Origin: Phallusia mammillata
Lineage: Eukaryota
Direction: 5' to 3'
Assembly: GCA_965637545.1 (NCBI GenBank)
Contig: OZ281496.1
Coordinates: forward strand, 24,118,001-24,182,000
DNA length: 64,000 nt
Below are positions 1 to 64,000 of this stretch, piece by piece; position 1 is the stretch's first letter, and each line of letters begins with the position of its first letter. The notes beneath the pieces were generated by a model. The model had not been told where the DNA came from, did no database searches, and worked only from the letters and a program-made list of their open reading frames with translations. The translations under genes and the position numbers were made by a program.

Positions 1-1003
1 TCTTGTTATTGGCTATACTCTTGACCTGACGGTATGTGTTGTTCCGCAAGCACACAAACGTTAAAGCATCAGAAGGGATCACTTTATTTACAGACACACG
101 TAAATAAAAAGAGTGTAGGAAGACGGCAGGTGGCGCAACAGGGTTCCAAAAACTAAAAATCGTCACGGCAGCGACGCTCCTCGTTTCGTGTTTTCAACTA
201 GTGTTGTAACGAAATATTGAAAAACGGATCTTGTGTAGAAAAATTGTCAAAAAGTACAATCAATCAAATATGGCGGTAACATAAAAGAAAAGGCAAAAAA
301 ACTTAACATAGCTGAGTTACACATATGCTATTATTGTTGGGAGTAGACTGATGTTGGGTTTGTGGCTTTAACGACAGCAAATGAGTGTATTTCAACCAGC
401 CTTTAAGATGTAAATATTCAGTTTTAGCACCTTTAAATTTTTAGATTTGAAACCTATTTAAATAGACGTGAGTATATATTGTTGTTGTGCACAAATTGGT
501 TTATGAATTGTTGACGAAGTTCCCTACTCGATGAACCATTCCAGAGAATCGCAATAAGCGCTAAATAACTAGCCCAACAATCAACACTGGCAATAGCAAA
601 GGTGCATTTGACATTAAATAGTCAAACATTTTTCTGGTAAAAACATTATAGGAACGGTGCAGGTGTCGTCTAAATCGGATGCAAAAATTTACAGTGCTGT
701 AAAAAGTCATAAAACAATCTTTTAAAGGTTTACCGTAATTGGGGTGTTAATAGCGGCGGTTAACTGGAAGGTGCTAAAATGTGTTCGGGTTGAAAGGGCG
801 GTCTCCAATCTAGAGGCATTATCAGTTTTTTATTTGCATGTTTGCCAAAGAGAAGCTATAAAAACACACAATGGGGAAATTCCTAGTTGCTTTTCAACTC
901 AACAACAAAATCAACAAAAAAGACGTTCTGTGGTTTTTCTTTAGGCCGTTGTGTCGAAGTCCGTGTTAAGGGATTTCTAACTACTCCTTTATCAATTTTT
1001 TCC

Positions 1004-1009
1004 TTTATT
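1004..1009 (-). promoter_or_regulatory. Candidate polyadenylation signal (AATAAA) for GULP1
   Basis: TTTATT on the plus strand at 1004-1009, about 330 nt downstream of the GULP1 stop codon. Position only. Confidence 0.35.
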
Positions 1010-1340
1010 AAATCATATTACAAACTAACGAAACTTTAAGGTTATAGAAATTAATTTTTGGTTCCAAGTTTATGCCCAACGAAAGGTTTGGATACTGGTT
1101 TAATTGCTAGCCGTTGAAACCAGCGGTAAGGTCACGTTTTTAGATCTACTTGGAGGCTGTTTTTCCCGTTAGCGTGGTTCGTAAATTTGTCACCGACAAA
1201 CAAATAAATCGTTGTAGCACTTTGAAGAAGACAGAGTTCATAGCAGCACTGTTGGATTCGACCATTGCACCACTAAAGAAATTTCACACAGTATATTCCT
1301 TCCCGCGATGTAACCAATAATAACTTTACAACCTTCTTGA

Positions 1341-4300
1341 TTACTTCAGTGGATCAAAAGAGTCCAGAGTAATTTCGGGTTGCAATATTTGCATTGTCTG
1401 TTTCATGCTGTCCTCCTGAAAAAAAAACTTTACGTTCAATTTTTTTCAGAGCTAAACTTTAGTATACGACTGTCGTTTTTTTGTCGTATTATGTGCTGGT
1501 TGTTTTTGATAGTGGGTAAATGGTTTTAATGGTTATCGTTGGTATGGTCGACTACAGTTGATCGTGTTTGACTGTTGTAGGTTTTTTTTTGTCCCAATGT
1601 TGTTTCTTACAACAACAAAAGTTATCAGTTATGTATAGTTTAAAAATGTATGCTATTGGCCTTCGTTTCACTAAGTAAAGTAGAAGAGAGTAAGAGCAGA
1701 AGTTTTAAAAGGAAAGAAAAATCGTAATAGTACTTTTGCTATTCTTTGTCTGGTCAGACGTTTTCGATCGTCTACTAGTTCTTTGGTAGTAGAATTGGAA
1801 TCATATTGTCTTGGTTGCGAGACGGGTTTCATCTGAGATAGTTTGTTTTCTTCTTGCATTATCCATGCCAGCTTTGACGACCTCATTATCTTCCGAAGAA
1901 TCTCACTTTGGTTCTCGTAGTTCTCTTCAGGCTGATGTGATGTTATAAGTATGGTGACAAGAAAAAAGAGAGATTGAGTTTAAAGTTTACTTTCCGAAGA
2001 AAAAAACATAGAGTATTAGATTAGGTCCATAAAATGTCTTAATAATCAGGAGGTATAAGAATTGGAAAAAGGGAAAGGAGACAAAGAAGAAAGTTGACAT
2101 TGTGATAACGCTCAGATTAGTATTTTATGTTTTCACCTAATTTATCAAGCCTTTCGGTTTGGCCTTTCACGCATTTAGTTTTCCACTCCTTATTGTCTTT
2201 ACCCGAATCTTTTGATTATTTTTACCTTTATTGTCACGTCAGGTTGAGAAAGTTGGATGTTTAAACGTGTAAGCTCACCGAGTGGATCGTCGAACAGCTG
2301 CTTTCCTAGATCTAAACACAAAAAAGTTTGTTGGAAAACAAGTAAAACAGCCAGTGCAAATTATGCTAATTGCTTCATGATTTGGGTGCCGAACCAACTT
2401 GTGTTATAATTTTTGAACACGAAAGGCTCGATGAAACAGAACACTTGTATGATATAATTCATAAACCTCTTTAGCTTCAAAGTCTAGTTTAAATGCTTGT
2501 AATGCTACTTGGCACTGACAAAGTTCACATGCACATAAAATGGTACCACGCGTTTCACATATACCGTTTTGCTGCTTGCTAGCCCTTCGCTTTGGTGTCC
2601 TGACAGGATGAACTTCGTCAGGGGACGGAAGGCGAATTATCGGGGATCCATTTTTGGTCGTTTTTGTTTCACCTCCGAACGGTTGCATATCGAAAGCATC
2701 ACGTGACTGCTTTGTCTAAAAATTGGCCAAAAGTTTATTGGGTTTGTTCTATGGAATTGCTATGACACAAGGTCAGTCTTTTACATTTCTGCAGTACAAT
2801 GCTAAATTACCTTTAAATGGTATTTTCAGTGTTATGTTAAGAAATGAGAACACAGAAGAAGTGTTAAAAGAGACCAGTTGTATAAAGTGCTTAAAAGAAA
2901 AAAAAACGTTGAAGTTTATGGACAGGTTAGGCAAGAAAGTACCGATTTTGAAGAACGTGCAAGTTTCTTATCGTGGTGAGGCTTAGAATAGGAAGAAGAA
3001 GCAGGCAAAGGTTTTTCTGATGTAGAAACAGAAGGTTGGCTTAACTTCTCTGCTTCTGTAAGTATATCAATCAAGTCTTGCCCATCCAAATCATCAGCAG
3101 TGACTTGATGTTTCGAAGCTTTCCACTTGCTTTCGTAACTCTTCAGCCAAGTATCCTGCTTTGCATCTTTACGTACGGACTTCATTAAACTATGTACAGT
3201 ATCATAGGTTGAATCTACGTTTTCCGATTCGTCTTCAAATGATGTTTCAGCCACTTTTCTTGCTTCTTTTAACAAGAGATAGCCGTCTTCGCCTGAAAAT
3301 CGGTCCAAAGTTGAATCCAGTACCGACACTGGAGCACCAGTTGGCCGCGAGTTTTTGCTTTGTACAGCATCAAGTGATTGTTGTCTAGGTAGATTCTTGC
3401 CAGGATCGGGATTCATATAAAGTGAACCTTCCGGTGATTCAAAACAGTACGAATGCACGCCTTGTCTATCCGTAGACGAACTAACGTCGCTACTCGTTGC
3501 CGAGTAGATTGACAACGAACCCATAGAAGAAGACTTTGCACCTAAAGAGTCGTGGAGAAATTGTGGAGGCTTCGGAGGAATTGCTGGGTGGTCACGTGGT
3601 GGAAGAGCAGGAGGAGAGTCCGATTTATTTTCATCTGGCATCATATGCTTGTATTTAGCCTGAATCTTTGCATATGATACATTCATGTAGCTTCGATCGG
3701 AGGCCGCATCATCAATCACAGTTTCATGCATGTCAGATAAGAACGTTTGGTCAGCGGTGGACGGTTGTTCAGGTTCTGCACAAACCCGGTTGTTTTCAAC
3801 CCTACCACCTGATGAAGTCCCTGGTGTGTCACTGATCATCGATTGCAAAGTTCCAATCACTTCATTGAATCCTGTGTACAGGCTTGAAGCACTATTGCGT
3901 CGCCCAACAGGCTTCTCACTTGTTTGTGACTCACGTTTGATCATGGCTGGAGGCAATGAGTTATGCTGATTGGCTCTTAATTCCTGTTGTTGTTTTTCAG
4001 TTTCATCCTTATTTTGTCCTTTACTTTTCGGCTTAGGTTGGGAAAGATATTTTGCTGCGCACTCTTGAATTTCTGATATTTTAGCATAATTGTCATCATC
4101 TTCTTCATCATTGCCATTTAGAGTTGGGCCAGGCACCTGGTTTTCTGGCTTTTTAATTGATGGAGATCCTGCATCTGACTTATGCTTCTTACGCAACTTC
4201 CTCTGATTGACAAAATCTTTAAGATTTTTGAGAGAAGCTTTCGCTCTTTCAACGGAGGCAATTGTCTGGTCAATGTACGCTTGCTTTTGTATTCGTTTTG

Positions 4301-7300
4301 CTGGGGGCAAGTTTGGAGAGTTAAACCTCGATTCCAAATACTTCTTGCTGATTGGTGAGTTTGAGAGGGCGGGGTCGTTGAAGATGTTTAAAAGGTCATT
4401 CGAGGTTGCGTATTCGCTTTCACTGCTCGATTGCTCACTGAGTGAGACTTGGCGAACAGGATACTTAGATGCTGATTTTCCTGGGATGTTTGAAGTTGAG
4501 GTTGTGGCCTCTAATATATCTACGTCTTCCTGTTTTGGCGAAGGACCGTGGAAAAGAAACAAAACAGATTGTAAAAGAAGGTGTAGTTAAAAGAAAGAGG
4601 TATAGTTAAAGGGAAAGTTTGTGGTATTGACAAAAGTAATTAAAAAGAGAAAAAAAGCAAAGAAAAAGGGAAGTTTATGAACAAACTAAAAATGTATAAA
4701 TGGCGATTGTTATTTTCATGTGTATTTAGATGGAAGAATTTTGGTGTCAACCTCTATTTAGGGTTATATTGAATGGAACTTTGTATACTGTGTTTCTAAT
4801 TTCTTACACTTACGGTTTTGGTCGGAGTATAAACAGTTCTGGCAGGGGAAGTCCCGAGCGATGACGGTGGGGATTTCCCGGTTTCAAGTTGTGCAATTCT
4901 TCTCTTTAGTTTTGCATTTTCCGTCTCCAGTTCAACGATTCTTTTGTTCAGATCGACGACCTGACAAAAACAGAAATGTTTTAGATGTTTACACAATCTA
5001 TGTATTACATACTGTACTACGTGAAACTATTGTGACGCGCGTTCTTGCACTGGTTATCGTACAAGATTATAGTTTTCTTCCTTTTATGTGCATCATATTG
5101 GGCCTAAATTAGAGATGTCTTACTGTTTGGAGTATCATATTGGAATATTAGATTATTGTTTTTTTTTCCTGTACGGAACATCGCATTGGTGTAGGCTTTT
5201 TTCCTATTTAGAGTTTAATATTCAAACTTTAAACGGATGTAACTACTTATTTTTCCCCATCTGCTTACCAGTAAAGTTGACTGTGCCTCTCAGGTGAATT
5301 TTATCGGGCTTGTTTTGTCAGTAAGTTCGTGTGTGTTGCCGTACTAGTTTGATTGTGTTTCTTCATACTGTTTTAAGTCATATATTTTCATAAACATTTC
5401 TATTCTTTTTATTTATGTGATTGGGAATGTTACGGTGGCCAAACGGCATGAGCAAAATTGCAAACTCCTCCCAACATTCGGAAATACCATTATCGGTGCG
5501 TCACATTCGCAGTGTTGTTTTGCGTATTTATTCGATTATAAGTCGCAGCTCATGAATTTTTTTAACCTACTGTTTGTGCGATCCAGCGCGGCTTCATATT
5601 TAAGTTATACCGATAATATTTCTACACCCATGCGATTTCGCATTTAATTAAATCCTTTTGCATGGCTTCACACGTCAACATATGCTCAGCTGGGTACAAT
5701 TATTTGCGAAGCTAAGAATTTTTTTTTGCTGCCAGGCATAATATCAAGTATATAGAGCTCTTCTGGCACAGATAATTTTATTCCTTCATGTCAACGTACT
5801 TTCTGATGGTAGAAAGCACGTCGGGTCCATACAAACCTTTCAATGAATAAAATTACATTTGCCAGAAGTGCTCTATAAACTTAAGGCTAAGAATTTGTTG
5901 ATAAAAGTATTATTAAACAAAAGTACCAGACATAAAAAATGCAACTTACAATCAAGTAAATACGGTAACAACAATGACGAAATAGTTGTTGGATACAGTC
6001 ATTAACGATTCAAACTATTTGGGAAGTAAGCAAATCATAATAAAATGTGCAGCTTATGGCATTTTTGTCTGATAAAAAAATGATTCAGCCACAGGGAAAT
6101 CCTTTGGCCAAACGACCACGACCTTCATAAGCAATTCAATACATTAATGGCAATTGGCGCAGCTGCAAGGCGACGCATTGAACAAAGTCAAAGTCGCTCA
6201 GTCACTCGCACAAGAACTAGGTGGTACGTCCTTTGGCCAATTGCAGCCTTTCTAGCTCCTATTGCCAGTTCCGTGTATTTTGCCTGGCTTTACCTAGAAC
6301 CGGCTTGTATTGAAAAGGAGTGTGGGCGTTTGAATGGCAACGGATTTGTAGCTCTGACGTAACATGTCATCACGGTTGTTGTCTGCATTGAGGATGTTTT
6401 TATGTGTCACCTCCTGTTGGAATTTTTTTTCAAATTCTTTAATGTTTGCTGCGGTCAGAAAGGCACCGCTGTTACAGGCTTTTAATTGTCAAGTGATATA
6501 TAGGTAAAAGTGAACATAAAACATTTAAAAAATATTTTATTGTCTGCCTTATTCCTTTTCTTCTAACAGTTGACTATGATAAGCAAAATACGTTTTAGTA
6601 ACGTTATTTTCTCCTCTGCTACAAGCTTACATCTGTTTGAACCAGACACAAGGTCTTGCGTAATGAAATGTCCCTTAGGAAATGCGAGAGTCAAAATAAT
6701 TTGCCATATGATGACGTCATGCAAGATCAATGCAACCACAGGGTTAATGTGTATGAAACCCTATTGACAATTGGCATTGCTGCACAATGTTATACGGTAG
6801 TGAAAACACATTACCTTAGCTAGCTGTTATAAAACAAAGAATATATGTAAACAGTGAACGTGTTATGCTGCGTACAGCTGCGTGTTTAATGCTGATCTTT
6901 TTCGCATTACGTAAGAATGCCGTAGCGAATTGTATAGCCTGATATATATGGCTGTAATGGCGATGAATGCATTTAGGAATATTTCACAGCTCATGATATA
7001 TCATACAGAGACATGTTAAGATACGAAAATGTAAACGTCACCTCATACGAACAGTACAGTTGTGTTAGTGAGACCTTTCACGGTTTTGCACTTGATGTAT
7101 TTTGTTGCTATGGTGACGAGGTCGGTTCATTTACTTGGTTACACCCAAAAACATGCGCTAAATGTCAACGCAGGAGCTATGGTGTTATAATATCGAATAA
7201 GCAAGCCAAGCATAGCAAATCTTTGTCATTTTTGTCTTTCAAACAGAATGATAAAACCAATGCGAAGTCTTAAAGCCAATTTAAACAAGCGTAAGAAATG

Positions 7301-10300
7301 GGTTGCAGAACTTGGTGGCAACTTAGATAAACCGACTATTTGAAGCACATTTGTTAACTAATAGCGTACTTTCCTTAGTCATTCTCGAAAGGCGCTCGAA
7401 AAAATTATGTGGTTTTTCGCGTGAACGATAGTAATTAGAGTCAACGATTCGAATACATTATGCTATGTCATAGCTTGAATTGCTATTTTTGTTACTGTTT
7501 TGTCAAGCAACACACCTTGTAAAATCTATAAATTAAAAAAAAACTTTTAGACTCACGGTATGTTTTTTTAAAATGTAGTTTCATAAACATATAAAATGTG
7601 GCTCAATAAAGCAAACGTATATTAGGAGCCAACCGATAAAAATGTCTACAACCAGTCTTTACAGAACAAGAAGCCAAATGCCTAGCAACCCAAGTATAGA
7701 AAACAACATTACTTTTATACATTGTTGAATCATCTCACCTGTTTTGATGTAGCCATGCCCTTGTCTGTCTTCAAATATCGATCGTAGGCAAGTTCAAACG
7801 CCTGTCCAATCGTTAACGTGATGTCGTTGGCCTACACAGTAAGCTATCATCAAAGTGTGATAATCCTCAAGGATCTAACGCTTCAATGCAAGACAAGGCG
7901 CTAAAGTGACCGATCAGCCCCTGTGAGAAGTCCTTTTGACTGAAGACCTAATTATAATGACGTTATGACTGATTGTAGGCAGACGCCTGGCACGCTATAG
8001 TCACGACTTTACTGGCATAATACCACCTACACTTGAAAACTACTAAAAGCCTGTTTTTGTACGTTCTAAATATGGTATCCTAACAAGGTCATAAAAGCTA
8101 TTTTAAACAGAGCTGCATAGAAGTGCATGAGCAGCTGTAAAAAGGCAGCAAATTGAAAAGAATGCACTTTAACCTGCTTTTGACCTAACATTCAGTCTAG
8201 GTAGCACCATAAGACTGAAACTTTTGGACCCTTTTTCGCTCTTTCAGTTATGGAATGCGTCGACATAAAGCACTCGTGTTATTGTGTTGCCAAATATAAT
8301 ATCTAAACCTGCATATCGATACACTGCGTAGCGTAATTTGACACTTGCGGTTGTTTTCAGCTAAAAGTCTCCTTATCTTCTTGAGGTTTCAAACCACATA
8401 AGTCTACAACTGTCATCAAACATCGAACAGCTTACGTTTTATGGTCAATACACCTGTACACAAAATTTGAAAAACAGCGCTCATGGCTATACCGAAATTA
8501 TTTCGCTTAATTTACATTCGATAACAACCAGCGACTCTTCTACTGCAGGCTATAAATGGCTCGCGTCTGACTAAAACAGAAACTGGGCATGAGATGCCAA
8601 TGCAGTCACGAACTAGCCTCTTCATAACGTTTCACAACAATTAGCGATGTCCAGTTACATCATCTAGCTATTTGAAATAACACCGACCTTTTAGAAGCGC
8701 CGGTTTCAGGGTCTGATCGGTTTCTAAGGCCTGACAAGACTAGCGAAGCGTTGCTATACAGATTTACGTACCTCGTGAAGCGAATCGAGCCCGTAGCAAA
8801 GGTGTTTTCCGTCTTTCCCCTTGGCAATAAAGGAGAACATTCGCTTGTCTTCTTTATCGTCGGCGCAGAAAGACACGTGATGCAGCTTGATGTCATGCAT
8901 CACCTCCTATGCAGCAAAGTGCATGAGAATTAACGTGATGGAAAATCTTGCTTCTCAAAATTGTAAAATAATAATATGCATGCGCCAATGGACATCTAAG
9001 ACAGGTTTAAGAATGTTGATTTAAGATATCAAGGGGCCCATTGTGTAGGGCAGGGGTCACCAAACTTTTTTCACTGCGGGCCGGATAAGTTAAAAAATGA
9101 TTCGCGCGGGCCGCATAGTTTACCTGCCCTAACGTCGCCTTTCCAAACTTAGCATGCGAGGCGATTTTTTAGGTGCGCCAAGAAATGGTCTTTCTACAAC
9201 CCCTTTTAAAAGCTGGTGATGCGACTGTTGAATTGTATAGGTCGTCTCTTACGAGCAATGCTGGTATCTTACGTCACAAGTAACAAAAAAGGCATTTGTT
9301 TGGGCACAATTGACACTTGTAGTTTTGTCTGTGACGTAACAAACTGGCTTTGGATCAATCCTGGGTGTTGTAATCTTATAAAACTAGGTAATATTATTTT
9401 ACATATCGCGACAGGAAAACTTTCGTGAGGAGAAGGGTTATTTTGAATGTTACAAAGTTATCAATACGATTTGGCAAACCAAAAAATGTGGTCGGGGGCC
9501 GGATGAAATGACCTCGCGGGCCGGATCCGGACCCGATATCGTGAAATATTAGTTGAAGAAAACACGTTTATAGAAATTAGTCACAATGTGTAATTGAAAA
9601 AGATTTTTACAAGAAACCGACGGGTTTAAGTTTTACACAGTGCAATCGTAAAACTGGATTTATTAAAGCTTGTTTAAATTCGGCGATGCTACATTTTCTT
9701 GGTGTACCTATATGGGAGATCTTGGTGCAGACTATTTTTCCGTATAGGGTTCGGGTTCAAGCTGTTTTCCAATTGTGTTTGTACAAATCACAATGTACGC
9801 AACCGTGTTATTTGGCAAACACGTATGGCACGTTTCGAATCGATCGTCTTTGTGAACACTTATACGCAAATCTATGTTAATCTACAAATTAAATGGTCTA
9901 TATTAAGACGAGGTGTAAGCTCTTTAACACGTATGGTGAAAACTATTTTTTAAGTGCCCGCTTAGATTTCCTTGCGAAGGAAAAAAGCCCAATTAGCAGT
10001 AATTGTCTAAAAGCTGAACACGTCAAGACAAAACCCTTTGATTCAGTTCAAGCTGGCATTGCTTGTAAATCGTACCTAAAGTGGTTTCAGTACCCACAAA
10101 ATTTGCATACTATAAAAGAAATGATTTTAGCACATGTTACCACAGTTTTGACGGTCACGTACAAATCAATTTGATCATAAGTTGTATCGTAAACACATGA
10201 TGTAGTCAAATTACAACTACAACCGGGTGTAAACGTTTACATGCACAATTGGTTTCGTTGTGTTTATGGTAAACTTGAACACGATTTGGTGAATAGTGAC

Positions 10301-13300
10301 ATCTTGTCTGTTGTTACATTTATGTGTCGCCTTGAATCTAAAGCGCAGTATAAACGTCTACAGATGATACCCACGCACATTGGGTTGTTTGTAGTTTGCA
10401 TGATGCTAATTGGTAATACACAAGCTGCTCACCGTCGGCATTTGTTTTATTGGTTAATTAAGTCACAAAGCAACGACATCAAATATAGTTTTAAATAGCC
10501 ACTATTGCTAATGCAAACTGGCTTCAACAATCTTTGATTTGAATATGGTTGTCTTCATTTGAGTTTATCGGCCCGGTTTACTTGTGTTGGGAGAATTCTC
10601 AGGACATAAATTATGTTTTCCTTAGAATTCAAGCACACAATTTTGTGTTGGGCTCTTGTCGACCCTTAATCTAGCATTTCGAAATTTACAAGCATCTCTA
10701 TGTTTGGACCGGGAGGCCATTATATAGCTCGCAAGCGGAAATTCAAGCACTAGTTTGTCTTTGCTCTGCTTTGCGCCAACGAGCTCAATTAAACAAGGCA
10801 TTGCGACTGGAGAAAGCCTTCGCCCTGTACTAGTTCTAGAAACAACAGCGAAAAACAAAACACGTAACCCAAGAGAACTTTGGTTTCCTGCAGAACGACA
10901 GGGTTTTGGATGAAATTGCTTTGATTTGTCGTAATCTAGGGTATTCCGCAAGGCAAACAACTTGTGTCCAGGTAATTGTATTGCTCACTCGTAAATTCGG
11001 CGAATTAGGGAAGCTATTATGGCCACGTGACATACCAAAAACGTCACATATTTTGTATGTATCATTAACAAACGTTTAAGGATATAACAAACCTCACCAA
11101 CACTGCATCAATGTACACAAATAACTAATGACTTAGCAACTATAGTTTACACCATGACTTCGCTTTTTCTTAAATGTCAAACGCACTTTTCGCGCTATAC
11201 ATAGAACAGCCACGCAAAGGGTTTGAATAGTAATTTTATGCGCACTGTTTCACTCGATCTATTTTTACGTGATTTTCCTATTACACGCTTGTTGGTAAAT
11301 AAGCCATAGGTTGAAACGGGTTGACGGCTGTAACAGCATTGCAAACGAATCATCTAAATTTGGTTGAAATTGACAGTTTGACAGTAAGGTCCTCTACGCA
11401 ATGTCAAATGTGTGACAGCTTTGGTTTGACGTTTTAGTTACACCATTTTTACTCAGATTTGAGCTATATCCACTGTAATTGCAAGTATTGTAGTATAGTA
11501 AGCCTTATGCATAGTCCGACTAAATTTACCAAAAACGTATCAATTTGACATACAACCAGTTTGTGACAAAAATGTTTAGGATATACCAATGAATGACGTT
11601 TTGTACACCTACATTCGAATTAAAATCCTGCAAACTACCCACATTAATACATATTTCCCGCATCATGCAAATGCATGTTACCCACGCTTTTATTCATGTG
11701 GTGATGCTGTTCTGTTATGTAACGGTAACACCCGCTTGACCTGCTGGTGTTGAATCAGACTGTATGCGAAGTTGACCTTACCAAACCAGTTGCTATTCAC
11801 ATTTCAATAGCATTTCTCTAGAGGCCTTTCCTATGCAAATTGACGAAGTCTTGCCGACACGCATACAATTAAACGTCGAATATACCAAAGGAGCGCGTCC
11901 ATATATTCAACTAAGCATATTGTTAAATTGTTTCTTAACATAAGTTACATAAGTTCGTTGTTAATAGAAGAATGAACCAAAAGTCGTTTTTAAAGACAAT
12001 AATTAAAGTGATTTATCACTGCGTATATGCCTAACAGCATGGTATTCTGCATGCAAAATAGTAATATTCCTATTGAGACTACACTACATGGGAAGTATGT
12101 AAAGGTTATGAATAAGCAACACTGCGTATTTATCTGATTATTTTGTTTCCTTCCTGGTTTGGCACGCTATGGAAAAGGTAGGCGCACAGCTCGCATAAAC
12201 ACGGGCAATTACCAGCACCCTCTATATGTCAGATTTAATGGTCCATTTTGGAGTCATTTGTTTATTTAAAGTATTTGCATTCACATTGTCACAAAAGATA
12301 AACATCTGTTTAACAGGCTAAAATCAAGGACCGTATTTTAAGTTTAGAATCTTCTCTGTTACACCTGGGTATGCTAGAGCGTGTGAAAGTTTGCTATAGC
12401 GTTTAGATGAGTCATTATACTGCATTTGGGACTAACATTGCATTAAATCACCGTTTTCAATTGCGTATGATTCAGCATTAAAAGCAAAATTATGATTTCT
12501 GAATGTGAGAAGCGATAAAACAGCGATTTGAAACACAATCTCATACCTGATGATAATATACAATGCTATCCGATATTTTCTCTATTCCATTGTTAATAAA
12601 TGTTGTCTTTTTGCTATACACTGGTCATATCAAAAGGATTCATGTCAAATCCTAATGTGCGTTGCACCACTTGTTTTAAGCGATTGATTTTGGTTAATCT
12701 GACACATTGTTTTAATACTTTTAAAGTGAGACCATTTATGCCATGCAGCTAATTAATTTAACTTAAAAATAAAAGTAGTTTGATTTTTGTCTTGGAGTAT
12801 TGCATTAATTATTCAGGCGATTGGCAAAACCGATAATTAGACAACACCTGCAAAAAATCGATACCTAGTTTGCCACAGGTCTCCGCAAGTTCGCTGCGAA
12901 CCTTATTTCAAAAATACAATATGTAGAAAGGGCGTAGCAGGCTATTATTACATTGCAGCAAATGTATGTATATTGCGGTAGTACCGAGTTGCTTTTTGAA
13001 AGGTGAACTAAAACCGAAGCGTTTACTTAAAATAGACTGCTGCGAGTCATCATGATGAAACGATTTAATTCTCACCTTTGTTCGTATGTCGCTTAATTTT
13101 AGGCCATGAATATTGATGTGGAGTTCAACTTTCGGTGGCTTTGTTCCTTCTGACCTTTTAATATGCCGGGAAAACTTCAACTTCTGCAAGGCATCCTTTA
13201 CAATTTCCATACCCCGGGCATCGCCAACTTCCACAACGCCGACCAACTGGAAATCACAACATATAGTTTTAGGTGTTGTATTAGACCTGTACGTCTTCAC

Positions 13301-14560
13301 TCTATGTTGCTGTGGTTTACCTTCACAATGTATGTAGCTTTGGAGTTGATCAGAGTCTCGTGAGAGTGAAGCCATTTTCCTTTATTCCAACTCTGTAGGC
13401 AATATAATATGGTAGGGTTAATGTACCACAGTTACTTTCAAAACGATACACGGTTGTTGAATATAACTTTTGTCGGCCTAAATGGCGGATGTAGATCTTG
13501 AAGTTCAAGGTGAAAGCTTCAAAGCCGGGCTACTAAACCAAGCTGGTTCGTGTGATTTATTACCTCACTGCAAGAGTAAACCTGTCTACTTCAAACTTTC
13601 ATGGCTGCCCACCAAGTATATGATTTTATTGTAGGTTTTTATGTATACCCGTGGTTTCCAACTCTTTTCACCTTATATCCGAACTATAAACATCCGAAAC
13701 GTGTATGCTCTCCTTATGGTGGTATATACCTTTTATTATTCATAAGGTTAACATTTTACCGTTTTAAAAGTTTAAAACGGCAATGTCTGGGTTTAAACAA
13801 GGCCAAAGAACTTGGCGTTTATAAAAGTGAAATACACAAAGACAGTTGAAGCCCTGACCAAAACTCGCCGCCCACGCTCAATTCGACCCTATCAACCATT
13901 TAAGGCAGGGGTGGGGAACCTGCGGCCCGCGGGCCACATGTGGCCCGCTTGCTTTTTTAATGTGGCCCGCGTCACAATTTTGTTAGAGTAAAGCATAAAA
14001 AAAAAGTTGATGGACAAATATTTACTTGAAATGACTTCGAAATTTCTACATTTGACGCCAAACTTATAAAAATTACCACACATTCAACTACTTGCTGTAT
14101 TTGTAACGTAACAGTCACTCGATTGCCTTGCAGTGACAAATTATTTGCCATGTGGTGTTAGTTTCAAATTGATTTTAAAGCTATCGCGTGGATCCTTATA
14201 TTGTTACATAGAATATATTTAGTTTAATGGAGCTATAGGGTGTTCCAGAAAAAATGGACAAATTTTAGTCGAATTAAGTGATAAACCTGTATGCTTTGTT
14301 TATTGCAAACAAGTAACAGCAAAGAAAAAATCAAATCTGGACCGATGAAATATAAAATCACTTGTGTGCTTCGGGTATTTTTTACACGGAATTTGAAAAT
14401 ACAAAAATATTTGGCCCGCCCGAAAATGTTGTGCATTTCATGCGGCCCGCAGTACTAAGTGGGTTCCCCACCCCTGATTTAAGGAGTATAGCTCACGTTG
14501 GTAACCAGTACTGTGTTTGACTCAACTAAACTTTATCACAAATGTACTTACCAGAACCAT
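1341..14560 (-). CDS. GULP1: GULP1/CED-6 PTB-domain engulfment adaptor (multi-exon; core isoform ~310 aa)
   Basis: Phase-consistent GT-AG exons on the minus strand: 14552-14560 (MVL; start exon less certain), 13321-13392 (SWNKGKWLHSHETLINSKATYIVK), 13076-13246 ([44 protein letters not shown]...), 8772-8906 ([29 protein letters not shown]...), 7739-7831 (ANDITLTIGQAFELAYDRYL...), 4814-4960 (coiled coil VVDLNKRIVELETENAKLK...), 2565-2715 (RDAFDMQPF), 2226-2305, 1341-1415 (…TLDSFDPLK*). These match recognisable GULP1 motifs (KLKFARHIKKSEG, HRISFCADDKTDKRIF, ITLTIGQAFDLAY, DIFDMIPF, terminal LDPL). Confidence 0.92.
1734..1931 (-). CDS. Candidate alternative GULP1 exon (PEENYENQSEILRKIMRSSKLAW...RIAK)
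   Basis: cag|CCT acceptor after a long pyrimidine tract. Phase 0 matches the flanking exons and the frame is open for 66 codons. Donor AAA|gtacta is weak; the frame otherwise runs to a stop at 1671. Confidence 0.55.
2916..4529 (-). CDS. Large alternative GULP1 exon (~530-537 aa, low-complexity, Tyr/PxxP motifs)
   Basis: Uninterrupted 1.6-kb frame inside the GULP1 intron 2716-4813, on the same strand. Phase-0 acceptor aaacag|GAA GAC fits the upstream phase-0 exon. Ends at TAA (2916) or at a weak phase-0 donor TCG|gtactt (exon end 2943). Confidence 0.8.
   Translation of the reverse strand, partial: EDVDILEATTSTSNIPGKSASKYPVRQVSLSEQSSSESEYATSNDLLNIFNDPALSNSPISKKYLESRFNSPNLPPAKRIQKQAYIDQTIASVERAKASLKNLKDFVNQRKLRKKHKSDAGSPSIKKPENQVPGPTLNGNDEEDDDNYAKISEIQECAAKYLSQPKPKSKGQNKDETEKQQQELRANQHNSLPPAMIKRESQTSEKPVGRRNSASSLYTGFNEVIGTLQSMISDTPGTSSGGRVENNRVCAEPEQPSTADQTFLSDMHETVIDDAASDRSYMNVSYAKIQAKYKHMMPDENKSDSPPALPPRDHPAIPPKPPQFLHDSLGAKSSSMGSLSIYSATSSDVSSSTDRQGVHSYCFESPEGSLYMNPDPGKNLPRQQSLDAVQSKNSRPTGAPVSVLDSTLDRFSGEDGYLLLKEARKVAETSFEDESENVDSTYDTVHSLMKSVRKDAKQDTWLKSYESKWKASKHQVTADDLDGQDLIDILTEAEKLSQPSVSTSEKPLPASSSYSKPHHDKKLARSSKSVLSCLTCP
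6147..6362 (+). CDS. Candidate 71-aa single-pass membrane microprotein, antisense in a GULP1 intron
   Basis: MAIGAAARRRIEQSQSRSVTRTRTR-WYVLWPIAAFLAPIASSVYFAWLYL-EPACIEKEC...: basic segment, then a ~25-aa hydrophobic helix, then a Cys pair. No homology recognised. Confidence 0.3.
   Translation: MAIGAAARRRIEQSQSRSVTRTRTRWYVLWPIAAFLAPIASSVYFAWLYLEPACIEKECGRLNGNGFVALT
9051..9534. mobile_element. Truncated hAT-type MITE
   Basis: Starts CAGGGGTCACCAAACTT…GCGGGCCGG and has right-end subterminal repeats (GGGGGCCGGAT…CGCGGGCCGGATCCGG) like the intact element at 13906. Right TIR and TSD not found. Confidence 0.65.
13906..14476. mobile_element. hAT-type MITE (571 bp) in the first GULP1 intron
   Basis: Perfect 15-bp TIR CAGGGGTGGGGAACC; 8-bp TSD ATTTAAGG at 13898-13905 and 14477-14484; GCGGCCCGC subterminal repeats. 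Confidence 0.93.
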
Positions 14561-14859
14561 GATCAAAAATTCTTGATATTTTCCACACAACAACCAAACC
14601 AACTTAGCACAACAGTAATTTGACAAAATCCACGAAGCAGCTGCTACTGAAACACTCAGCTATGATGCAATACAGTGCTGTCACCCTGCATTTAAATCAC
14701 TAGCATTATCATATATTGCATATTAGAATGCGATTTTCTCACTGTTGCATGCAATCTCGGCATCCGCTGCGTCATCAACTCGTAGTGCTATTGACAGGAC
14801 GCGTTTTACAATAGTGCACTGCTATGCAGCACGCAGGGCAATAAACGTCGATTTTGCTT

Positions 14860-14960
14860 GACTGGCGCTTGTTTTCCTCTGACGTCATTGAACAGCTGAT
14901 CGCTGTGACGTGATAGATGCTTGGTACAGGCGCGTGGCTATAGGGTACTAGCTGTTTTTA
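14860..14960 (-). promoter_or_regulatory. Putative GULP1 proximal promoter with CRE/ATF sites
   Basis: TGACGTCA at 14880-14887, TGACGTGA and CAGCTG nearby, about 320 bp upstream of the proposed ATG at 14560. Confidence 0.35.
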
Positions 14961-15002
14961 ACGCTAGACGACGCTGTAACTCTGCTTGTTGTGACTATTC
15001 CA

Positions 15003-15075
15003 GCCGATAAATTAGCCGAATGGCCTGGCGCGCCTGACCTTCGTCCCCGGGAATGTCTTGGGTTCAAACCCAGCG
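15003..15075 (+). mobile_element. tRNA-derived SINE head / tRNA pseudogene
   Basis: Pol III A-box TAGCCGAATGG (15013-15023) and B-box GGTTCAAACCC (15061-15071) at tRNA-like spacing. The acceptor stem does not pair, so it is not a functional tRNA. Confidence 0.6.
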
Positions 15076-17151
15076 AAAAAAGATAAATTTGCATTAAGAA
15101 ATGTTGAAGTTATTTAATATTGTAGTAGCATAGGGTTCAAATGGCATTTTATTAAGGTCGCAGGAACTAAAAATTCTTCGGAAAATTTTTAACGAATGAA
15201 ATAGTGGCACATAGAAGACTTTTCCAATTGGCAGTATCCATGCTCTTTCAAACTAATTTATTGCAATGCATCAACACAAAGTATATAACCAAACCAACAC
15301 AATGTTTATTCGCCAAAAATGATAGGAATTTCTGCGTTTCAAAGCGACAGCAAAACAACCCTAAATGACCGCATTTATCTTTTACAACCTTCTTTTACAA
15401 AGCGATACAGGCCGGTCTAATCTTTTGGGAGTTGGGAGACTTAAACGTTGGCGAAAACATATCAGTTTTCAACCCCCCTGGGAGAATAACGTTCCCACAA
15501 ACAAGCGCTACCGATCTGTCCATCATTATCACTTTGTACCTCACGTAAAACTACAGGTGAAAAGTAGGCCACCAAAATTGCTCTCTGTTTTGCCACCAAC
15601 CGCCAAGACCTGCCCGGGCACGCCAGGACGTATATGATCTGTTTCTGTGATAACAATTTAACGTTTGTTGTGGTTTCAAGGTCCAAATCCACCGTGATAT
15701 GCTTATATGTAATGCTTAGATTCAAAGGGTGTTATATCGTATATTGTAGAGATGAGGTTCAGATGTACGGTGTTGATTACGAGATAATCGTTTATTTTTT
15801 ATGAATCCATGAATTTGCCGCTGCGTTTCTAAATCTTCTGGAAACATTTTTAATAACTAGCAGTGAAACTGTGCCGCCCGTGTGCTGCGTTTGGTTTAGT
15901 GTATAGGTTGCAAAGATTCATTTTAAAGCGTTGGCATTTACGACACTAAAATGTCGCACACCTGCATATGATTCAATGTGACACTTCCAATTTTAAGCGA
16001 TATTTAGTCACTGTTCGGTTACAATACCCAGTGTGCTATTTTATCCTCTGTTTAAATATATAGCAGTAATGTCTTAAGAAACAACTTTTTTGGTCACTAA
16101 AACGCCCGGAACGCCTTATTGCATATATCTTCGAATTTAACTTCGCCTTTGTATATACTTGCATTCCGGCCTAAATTTCACACAAAGCCGTTAAACCAAC
16201 AAACTGTGAACTATTGTTCGTCTCCGTGGTTGTATGTCAATTGATCAATGCTCAACCACCTTCCTTGATATAAAAACGAGACAGGGGTCCAACGTTCAAG
16301 AGGCCGCAATTCTTGTGGAGGGCATTTAAACTATTGTTATCCAGCCGTGCGTTAAACGCAACCGACCGTGTTTCTGGATGTTTTTGTATTGTCAGCCTGT
16401 GGTGCAACTCACATACACATGGTTTAATCTTTTTTGTCACTTTTTCGAAGGTGGAACTAGGCTGTAGTCACACGACGTATAAATCAGGGGGAACCAGATT
16501 TTGGCTAAATCAGAACGTGGGAAATTTGTTGAAGTTTTAACGAAAGTGGATCAAATAACTTCTCCTGGCTTGGTAAGTGACGTGTCCTTCTGAACATTAA
16601 ATTCCTACAGAAAAGAAAGTGAAACTATACATTAGCTTATGGCTTATATAATATTGGCAGTGAAGTGTAGAAAATACGTGGTGTAAATTGAAATAATTGA
16701 AATTATTTAATGGTCAAGTTAAGGGTAGATCTACCAGTTTTTGATAACAACTCTTTTTTATCTTTTAAACTTATTACATAATAAGTACTGTTTAAGGTTC
16801 ATATATAGAATCACTAAAACCATTGAAAATTATTATTCAATTAAAAACATTTTTGGGTTACTATTTCAAAAATTTAAACTAAGAGGGTGCTAGCTGTTAA
16901 TTTTTAGCAATCTTGCAATTTTCTGTTTGCGGTAATACAGTTTTGAACCTGACGAAATGAACCCAGCATTTTTAAACGTACCTTCAAACTTTCCAGCACT
17001 AACACGTGTTTCTGAGGCCAAGCGAGGTTAAACTTTCGCCGTAACGGAATGTCGAAGAGCGAAAGGGCTCGCTTGTTTGCATTTGTCAAGAATTCGACCT
17101 TAGTTCGCCCTACCAAGGCCGAGTGCAAAAGTAAAATGGCCCATTTTGCAC

Positions 17152-17900
17152 CGGGCCCGGGTTCCCTAGCTTAGATTGCTACGTCAAACTACCACCAACC
17201 TTGAAAAGCAAAATAAACATTGATATAATCTTCATGCTTGATATTCAGCTTCGTTGCAAGTTTCTTGAATAAACTTTGGAAATACTCCCGCCGTTTATTA
17301 TGACTTGTGACCACATAATTTGAATTTAATTTATGGCGAGTCGAACTTTGGGAAATATTTTGGTAACTTTTTTACACACGATTAATCTTGGCAAGTCCAC
17401 TTTAACAGAAATAATTTAGGTACCGGGTGTTTTTGCTACAAATGTCTCGCGATGTTTAAAACGTTTGCCAAATCTGGGCACCCACAGAAAAGCCGTTTGT
17501 TCTGTTGGTTTAACATAAGCTATTGATTGTTGCTGGTGAACCGTGTAATACCCCATTGTACAGCAAAATTCAATATCAGTGTATTCCTTCTGCGCTATAT
17601 AAATAATATCATACAAAGAATGCTGTCTTCGTGATTTACATGCTATGGACAAAAAAGTGAATTTGCACGATTTGACAAACGAGCAATATATACATGTCGG
17701 TTCACTTCGATGGAATTTTTTTTCTAAACAATTGGTCAAATTTGTGAAACAAAAGCGATTTATCTAAAGGAACTTAAACTGTATTGCTTTAAACCCGAAT
17801 TGGGAGTGCGGGGCCAAAATTTTGACGTTTTAAAAATGTGCCCAAGTAGCAAATTAAACACTATCTCAAAATCTCAGACGTGTCTAAGGACCTGGGCCCG
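17152..17900. mobile_element. Non-autonomous TIR element (749 bp) with 8-bp TSD
   Basis: TTTTGCAC duplicated at 17144-17151 and 17901-17908. Imperfect TIRs CGGGCCCGGGTTCCCTAG / CGGGCCCAGGT-CCTTAG. Confidence 0.75.
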
Positions 17901-18359
17901 TTTTGCACTGGTGAACACCAATAGGTAGAGAATATTTAAGTGTTAGGTTTGTTGTCAAGTTACCTAGCAATAAATGTAAGATCGATTTTCAAATTTACCG
18001 CAGGTTTTGAGAGGTTCTCACAGTTCGAGTTTAGCCTTACTCTGCTCCGACTGGAATGTATTATTACGGTCAAAGTTAATGAAAGGTTTGGAAAGCTGTA
18101 GTCATAACGTAACGAATTTGCAAAACTTTCTCTTGCAAATCCGAAATGTCCATTGGCTCAAATAAACGCTGTTAACCATTGAATAAGATAAGCAATTTAA
18201 AATAATATAATTTTACTGTGTACTGGAAAGTTTAAGTACAGTCTACTTGTGGCCACGCCTCCAAAATTCTCATTGCCCAATCGCCTATTCACGCGAAACG
18301 ACAGATGCCAAAATGTTACAACTGTTTATCCTTCAGCCTCCGGGCCTGAAGCCTTCCCA

Positions 18360-18610
18360 CAATGACGTAATGCATTTTCGCGCATGCGCGTGTGTGCTGC
18401 GCATTGCGCAAGTCACGTGGCGCCCGCGTTCTTGAAGGGCACCGAGGCGTAACCGACGCGTTCAGTTTTCAGGCAATTTTTTTAGCGATTCGGAATTTCT
18501 CGCCTGGTCTTTTGACGTGTTACGGAAGAAAGGTCACACGGCGTGAAAAGCACAGGCCACGTGTCAATTGCACGCTTTTGATTGGCCGATTAGCTGACCT
18601 CGTGACATAG
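18360..18610. promoter_or_regulatory. CpG-rich promoter/enhancer-like motif island
   Basis: TGACGTAA (18363), perfect palindrome CGCGCATGCGCG (18379-18390), TGCGCATTGCGCA (18398-18410), GTCACGTG (18412-18419), CACGTG (18558), and GATTGG (CCAAT box). Confidence 0.45.
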
Positions 18611-21600
18611 GGTGCTAAGAAGGTTGAGATTGTTTTGTTTATAATTCGATATGCGGTATAATTGGCCTAATTGCTAATAATGCTTACAGATGGTTCAAAC
18701 TTGCTGCTGTAAAACAGCTTACTTTACTCGTGTTAAGTTTATTTTGTATGGTAAAATCGTTTTAATAACTGCATGCTGTGGGATTATAGCGAAATGTGAA
18801 TGTTGAAAATAAGAACGTTTTTTTGTTACGAGCTTCTGCAAACAAACAATCAACTAAACGACGAAATACTTCCTATTTTAGTCGATGGGTAAATATTTGC
18901 GCCCTATACGAACACGTGATATTTGTGCAGGCAGCATCAGCTGCAAATCTGCAATGACCTGGTTGAACTGATAAACCCGCGAAAAATATCGAACTAAACC
19001 CAATTAACAATAATCTGAATGCGTTTGCATGTTTTAGTGTATTGGCGCCTTTTAGGTCCCAACAACGCCTCACTGTGTGGTGGTTGAACTGGTGGACTCT
19101 CAAGTAGCAGCCAATCAACTTGATATTGTACTTTATAATGTGATTTCATCGAATTCGACGTGGTTACAAGAGTAAAACATTTACCAATAATCCTACTACA
19201 CTATGGCACCATAAATCTTGTAACTTGCCCTAATTCCCATAGTTTTTGATTAAAGTTGTCAAATTTTGCTAGTCAAAGAGCCCACCGCAGTGAAAAAGAC
19301 TTTTCTTCGATTTAATAACAGTTTGCGTGTATTTTGAGGTTTTGACACTTTGGTCAAACGCAGAAATGCGAAATTAAAACACAAACAAGAGTCAAAACCT
19401 TTGCGTAACGGTTGAGGCCTGTGGGGAATTTTGTTACAGAGACCATGTAGAGGTCCCTGTCACGCACTATAACACCAAGAGGGGAAGCGTTTTCGGTTCT
19501 TCACCGACTGGGGTACAGTAAGGATGGCGCAACATGAACAGCAGATTCAGTGTTGCAATCGTAGCGTGTTTGAGATATTTGTGGTAAGGGAAACATGTTG
19601 ATTCGCACCACTGCGAAGAAATGGTTCCTTTCAACTGCAAAAGACCAGCTTGCGTTTTAAGTCCGGTTCGCTACTTAATTCCTCGAGTGGGCTTTAGCAA
19701 CGAGAAAATGTTAATTAAACGGTCGTGGCGATGCGCTTAAAAGGCAATGTGCGTCATTTGCGAGATTAAGCACACGCGTAAATTTCTACGTGTTTTTAGC
19801 TATGCTGATTTAAATGGCGAATTTAAATATTGTGTCAAATGCGAACAAATCTTGAATGCTGATTTACATTCATTTCATGGAAACAACAACAACTGAACAT
19901 ATTTTTATACTCGGTTAAACCACGTTCTGATCGTTGTTTTACAAAAATAATGGGATGTAACAAAAATAAGAGGGTGTTACAAATGCAAATTCGCTACAAA
20001 ACGTTCTAATTTCAAATCGGTGTGTATTAACATCTCTGAAACAACTTAATCAAAATATGCATACAATGTTAAAATGTAGTTAAAGTATACCAAATCTAGT
20101 ATGTTTATGAACCTAGTCTAGAACGTATGACATGAAATCTAGAAGTTTTTTAGAAAAAGGGGGAAATTACTAAACTTTTGTTTTTTTTAAAAAAGATGGC
20201 TGATTGCCTTTACATTCGAGCTTCGTGTTAAAAGTGCGTAACTTGTTTGTTTCCACTCGCAACGTGACTTGGTTTCAAAACAGTATCACTGGAGACAAAA
20301 CACACCACAAAATACCGGTAACTTTTTCTACGCAGCGGCAAATGGTCGTTTCTCTTTTCATAAACCTCTTTGCACCGAATTGGACGTGTCGAAAGCCACA
20401 AACTTCGCAGAAATATTGACCGTTGGAAGTTTTGCGCTTCGTGTGTTACTGCAAGAGCCGCAATGTTTTGGTAACTTAATCCAGGAGTAACGACAAATTT
20501 ACTGCGTAGAACTGTTGATGTTTATGTGTCCACTTTGTGAACCCACAAATCTCATTGAAATCGTGACCACTGTCACAATGCCACAGAAAACTTGTTGTTT
20601 TTCCTGCATAAGTATATTCTCAATAACGCATAGCACACTTATATGCGCATTTTAGGCTTTATTTTTGCATTTGCTTCTCGATTATCGCATTAAGAGGGCG
20701 TGCAAATGGGTTGAGCTTGTCTGTGGGTGATCACAATATGAATCGGGCAATTGGGCAAGTTCATAAATCCGATTATTCGATGTTTGGCATTTACAGTCTC
20801 GCCTTGTATACATTTGGTCGTGTGTGTTTACAATATACGTGAGCTTATTGCGCTGCTGTGGTGTTTTGCAATTAAGGCATAACTAAGGTTTTTGAGACCT
20901 TGCATATTTGAAACAGTGCTAAGTGTACTATAAATCGTACGACTGCAGTTCTGAAAAGCGAAACCTAACAAGAATGACAAAAATTTTATTACGCGAACTT
21001 TTTCACATCAAAAACCAACAATTATTTGCTGTTTGGAAGCTACGACTCATTCTGTATTTGGAGATATAAAAGTACACAACTCGTATTTGAAAATAAGTAA
21101 AATTGTTCACAGAATAAACGGGAGGCTTGTAATGACAAAATAAACCAGTAGTTTTAGAAAGAAAGTGTGTTTACTGTTTTTGAGTGTTCAAATTTGAACT
21201 ATTTTTGCAAATGCAATGATTAATTGTAAAAACTGAACAAATATTCTTTAGGGCATTTTCAGCAAAATTCTCAAGTGATCAATAACTTATTTTGCCTTGA
21301 AGGTCTTCCCCGTGTTGTTTAACAACATCTCCGCATCTGACTTTGTGTTTACACACTCGGTAATCGGTATAATTAGAGTCCAGCGCACGTACGTTCACCA
21401 GCTCCTTGATCTTTTCATCCAATTTCCTCTCTCGTTGACCACCGGGGTTGATCTATTTGCTGCTTTGTCAACGCCCATAATAATGCCTGCGAAGCGTTAA
21501 TACAGACGGTGAGAATTTTTTTTCGCATGGTCTTTAGAATTAATTCTCCAAGCTTCACCTCTGAGTTGGAGATAATTCTATTAATGTGAGTTGGTGCGTG

Positions 21601-21827
21601 AAATTAGGGGTTCGGCATTGTGGCTGAGTTTCCGACGATGATTCAGAAGTTCGGTTGGGTGTGTTGTTACAGGTCTTTGGTCTTTTGTGAACATTATTCT
21701 ACTATTTAGGAAGGATTATAAATATTTAAATAATTTTTCTTTGTTATGTTGTGTTATTCAGCGTCAAATGTAGCTTGAGTTAGTTTTGTTTTTGTTTTAT
21801 CAAGTAAAACGATTTTAGCACCAAATC

Positions 21828-22009
21828 GAGTACTGGGATTCAGCCGGTTCGCACCGGTTCTATAGAACCGTCTCACGAAATTTTATGAAATCAGTGAACC
21901 GGTTAGCATTACTAGTTGCTGTCAATGGATTATTTATAACAGAACCGGCTAAAAAATATGACTTTTGTGATAGTACCAGCTGAAAAAAAAAATTTGAATC
22001 CCACCACTG
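21828..22009. mobile_element. hAT-type MITE (182 bp)
   Basis: TIRs GAGTACTGGGATTCA / CAGTGGTGGGATTCA (12/15); 8-bp TSD ACCAAATC at 21820-21827 and 22010-22017; internal (A)CCGGT(T) repeats. Confidence 0.85.
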
Positions 22010-25000
22010 ACCAAATCGTATGTATGTTGTAGAATGTTTTTGACATCAGCAATATTAGTAGAACTAAAACCATACAACTTAACACCTGTGTACTGAAACG
22101 ATTTTACATAGCGCAGAGTAACTTCAATCCTTATTTGTAAAATTAAGACTTGGATAAGTTCACAAACGTCAGAAACTAGATTAAGGCATGCTTCAAGCCA
22201 ACAAAAAATCAATAGGAATGAGGTTGATTGGGGATCTTTGGCTTCGTTGTTATCATTTTTCACATTAACAAAATTATCATATGGTCAACAATCTTGAGTA
22301 GGGTTCATTAAAATGTAATCGATAGTATTGATTTGCCTTCGGATTTGTGCTAGGTGATTAATATATGCATGTTGGTGGCGCGAACTTGTGCTGGATATAA
22401 TGGCATGAATTTCGAATACGCAACGTTTAGCAAACTTTTACTTGGTAAACTTTAGTGAAAGCATTGGGTTAAGCCTATACTTCAAATTGCAAATTTGTTC
22501 AAAGTGATGTGAATGCCAAAATCTTTTGTATTCGACAAAGTATTTTGGTTTTGTGGTGTGATTATATTGTACCTGATGAAGCAAACATTTTTCGCCATTT
22601 TAGCTGACTTACCCGCAATTTGCAATTAATAAGTATATCGCTAACCAGGACGTTGGAACCAATGATCAAAGTAAAAAAGACAAACGTTGTTATTACGCTA
22701 AACGTTTTTTGGATTTTTCTGATTCCCTATTATACTGTGTGGCTAAAATAATACCCCGGCTGTACAAGTAGATTGTAATCTCTCAGCAATACTCAACTGT
22801 TATCCAAACATTTACGCGGTTTTACTGTTTGAAGCTTTGTCAGAGGAACTAAGTACTCAACTGCAATGCTTATAATATCACATTGAATATGATTCACATC
22901 GTTTCGCAGGTGCGAATATAATTCACCGGTGATCCTGCACCGCCCAGAGTTTGTTATTTTAGGGGCACAAGGGCGGAATAATTTCATAGCCCCATATTAT
23001 GTTACCGTGTCCGGCAGTCGTATGGCATATCATAAGGAATACAACATAAACTAAGGATATACTTCAATACCTTTATTATAGACCGGACAATACAGCTCGC
23101 GATCATACGTCGCCCCTCGCTATTGTGTAGCTATTGAAGCTGACATTCCTCGAGCGTCGTGAGAAAAGATTGCGATCCCCTTTGGCTGCACTGTATGTGC
23201 CTGGGCATGGCTAGTTCCGTTGCGTATCAACCCCGAATTGTGAATGGGTTGTTGGCTTCGGCGAGTTCCTCGGCTGTGGGAACGGAATGTTCAGCTGATT
23301 TGGCTCGTTGTTTGCTTTCCGGATTTTGTGTTGTAAGTTTTATTCAAGTCACAAACGTGACAAGCTTTCTGCAACGCGAATTCCAGAAGTTCCGGATGTA
23401 TCGAAGAATTTACTAAGCTTAAATTGAATGTAGAAATCGTTTACTTTAGGAACTTTACTGCATACTATTTAATTTGCAGATTTAGTCAGTTAGGAACACT
23501 ATACACGGACTTGAAAATTAATTTAATCATAAACATTACTGCCAAAGTACTGGTGTATATAGAAGTTAGAATGTAGAACAAATTTGCAGACTTTTTAAGA
23601 AGGAAATGTGTTTTAAGTTTGTATTAGTATAGCATCTATCTATATGTAGGTATTGGGTGTTGTTTTGAGAAAACTCATTTGTCTTTGACTTATAAATTGA
23701 TATCATTAGACAGGCATCATTAAATACTTTCGTTTGACGGTTTCATGTGATATATTTCATCACGCCATACATAGGGCACACCCCCTGTCATTGGCTTGTA
23801 CATCAGACAGATGACATCCCATCAGGATTTAAAATGTTCCAAATAGTTTCCGCTGTTCACGGATGTGGTGGATATGCAAATTGCATGTGGTCAGGTCAAG
23901 GTCATGGCCAATTTGTGAATGTATATTGCCGGATCCGTTCATGATCGACCGCAAGTGCTCGGTGTGGGAAATGCAAATTGCGTGGCTTCTTAAATGGCAT
24001 GGATCGGGCAACACGTCGAGCTATTTCAACTTTTTTAAATGATCGCTTAGTCTGTAATCATACTAAAATATTAATATAAATGGTGGTGAAAAAATCCTGA
24101 TCAATTTGGCCTTACTTTTCATGAGTGTAAAGGTTTCCAATCACGCGTATAACAAACACACCGTCCCCGATTTAATGTGAAATATACTAATCAAACATTT
24201 GACTTTTACCACGGCGAGCTTGTATTTACAAAATTGTGTTTAGGGCTTTACAAACGTAAACGTTTACGCAAAACTGAGCTCTCTAAACGTTAAATACATG
24301 AAACTGGCGTTACAAAATGACAATAGAACACGGCGATAATGAAAAAGTGGTAACACAATCGTGATTGAACCCCCCCCCCTCCAAAGAAGCAATTCATTTC
24401 ACTAAGTTAGGCACGTTGGAACTGTGACGTAACGTCGCATTTTACCGGCTCCTCTATAGGCTTTGTTGCGCAGTGAAACCGACTTGTTGTTAGTCAAAAC
24501 TCGACTCATGTTACCAACCAACCAGTTGATAACACTGCTAACTCGGTGGGTTCCCATCAGGTCAGATAACGCTGCATTTTAGAACGCTTTGCCTCGGAGG
24601 ACAATGCACCCGGCGCTGTACGGGCCTTTAACTCGAAATGAAAACACGCGAGTGCCTTTGTGGCACTTTTCAACAGCTGATGCCTTGAATGGAGTCGGGC
24701 TGTCCATTAAAAACTGACACACACTTGTTTGCCGTGAGAAAGGAGCTGGGCCGTGTTTTGTGGCTCGGTGCTTTTGTGTTAAGTCTGCTGGCTCTGTTTG
24801 CTGCTAAATTAGGGTTTTATTGTAATTGCAAGCTATTCGAGTTAATGCTATCCCGCCTCGAGAAGACTACCTGCCGCGATTGGAACTAGGGTCATTTGGA
24901 ATAGTTATTGGGCACCTGCTAGGAGCTGTAAGTAGAAAAAAGTGTTTAATGAAGTGTTAAAATAAAATGCAACAACCAAATCAGTAGTCATAATTTTGTT

Positions 25001-28000
25001 TAAAGTTAGCAATAAGAAATGCGAAACTCAATAGTTCGACCGATTGCTCTAAATGTAGCTATGATTTATTATTCAAATTATTGTGCATTGCAAGGAGGGT
25101 GTGATTTAATGGAAAGTGTAGTTTGAAACAGTGACGATAATTTATTACGGGTAGTCGTAAACGTTAATTGCCAAACCCAAAGCAGTTTGCATTGTGACAA
25201 GGTAAAAATTGCGTTTTGTAAAGATTTACGAAGCGCAGTTTACACAGTAGAGATTTTTTTGGTCAAAAATAGATTAAGAAAAATTTAGATCGATTAAAAC
25301 TGAAACAATTCTGTTTTTAAAACCATGTCCAACAATTGATGGCGTTACTTAAGATTTTTTTTAGCAGCATATGTTATTCACGCTCACCTATTTGCGGTTA
25401 CCGCAGCAAAGTAGCACAGTGTGACTTCGTCGAAAGCATAGAAGTCTCCTCCTTCTTATCAATAATTTACGTTGAAGTATGAGATGATGTCCGGACGTTG
25501 TGGATTACAATGCGTTGGTTTCATGGGAGGTCGGTGTACGAAACCTGCGGTGAGATAAAGCGTGCAAATTAATTTTTTTCAGACATTTTTTCGGTGGTTG
25601 CAACATTAAAATTTGACGGGACTATATCGTTTTCTGCAGTAGTGTAAACAAACCATGGTATTTTGATACATAATGTAGATATTGATTGCAGTCTATAAAC
25701 TACAAGCCATCAATCGCATTATAATGTGACGTGTTGTTACAAAGCACGTTGCACATAAAACCGAGCCATATGCGACTAAACTTAGTTTAAGACACATTTT
25801 CAACCATTGTTGCATTGATCGAAAACAGTTTTAACGGCCAACTTAATTTGGCGAAATTTTAAACAACCCAGGCTCAAATGTATTCAGGTTATTTCGTAAG
25901 GCATTGGCCGCTAAGCTGGTTGCTTTAAACTTCAACAAAGTTTATCGTTTCATCTTATTTACTGCGTCAGTTGGGCGGTCTATGCCGTCAGCAAGTCACA
26001 ATGTTTTTCTCGGAAGCCTTACTACAGAGTTGATAGCCTGTTGACTTGACAAGTTTAAAAGTTAGCGAGTCGCCTCGGGGACCAAACCGCTTGTTGAGAA
26101 AAGCGCAGTTCGTTGGCAACAACTTCTCGCCTATTGGCTCAGTGCCAAACGTAGTGCAGCCATTGCACAGTCAGCAAGAGTAAGTTTTTGAATCAGGTTT
26201 TTGCTTGTCTTAAGAGAAATGTAAGAAAAGATAGAGAACTTGTTTCGTTTTGTGACCAAGTAAAAATTATGGCTACATTGCCGATATCGGTGATATGATA
26301 AAGTATAATTGCAGATTTGTATAGTTGATGTGTAGTTGCAGACTTGTGATGCTGAATGTACAATGTGTGCTAAAAATAGCAAATTGGTATTGCTGCCGCA
26401 TATGGAAATGATACCGTATCGTACTGGTACGATATATTTTCATATCGCTCCCAGGTTATTATGCGATAACAGAAAGTTATTTGAAAGTAATTTCAGGCAA
26501 TGTTTGACAGGCAATGCTTTCAGAGTTGACTTACACAAAAGCAATTGCTTTGAGTCTTTATGCCATTAACAATACGCAAGGTGTGCTGTGGTTAATAAAC
26601 TACTCTTGGTGGGTAGAAATAATGGTAATTTACGTTCTGTTTAGCATTCAGTTAAAGCTAGTAAAGAATACCACAGGTGTGTAGCATAACTATATGGAAA
26701 CAAAACGCAAATTTTGATCCTAATTTCGCTACTTTTAATGGCATCGTGCGAACAAAAGGTGTGTCAAAGAAAAGGTTGCAAACATTATGACAAGGGAAGG
26801 TCTCATTATGCCTGACCTAGAGCTAAATTAGTGGGGCGTATGTTCATTAGCTAGGTACAGGTGCTAATCAATCGAGGCGACAAATCCAGAATCGATTTTG
26901 AACTCAGTTTGAATCGGCGAGATTTTGAATTGATGGAATCGATATGGCATCGATTGACACATGTACAATTGCTTGCGGAAAGGTTTGGGCTAAGCTTTAG
27001 CTTTGCAATGGTACCTTGTGCAAATCCTACAGTGTTATAAGGCTTCACTGTAGCCTTTGAAGTGTGATGGTGTGGATTTACGAAATGGTTTCGGGACTGT
27101 GTTTTTCTGAGTTGAAATATAGGCCTGTTGATGTTGAAAGGGATTTTAGTAGCGTACATTTTAAACATATACAATGCTTGCAACGAGTTAACTTCTTGTT
27201 TTCCCAACAATAATGTAAATATAATGACAGGGCCATATAAATAAAGTACCCGTTGCCGCTTGAAAGCCTATGTGTTCATTGAATGCCGAGTTTGTTTTTG
27301 TTAGATTGTTTTTGTTTTATTTTTGCGTTTTATTTTTCATCAGTTAAATTTCAACAATTTGTTTTTATGTCCATGCTTTTCATTTTAGTGCAATGCAGCA
27401 ACAACAGACTTGTGTTGCTTAAGTGCGAAGTTGTTTCTTACAACTCGTGTCAATTGTTGGCATATAGCGAAAAGGTGGCAACTAGCACTGGGCGTTGTAA
27501 ACAACGATCCCGTGTCCACGTAGTGTTTTGCAAACGAGTGGAGAAGATTTATGACCGAACGATAACAAATGCAACTATCTATTGTTGGCGTAGAGTTGAG
27601 AAAAGGGGCGTCTTCCAATTTCGCAGAATCACTAAAAGATTTTCTCACATTATTTTTCAAATCATGTTTGCTTCAACGTGTGTGTGGTAAAAAATTGGAC
27701 AGCGAACAATTAGGACCAGGCCTGTTGGCACCAGTAGGTCGGCTGCTGGCTTGGATTAATATGTTTAGCGTTGGACGTGTTTAGGCATTCCTTTGCGGCT
27801 TATATGAGATGATTTGGCCTTAGTAGTGTCGTCGTAAGGTGAAGACAATAACTCGGTCTGTGACATATCACGAAATTCGAATTTGCCTAATATCGTCGCT
27901 TTAACCTTAAACTTTGTCCAATTTATATTTGGGAGGTTGTTAATTTTGTTTTGTCGCGTGGAATGGTATTAATTTAGAGTGTAAACGTGCAATTAACTAG

Positions 28001-31000
28001 TTGTCTGGTCAATGTAGTCGATCGAAGCTATTTGTTTGGCAAATCAATTCAGAAGAGCAAATTAAACAAGTTTGGTACATAGAGATATGTCTTACTGTTA
28101 AAGAGATATATGTCATACCGCAAATGGATCGCATTTTATCTCGAATATTACCAAAACTGCCAGAGAGCTTATCTATTGTGAATATACCTCAGTACTCGTC
28201 GCAAGTTCCGTGGTCGTTTTGCTTTTCAACAAACTGCTTTGAAAACTTTGTAAATGCTCCAAATTTAAGTTTGTTTTAATAGCATTCTTAAGTGTTGAAA
28301 AGATAACCCATCTTCAAAACGCTGTAAAGCTTTGCGTTTTTTGCCTTTTTTTTGTAGTTGTATAAACTCTGTACCAAGCCAGATCTCATGTGGTTTTCAC
28401 CTGCTGTCAAAACATGCCTACCGCACGCGTTTGGACTTGTCCGCTTCGTATTTAGCAAGCGCATTGTGCCACTTAATCCAATACAAAGCGCATAAACGTG
28501 ACTCTGTGTGCACGTTGCAATGTATGCTAGTGCGATATTGGCCAAGTTTAATAGGATTCAGCTGCGTTTGGTTTTATTCTGGCTGCACCGGCCCTATTTT
28601 GAACTTACAAGGCCGATGTAAGACGATTTAAATCTAAGTTCCTGCCCGCTTTAACCCAGCACTCCCCAGGCTGTGGTTTCTTTTAACAGTTTGGGATTTT
28701 GGATTAAGGTTGGGTATGAGCGCACGTGACGTCACATGAGTATGGATTTACGTTTGTTGTTGTTTTTTTGGAGATGTGTTGTGGATTGAAGATGACTTGC
28801 AAAAAATAATTTCTGAAACCTATTTTTGTTGTCTTTTTTATTGGTGTTTTTTTTGCAATACCTAAAATACCAATTAAATTTGTTCTATATTTTCAGTAAG
28901 GCAGAGCTTTAATGTTTGTCTGAAACCACTCATTGTAATTTGTAAGAAAACCCATAGCGTTTTCCAAATAACTCTTTGTTATTGATCATGTATTTCAGTG
29001 TCCGGTGTTTTTGGTCACGTAGATATAACACATTCCAAAAAAGCTAGTCACATGAGCAACCAAGCACAAAAATCGCCTATCGAAAGATCAGGGCATTATC
29101 GGCGTCAATTGGTTATAAGTCAGATCCTATAAATTACCCCTAAAGTCTGGTGCGTGACTTTAGAAGTGCGGTGACGTTGATTCCGACGTTCTGTCTCCTC
29201 GTCACGCGCACAGGAATTGTAAAACTGCCGGAAAGATTTTTATCTCGATCGCGTTCACAACATTCCACAGCAAAATGAAAGTAGCGGATCGAGTGAAAAA
29301 CGCCGCCGTTTGTTAATTATGCACAACAGACCGCTGCGGGGCGTCTTTCTCTCCCGGTCGAGCGGATCTCAGATTCGGGCCAGCGCAGTTAAAGTATGCG
29401 CGATTGTAAGTAAGAGCGAGCCATCAGCCAGCCACATGGTAACCGTATTCGGTCGTTGCTGCTCGGCGTTTTTTGGATTTATAAAAAGTGATTTGTAAGA
29501 GATGATTGATGAACTTGGATATACTCGAAAGTTGAACTGGAGGTAGATGGAAAAAAGATGTGTTTTGTTAGAGAAGCAGATGTTTTGTTTTATTAGAGTG
29601 CACAGTGCAGAGCTAAAACTACATAGGCATGCGAGATTGACCTTGTGGATGTGCTACATTTGTTGTAGGACAGAATTACATTTGTTGATGTTTTTTTGTC
29701 TGTTGTTCTTGTTTTGGTAACGGTTTCATAACGATGGAAAGTTAACTATATTAAAAACTCAGTGTGCGTTGAATACAAGTCGACCGCGTCTTGTTTTTGC
29801 TTTAAATCGAAATAAAGTACCAAATTTTTCTTTGCGGTTTGATAACAGCCTATTTTGGGGCATTCTATTATGAAATACTTGCTATCAGTAAAGCAGTGGA
29901 ACCGGTTTTGATTCGCTTTTAGCACATGCGAAAATCACCCTCAACCAAAAGTATCGCGATAGTCATACTTTGAGTCAGTTTTCCAGATTAGCTAAAAATA
30001 TTTCCCAGAGCCTCGTGGTCAGCCGACGGAACGCCCAGTCAGTATTTTCGGATCGCGATTGCGCAAGGCCGCCGACACATTTCGCTTGACTTCACTCGTT
30101 GGCGATACAAGCCACGACTTTGAAGTATCGATGGTTTACGCCGTAGCGGACTTATGAAAACACTCCGACTGGAGGCAGGCATTTTAATTGGCGGCTTGTG
30201 GGATCTCACTATGGCAAGTTGGCAACCCACATCCATGACGACAATGCTATAGCAGTTCATACACGGCAATGAGAACAGGCTTAATTAGCCGCAGCAATGT
30301 TGCGTTTTAGGAACATGGTATTACGCCAACGTGTAAAGATCGGAAACCCAGTTTTCACAAACTCGGCCGTCGAATATGTCAAGTGGTGCACGGAGCTTAA
30401 TGACGGGTCATGTGGACTTCAAGAGGCTACGAGTCGAATCTACATGGCCTAGGTAGCATCCTATTGCGTGCAACCATTGTTGCTTTGCGAGGAAGTGTGT
30501 TGAGTGGCCGCGTGTCCGACTTTGTGTAGTCTTTTGTGTCTTCTTGTCATTCAACCTCTGTCACCTGTCGTGACCCGTGTGGTTTCGCCCGATAATGTCC
30601 ACCCTTGGCCGGTTGTGTACGCCGAGACTGACTGACTTGCGGACAACGGTGCTTGAAATAAATAGCGGTATACGTGTGCGGATTGTGTGTTGTTAAATAT
30701 GGATTAATTGTTACTGGGCGGTTTTCATGGGCCTTGCTTGCTTTCCAATATAAACCTCACGCAAAAAATGTTAGCAGTGCCCGTAAATAGACAGTGTCCG
30801 AACGCGTAATTGAGGACTGACCAAATGTGATTAAGACATGGAAAATTAGTCACATTAGCCAAACACATCTGATATTCCTGATATTGGTTATTGCCACAAA
30901 ATATTACGTAACATAGGTTTCATTTAAATATCATAAGTTCCCCAGGCAATAGCGGCACCCGGTGCGCAAAATGCCTAAATTTAACCCCAAGGCAACCTGT

Positions 31001-33399
31001 CCCTGACGCACAAACTCCACGTAGACGCGTACCGTGCTTATGACGTCATAAATCTTTAGCAGGTGACCGTTAATGAAAAGCCCTTTGTATCGGATTGCAA
31101 ATCCTGATGAGGGTGTATTATACCGGACGGGCAAGTAAACTAATGCGATTAATTTCGGGCTTGAACTATGTACATTTTGTGTTTTCCGCTTGTAAGGAAG
31201 GGCATGTGTAGTTTTGTAGACATACCAGTATATTCTGGGCGGTCTGCGTCGCGGAGATCCGGAGTTTATTTTTGATTACAAAAACTGTCGGATTATGGTT
31301 GATTGATCACTTAGCTGCTGGCCCGCGTATTGCCAGCAAAACAATGGATAAAAATGAAACGAATTTTGTCTGTGCATTATCTTGGCCCTGTCTGCTGTGT
31401 AAGCGAAGGAATGTATTAGAAGCTATGTTTAACAGTTGTGTAATGAAACGATACAAATCTTTCTCTACTTGATGTTGGCATTGTGTTATGTTGAAATTAC
31501 TTGGAGTGTTGAACGACGAAGGAGTGTTTCTTCTGTCCAAAATCGTTGGACTTTTAGCAAGAGTGCAAAGATGTTTTTGTCTGTTTTATTTGCAAAATCA
31601 TGTTTTAGTTTACCATGGAGATGTTTTGCTGCCTCTGTAAGAAAATATGTCAACGAAGGTTCATGTCCTTGACAATAATTGCTCATACCAAAGTTAACAA
31701 CTTAATTTTGTGGCTTGTTTAAAAGTCGTTAAACTCGGTCTCTGTGTCCCAATCAGACGCATAAAACCACAACGTTGATTGCTGAAGTTTACGGGTTCGC
31801 GCTTCGTATTTTATCGCCCTTTTGGATTTACTCCCCGCGGCGATAGAAGCCGTCGCTTTTCGCGCTCCACTTCTCTGTGTCACGAAAGTGTACTCGACAC
31901 CATTTCAAGTCGCACTAACTTTAAAACGCTTTTCTGCCAAATGTAAACCAAACTCTCCCCTTTTAACAAACACCGGTCGAATAAACAGGGAATTAGATTC
32001 TATTTGAATAAGAAAATACCCGAGTATGGGATTTGTTTTTGAAACAGGAACATACAAACAAATTGTTATGTATGGTTTTTCCTTTCGAATAAAACGTTGG
32101 CTATCTAAACTATAATAATCAAAACGGGAAGTTTACATTCTATTTGAATAAGGATCTAACGGTCCAGATGGCATTGGCTGTGGTGGTGTTGAAATACAAA
32201 CAATATTGTCTTTTCAGTAAACAGCACACACAAGGCCGCTATCGATGTTTATGTGGGCGCAGCTGCGTTATATGTTAGTTGGACATTCCATTCGTGTCGA
32301 GATTGTAATCTTGGACGTCAAATAAATTCTTGCTTCGTTCCGCACTGTAGCAGTTGCACTAGCTTCCGCAAAGATAAGAAAGCGATATAAAGCCATTGCC
32401 TGGAATATTAATCACTTCAGATAATACCAAAAAATCCGCAGAGTTTTGACCTTATGTCAACATCTATTGGTAGCAGATAAAACGATTACATATATAGCCC
32501 GGGGTGGTATTGTTGTTTGCAAAACCGTATAAAGCGTTTCATGGAATAAGCTCCTTTGTGTGGACGGAGGTATTTCCTCTGTTAGCGCCGCGATTTTTGG
32601 CTTTTGAAACGCGCCTGACCGAACACTTCATGAAGATTAAGGAACTCTGCACAATGGGAAAAGGTGCTGGAGAGGGTGAATTGTTTGCCGGTGGAATTTG
32701 GAACGATTTCGGAATGTCAGCTGTTTAGTTGCTGGCATCTCGAATGTTCCTAAGCACCAAATTGAATTATGCTTCATACACAAGGCGAGAGAGACTTGTA
32801 CGTGTTGTTACGTGAAATCCGTTAAAGTGAATTTTGGAATCTGAAAACAACACATGCATAGGTTCAGTAATCGTGGTTCATCAGTTCAATTTTGCTGTCT
32901 TTGTCCTTCTAAACCGCCCGATCACTTGTGTCTACCAGCAGGGGTTTGGTTTTATGACTACCGGGACAACCGGCGAACTACAGTAAAACCCGGTCGTGAA
33001 AAGCGAATTGCCTTTATTGAAAGTTTTGTTGCTTATCTGTTCATATGCCAGAAAGGTTTTTTATTTCACTCTTCACGACATAAACATACCAAGTCCCTAA
33101 AGTGCCAACTCGCCAGGGACTTTTATAATGTTATAGCAAAGCGCTCCATTGGTAGTTTTTTCACAAACTGACACCACCTGAATGAAAACAGTTCCCAATA
33201 GGGCCAACGCGTTAGCTACAAAGTATGCGGTCAGTCAACCTATAAGTTCTTTCATTCCAGTGGGATCACATGCCATTCAAGCAAAGTTTCACATCCCCAG
33301 GGGGTTTTACACCCTTTCGCGGTAGATCAGTGTAAACCACGGCAAAATTTAAAGTGACACATGTACTTTTAATAGTTTGGTTACGGCGATGTAATAGGA

Positions 33400-33634
33400 C
33401 AGTGGTCGGCAACCGCCGGTCCGCGGTCCGGTACCGGTCCGCGAGGAGTTCGTTACCGGGCCGTACAAATTTTCAGGTTAAATGCTATAAAATATTTTGC
33501 CCGTATATCCCGGGATTGATAAACTAATTTATGCGTTTTTATTGCTGAATATTTGTAGTTTTTTGAAGTCCGGTCCGCGATAAAATTTTAGGTTCAAAAA
33601 CGGTCCGCCGTGCAAAAAAGGTTGCCGACCCCTG
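33400..33634. mobile_element. hAT-type MITE (235 bp)
   Basis: TIRs CAGTGGTCGGCAACC / CAGGGGTCGGCAACC (14/15); 8-bp TSD TAATAGGA at 33392-33399 and 33635-33642; CGGTCCG subterminal repeats. Confidence 0.92.
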
Positions 33635-36600
33635 TAATAGGAGATTAAAAACAGATATTTTCAGCTAGCTACAAAATATAACGATAATTGTGTGTTGCGC
33701 TAGGGTTAACTTGTGCTGTGGCATTGAAACGAATTATAAAATATGCTAATGTCGGCTTAAATATTTGTTTGCTCAAAAGGTTTTTTGTGTATCAAGCCAT
33801 TTCAACCAGAAGTACTAATCAGATAATGGTAAATCGTTGTCGCTTCTCGCTACAAAAGTAAAATATCGATTGTGTCAAAAAATTATAAAAATATAGAGCT
33901 AAAATAAGTAAAATCAGACTTCTTATATGAGCATGCTCCTAAAGTAATACAAAGGCATAGGGAGTTGCGTTGTGTAAAATGACCTTTCATATGTTTGTGT
34001 GACCTTCCGGAAAGCAAACACACTTTGGGAGCATGTGAATGTTATCAAAATCGCCTAAAAGTCAATTCTCCGTCCTAGAACCCAAACCTACCCACAGAGC
34101 AGTGAATAGACTTCTTTGATCAGTAGATGAAGTTTTTAAACTTACGTCGCTTTTTTCCCCAATGTGTAGAACAAACATTACGTCAGTGAGCACGTTTTCT
34201 TTCTGTCGAGACCGTATTTTAATGGGTAAATGTTTAACTAGACGAATGGAGGTGTGCTGTTTGAATCAGTCTGACTTTAGGGCTTTAAGGCACGTTGCGC
34301 CTAGTTAGATTGAGAAACAGATGTTCCGTTTGACAGGTGAAAGATAAGTCGAAATCGGTTTATGCGTTCAGTTAAGTATTGAAGTTTTAGAAGTTAACAT
34401 GGTTCAAAGTACCAAGCTTTATGTGCTTACAGCACCGTGTTATGTAGGTGTATTGGCTTTGGCTAGGTTTCATTTAGCATGTAGATTTATGAGTAATGAT
34501 TGGCTTTTGCATTCAAATACACTTGGTGATTATTTGCTATATTAAAGCTCATGTTACTTACTAAATTTAGGAGTTAGGCCCCTGCACGTTTTGATACCGC
34601 ACCTTGATTCTTTAAACCACATTTTTTAATTAAGTTCAGGTGTGTGGTAAATTTATTAAATATTCAGTAAATAGTAGGAAGGTAATTCCATTTTTTTAGG
34701 CGTTGATAAACCAACAACCCAACCAAGAACTATAGTGGTTAAGCATAAAATTTATACACTCACTGAAAGGTCAACCGCTTGACGTCAAGCAAATCAAAGA
34801 GTCCATTCATAAAGTCACTTCTGCCCTACGCCCACTACGTGTCATTAGCCTCAAACCGGCAACATACGACTAATATGTTTTCAGTATCATCCCTGTTCAT
34901 GAGATACGGCTCTGCTACTCCGTATAGCACGGAAGCAAAGTGTGTCGAACTACTACGCCCAACAGGTTTGGAGAAACTGACATCGGGATATTAGCAGGTT
35001 CTATATCTAGGAATAACATTTGAGGTTACATCGTAGCCTTTTGTGTCACAAACCGTTGGGGATAGTTAGATAAAACACGTGTTCTCCGGTTTGGGTTAAG
35101 GCAAAAATGTTGACTTTATAGTTAGGGAACAGTAGGGGTTACATTTGAAATAGTAACGTTTGAAAAATCTACTCTGTTTGACGAAAAATGTATTTTGGAG
35201 AGATAGGCTTTCTGATTTTGAAAATATTGAACCAAATCAAAGGGGCAATTTCATTGTGATATGATTCATATTTAAATTTGCTGATCATCTGCATAAACAC
35301 CTAAAAATCATACCTTGACAAAACAACGTTCGAATCCCACCCAATTACGTAATTACGGCAGACGCGGCAGTGACCTAACTGACAATAACGCCATGCACCC
35401 CTGCGTGTTGATAGTGATGATAATCTGACAGGACGAGAAAATCTCACTCGCCTCGCATTTAACAAGTCATCTACAAAGCTGCACTTGTTGTAAGCCACGC
35501 TTCAAGCCGACAATTATTGTAGCCAGGCAGACTGCAGAATTGACTGTGACCTGAGGCCTTTTTTAGAATGCAGTGATGTAATCGATGTTTTGTCGTGGCT
35601 CGGATGTGGCGAAATGTGGTTATTTGTGGCATTTTCTTTCTCCTTTATTTACTCGACGCCTTATTAGTTGTGACGAATTGGCGGTGTTGAAACGACAAAT
35701 GAGTTAATTGTATTATCTTTGCATATAACTTACGGTCTTGGGTATAAAAATAACTTTCGTTCGCAAAGAAAAAAAACAACTTTGAAGGACTTTTCACAGT
35801 AAATTTGACCTAAGTCGGAGATAAATATAGGAAATCTATATTTTGCATGTAACAAAAGTTGTATATAGGTTTCGTTTCTGGTTTTGGATCATTTCGAAAG
35901 GATTTGAAAAAACGGATTAGATTTTAGGGAACTGTAGCTAAAGGCTTCATTATTTGCAGGTTGAATTATCATAGAGCTTTCGGTTCTTGGTAGTGCCATG
36001 AGCAATGTAATCTGAACTTTATGTGTTTTCCAATAAGAACCGATCGCGCTTTCGATGAAATACAACGAACCCTCATTAGTGGAAACGCGAAAGCTTAATC
36101 GCATTTGATCATGTTACGCTCTGGCGGTAAGCCCCAGTGAGTAGATGTCGTATCACCACAGGGCACGACGTAATCTGGATGGCGCAAGAAAACTGAACAA
36201 CAAAAGAGTCGTCCGGGGTTAAGCTAGAGCCGAGCCTATTGTGTTCCCGGAGCCATACGTAATGAACTTAAAGCGTACTGCTGGAGCTCGGCTTAGCCCT
36301 GGTGCAATAAAAGATTGGATAGCGTTGCTCTGTTTTCAGCTGCTCTTTCGGTTCGTGTAAGCGGACTTAACGTGGTCGTGCCGTGTGCTCGAAAATGCTT
36401 GAGTGAGGGTTGATGAGCTCTTGCTTTTTTCGCTAAACGCAAATGACGATACTTGTGTATCTGCGATTTGTTTATCACGAACATAGGGTTTTCGCGCATT
36501 GTATGTAAACGTTGATGGCTGTTCTTTGTTGTGTTTCAATGCTAGTGTTTCAGTATTGATAGTATCTTGTATCCTGAGGTGTTTGTGGATTTTTAGCCAT

Positions 36601-39600
36601 ACTGCTACAAGCACAAACCATGGAATATATACAAAGGGCTAAAGAGGCACTTTGATATCAATTATCGCGTTATAGGCTTAATTTAGAAATCTACAACAAC
36701 TTTCAAAACCATGAGTTGTCTCGCCACACCAATCAAGAAGGCAATTAGTGTTAACAAATTAGTAGCAAGCATTTTGTTAGCTCTGTTTGTCGCTAATAAG
36801 GGATGAAATGCGATTTAAAGGAAAGCATCTTACCCCGGGGCGTTTTGATATGCGTCACTCGAGGTATTGGTGGCAGGTGAACATTTTATCAGCACTCGAT
36901 CTCAAGCCAGTTCAGTTGCAAACAAGTTGATTCAATAGTACCATACCTGCTGTGTGTGAAATACTTGTTCAAAATATGCGTGTGCTGAAGTTAATTGTTT
37001 GTTGGCATTTGTCGTGGCAGACACAGTGCAAAATATTTTTGTTATCAAAGACTATTAAAAAGTACAGTGCACATTGTTTCGATGTACAAGGTCTCACCAG
37101 TGCAGCTGGTGACGAGAGTTTGGCCGTATGAACTACTGTAGCCGCCTGTACCTTACGACACTTCAGCAGTTTGTTGGGAGTAACAGACTAAAAAGCCGTG
37201 CCTCACAAACCCTTTATGTATTGACTTGATACTTTTTAACCGTTTTGGAAAGCATATTAGCGTTCGCCTTAGTCATTTACCGTCAATAGTACCATAGAAA
37301 CAGAGTCATTTTTTCGCCGACTCATGCATGAAGTCGTATCGCCCACGCCGGGTGTATGATTCACCGTGTCTATGTATTGACGTATTATCCCGTAAGCGTA
37401 ACAATCCTTCATACAGAGTTACTTGATCGTCTCAGTCAGTGAATCAGAATTCGCGGGAATTTAGTTCACCATAAAACTCCGCATCATGTGGCCAGAAAAG
37501 ACTTGATTTAGGAAAAATGCCTTTAAACCAGTAGCTATGACAGCTTGAGGTAGCTTTATGAAAGTTTGACATGTTATAGTGCAGTGGCTTACATTTTGTT
37601 TTACGTGTATTTGAATGTTAAGCGTAAAACCTGTTTATTGTGTGTGAAATGTGCTGTTAAGCTGAGATATGTGGTGTTGGTTAAGAGCAGCGATTTCATT
37701 GGATTTAACATATCAAATGTATGTTCGTTCTGTAGTTGAAAAATTGCCCTGCTATGCCACTTTGCTTGGAGAAGAAGGTACCTATTAACATACCTGAAGA
37801 TCAGCGTTCAAATTTAATCTACATGCAAGTTGAGTTGTACAAGGATCATTTGTAATGAGTTTCAGCTTTGAAGTTAGGTTCGCAATATCCGAACAATTTG
37901 CAAAACATCGAGTATTTACATATTAACTCAAAAAAGGAACAGTGAGTAATGGCGAAAATTGCGCATACTTAGCAGATCTCCGCTTTTGGTGGCGTGAATC
38001 TCAGGTATTTTGTAAACATCCGAAAAACAGTGTAGCTTCAATTGTTATCGGGAAGAGGTTTAAACTCGACAATGTCGACATGTGTGGTCCCGTCGTGTGG
38101 CTGAACGGAATTTCGGTTTAAGTTTACGGTATCTCAATGTGGTTGAATAGTTCTACAAGCCAACCCTGACCTTCGCAGCTTTTCGACATAAAGTCAGGCC
38201 ATTTCTCGCAGCTGGTTAACGAAGGTAGTCGGGTGGCTTTTTTGTCTCATGAAAATGCCATTGAGCGTCACTTTTTCGCGTAAGGAACTGTACGACACGC
38301 AAGGCTACTTCTGGAAAGTTCGAATAGAATTTATAGACAGGGGTTTCTTTTGCTTGCGCAAGACTGAAAAAGCACTGAGGTAGAAACATTTTTTCTGCTT
38401 AGGGAATGCAGGGGCATTTTTTACCAGACTTAATCCCAAATTTCCCAGTGAAAGGTTCTGTAAACTTTACGTTAGAGAAAATGGTGAAGTCAACTTATAC
38501 ACTATCATTCAGTTGTGGTTAGAGCCCGAACATCCTGGTTGACAAGCATAAGGACGTGTTCAACAGGTATTAAACCCTGTGATGTTTCCTTACAATACGA
38601 GACAGCCCCATATCAGTATTTACTCAGCAACTAATTATCATCATGTACAGGCCAAACTGACGGATACGAGCAGATAAAAAGTTCCGGCAGTTGTGGCCTC
38701 AGTGGTACTGCTCCTTCGTGGATGTTTGTTCGTTCTCCTCCTACGCTTAGGTTAATGTATTATCGGTTGTGCGTGACTTCGACAATAAAGGGTCGATTTT
38801 ATGGCTTCGTTGCCCCCTTAGCCTAGTGTGTTAGCGTTTGCACTTGATATATGCAGAGATCATTGCTGTGCGCGAGGTTTACACAACGTGTTGACATTGG
38901 CTCGTGTGATTTATGATATACTTGTAGTGCTTGTACATGAAGCAATTGGGATGTAGACCAAAACCAGCCTCGATGATACATGATGGGCAAGAAAGGCTTT
39001 TTACTTTTCCAAAATTAGGTAGCAAAAGACAGAAAACTTCAGTAAGGCGAAAATCTGCAAACAAACATCAAACAGAACCGGGAGTGCGATGTTACTGTTA
39101 ATGAACGCGACTTGTGGTTTGTTTGCCTTGTGCTTGCGACATCTGAGTCTTTTTGCGCCATTGGCACCAAACTTGTCACCTTGTGTAGATTAGAGTAGGA
39201 CCAAAGTCAAACACTCGACTGCTGGAGCAGCTTCGTATCAGTTGACTGTGTTTGTGTTTGCCGATTGGGCTGTTTGCATTTACTAAAACAAGTGTTTTGC
39301 CGTCGCAGGGGAAAAAGTTTCTCAGGACGATAAGTAGAGTTTTATGTTAGTTGTGCATCACATTGCAAGTTAGATTAAAAGCAACATGCTGCAGTGCTTT
39401 ATGCATATTGAAGAGTTTTCTGTTGTGGCGATTTTTTAGTCAAGGTCGGTCGATCTTGGAGGATTCATCTTTAACGATTGGATAGTACATTAAAAGCAGC
39501 AAAGTTACTTATGATTAATTGCACAAGGCTCATGCCCTGTACAAGCCTTGCCTTGTGACCGTGCGAATCACAGAGCAATATTGTGCGTCATATAGGAAAT

Positions 39601-39779
39601 CGCAATTGAGAAATCAGGCCGCCTTTCTGCATTTAACGTCGTCAACGTAAAAACGCTTCCTATTTCGCCACAACACTCTCGGCTCGAGCCAAAGTAATTT
39701 ATTCGATCATCCTGCTTGAATTTCGCAAATTCTGCGTCACTTTTGGAGGCTTCCTGGCCACAGTTGAATCATGAACCGC

Positions 39780-39840
39780 GTCGCAGTGACGTCATAGACA
39801 CGTGTGCGCCAAGGACGTCCAAGGGCGCGGACCATCTCCA
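39780..39840 (+). promoter_or_regulatory. Putative TANC proximal promoter (CRE + E-box)
   Basis: TGACGTCA at 39787-39794 and ACACGTGT at 39798-39805, about 400 bp upstream of the ATG at 40191. Confidence 0.35.
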
Positions 39841-40190
39841 GAAAGGCTAATGGTTCAGTAATAACATGTAATCTGTGAGGTTAATGACAAATGTTTCGTC
39901 TGTCCGCAACGTTGATTGACATTGTTGAATTAGCTCAGGGCAAACATAAGTTCGGTTAAGGAAAATAATTTATACAGGTTAATATATTCTATTTCTAGCA
40001 TGCGTTTTGTTTAAACTTGAAGCATGATTAAGATTTACTGGCCATGTATTTAGTTGCCAGAAAAGAATGTCATTTAACCAATATCTTTATTGATTACAGA
40101 GCACAATTAAGATCTGTATAATGCGTGTCGTAACTTATTTCTGACTGCACGAACGATTTATCTGAAGGAATACGGTTTACAAAAGTCGTG

Positions 40191-43100
40191 ATGACTTCCA
40201 CTTACGATACAAACTCAAGAGGTAAAATTGGTTTAAGAATTATAGTTTCTGTTATTTAAAATAATACAAATGTTTTTTTTGTATTTACAGCAGTACAAAA
40301 TCGCAAACCTATTTACGTTCAAATTCCAACTGTACCCGGAGTTGACGAAGAAGGTAAGAGGATGTGATTTAGGCATCTGTGTAGGCTTTAGATTCTAGTA
40401 ACACAAACTTGGCATAAAATAAGCAAAACTTTAACAGAAAAGGTGCTGTAAAATAACAAGTTGTATAATTTAACGCCTAGCAACGCCCAGGCATCATTTA
40501 AAAGGCCAAGTTTTTCGAAGCCTTATTTGCTTACGGTTTGCGTGTGGTCTAAGTCAATGATTAATGTGTGGAACCGAACCGGCAAAACTAACACAGACCA
40601 CTTAGGCTTCTTCCTGGATTAACGTACATCAGTTGTGCGATTCGCCAATGTCAAAGTTTTTCGTTAGGCGCAATACAGAACCTGGCATTGTTCGCATGCC
40701 TGTTGTCTAAACAAGTGGGTGGGATAGCTCGGCGTTTTGCCCTTACGTCACCCTAGGGAGAATGATTTGTGGCTTTGGCGCTTGAGATTTTAACCAGTGT
40801 TTTGAAAGCTTGTCGAGGTTTGAAGATTTTGTGGTCAAGTTTATGATTTTGCTCAAATAAGACCTAGTGATTGAGATGATTTGGGTTATCACTCATATAA
40901 TTAGTACAGCTCTTTAATTTCCAGTCTTTTAACCGAGTAGTTATTGAATAAACAGGATAAGTTCAAGACAGCAAATAAATAAACCAGCGAAATAGCAGAC
41001 TATCGCTATATTATTGCAGATAGCATTTGACTTCAAATAGCAAAATAGTCTGCGGAGTTGCATAGAAAAGCAGTTGAACAGAACAGCAACAAAACCGAGT
41101 AACCTGGCTACTATTGTAGATAGCATTTTTCATTCAATAACAAGTCTGCGCAGTTATTCTCACATTTTTCACCCGGGCCACGTCCAGCCGGGCCTTATCG
41201 CGCCTTTTACCGCAAGTACAAGCTTTGCCGTGTTCACGTGGGAGTGTGTCAGACGCTCGAATCGCATTTTTCCCGAAAAGCCGCTCATATTATGCCGGCA
41301 GCCTGGAACTGTGGCTGTTTTCGGTTCAGCACATGGCAAGTGTTGTGTCACCCATGTCTGTCGCGGTCGCTGCTTATCGTCAGCCGCAAATTCCGCCCTT
41401 ATCACTTCTTACGGAGTTAATTGTGGAAGTGGAACTTAGTGCAGAGTGCAACTTTGGCATTGTTTGATTTTTGCCTATTAGACTGGAAAGGCTTTTTCTT
41501 TGCAAGTTTATAACTGACGAGTTAAAGTGCATAAAGTGCATTAAGTATATTTTTTCGGTTCTATTCGAATAAGAATATTCCGTTTTTTACGGATTAGTTT
41601 GCCGTGGTTGTTACGTTTGATGTGAAATAACCTTCAACTATTCAATATCACCAAAACAATGATTTTTTTTCTAATTGAGACGGCGTTATTGGTGCGAAAA
41701 TACCCACAACAGGCATGGCCGCTTTTGTAGCTTTGATTTGAACGTGGCTAACCATGTATATGCACGCAAGGAATGCCTTCTGTTCATTGGCGAAACTGCA
41801 AAACCACGAATCAGTGGCACTCTCGCTCTCCGAATCCGACACTGGCGTTTTGAAGTGGCAAGGGGCAGCATGCAGGAAATATCGCTTCAGTTCGCTTGGT
41901 TGCGTCTGCATAGCATCTGCGTTGCACTTCTTTGTATCTGTCAAGTTAGATATGTTGGTAAATGCGTTGTTTGTTGTTGGACATCCGCTCAGAGAACTGG
42001 CTCATGAATTTTTGAGGCGAATTGAATTAAAGCAAACGATTTTATGTGCCAAACGTGATCGAAAAAGCTTAAAATTTAGGCCTGCTTTATGTTATTAATG
42101 TCAGCCTCAGATAAAATAATATTTTGAAAGAAAAGCGCTACGGTTGTAAGTAACCTATTGCTTAAAATTTTCGAATATGGAAGCGCGTTTTTCTCTCAGA
42201 AAGACTCGTAATTTGAGATCGACCTCTATGTTTAGTTAGGGAACGTTTATGCCTTTTGGGGATTTACTTTTTTAGTGAAGATGGACAGGAATCTATGGTA
42301 TCTCTAGCCGCTTAGATCAGTTCAACTTCGAGACTAAAAGGCGCCTTAGGCTGTGTTGCAACGCAGTTATGTACCATAAGCATCAGAGCGGCATAACAGT
42401 GGTGGGTTGGAAAGGAATTCGCCTGATAAGGTCTGAAATTGATTGGCAGGCTGACTTCAGAGCTCTAGGAAGTTGTACATGGGCGAGTGCGCCAAATTTA
42501 GGTGCCCTGTTCAAGCTTGAAATTCTTGTTGTTTGCTGGCCTGTTGTGCAAAACGCAATTGATTAGCACGTGATGTTCGCTATATAGCAGGTGTTGGAGG
42601 TAAGAGGTATAATAGCTGAACAGGTGCAGGAATTTGTATTTCAAATGGACCGAGACGAAAGTCAAGAGTTTGTATTTGGTCAATGAAGAGATTCCTGTCA
42701 ATGGGATTGCATAGGAAAGAGTGGAAAGAACTTTGCCATTAAAATTATATATCACGAAAAACGTTAGATTATAACATTGGTGCACCATTATCGTAGCTGC
42801 TATAATTGCGTCAGGGTAGTAAGAGCCGAAGCAATCTGCAAAAGGCCAAGCTTTTAAGTCCTAAAGGATTCAAAGCGCAGGTCACCGTAATGGCGATGGC
42901 CTGTGTGCCGCTATTTGATCACCAATTGCTATTTCCTACCTTAGATTCATGCCTTGTTGCTTATTCCTCTGGGAAAACGCAAATGCTGTGTCGGTCGCGA
43001 ATGAACAGGCCTCCCGGCGTATTTGGATGTAACTATCGATCGAGCCTTGTGCTTTGAGTTTCCCGAAAGCCACATGCAGTTTCAGTGATGTTTCATTTAT

Positions 43101-46100
43101 CACCATACCGCTGGTAGAAGGCCGTGTAGGAATCAATAGTGATGTGTATAAGATTGACGATTAATAAAGAGCAAGTGCTTGCCGTCTTGAAGCAGCGACA
43201 GTCAATAAAAAGTCATTAACTGACATTTTTTTGAATTTTGACTGTCAAAGATTTAGTAACATTTGTTAATGCAGGCACGGACTAAAGAAGGTTTTTATGA
43301 TTAGCTTGACCTGTCACAGATTTAAATTTTAACACACAGTATACAGTTAGGTATAAGATAGTTAAGTTAACACAGCAAACAAGCGTGGGAAAGTCGTACT
43401 AGCAGAGCCAGTATCAGCACTGGGAAATATTTTATGTGTACTCCAATTTACCTTAGTCCTCAAGGACCCATGTTATACCAATACATGGTGTTCCCACGAT
43501 TACAAAACACAGTTATGTAGTGCACAGCTCCAACAAGGACATGAGCAGCTTTTCATACCTCGTTCATACATTCCATTTGAGCTCGCGCCCACGTTGAACA
43601 TAACGACAAGGGTTAAATATAGACGGTCTGTTGTCGCAGTGTAATGTGTATTTGACTCGCAGTACTTGTGAACAGACATTCCTCAGTGACGCCGGGGCGT
43701 TTATTTTTGAACACTCAACAAGTGGCAGATATGTTGAAGCCCTGAGCAGTGCGGGTTCGGTTACAGCTTGTGGTATTTGCAGTCGCCTTTTTGGCTTATC
43801 GAACCGGCATGATCTGGCTGCCATTTCGGAAACTTGGTTACTGTGTCTTGCGCAAAACCTTTAGTGATAAATGCTTTACTTTGAGATTTCTGCTCAATTA
43901 TGGTCAACGAGTGATGCTAAATATTTTCTCGTCAACCAACATAACATTTAAGTCAAATATAACAAATATGGTTTCCAAAAGCAAACATCGATGTTTGAGT
44001 CAAAATGCCTTCTTTCATATTGTTCAGTGCAATCTCTAGTCAATGTAGGCAAATTTGTTACGACTTGATTTTTCGTCTGCACAGACCCGGATTCTGTTGC
44101 CGTGGATGACGGCAGGGCTTCGGATTTAGATGAACCCGACCCTTCCCTGATGGCAAAGCTTGGCTTGCTTGTCGGAGATCAAAGGTACGCAAATTGCTAG
44201 TGGCATCTGCTTGACGATCAATACATTGCTGCAGTATTCAATAATTTTCTATTCACCGTTGCAGAGTCAGTCATGTAAAAACCACCAGCCACCCCCATCC
44301 AGTCCTGGATCACGCGAAAATCGGTGCTACCATACAAACTGCTGAGGGCAAGAAAGATAAGACTACAAGTCCTGCCTCTACTCTTTCCGATAAAGGCATA
44401 GGTAAAAACTAAAATTCTCCTACTAGACTTAACTCAAAATTTTCAAGGTTTCAATTGCATGAACTTGTAAATCGATTCTGTTTTTTGTTGTAAAGGTTTA
44501 AATTAAATCATCGTTGTTGCTATAATCAAGGGCATATTTAAATTATCATAGTCAATACCACGTACTCCATTTTCTGAATATGCTATCAGCTAAATTAAAG
44601 TATCTTTAGTTCAAACGTTAGGTTTCAATCCTTCCTGTTGCCTTAAACTTAATATCTTCTAACGTTTAGTATTTCTCGCAACAGGAAGCAGCGTTGGATC
44701 GTTCGACTCTGAACTTCGCAACTTCCCTTCAGCCTACCTTGTGTCACCATACGATGCAAGTCGATCAGGATCTCTAGACTCAAGAAAACAAGACATATTT
44801 GATCCTTCTATTGACGAGACGCCGATACCCAATCACTCCCGAAGCTCTTCGGATATCATTTGCCACTCTGGAGCTTAGTGAGTAATTGCAGTACTTTGTT
44901 TGGAGCAAAACGGGCGCCAGCTAAAGTGGCTCCGATGCTGCGGAAACTAATGAATGCCAACAGCGTAACGGTGGTAGCAGGGCTACTTTTGTAACGGTCA
45001 CTGTAAAATTTCCTTTGTGGGGTTAAATTAAAGTATACGCAAACCCAAAGCCTGTATGCGCAAAATGTGTGAAGGCATATGGTGTGCACAATAATTGCAT
45101 GTCTAAACGTTTTGGTTTTTGCCTTTTCAGTTCAGCCAACGTGATGCAAGCCAAGTTAGCCGAACAGTCAAGTGCAAGTTTGTGGAACTCTGATCCTCGA
45201 CGCGGTAGCGCTTCCGGAGGAAGAACTTCTTCCGTGAGACCTCGCCGACCCTCCACAAGGAAGCAAAGAATACCAGATGATTCATCTATGGAAAGAGGTA
45301 CAAAAAATATCTATCTTACTTGAAGGTATCTAACAAGGTTTTTAATACTATACATTGAAAAATACTACAAAGTCATGTAACTCCGAATATTAAGCTTGTA
45401 CTTGAGAATAGTCGTTTATTCACAAAGATAGGGATGTGTGCAACATAAACCGAAATACGAGACATTATTGCCAGCAAAAAAGTCTGTTCTCCCGTTCAAC
45501 CACGCCGGCTAGGCCTTTGTAACAGTAAGGGCGCGGCTATTCATCGTCATCGCAAATATCGAACAACAAAGTGATGTAAAGCGGTTTCCGCCCTTCCCGG
45601 CGGTCGCCAATGCTCAATCTATAACTGGACTCGACCGGGTGGTTCAGTTCCCTGATCCAGTAGCCTCGTTGTGAGTTTACTGAAAACATGGCGTTGTCTT
45701 TGTTTATACTGGAACGGATTGAATCGTAAAAATAACTGCTTTACGTGGAACCCGAGGAACTCGCCTCCGTGTTTTAAAGTTTACATTGGAATAGTTACAA
45801 CTCATATACAACGAAAGTGGTCTATCCTGAAAGTTGCTCGCTGTTCATGACGTGGGCAATACCCTTAATTGGCGAATGTATAAGGCGTGACCGTACATCG
45901 CATAAACACAGGTGAAGATGTACTCGAAAGGGCAAAGTATAAACAGCAAAAAACGCCGTAATCTGCGGTTTAAGAGCAAAAGTTACATAACCGGCTTGCC
46001 TAGCATTCCAATTTATATAACGTGTTAATTATATAGGTAATAAAAGCAGTTGTTTCGTAAGATAAGCCTTAACGTGTAAATAGCAATCCTTATGTGCGAT

Positions 46101-49100
46101 TGTATTGTTTTTACAGATGCCAGCTCAGAGGTGACAAAACTCCCACAACTTTGTCGCGACTCCCCAAGCCACTCTACCCGTTCAAGCGTGTCGTCATCAC
46201 GGTCGATCACCCCGGCGGTATCTGTCTGTGAAGTTGGTTCCACCGGCCGCCAATCACTAAAACCTGTAAAGACAAATGTAAGTTGTCGAAACAAACTAAG
46301 ATAAATACACTCATACTGGGATCTGCCTTGAAACGGCCGTGTAATTGTAGACCAGCGATCACAGCATACACATAAATCATAGTACGCCAGGCCCATTGAA
46401 GGCGTTAAACCGAATCAAACCGGTCTCCCAAGCATTGGTCGAAATTTGTAAACTACAACTCATGTGTTTTAATGAGAAAAGCAGATTATATTAGTCTCTT
46501 CCAATGAACGTTTATGAAGCTATGGAGCATTTAATTCAAACAGAACATATTTGTTAATACCAGCTCAGAATATTCCTTACATACCTTCTAATGTAAAACC
46601 TTAATAAATCGAGAAAGAATTCGCAAACTTATTGGCTGTATTGTATTGTAGGGATTCAGCAATGAGCCCCTTCCTCCCCCACCTCCGCCTCCTCCCGTGG
46701 AAGATGGAGATGAGGATCAATCGGTACAAGATCTCCCTCCTCCACCACCACCTCCTATTGATAATGAGGAGGATTTCGAGAAATCTCTCCCCCCTCCGCC
46801 TCTACCTCCAAAAGGTAACCACCATACTGACATTGTTTTCTCCCAATTCGCCATATGTTTTATCAATACATCTTTCTACATATAGAATCCTCACAGTTCC
46901 ACGATCCACAAAACATGCACTCGCTCTCAATGCGTCTCCAGCAACATGTGGATTCCGAAATACAGTACAACGCCCCAACGAGGCCGCCGAAAACCGACTT
47001 AAGTCTTCGCTTGTCGGCGTCCAGGGCATATTCCAATCCACCTACACCCTGCGTTGAGCAAAGGCCTCAGTTTGACCGAATGGTTTCCAGCCAAAGTTAT
47101 GTTGAGGATTCAGGCCGATCGGCAAATAACACTTTGACTGGAAGGCTTAGGTTATCATCGGACGGAAATGTTGGATCACATCATAATGAAGCGACTGAAG
47201 AAACAAGGGGTCGTTTGTGGTAAGTTGCAGCAACACAATGTATTTTCTCAATGCACCTAAACTTGGTCAACAATGTTTTCCCATCCAACGGTATAGAAGC
47301 GATTTCCACTGTACGTTTATAAAGAGTGTACAATAAATTAAAAAACTTTTTTGTTGTGACTCATATATATTACGGCCAGTTTTGCAGATTTTCTATGGCC
47401 AACTGACTCTAATATTTTAACTGTAACAGGGTCCAAGATCCTCGAAGAGAGAGCCCAGTTCAGCCAACACAAGGCCGTTATCCCGCGCTTACATCATCCA
47501 TGTCGACAACGGCGTTGGGACGAGCCGAGTCCATGAGTAGAGTTCCCGAATCCCGCGGGAGATCAATGCACGGAAGTTCGGGCGCCATTTGGGAGAACTC
47601 CCGACCTCACGCCGCCTCCGCTCCACAACCTCCGCCTTTGATGGACACTGGTCACGACGATAGGTAGGTTTGACGTTTGCCTGTATTTGTTGTTACTGGT
47701 TATGGCTGCTTGTACTCTATGGTTTGGTATCACAGCATTGAACTTAACTGTATTAGTCTGTTATGACATTACACTTACGTATTACAGTGTAACGTCTTTT
47801 AGTGAAAAACAGCAAATGTCTGAGATTTAAATCCAATTAAAATTGTGAAACTTTTGCAGAAATTCATCTCCCACTGTAACCTACGACGAAGACACTTTCA
47901 GTCGTCATAGCAACAACAGATCCTCCACCCGTTCCAACCCTGGCGAAAGGAGGAAAATCAGCAACACCGAACAACCCAAAGGTAACTTATATTTAACATA
48001 TTTACGTGCACCTTTGTTTGCGAATTAAGTTTCTGTAAACTATTGTTTGATTTTCAGCGGTTCGCTTTGCCCCTTACCGATCACCAGAGGTCAATCTGAC
48101 ACCTTTGAACTTTGAACTACCGCTTGCTGTCACCAGCGAGACAAAGTTTATTGGGCGGGAATGGGTGTACGGTGATATTCTCAGTTCATTGTCCTGCGGG
48201 GACTCGAAGATGAGCAAGGGTGTGGTACGTATTTATCAATAGAAAAGACCTAGCTTTTCAAAATATATAAGTTGTTTTGCATCGTTTAAATATCGCTTTT
48301 TTTAGGTTGTCATGGGAGGATCAGGTCAAGGCAAGACCACTTTGATCAATCATCTTGTTTCCTACAGTTATCACGGTTTAAGAAACAACAAACAAAACAA
48401 CTCATTAAAGTTCGGAGAAGGTAAGTTTTGTAATACAAACTCCTTTCAACACAGTTGTTGGCAAAACAAAGTCTAACCATGCAATCTTTTAGACACAATA
48501 CGGTCCCACCTGCATCGTTCATCGAGCCCTATGTCCAACGCACGCCAGCTCTATGTTCCTTCGACTGGAAGCCACCGTAGCTCGACCCATTCAAGTCGAA
48601 CCAGCAGCCCAGCGTTCGGCAGTTCAGTCAATAGCAGGGCGGGATCACAAACTTCATTGACCGAGGACTCCTGCCGAAAAGTAGCGTCTCAGGTACGTTG
48701 TTTTTTACTATTCAATTAAGCCATTTCTTACACCGTTTTAACCTATATACAAGGCAGTGTAATGGAAACTTGTGTTTTTGACACTATATTTATTACTTGA
48801 CTGCCAATATAATACATAGGTGGAGGATTATATCGTTTCGTGGTGCATAACCTCGATTCTTTTCTACATAGGTTGTGGCTTTCCATTTCTGCCAATCAGA
48901 CAACAACACGACGTGTTACGTGCCAGAGTTCATCCACAGCATTGCAGCACAACTGACCCAAGCTCCACAGCTTACAGCATACAGAGAACTTCTCATCAGC
49001 GAACCTCACCTGCAGAATCTACTCAGCGTTCGAAGTTGCATTCAAAATCCCACCCAGGCTCTGATGAAAGCAATTATCGAGCCCCTGATCATGCTGAAAA

Positions 49101-52100
49101 GAAGTAAGTCAGTTCAACCCTAATACTGTGTATGTTAAATGGCTTCCCAAAAAGTATGAACTAGAGCTAACACAAGGCCAAGCATTTGCTATTACTTAAC
49201 ATACGTATCATATTTAAAGGTCAAAAGCTGCCAAGATCAAACCTGGTGATCTTGATTGACGCATTAAGCGACGCAGAGCAGTACCGACCTGACTATGGTT
49301 ACTCAATCGTTGGCTTCTTGCAACGACACCTACCCGATTTTCCGGACTTCATCAAAATTGTGGCAACATGTCGCACTGATGACCAAGAGCTCATTTCAAG
49401 TTTTCCGGTTCATTTTATGAGCTTGGATGGTGGGGAGGAAAACCTAAACGTATCACGTGACGCACAGCTCTATATCAGTCACAGGGTGGCAGGAGCAAGC
49501 TGTCTGTCAAATCTCACATTATCAGGTTGGTCAACGAAGTAAAAACAGCATAGATCCAGATGAGCGATAACATATGTGAATGATGTACTTTAAGTATATT
49601 TGATTCTGAATGTAATTGTCATATTTTGTGTAATAGGAAAAACAGACCCAGCAGTAGTTCAAAAGCAACTGGCCCAGCATCTGATCAGAATGGCCAAGGG
49701 AAATTTCCTCTACCTTAGAATGACCCTAGATCTGATGGAGCAAGGTGACATCGTTCCAAAGAGTGCCGGATTTAAGACTGTGCCCCAAAGTCTTCATGAG
49801 GTTTGTGATATTTAATTTACAAGTGAACTTATTTTGTAAGTGATGAAAGTTAAACTTAAACTTATCTTTTGATATTTAGGTCTTCCTATTGAAATGCAAT
49901 CTTCGCTTTATGAGCTACACCTCCTACGATGACGTCAGGAGCATAATTGCGGTAGCATTGGCATCTCTGTACCCACTAAAAGACGAACAACTGTACCAGG
50001 TAAAACAAGGCTCCCTTATGTAATGAACCACTGTTACAAGTGTATTTACCTTCCCTGTAGCACTAACTGTCATATATCATCAATTTTAACCGTTGTTTTA
50101 ATCTTTTAGGCTGTGTGCTGTGGCTTACCCCCCAACGAAGAGTTATCTTGGCCGAAGTTCAAGCAAAGAATGGATTTGCTTACCGACTTCCTCGTCCAAC
50201 TCTCTCCTACCTCGGGCAGGACTTTCTTTCACTCCTGTTTCCGGGAATGGCTTATCGGTCAATCCACACAAGTTCCCACTAACGGCACCCGTAAGTTCGC
50301 CCTGCAACAAATTCCAACTTTTTCTCGGCAACTCTATAACCTATTCGTCTGTTTGCAGTTCAATCATCAAGTCGATTCAAGGTTGACATCAAAGTCGGTT
50401 ACTTCCTCCTGGCTAAAGTCCTGTCAAAGCAGCCCCCTGAGCGTCTGCACAAGCATGCTACACTTGAGTTAGCTCATCACGTACTCAAGGCGTCCATGTT
50501 TAAAAACACGTCGAAGCAAACAGGTTCGTAGTCTAACTTGATGTCTGGAATAATACCAAAAGTGTTGTTTATTTGACCCTGTGTGTTTTATAGGTGTAAG
50601 TGCAAGCGAAAGAAATGCTCATCTTATGGCAGAAAGCAGTCATCAGCTCACAGAAGCGTTGACATCAATTAGAAATCTGTTTTTCCCAAACATGAAGGTT
50701 TGTCATATCTCACATTTCCTCTCTGTGCTTATGAACCTATGTTAATATCAACTACTTTTGTAGGTGAGCAAACTGCTGTTGAGAGCCGGGGCAAACCCAA
50801 ACGTTCCCACTCAGGTATTCTCCAATGCAACTCCATTGGCTGTCGTAGCACACACAGGTAAAGAACGTTGTACTTTGATCTGTTGAATCAAAGTTCGGTG
50901 AAATGCATTCAAATTATATTGATTGACAAGTATCCAAGTTCTAACTAAGGCTTTTTATTTTCAAGGTTGCCTCGAGCTTGCTGAACTGCTGTTGATGTTT
51001 GGAGCTGATGTCAATTTGCCAGCTTCCAACGGTATGTCAGCACTGACATTCGCTGCAGCCGCTGGTAGGCCTCATATGGTGGATCTTCTGCTCCGATATA
51101 GGCCAGCGGTAAGTAAACGGCATGACTGAGATATAACACTTGACCCAAATGTGTAAAAATCCTGAGACTGTAAAATGTTCACAAGTTCATCACTTAATGG
51201 AAATATTTTGCTTGCAGCTGAACCAGGAAGATCACAACGGTCACACTCCTCTCCTTCACGCTATATCACGTGGCCACGCGGATGCTGCCAAGTTGCTGTT
51301 AAACTGCGACCTATACAGAAATGAGCAGTATAGAACTTTCGCGGCACAACAAGCTCTGGTGGCTTCTGCAACCACCGGAGATATAAAGGTAGGATTTTGA
51401 ACAGATAAAATGTATATACACATACAGGAAAAACATGCCAAAAATCTTAATGCATTTTATGGTGCGAATTGCTTGTTGTAGTAATTTAAACGCTAAAATA
51501 TTATTATTTGATTCACAGCTCATGGAGTACCTTCTTGAAAACGATGCCTTCCAATGTGATGTCGACGGCCAGGAGCCATCAAACGGCGAGTCCCCTCTGA
51601 CTTCAGCCGCCGCTCACGGAAAGTCAAGCGCCTGCGAGTTCCTGGTTCGCAAATACAAAGCCAAGATCGAACATCGAAACAAGATGGGCATGACTCCACT
51701 TCTGTGTGCAGTTAAGCACGTAAGTTGAAATGAACGTTTTTCCGTTAAGAAAATAGCATAAAAAACTTCATCTCTTAACGTTGTGCTTTATCACAGGGCG
51801 AATGGGATGCTGCTGATTTGCTGCTTAACTGCGGTGCCTCACTTGAGACACGTGACTTAGGCGGGAAGAGCCCCCTCATTATGGCTGCCTGTAGTGGACA
51901 TCTCGGTGTTTTGGAATTGCTCCTTTCAAGGGGTGCAAATTTGAACGCCGCTGACAGAGAAGGCCTGACTGCATTGAGCTGGGCTGCCTTGCAAGGTAAA
52001 TATAATAATATGTACATGTATGGTTGTGGGTCTATAAGTTATTTTTTTCAGGTACAAAGTGTTCAGTTCTATGCATTCTGCCCAGTAAATGTGTATCATT

Positions 52101-54067
52101 GTCGTAAGGTAGTAAGTTTTTAAACAATTGTATTGTTCATTGTACAGGCCAAGCACTTTGTGTGCGATCCTTGATCAGCAGAAACGCCAATATTGCTCAT
52201 ATTGATTCCAGTGGAAGAACTGCATTGGATCTAGCCGCATTTTTCGGTGATCCCCAGGTATGTCAAGCAAATGTCTATGGTTGTCACACTATACGAGTAC
52301 CCAGAGAGAAATTTTAGTAATTGCCTAACAATATCCTAACTGTTTATAGTTCTCGGTCGTTTGGCTTAGAATTGTAGTAAACCGTTTTTGTTTGCAGATC
52401 GTGGATATTTTGTTAGAAGCTGGATCTGACATAACTCACGTTGATGCTACCGGTATGTGTGCACTAGATCGTGCAATCGGATGTCAAAACATCGCGGTGG
52501 TTGCCAAGCTGTTGCGCAGAGGTGCCCAAATTTTGCCAACGTCGTGGGCAATGGCAACCGGCAAAACTGACGTCACTCTAGCTCTCCTGAGTAAGTTTAA
52601 TAGAATTGTTCAATTCAATAGACGGCTTGTATTACCGCAATTTAAAACGTTACCAACAATATGAGTTAACAAGATAACTTACAAAACAAGTATGTTTGTC
52701 CCAAATTAAAATAAGTGGAAAAATATCCAGTGATAACGTTTTTTGTTTTTTGTTCAGACAAATGCCTTGAAGACGGCAACAACATGTACAAGGCCTATGA
52801 CTGGGACAGCGCCAACGACACGTATGCGCGCGCACTCAAGCATGTCGGTGAATTGAGTTCGTCACGTGCTGATCGCATGACTGCACAAAGCAAGCTTGCT
52901 GATCTCACTGCGCATCTCCTTCTTGGTTACTCGAGGTGTCTAAGGAAATTGGATGACTTAGAAGGAGGTAAGAATATTGCCCTTACTGATTTAAATTTTA
53001 TAAGCCTTGTAAGTGGTTGAATATTTACTTGGTAATATCGGATAAGCGATACACTCAATGTATTGACTTGATTTTCACACCAATTTGTCTATAATTTCGT
53101 TTGTTGGAAGTTCGCGCAATTTGACACTAAACTTTACAACTTTTTGCAGCCGAAAAAACTGCTTCTCGAGCACTGGAGTTGAAACCCCATTGGTACGAAG
53201 CTTTGTACGCCCGCGCCCGCGTCCTTCGCGAGGAATCCAGGCTCCAGGCCGCACTATGTGATGTCATTGAGGCCGAGAAAACCGCTCCTCCCCATAACAT
53301 GAAAGAAATCAAACGACTGATTGAAAGGATTAAGGATGAAATGCGAAAAGGAGGAACGAGGTGGGGATTGTTTTTTTTTATCAAAGAGAATCTTATGAAC
53401 AAGAAACACACATTGCGCATACATTTGTGTTTTTAATATTGTAATGTGTATTTTCTTCTTCTGCAGACATTCACGTCCACCTTCCGCCTCATCCGAAATC
53501 ATTCCCGTTCCTCAACCTCGCCAGCGCCTTAACTCAAACTCCAGCTACCACGGAAACCATGGCAACCACAGCCGCGGTAGTTCACCCTCACCGGCCGTCC
53601 CTGGCGCAGAGCTCTCACGCTCTTATCAACCTCGTTACCATGGATACTCGTCCTCCCAACACGACTCAAGTCACCAGTTGGCGCCCTTGTGTACTGGAGG
53701 ACAAAACCGGATCGGTCGAGGAAACTCCCACGAGAGTTTGGCTGAATCAATGTTGAGTTTGGCTCCTTATCCTCCTGAACCGTCCCCTCATGTGTCGAGG
53801 CGCGGGCAGAACAACGCATCAGCTGGACACCGCGCCTTACCACGAACAAATCCTCACTGCCGCCCTCGTGCGGGTGATTTCAACCGCTCTATGTCGGAAG
53901 AAACGCGAGGTCAAGTAACAAATGGACGCTACCCTTATGAGGAAGATACGAGGTCACTTTGTGGCGATGTTCAACAAATGGCCGCAGACGCTGCCCGGTC
54001 GAACTATCGACGCGTGACGCAACATCACATGGATCCGTCACGTGGTTCATTTGTCACAGACTTGTGA
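40191..54067 (+). CDS. TANC: TANC / rolling-pebbles family scaffold (P-loop, ankyrin repeats, TPR, C-terminal PDZ-binding motif), ~1863 aa
   Basis: 31 phase-consistent GT-AG exons: 40191-40221, 40291-40353, 44085-44184, 44265-44401, 44685-44877, 45131-45297, 46117-46277, 46652-46814, 46886-47219, 47430-47663, 47860-47981, 48058-48224, 48306-48420, 48493-48692, 48872-49103, 49220-49525, 49637-49800, 49880-49999, 50110-50290, 50359-50523, 50594-50697, 50764-50857, 50966-51108, 51218-51388, 51519-51719, 51797-51995, 52148-52257, 52398-52590, 52758-52967, 53150-53360, 53467-54067 (total 5592 nt). TANC-like motifs: EPDPSLMAKLGLLVG, VRFAPYR…FIGREW, Walker A GGSGQGKT, VAFHFCQSDN…CYVPEFIHSIAAQL, LVILIDAL, FFHSCFREWL, LELAHHVLKA, multiple ankyrin repeats, TPR WYEALYARAR, and terminal SFVTDL*. 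The first two exons are the least certain. Confidence 0.93.
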
Positions 54068-54209
54068 TTATTTTGTTTTAGCGACCAAAATTTAGGTCAC
54101 TTGGGATCTTATGTCATCGCTGTGCATTTTCTTCAAGTGTTGTCTTTCACTCTTCTGTAAAGCGCATTTTTGATAAAACAAGGCAAAAAACATCTAAACA
54201 ATACGTAAA

Positions 54210-54251
54210 AATAAATACTACGTAAAAAACACAGCAATTGGACAAAATAAA
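54210..54251 (+). promoter_or_regulatory. Candidate TANC polyadenylation signals
   Basis: AATAAA at 54210-54215 and 54246-54251, downstream of the stop at 54067. Position only. Confidence 0.3.
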
Positions 54252-55499
54252 AAGCAGTGAATTTTGAAACACTAACAGGCCGATAAAGTTTCTGTTTAAA
54301 ACAGCTTTATTTCTATGTCGTTCTCGAGCCAACAGTACTATTAGAAAACCAATGTTTTTCAAATGTTTTTTTAAGTTATTTGCTGCTTGTACAGGCTCGC
54401 TACGCGCTGTGGTGCTTTCCTAATTTAAGCCTAAATATGCTTCGTACGCTGTATTTTGTCCACTGCCCGATTACATACTATATGATGTGCTATATTTACG
54501 TTAAAAAGTCTCCCTGGTACAGGATCTTCTATATTGGATATGTTTTCATGAATCCCAAGTAGATCTACGACTGTAAGTTTCATCTGTTTTTACAATTGTG
54601 TAAAAAAGTGCACAAATTTGTTAATTGATTTTATTCAATGTATATGCTGTAGGACTGTCCCGAACAGCTGTGTAAATGCATTGGACTGATTTTCAATTAT
54701 AAGAATTGCGCTTTTAGTGCTTTCTGAATTGACGCTGTGTTTGCAATCATTTGACGCTGTCGGTTTTTGACCATCATGCTTTTAAAGTATATTGTTCATT
54801 TGTGTTGCGCAATTTTCACATTATTAAAATCTTCACGAACCTAGCTCTTTGAATGTTTAAAAGTATTCAAATTAAGCAGAATTAAAACCTTTAGTCAGGA
54901 ACCCTACGCTGACACTCATTGCGGCAACATAATCTTTAGGTCTGCGGGCTGATTTTTTTTCTTTGTTCTTAATGACTAATGATGCACAAGACCCGGATTC
55001 TAACAAGTTTTTGCAATTCCCCTTGCTCATCTTATATAAATTTGGGCGGGAAAAATGCTGAATGCGAAACCAGCCCAGTGGGAATGGAGATTCATTCAAA
55101 ATTATGTAAGTTCCTAGGCGGTCACACTTTCAAGTAGCGGTATATTTTGGAAATTTACGGTTTAAATAGCCACAACATTGGAAATCAATCAATCAAGCAC
55201 ACGATCTACAGGAGAAAAAGGGTGAGTAAGGGACAAGCGTACATACTTTTTGCGGATAAATTTGAGGTTTAAAATTACATGTAAAAAATAATCAGAAATA
55301 GGTGAGGGAGACATTTGGCATACAAATCACAGTGGCAAAGTTACCTAGGTGAAAGCATTTTGCTACCCTGATGTATGAGACAAAGTTGAGGTTAGTGTTA
55401 CAAATGTGCAACATACAAATACGGCACACATGTATTTGGACAGTTGAATCATTATTAACCAATTTTAATTGCATGTAAATTTGCACCACAAGCATTTCA

Positions 55500-57222
55500 T
55501 TACCGCACAAGCATCCTAAAGTTTTTGGAACAAAACTTTGGCTTAAAATCTAGAGTTATTCCAAAATGCTCTTTAATTGCACTGTATATGTCTTGATCAC
55601 TTCCATCTTCATGTACAAGAAGATCTGTGCACCTAATTTTCTCTGTAAGAGGGTCAGGAAATTCTTTTTCCATCAACTTTCCTCCCCATAGTATTTTGAG
55701 ACCAGAATGGGTAAACAACTGCAAAGGTAGAAATATATCTGTACAGTATGATTTATTAGGTATGCTAACATTTGACAATTTATTTTTAATAGCATATGGA
55801 TATGAAACTTAGACATTTGTTGCCCTAAACCAAGCATTTGTATTACAAAAATGGTGCAGCCATCTATACACTTATTTTTGCATCAGAAAATGAAGACATA
55901 AAATATCAAACAGAGCAACACTAGGTTGAAATGCTCAAACATTTTGCTTCTACAGTCATCAAAAAGAAAACTAAAACAATGTTTTTCTACCTCTAAAAAT
56001 GAGTTGGTCATGAGAAATCCATTAGGGTTGCCCAAATGACTATTCCAGCCTACCCGGAACTCTTCCCATTCATGAGGAGTTGTACTGTTCGACAAATTTA
56101 AATTGATTGTTTAGGCACTAAACCACATTTTGTATTTAATATTCGATACCTAAATTTGAATATGATGTCCCAATCTTCACTGATGCTGTACTTGCTTATT
56201 TTCCTTTTGTTGGCAGTTATTTTCTCCCCAGCTAATAATGAACATAAATTTACATTTGCGATCTCGCTAAAAACACATTGTATGCTCAATAAAAACTAAC
56301 TGTCCATGTGAAAGGATTGCTTGTGCCTTTTTTCAACAAAATATGAATCATGAGCATCTTCTTCCCTGCGCAAGCGGTATATTCCACTCATTTCTTTCTG
56401 TGATTCCATAGACACAAGTAACTTGGGCATGAAAAATGAGGGTGCACCATAGCCAACATCAACAATCCAAATTTCTTCATTAATGGTCACCTTGAAAGTA
56501 TTGCAAATATGTAACTTTATAAGTATAGGGCAATTTCTAGAAGCTATGATAACTATACCTAAATATCTGTTGAAACTTTGAAGCAACTTTGGTCCGCTAA
56601 GAATCAATAAAATGTGTTTGGAGCAAAAATCCCACAGTAATGGATTGGTAGTATGGATTTCATAAGTTTGACAATTAGATCTCTGAAATACCTTTATTGT
56701 TTCTTCATAAAATGCTACAATATAACAGCATATTTTTCTTTGCTGTGTTTAGGGCCACTTGGTAAGTGTTTGGGTTTTCTAGTAATAAGTTAGATTTAAT
56801 CACCTACAATATTGACATATTGTTACATTCATTTGCACATTTGGTAATAATATTGCTTGCATAATTCAAACACAATAAACTAAGGTACAAACCTTTAGCA
56901 AAAGGTGATCAAAAGGAAAATTAAATTCATCGGAACTCTGCATAAAACAGCTGCCTTGCAAAAGCTCGATTTTATACCCCAGCAACTTTAGAAGATTACC
57001 AAATAGTCCATTTAGTTCATAGCAAAACCCACCCAAACCCAATTGAACAATTTTGTGGTAAATATTTTCTAAGTCAAACTGTTTTCCTTCACCCCCGAAC
57101 AGGTCCAATGTGTATTGAGGAACATGTGTAGCGTGACACCAACACAACTGGTTAAGGTTGTCCAAATTGGCCACTCTGCTGCCTGTGTATTCTATACGTT
57201 GCAAATATTTCTGCACGTCCAT
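55500..57222 (-). CDS. NAT: Arylamine N-acetyltransferase (~304 aa, 5 coding exons)
   Basis: Exons 56893-57222, 56301-56490, 56150-56231, 55991-56084, 55500-55718 (915 nt, phases consistent; the exon 3 acceptor was chosen by phase). N-terminus MDVQKYLQRIEY; triad motifs GGFCYELN (Cys), FDHLLLK (His), WIVDVGYG (Asp); C-terminal IKEHFGITL. Confidence 0.92.
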
Positions 57223-57414
57223 GGTAATTGGTAGTTCAAGACCAACGTTTTAAAAATATGCTGGGGTTTTGTGCTTTTGTCCTTTGGCAGCAGCACGCAG
57301 TCGTGACTCGCGATTACAAAAGGGTTCCAAAATAACCATTGTCATTCTGCCAGAATAAAAACGAAAAAAGGAATGCGAAACGAGAGAACGTCACAGATGG
57401 ATGCGCAACGAACG

Positions 57415-59767
57415 TTTTGGCCAAATCGAAATATTGACAAAATACGCAAAATTTAATACAATTTTTGAAATCTTTTCGGGCCCATTATTTTTTTAAAATT
57501 CGTCACATTGCCTTATCTTTTAGTCTATTTTAATAATCCGTTTTCGAAAAACTGAACCCGACTCGATAATTAGAGCAAAACGCAATTAACTAACACCCAC
57601 TTTGGGCCAAATGCCGAAAGTGACGAAATACGCTAACTTTATTACAATTTTTGAAATCTTTTCGGGCCCATCGTTTTCTTTAAATTCGCACCATTGCCTT
57701 ATCTTTTAGTCTATTTTTACAATCCGTTTTCAAAAAAATGAACCCGACTCGATAATTAGAGCAAAACGCAATTAACTAACACCCACTTTGGGCCAAATGC
57801 CAATAGGGACGAAATACGCTAAGTTCGATACAATTTTTGAAATCTTTTCGGGCCCATTATTTTTTTAAATTCGCACCATTGCCTCATCTTTTAGTCTACT
57901 TTATTAATCCGTTTTCAAAAAAGTGAACCCGACTCGATAATTACAGCAAAATGCAATTAACTAACACCCTCTTTGGACCAAATGCCGAAACTGACGAAAT
58001 ATGCTAAGTTCAATACAATTTTTGAAATCTTTTCGGGCCCATTATTTTTTTTAAATTCGCAACATTGACTCATCTTTTAGTCTATTTTATTATTCCGGTT
58101 TCAAAAAAGTGAACCCGACTCGATAATTACAGCAAAACGCAATTAACTAACACCCTCTTTGGACCAAATGCCGAAAGTGACGAAATACGCTAAGTTCAAT
58201 ACAATTTTTGAAATCTTTTCGGGCCCATTATTTTTTTTAAATTCGCAGCTTTGCCTCATCTTTTAGTCTATTTTATTAATCCGTTTTCAAAAAAGTGAAC
58301 CCGACTCGATGATTACAGCAAAATGCAATTAACTAACACCAACTTTGGGCCAAATGCCAATAGGGACGAAATACGCTAAGTTCGATACAATTTTTGAAAT
58401 CTTTTCGGGCCCATTATTTTTTTAAATTCGCACCATTGCCTCATCTTTTAGTCTACTTTATTAATCCGTTTTCAAAAAAGTGAACCCGACTCGATAATTA
58501 CAGCAAAATGCAATTAACTAACACCCTCTTTGGGCCAAATGCCGAAACTGACGAAATACGCTAAGTTCAATACAATTTTTGAAATCTTTTCGGGCCCATC
58601 GTTTTCTTTAAATTCGCACCATTGCCTTATCTTTTAGTCTATTTTTACAATCCGTTTTCAAAAAAGTGAACCCGACTCGATAATTACAGCAAAATGCAAT
58701 TAACTAACACCCACTTTGGGCCAAATGCCAATAGGGACGAAATATGCTAAGTTCAATACAATTTTTGAAATCTTTTCGGGCCCATTATTTTTTTTAAATT
58801 CGCAGCTTTGCCTCATCTTTTAGTCTATTTTATTAATCCGGTTTCAAAAAAGTGAACCCGACTCGATAATTACAGCAAAATGCAATTAACTAACACCCTC
58901 TTTGGGCCAAATGCCGAAACTGACGAAATACGCCAAATTTATTAAAAATTTTGAAATCTTTTCGGGCCCATTATTTTCTTTAAATTCGCACCATTGCCTC
59001 ATCTTTTAGTCTACTTTATTAATCCGTTTTCAAAAAAGTGAACCCGACTCGATAATTACAGCAAAATGCAATTAACTAACACCCTCTTTGGGCCAAATGC
59101 CGAAACTGACGAAATACGCCAACTTTATTAAAAATTTTGAAATCTTTTCGGGCCCATTATTTTCTTTAAACTCGCAACATTGACTCATCTTTTAGTCTAT
59201 TTTATTAATCCGTTTTCAAAAAAGTGAACCCGACTCGATAATTACAGCAAAATGCAATTAACTAACACCAACTTTGGGCCAAATGCCAATAGGGACGAAA
59301 TATGCTAAGTTCGATACAATTTTTGAAATCTTTTCGGGCCCATTATTTTTTTAAATTCGCACCATTGCCTCATCTTTTAGTCTACTTTATTAATCCGTTT
59401 TCAAAAAAGTGAACCCGACTCGATAATTACAGCAAAATGCAATTAACTAACACCCTCTTTGGGCCAAATGCCGAAACTGACGAAATACGCTAAGTTCAAT
59501 ACAATTTTTGAAATTTTTTCGGGCCCATTATTTTTTTTAAATTCGCAGCTTTGCCTCATCTTTTAGTCTATTTTAATAATCTGTTTTCAAAAAAGTGAAC
59601 CCGACTCGATAATTACAGCAAAATGCAATTAACTAACACCCACTTTGGGCCAAATGCCAATAGGGACGAAATACGCTAACTTTATTACAATTTTTGAAAT
59701 CTTTTCGGGCCCATTATTTTTTTAAATTCGCAGCTTTGCCTCATCTTTTAGTCTATTTTATTAATCC
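57415..59767 (+). repeat. 186-bp tandem array (~12.5 units), left arm of the foldback element
   Basis: The anchor TCTTTTCGGGCCC (once TTTTTTCGGGCCC) recurs at 57471, 57657, 57843, 58028, 58214, 58400, 58585, 58771, 58957, 59143, 59329, 59514 and 59700. The last unit is cut at 59767. Confidence 0.97.
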
Positions 59768-59773
59768 CAAAGC

Positions 59774-62700
59774 ATGCAAACGAAGACCGCTGTTAAAGAG
59801 TACAGAGAACTTTACGACCAAATGGAACCGGAAGAACGTTGGTTAGGTGCGCACACATATCTGCCGTCCCAATCTGTATTGAATAATATTAAAAGTGAAG
59901 GAAGTCTAGGTCGCCGAATAAGCAAATTGTGGTACCTAAATACTTTACGCTTAGAAATGGAAAAGGAAAGCCAATACTTTATCAGACACATTTCTGTTCA
60001 TCCGCCAATGGTCGTAATGTATTCCGATGCGCAGGTAAAAACTTTCAATCAAATTTGTGTTTTTGATATTGCGTACTACGATTCGACAGGAAGCATTTTG
60101 CGACGTTTTGAAAATTATTCCGACTTTCAGGTGTACACCTTATTAATTACAAACCCAACACAAGGTGGAACTCCCCTTCCCGTAACAACATGTGTCAGTT
60201 GTTTACATGATGCAAATACAATTAGTCATTTGCTGAAAAACTTTTTGTTCGACGTGGCTAAAATTTGTGGTCGTGCTAAAAAACCATCGCTAATTGTAGT
60301 TCATGGGTCAATGGCTATGTGGAACGCTGCATTGAAAGCGATATTGCATGAAACGCGATTAGACTTTTACAACCGCTGTTTCAAAATTGTGACCGGGAGA
60401 TTTGACGAGGTTGACTTGACCAAAACTATCTTTCATAATTGCTACAGTCATGCCATGAAAGCTGCCAAGTGTTTATGCCATAAATACAGCAATAAGCGTA
60501 AAATCGTTACAACTTACTTGTTTTGTATTAACGTAATGTTTTCATGCACGACGCTACCTGAACTAGATGAGGTCGTAGAAAGTTTTTACATTTTGACAAA
60601 CTGTAAAAAAACCTCTGCGTTGGTTGAAAAACATTTTAAACGCCTTCAATTATTTCGGCTACGGGACTACACCGACGATGGCAATGGTAAGAACGGCAGC
60701 GACGATAGCACTGATTATTTTTATGCTTGCAAGTCGTCCGACAGATTGCAGGAACGTCATTCACCGTTTTACGTTAGGTACAAAAATAACTTAGATAATT
60801 TTAATACTTCGCAGGTGTGCAAGGATCACATGTATACCAATTGCGACGAAAATGTTTATTGCAACCCTCAGTTGTGAGAGAAGGTACTGGAAATTATTTT
60901 AAGTAGAATTTGCGCAACCTCGCAGTTAATGCTTGGAGATTTAACTCGGCATGACACAAAAGGCAATCTTTCAAGCGAACAACTTGATGCGTACGAAGCA
61001 TTTTTCAAAAAGTGTGAAATTTTGCAACAAGCTGGTCACCAAACTATTATGGTAAACAATCAAACTCAAGGTATAATTGAAGAACATTTCGGAGACATGA
61101 AAGTTAATTTTATTGATGGCAAGCGTGTAGGGCGAATTGACGACTTCGTGGTAAAATACTTCAACGCCATAAAGGTTTTACAAAAACAGTTCGCCGACTC
61201 TGTGCAACACCTTACAACAACTCCTAAAAAAGTCTCGAAAACACAATTGGTTCCGTTTACAACTTCGATGCCTATGGTTGTGTCTAGGTTTAAGAACAGA
61301 AAACGCAATGCGACCAGTTTTTACTCGTCACAAGGTTTCGTGAAACAGCTAAAATATCAAAATAAGGCAACTTCGTTACAGGACAGTACCGAAATGACAG
61401 ACACCCCAGTTATTCCTGCTTTCATATTTTGTCCCAATAATGACGATGTTGTTGCAACGTGTAAACCCGTAGCAGGTCTCGTTTGGAATAAAGTTCCTTT
61501 AAACCCAGTAACAATTGCAAATTCGGCTCTTGTTATGCCATGTAATCAAACGTTATCATGGCTGGATTTGTGCTCTATTTGTCCTAAGCCAATTGGTTCT
61601 ACGTACACAGCTTTGACGCAAAACGCATATAAGTCCCACTCCGATACAACGCTTGGTTGGTTAACAGACAAGGCTGTTGATCATTATATTGCACGAGTTG
61701 TTCGTCTTTGTAACTATTTTCGTGCTGATCAATATGGATACATCTCCACGTTATTGGCATCAGAAATTTTAAACGGCAAGAAATTTAAGAATATTCATAG
61801 GGCATTCAAAGAAATTGTTCGCAACGTTTTGACGTTTTTGCAAAAGAAGTGTTGTACTTCAGTAAACCCTGATAGAACTCTATCCTTACAATGTTTTTCG
61901 CAAACGTATCCTTACAAGTTAGTTTCTGTGGTAGTTCATATGGGATCTAACGTTGCATCTGGTCATTACGAGTGCTATAGATTTGATGAACCAGGATTAA
62001 CCCTCTTCAATGATAAAATGGTAAAACGGACATTATTTGAATGCGAAAAAGAAAACATTCTGACTGGAAGTTGCCTGTTTTTTAAAAAACGAATCGGCGG
62101 AGATGTTGACGCAATTGCCAAAACTCTAACTCCAACGACGTCAGTTAAAGTAATAGTTAGACGGCGACGTCACTGCAACTTGTCATCTGTTACAACGAAA
62201 GACATTGTTGTCAGCAAAGACATAGATCTACAGCAATCAGTTGACGACAATTTAATTCTGATTTCGGACTTTGAAAACCTACACTCAGAAACAAAAGAAA
62301 CGTACAAGTATATTGCTCACAGTCTGCATACAATTCTTTCCAAAACGTTTAATGAAGCCAAATGCTTACCCGAGTGTTATCGTATGTGTTTGTTTCATGA
62401 AAAGCGCAGAAGTGAACTGATTCGCATAAATCAAGAATTTAGGTTTTGTAAGGGTTTAAATAAAGAATGCCTTGAGAATGTTGTGCGCTTTGTTGATCAC
62501 AAATTCTGTCGTTCTCGCGTGCGGCAGCGTATTATTGGACAACAAATATTTAGAGAATCTTATGTGGGAAAAGAACTGAAATCTGAATATTCGCCATCAG
62601 GAAGTTTGATTTCTTCCGCGCTTGAAAATACTCCTTCTGATGTCAACTTGTTTTTAACCCACGTACTAAATTTGGAAGCTTATATACATGAAGGTGAAGA

Positions 62701-62788
62701 ATATGTCGTACGTAGAAATGGGTATGTCGACAAAAACTTTTCAATGATATTAAAAACGAATACAAATGTTGATCTTCGTATTAAATGA
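59774..62788 (+). pseudogene. MULE-type DDE transposase fused to Ulp1-like and USP-like protease segments; 5'-truncated, in-frame TGA at 60875
   Basis: ORFs 59774-60877 and 60929-62788 are in the same frame. Motifs: YYDSTGS (Asp 60080), LIVVHGSMAMWNA (expected Asp is His, 60302), CYSHAMK (CxxH, 60440), NNQTQGIIEEHF (Glu 61079), GWLTDKAVDHYI (Ulp1-like, 61658), YKLVSVVVHMGSNVASGHYECY…FNDKMV (USP His box, 61913-62023). Confidence 0.8.
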
Positions 62789-63104
62789 TTCCATCAAAAA
62801 ATTGCATGAAAAAAAATCGCATTGCATGAAAAAACTGCATTTCCATGTTACAATGTTGCGCTATGTGCATGCACTGCATGAAAGCTAGCAGTTTTATTTT
62901 CTTTGTTTGGACAAATAATTGGTCAGGAAATTGTAACCATAGCCCAAAAAACAACAGTACATTGTAATGGTTAAACTACTAAATTTGTCCAAACAAAGAT
63001 TTTATCTGCAAAAAATCAAACCACTACTACTGTCGGAACCTTGACGTTGGTGTAATGGCTTTCAACCAATACCGGCAAAATAAAAATTGTAGGCGAACAG
63101 GGTT

Positions 63105-63740
63105 AAAATAATAGGCCCTAAAAGATTTCAAAAATTGTAATAAAGTTAGCGTATTTTGTCAGTTTCGGCATTTGGCCCAAAGTGGGTGTTAGTTAATTGC
63201 ATTTTGCTGTAATCATCGAGTCGGGTTCACTTTTTTGAAAACGGATTAATAAAATAGACTAAAAGATGAGGCAAAGCTGCGAATTTAAAAAAAATAATGG
63301 GCCCGAAAAGATTTCAAAAATTGTATTGAACTTAGCGTATTTCGTCACTTTCGGCATTTGGTCCAAAGAGGGTGTTAGTTAATTGCGTTTTGCTGTAATT
63401 ATCGAGTCGGGTTCACTTTTTTGAAACCGGAATAATAAAATAGACTAAAAGATGAGTCAATGTTGCGAATTTAAAAAAAATAATGGGCCCGAAAAGATTT
63501 CAAAAATTGTATTGAACTTAGCATATTTCGTCAGTTTCGGCATTTGGTCCAAAGAGGGTGTTAGTTAATTGCGTTTTGCTGTAATTATCGAGTCGGGTTC
63601 ACTTTTTCGAAAACGGATTATTAAAATAGACTAAAAGATAAGGCAATGTTGCGATTTAAAAAAAAATAATGGGCCCGAAAAGGTTTCAAAAATCGTATTA
63701 AATTTAGCGTATTTTGTCAATATTTTGATTTGGCCAAAAC
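63105..63740 (-). repeat. Inverted copy of the 186-bp array (~3.4 units), right arm of the foldback element
   Basis: GGGCCCGAAAAG at 63299, 63485 and 63671, plus a degenerate copy at about 63113. Reverse complement of the left-array units. Confidence 0.95.
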
Positions 63741-64000
63741 GTTCGTTGCGCAACCATCCTTGACGTTCTCTCGTATCGCATTCCTTTTTTCGATTTTATT
63801 CTGGCAGAATGACAATGGTCCAAAATAATGTAATACGTTTGTTTACGAATACCATGACGTTTCAATTTCTATGCTTCGTCATCATTATTATGCAGTTTTT
63901 CAATGCAAGTGCGTTTTCAATGCATGCGAAGTATCTTAGCGCATTTCAAAAACTTTAAACGTTTTAAGGAATACCTTGGCCTCAGTAAAGAAGTATGCCC

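Follow-up and report, generated by a model that had tools for sequence, protein, structure and literature searches.

What is the start of a SUMO-type protease doing next to the end of a ubiquitin-type protease in a transposon protein? The question is posed by positions 61600-62089 of a 64,000-nucleotide stretch of the Phallusia mammillata genome (contig OZ281496.1; the whole stretch is called the window here), within a long open reading frame, ORF2 (60929-62788, + strand). A first-pass annotation had read in this segment the beginning of a Ulp1/C48 domain without its catalytic core, running straight into the C-terminal half of a USP/C19 domain without its Cys box, and had proposed that an in-frame deletion near 61790-61820 fused two proteases carried on one transposase. 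Very probably, the segment marks an internal deletion that kept the reading frame of the transposon's single giant gene, whose product runs from a putative PHD finger through a DDE transposase core, a C48 domain and a C19 domain to a family-specific tail.

The interval 57336-63818 is a complete insertion of a foldback-type DNA transposon, and it is an internally deleted, dead copy. Directly outside its inverted termini lies a target-site duplication (unstranded), the 10-mer TCCAAAATAA at 57326-57335 on the left, repeated identically at 63819-63828 on the right. The left foldback arm (57336-59767, + strand) has a unique terminus (57336-57414), followed by 186-bp tandem units that begin at 57415 or 57435 and continue to 59767 (TRF: period 186, 12.6 copies, 92% matches). 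In the right foldback arm (63105-63818, - strand), the 186-bp unit recurs 3.3 times in inverted orientation (63105-63719), and the terminus follows. The left arm is inverted relative to the right with an 88-95% match, and the first 40 nt of the left terminus differ at one position from the right end read in reverse complement. No further copies of the element were found within the 64-kb window. An intact relative (locus L004) is similarly built, with inverted arms of 213-bp tandem units (20.6 and 35.4 copies) flanking an ORF of 1927 aa. We take the window element to resemble the Drosophila FB-NOF (Foldback) element, with its tandem-subrepeat foldback arms and large internal ORF; "MULE-NOF" is a label in use by repeat-classification tools.

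Between the arms lie ORF1 (59774-60877, + strand, 367 aa) and ORF2, which are one ancestral frame split by a single in-frame TGA (60875-60877, + strand). The two ORFs are in the same frame and, when searched separately rather than joined across the stop, both align to single proteins among the relatives. The relatives carry Cys at the stop column, and the 17 codons between ORF1 and ORF2 are still like the RICCTS..LMLGDLSRH stretch of the relatives. An intron between the two was considered and rejected: the sole GT..AG pair (60874-60925, 52 nt) leads into a TAA. ORF1 covers the middle of the DDE core and is 5'-truncated (40% identity to relative P0001 aa 3-234, E 1e-55); about 520 N-terminal residues are missing from the window copy. 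A contig of sequencing run X17 is unlike the window upstream of 59769, which fits a 5' deletion with its breakpoint where arm and ORF meet. The first Asp of the core (D103, 60080-60082) and the CxxH motif (60440-60451) are in ORF1. At the second catalytic position, the window has His (CAT, 60302-60304; VVHGS versus MIDGS in the relatives), and base 60302 reads as G, which makes an Asp codon, at all depth in the X5 and X6 contigs and at 5650/8247 in X17. The end of the core and a linker occupy ORF2 aa 1-198 (60929-61522, + strand), which aligns to P0001 from 272, P0003 from 139 and P0168 from 904, and includes the conserved TQGIIE.HF helix with a candidate catalytic Glu, E51 (61079-61081). In the relatives, the cores have both Asp residues, the CxxH motif and the conserved Glu helix.

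Membership of the MULE superfamily fares differently by target site and by profile. The perfect 10-bp duplication is within the 9-11 bp range of the MULE superfamily. No profile reaches threshold: ORF1 has no Pfam match, and the MULE transposase domain PF10551 matches two of five cores at E 0.021 and 0.058 (14-16 bits versus a cut-off of 27.6), with these sub-threshold matches placed on the region of the second Asp. A profile of the core found no relative among PDB sequences.

The strings that had suggested the two proteases are all present in ORF2 where they were reported: GWLTDKAVDHYI at 61655-61690, NVLTFLQKK at 61823-61849, the USP His-box stretch at 61913-61978 and SCLFFKK at 62069-62089. 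A family HMM built from the tandem protease regions of 50 relatives matches ORF2 in two pieces. The first is an N-terminal remnant of a Ulp1/SENP (C48) domain, aa 199-298 (61523-61822, + strand), which matches HMM positions 3-98 at 41.7 bits; ORF2 scores 62 bits with an HMM of the Ulp1 region alone. It contains a GWL..D.YI helix (aa 243-255, 61655-61693) that has the W-L-x-D-x-x-I-x-x-Y pattern of C48, and in family profiles the relatives' counterpart of this motif lines up with SENP2 HWLNDEVINFY. Of the Ulp1 catalytic core, the window copy has none of His, Asp, Gln and Cys, so the window protein is a remnant and not a member enzyme. The second piece is a C-terminal USP (C19) remnant, aa 306-385 (61844-62083, + strand), which matches HMM positions 428-511 at 43.4 bits. 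Pfam UCH (PF00443) recognizes aa 307-369 as positions 167-239 of its 254 (E 2.2e-7, 31.2 bits, cut-off 23.9), and BLASTP aligns the remnant to P0005 505-562 at E 1e-11. The USP His is retained as H346 (61964-61966) and the Asp as D362 (62012-62014); the Cys box (G-x-x-N-x-G-N-x-C), the QQD box and the fingers are absent. With no nucleophile for C48 or C19, the window copy is unable to make either protease. The family-specific C-terminal tail, a basic patch and then a domain of about 200 aa, is degraded but retained (62111-62788, + strand), aligning to P0003 890-1115 and to P0168 up to 1837. An AF2 model of the P0168 tail (pLDDT 86.5) has no match to its fold in the PDB (Foldseek best E 0.84, VIA best Z 3.7).

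Between the two ORF2 pieces, family HMM positions 99-427, about 329 in all, are unmatched. Against P0168, ORF2 aa 1-288 cover 904-1207 and aa 296-587 cover 1544-1837, and where P0168 has 336 residues in between (1208-1543), the window has about 7. The same gap appears against P0001, P0003, P0004 and P0178. In the relatives, the missing segment is where the catalytic His, Asp, Gln and Cys of C48 and the Cys and QQD boxes of C19 lie. The loss is of about 330 codons, beginning just past the first C48 helices and reaching the final third of C19, and it leaves the substrate-binding start of C48 and the His/Asp end of C19. The junction falls at aa 299-305 by HMM (61823-61843) and aa 289-295 by BLAST, or 61793-61843 overall (+ strand), with the two methods 30-50 nt apart; this overlaps the interval in which the deletion had been proposed. 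The matches are local BLASTP and HMM matches, used instead of a global MAFFT alignment of ORF2 and relatives that misplaced the USP remnant. The full-length references, which were sampled elsewhere, share 25-35% identity with the window copy; the closer same-species copies are contig ends only. Given such distant references, the exact breakpoints are provisional, and the alignments may reflect one deletion or several. Diverged contigs from the same species match the window from 61836 rightwards and are unlike it leftwards, where their loose end translates in frame to a USP-like strand (..LKRNV).

We asked whether the junction could instead be native, a compact single domain of the family whose resemblance to two proteases is chance at the level of motifs. 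Pfam, run on the window protein, gives only the USP C-terminal part and nothing for C48, as this reading would have it. However, all the relatives that cover the region have 330-360 extra residues between the matched pieces, with both full catalytic cores, and each piece exceeds 40 bits against the family HMM, where the best of 1000 ORF2 shuffles scores 9.0 bits. A native junction is therefore extremely improbable. We give no more credence to a fusion made by the assembly, through a collapsed or chimeric contig. The element is repetitive and multi-copy, and run contigs do break at several places in it, but contigs from independent sequencing runs of different studies span 61790-61850 and show 0-4 differences from the window there (X5 record 18, 61328-61991; X6 record 26, 60527-61991; X18 records 12 and 13), and they read through the junction with none. 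The deletion is thus preferred. The first-pass annotation had expected longer copies to bear, between the fragments, the Ulp1 catalytic motifs together with the Cys box of the USP, and had allowed that full-length relatives might show the same junction with no added motifs or that profiles might support neither fold. Both sets of motifs are present in the relatives at the junction, and profiles support both folds.

The intact relatives, homologues drawn from ENA and Logan, are 1860-2074 aa long and 31-48% identical to one another. Each has, in one ORF and in this order, a putative PHD finger, the DDE core, C48, C19 and the tail of about 200 aa. Proteins from at least three different samples share this arrangement and the catalytic residues, in an uninterrupted ORF. 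The PHD finger (PF00628) scores just under its cut-off in the relatives (E 1.4e-4 to 2e-3), with the Cys/His pattern present, and is precomputed as a match in P0185; the window copy lacks that N-terminal part. Across representatives, the C48 catalytic residues are present as His in 22/23, Asp/Asn in 22/26, Gln in 24/29 and Cys in 26/32, and those of C19 as Asn in 25/28, Cys in 27/29, His in 17/18 and Asp in 16/16. Pfam PF02902 reaches at best E 0.006 on the relatives' C48, under its cut-off. A C48 profile of 24 sequences searched against the PDB finds SENP2 (E 2.3e-10), SENP1 (4e-8), SENP8 (6.5e-8) and Ulp1 (1.4e-4). An AF2 model of the P0005 protease region has a pLDDT of 90.4, and its residues 1-226 (P0005:40-265) match SENP8 (Z 20.0, with rmsd 2.7 and 198 aligned), Ulp1 (Z 19.6), SENP3 (Z 19.3), SENP5 (Z 18.5) and SENP1 (Z 18.1). 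Pfam UCH recognizes the relatives' C19 at E 6e-20 to 5e-25, and in P0003, P0005 and P0006 it matches from end to end (1-254). Its model finds USP35, USP46, USP12 and USP1 by Foldseek at E 1e-19 to 1e-18, and USP12 and USP2 by VIA at Z 26.2 (rmsd 3.1, 277-279 aligned). As modeled, then, P0005 has both the C48 fold and the USP fold with its thumb, palm and fingers. Of the parent that had been proposed, a transposase with a deSUMOylase and a deubiquitinase, the pairing of C48 and C19 in one ORF is borne out. The SUMO assignment is provisional with respect to NEDD8: SENP8 and Ulp1 are tied in Z, and judging by the model, the C48 substrate may be SUMO, NEDD8 or ubiquitin.

A tandem of C48 and C19 on a transposase was not found described in full-text literature searches, which covered sources outside Repbase Reports. 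Single deconjugating proteases on transposons are known, and the pairing seems to be the new part, in line with what the first-pass annotation had singled out as the candidate novelty. In plant MULEs, Ulp1 is often in a separate ORF. Mutator-type elements with Ulp1, which include the plant KI-MULEs and MuDR-type elements of Hydra and lancelet (PMC2836005), share the association with C48, but they carry Ulp1 alone, whereas here the ORF that encodes C48 goes on into a USP domain. The Ginger1 transposase has a C-terminal Ulp1 or OTU (PMC2836005), which is also a fusion to a deconjugating cysteine protease, but it belongs to a different, Gypsy-integrase-like superfamily. Ginger1 is described as having "Either OTU or Ulp1 ... 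but not both" (PMC2836005), unlike the two proteases in tandem here, of which the second is a USP and not an OTU. A USP/UCH (C19) domain is also stably linked to a transposon protein in the IS5-like transposase that PMC2836005 cites from Trichomonas and in the Helitron-like HLE2 elements (PMC11417382); both have a different transposition enzyme, and these reports have no C48 tandem in one protein. OTU and UCH proteases both occur on Helitron-like elements. In its overall form, the element is like Rehavkus, a MULE-related foldback element of Repbase (PMC6446971; bioRxiv 10.1101/2024.12.02.626372), a likeness drawn from published descriptions. Rehavkus has long inverted termini with subterminal tandem or minisatellite repeats, as here, a target duplication of the 9-bp class, which the 10 bp here resembles, and a PHD finger, for which the relatives have a candidate. 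Its published summaries give Arthropoda and Annelida as hosts and have no protease domains.

Since the catalytic residues are kept across relatives so distant from one another, both parent proteases were presumably active. In the mechanism that we prefer, they would operate at the element, inside the nucleus and in cis with the transposase, stripping SUMO (or NEDD8) and ubiquitin from chromatin, from factors of silencing or of repair, or even from that transposase. The result would be relief of SUMO-dependent transcriptional silencing together with protection from ubiquitin-dependent turnover. Intact members could carry a two-enzyme counter-defence module, with SUMO-type and ubiquitin-type isopeptidases on a chromatin-reading transposase erasing silencing marks at the chromatin of the element; we offer this tentatively. 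If true, this would be a case in animals of a transposon that encodes an enzymatic system against silencing, and the SUMO and ubiquitin marks that the module erased would be those needed for silencing by animal genome-defence pathways. The role of single deconjugating proteases on transposons has never been established. C48 and C19 with intact catalytic residues, together with a putative PHD finger and a transposase in one ORF, make a sharper testable case of mobile DNA manipulating the host SUMO and ubiquitin systems.

Other explanations of the parent proteases have to be weighed against the erasing of silencing marks. The ~2000-aa product is unusually long, and the proteases might cut it into separate proteins, in the way of coronavirus PLpro, which has the USP fold, and of adenain-type CE proteases. 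Viral PLpro chains share the fold at Z of about 13. However, no inter-domain Gly-Gly is conserved in five full-length relatives, the sole conserved GG being inside the DDE core, and we consider self-cleavage quite unlikely. There is similarly little chance that the protease segments are host gene fragments captured by one element lineage in the style of a Pack-MULE. MULEs are known to pick up host sequence (PMC8277862), but a capture confined to one lineage fits poorly with an order and a set of catalytic residues kept at 31-48% identity in at least three samples and in one uninterrupted ORF. A less remote alternative is that the proteases serve transposition itself and would deconjugate substrates of the PCNA, FANCD2 or histone type for repair of the excision gap and the integration site. 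Bao, Kapitonov and Jurka proposed this for the Ulp1 and OTU domains of Ginger1, and with it a role of the ubiquitin/SUMO pathway in transposition (PMC2836005). The structural neighbors of the C19 model include USP1, USP12 and USP46, but other USPs score equally, and the scores do not discriminate between USP clades. By analogy, such a repair role is possible, although doubtful.

As to the window copy itself, the arms and target duplication are intact and the coding region is defective. It is a young, non-autonomous derivative, dependent on full-length copies for the transposase without which it could not move. It is a dated deletion derivative, and it indicates that for a copy to persist, the arms are needed and the proteases are not. 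It also marks the foldback family as recently active in the Phallusia mammillata genome. Contig depth is about 500 versus about 21 in run X5 and 113 versus 7-9 in run X6, where depth is not the same as copy number; the depth hints that the deleted form is multi-copy.

The coding sequence read in the first-pass annotation lies inside a complete foldback-type DNA transposon of 6,483 bp (57336-63818). The termini, starting at 57336 and 63818, match each other and are flanked by a perfect direct target duplication of 10 bp (57326-57335 and 63819-63828). The ORFs are enclosed by inverted arms built of a 186-bp tandem unit; tandem repeat analysis counts 12.6 copies in the left arm (57415-59767) and 3.3 inverted copies in the right (63105-63719). 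The rest of the 64-kb window contains no second copy of the element, tandem array or tRNA. A 548-aa ORF on the minus strand (2916-4562) is unrelated to the transposon; it matches no Pfam family at E ≤ 0.01, and a PDB sequence search gave no meaningful match.

The element has two plus-strand ORFs in the same frame, separated by a single TGA (60875-60877). ORF1 (59774-60877) is a transposase part, and ORF2 (60929-62788; 619 aa) holds every string quoted in the first-pass annotation, each where it was placed. Used as separate, unjoined queries, ORF1 matches residues 3-234 of the relative P0001 (40% identity, E 1e-55), and ORF2 residues 1-288 match P0001 272-575. The tblastn alignment passes unbroken across the stop region, and likeness to the relatives' sequence is still visible in the 17 inter-ORF codons. 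In P0001, the gene is one unbroken ORF on its contig. Judging by these alignments, ORF1 and ORF2 are one ancestral gene. At 60302, the second position of the DDE triad, the window has CAT (His), and all relatives have Asp. Contigs from public sequencing runs X5 and X6 read GAT (Asp) at all depth, and those of run X17 at about 70% of depth. The window His alters a catalytic residue and is specific to this copy or haplotype.

The family was gathered from ENA metagenome assemblies and Logan by word searches and one exhaustive search. It is small, with 255 representatives at E ≤ 1e-3, for the most part fragments. Full length is reached by P0168 (1860 aa), P0178 (called as one gene of 1927 aa on its contig), P0004 (2074 aa, on a scaffold of a TARA ocean metagenome), P0184 and P0185, at 31-48% pairwise identity. 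They share the order probable PHD finger, DDE core, GWLS-start region, USP, basic patch and, last, a tail of roughly 200 aa. With catalytic residues kept, this is the kind of parent combining a transposase with both proteases that had been proposed from the window copy. In the DDE core, FDSTG holds the first Asp and MIDGSMAMWNA the second; a CxxH motif is present too, as is an invariant TQGIIEQHF helix, whose Glu is likely the catalytic Glu. The MULE domain PF10551 is matched below its cut-off in two of five cores (E 0.02-0.06), though on the right segment. The tail following the USP (window 62111-62788; P0168:1655-1860 and relatives) is conserved in the family, with a KRRK basic patch ahead of it and motifs RH.LFLK, RKKLC and CNEYL..V.D.EA.IYY. 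The confident AF2 model of this tail (pLDDT 86.5) matches no fold among PDB structures (best E 0.84 in Foldseek, best Z 3.7 in VIA).

The locus encoding P0178 is built as a foldback in the manner of the window element; its inverted arms consist of 213-bp tandem units, in 20.6 and 35.4 copies. These arms (1-4383 and 18256-25784 of the locus) are longer than 4 kb and 7.5 kb and continue beyond the locus ends; this intact element is a giant foldback, with satellite-like arrays far longer than those of the window copy. Two other relatives' loci, L001 (3564-5102) and L002 (2398-5160), of sample ERZ25067582, adjoin pol genes of LTR retrotransposons (RVT_1, RNase H, rve); although filed in a "metagenome" assembly, these contigs are eukaryotic DNA rich in repeats.

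Both protease domains are identifiable in the relatives. The C19 (USP-type) domain covers the whole Pfam UCH profile at E 6e-20 to 5e-25, upholding the earlier USP reading. Pfam has no match to the first, Ulp1-like half of ORF2, so the C48 reading had to come through relatives' profiles and structure. A four-sequence profile found SENP2 at E 7e-4; with 24 sequences, it found SENP2 (2.3e-10), SENP1 (4e-8), SENP8 (6.5e-8) and yeast Ulp1 (1.4e-4); in these alignments His, Asp, Gln and Cys fall in register. The tandem-protease region P0005:40-570 was modelled with AlphaFold2 on 50 sequences (mean pLDDT 90.4). For residues 240-530 of the model, the structural matches are USP12 and USP2 (Z 26.2) and, in Foldseek, USP35/46/12/1 (E about 1e-19). 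For residues 1-226 they are SENP8 (Z 20.0, rmsd 2.7, 198 aligned), Ulp1 (Z 19.6), and SENP3, SENP5 and SENP1 (Z 18-19). Of the "deSUMOylase" originally proposed, the C48 fold stands; since SENP8 and Ulp1 are tied, SUMO rather than NEDD8 specificity is no more than likely. Among representatives ≤50% identical to one another, C48 keeps its His in 22/23, Asp/Asn in 22/26, Gln in 24/29 and Cys in 26/32; C19 keeps its Asn in 25/28, Cys in 27/29, His in 17/18 and Asp in 16/16.

That both catalytic sets are conserved speaks for two enzymes that presumably work in intact elements. SUMO is needed for heterochromatic silencing in animals, which would be the basis for a role in relief of silencing. We favour a scheme in which the proteases, in the nucleus with the transposase, would free either the transposase itself or factors of silencing, chromatin or repair from ubiquitin and from SUMO (or NEDD8). 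This putative function would be attractive if borne out. Self-processing of the long product is unsupported; five full-length relatives share no conserved Gly-Gly between domains. In the proposal of Bao, Kapitonov and Jurka, the Ulp1/OTU domains of Ginger1 have a role linked to repair (PMC2836005).

Ginger1 has Ulp1 or OTU, "but not both"; Ulp1 is also on record for plant, Hydra and lancelet elements of Mutator type, and C19 for an IS5-like transposase (PMC2836005). Helitron-like elements carry UCH, OTU and C48 domains (PMC11417382). Rehavkus, placed with MULEs, is a single-ORF foldback with a PHD finger and minisatellites, described with proteases unmentioned (PMC6446971; bioRxiv 10.1101/2024.12.02.626372). 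The searchable papers, among which Repbase Reports does not fall, contain no description of a C48 and C19 tandem on a transposase. The architecture is a new variation on an already known class, transposases with deconjugating proteases.

The window copy retains only remnants of the tandem. Pfam UCH (PF00443), a profile of 254 positions, matches ORF2 residues 307-369 through its positions 167-239, and at E 2.2e-7 the match passes the gathering threshold. The family HMM matches in two pieces, positions 3-98 on residues 199-298 (41.7 bits) and 428-511 on residues 306-385 (43.4 bits); 1000 shuffles reached 9.0 bits at most. Some 100 residues are left from the start of C48 and some 80 from the end of C19, H346 and D362 among the latter. 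The C48 core is gone from just ahead of the His strand onward, and C19 has lost its Cys box, its QQD box and the zinc-ribbon fingers. ORF2 residues 1-288 align with P0168 904-1207 and residues 296-587 with P0168 1544-1837, so that 336 parental residues are replaced by about 7; the same gap appears against P0003, P0178, P0004 and P0001. The junction falls within 61793-61843, overlapping the 61790-61820 interval where an in-frame deletion fusing two proteases had been placed.

An assembly artefact at the junction is ruled out, since public sequencing data of several studies yield contigs (X5 record 18, X6 record 26, X18 records 12 and 13) that cross it identically to the window. Contigs about 9% diverged, from the same runs, match 61836-62116 and then continue leftwards into unlike sequence, whose 30-nt consensus left of 61836 encodes an in-frame USP-type strand (..LKRNV), as should be seen in a copy still holding the USP middle. 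Another loose contig end, at 59769, continues in frame as further transposase, which supports a second, 5' deletion that would have joined the left arm to mid-ORF. The relatives have about 520 extra N-terminal residues compared with the window copy, the probable PHD finger among them.

With both nucleophiles and the N-terminus absent and one stop, the window locus is an inert deletion derivative. Its reading frames are otherwise long and open, and both the arms and the target duplication are intact; the copy is young and non-autonomous. Contig depth, which is not copy number, hints that the deleted form is multi-copy. Further internal deletion variants of the element in the public-run contigs have joints at 60418-62580 (skipping 2161 nt), 60762-61007/61052 (244 and 289 nt) and 61063-61300 (236 nt); these variants suggest that the genome or population harbours a swarm of such deletion derivatives.
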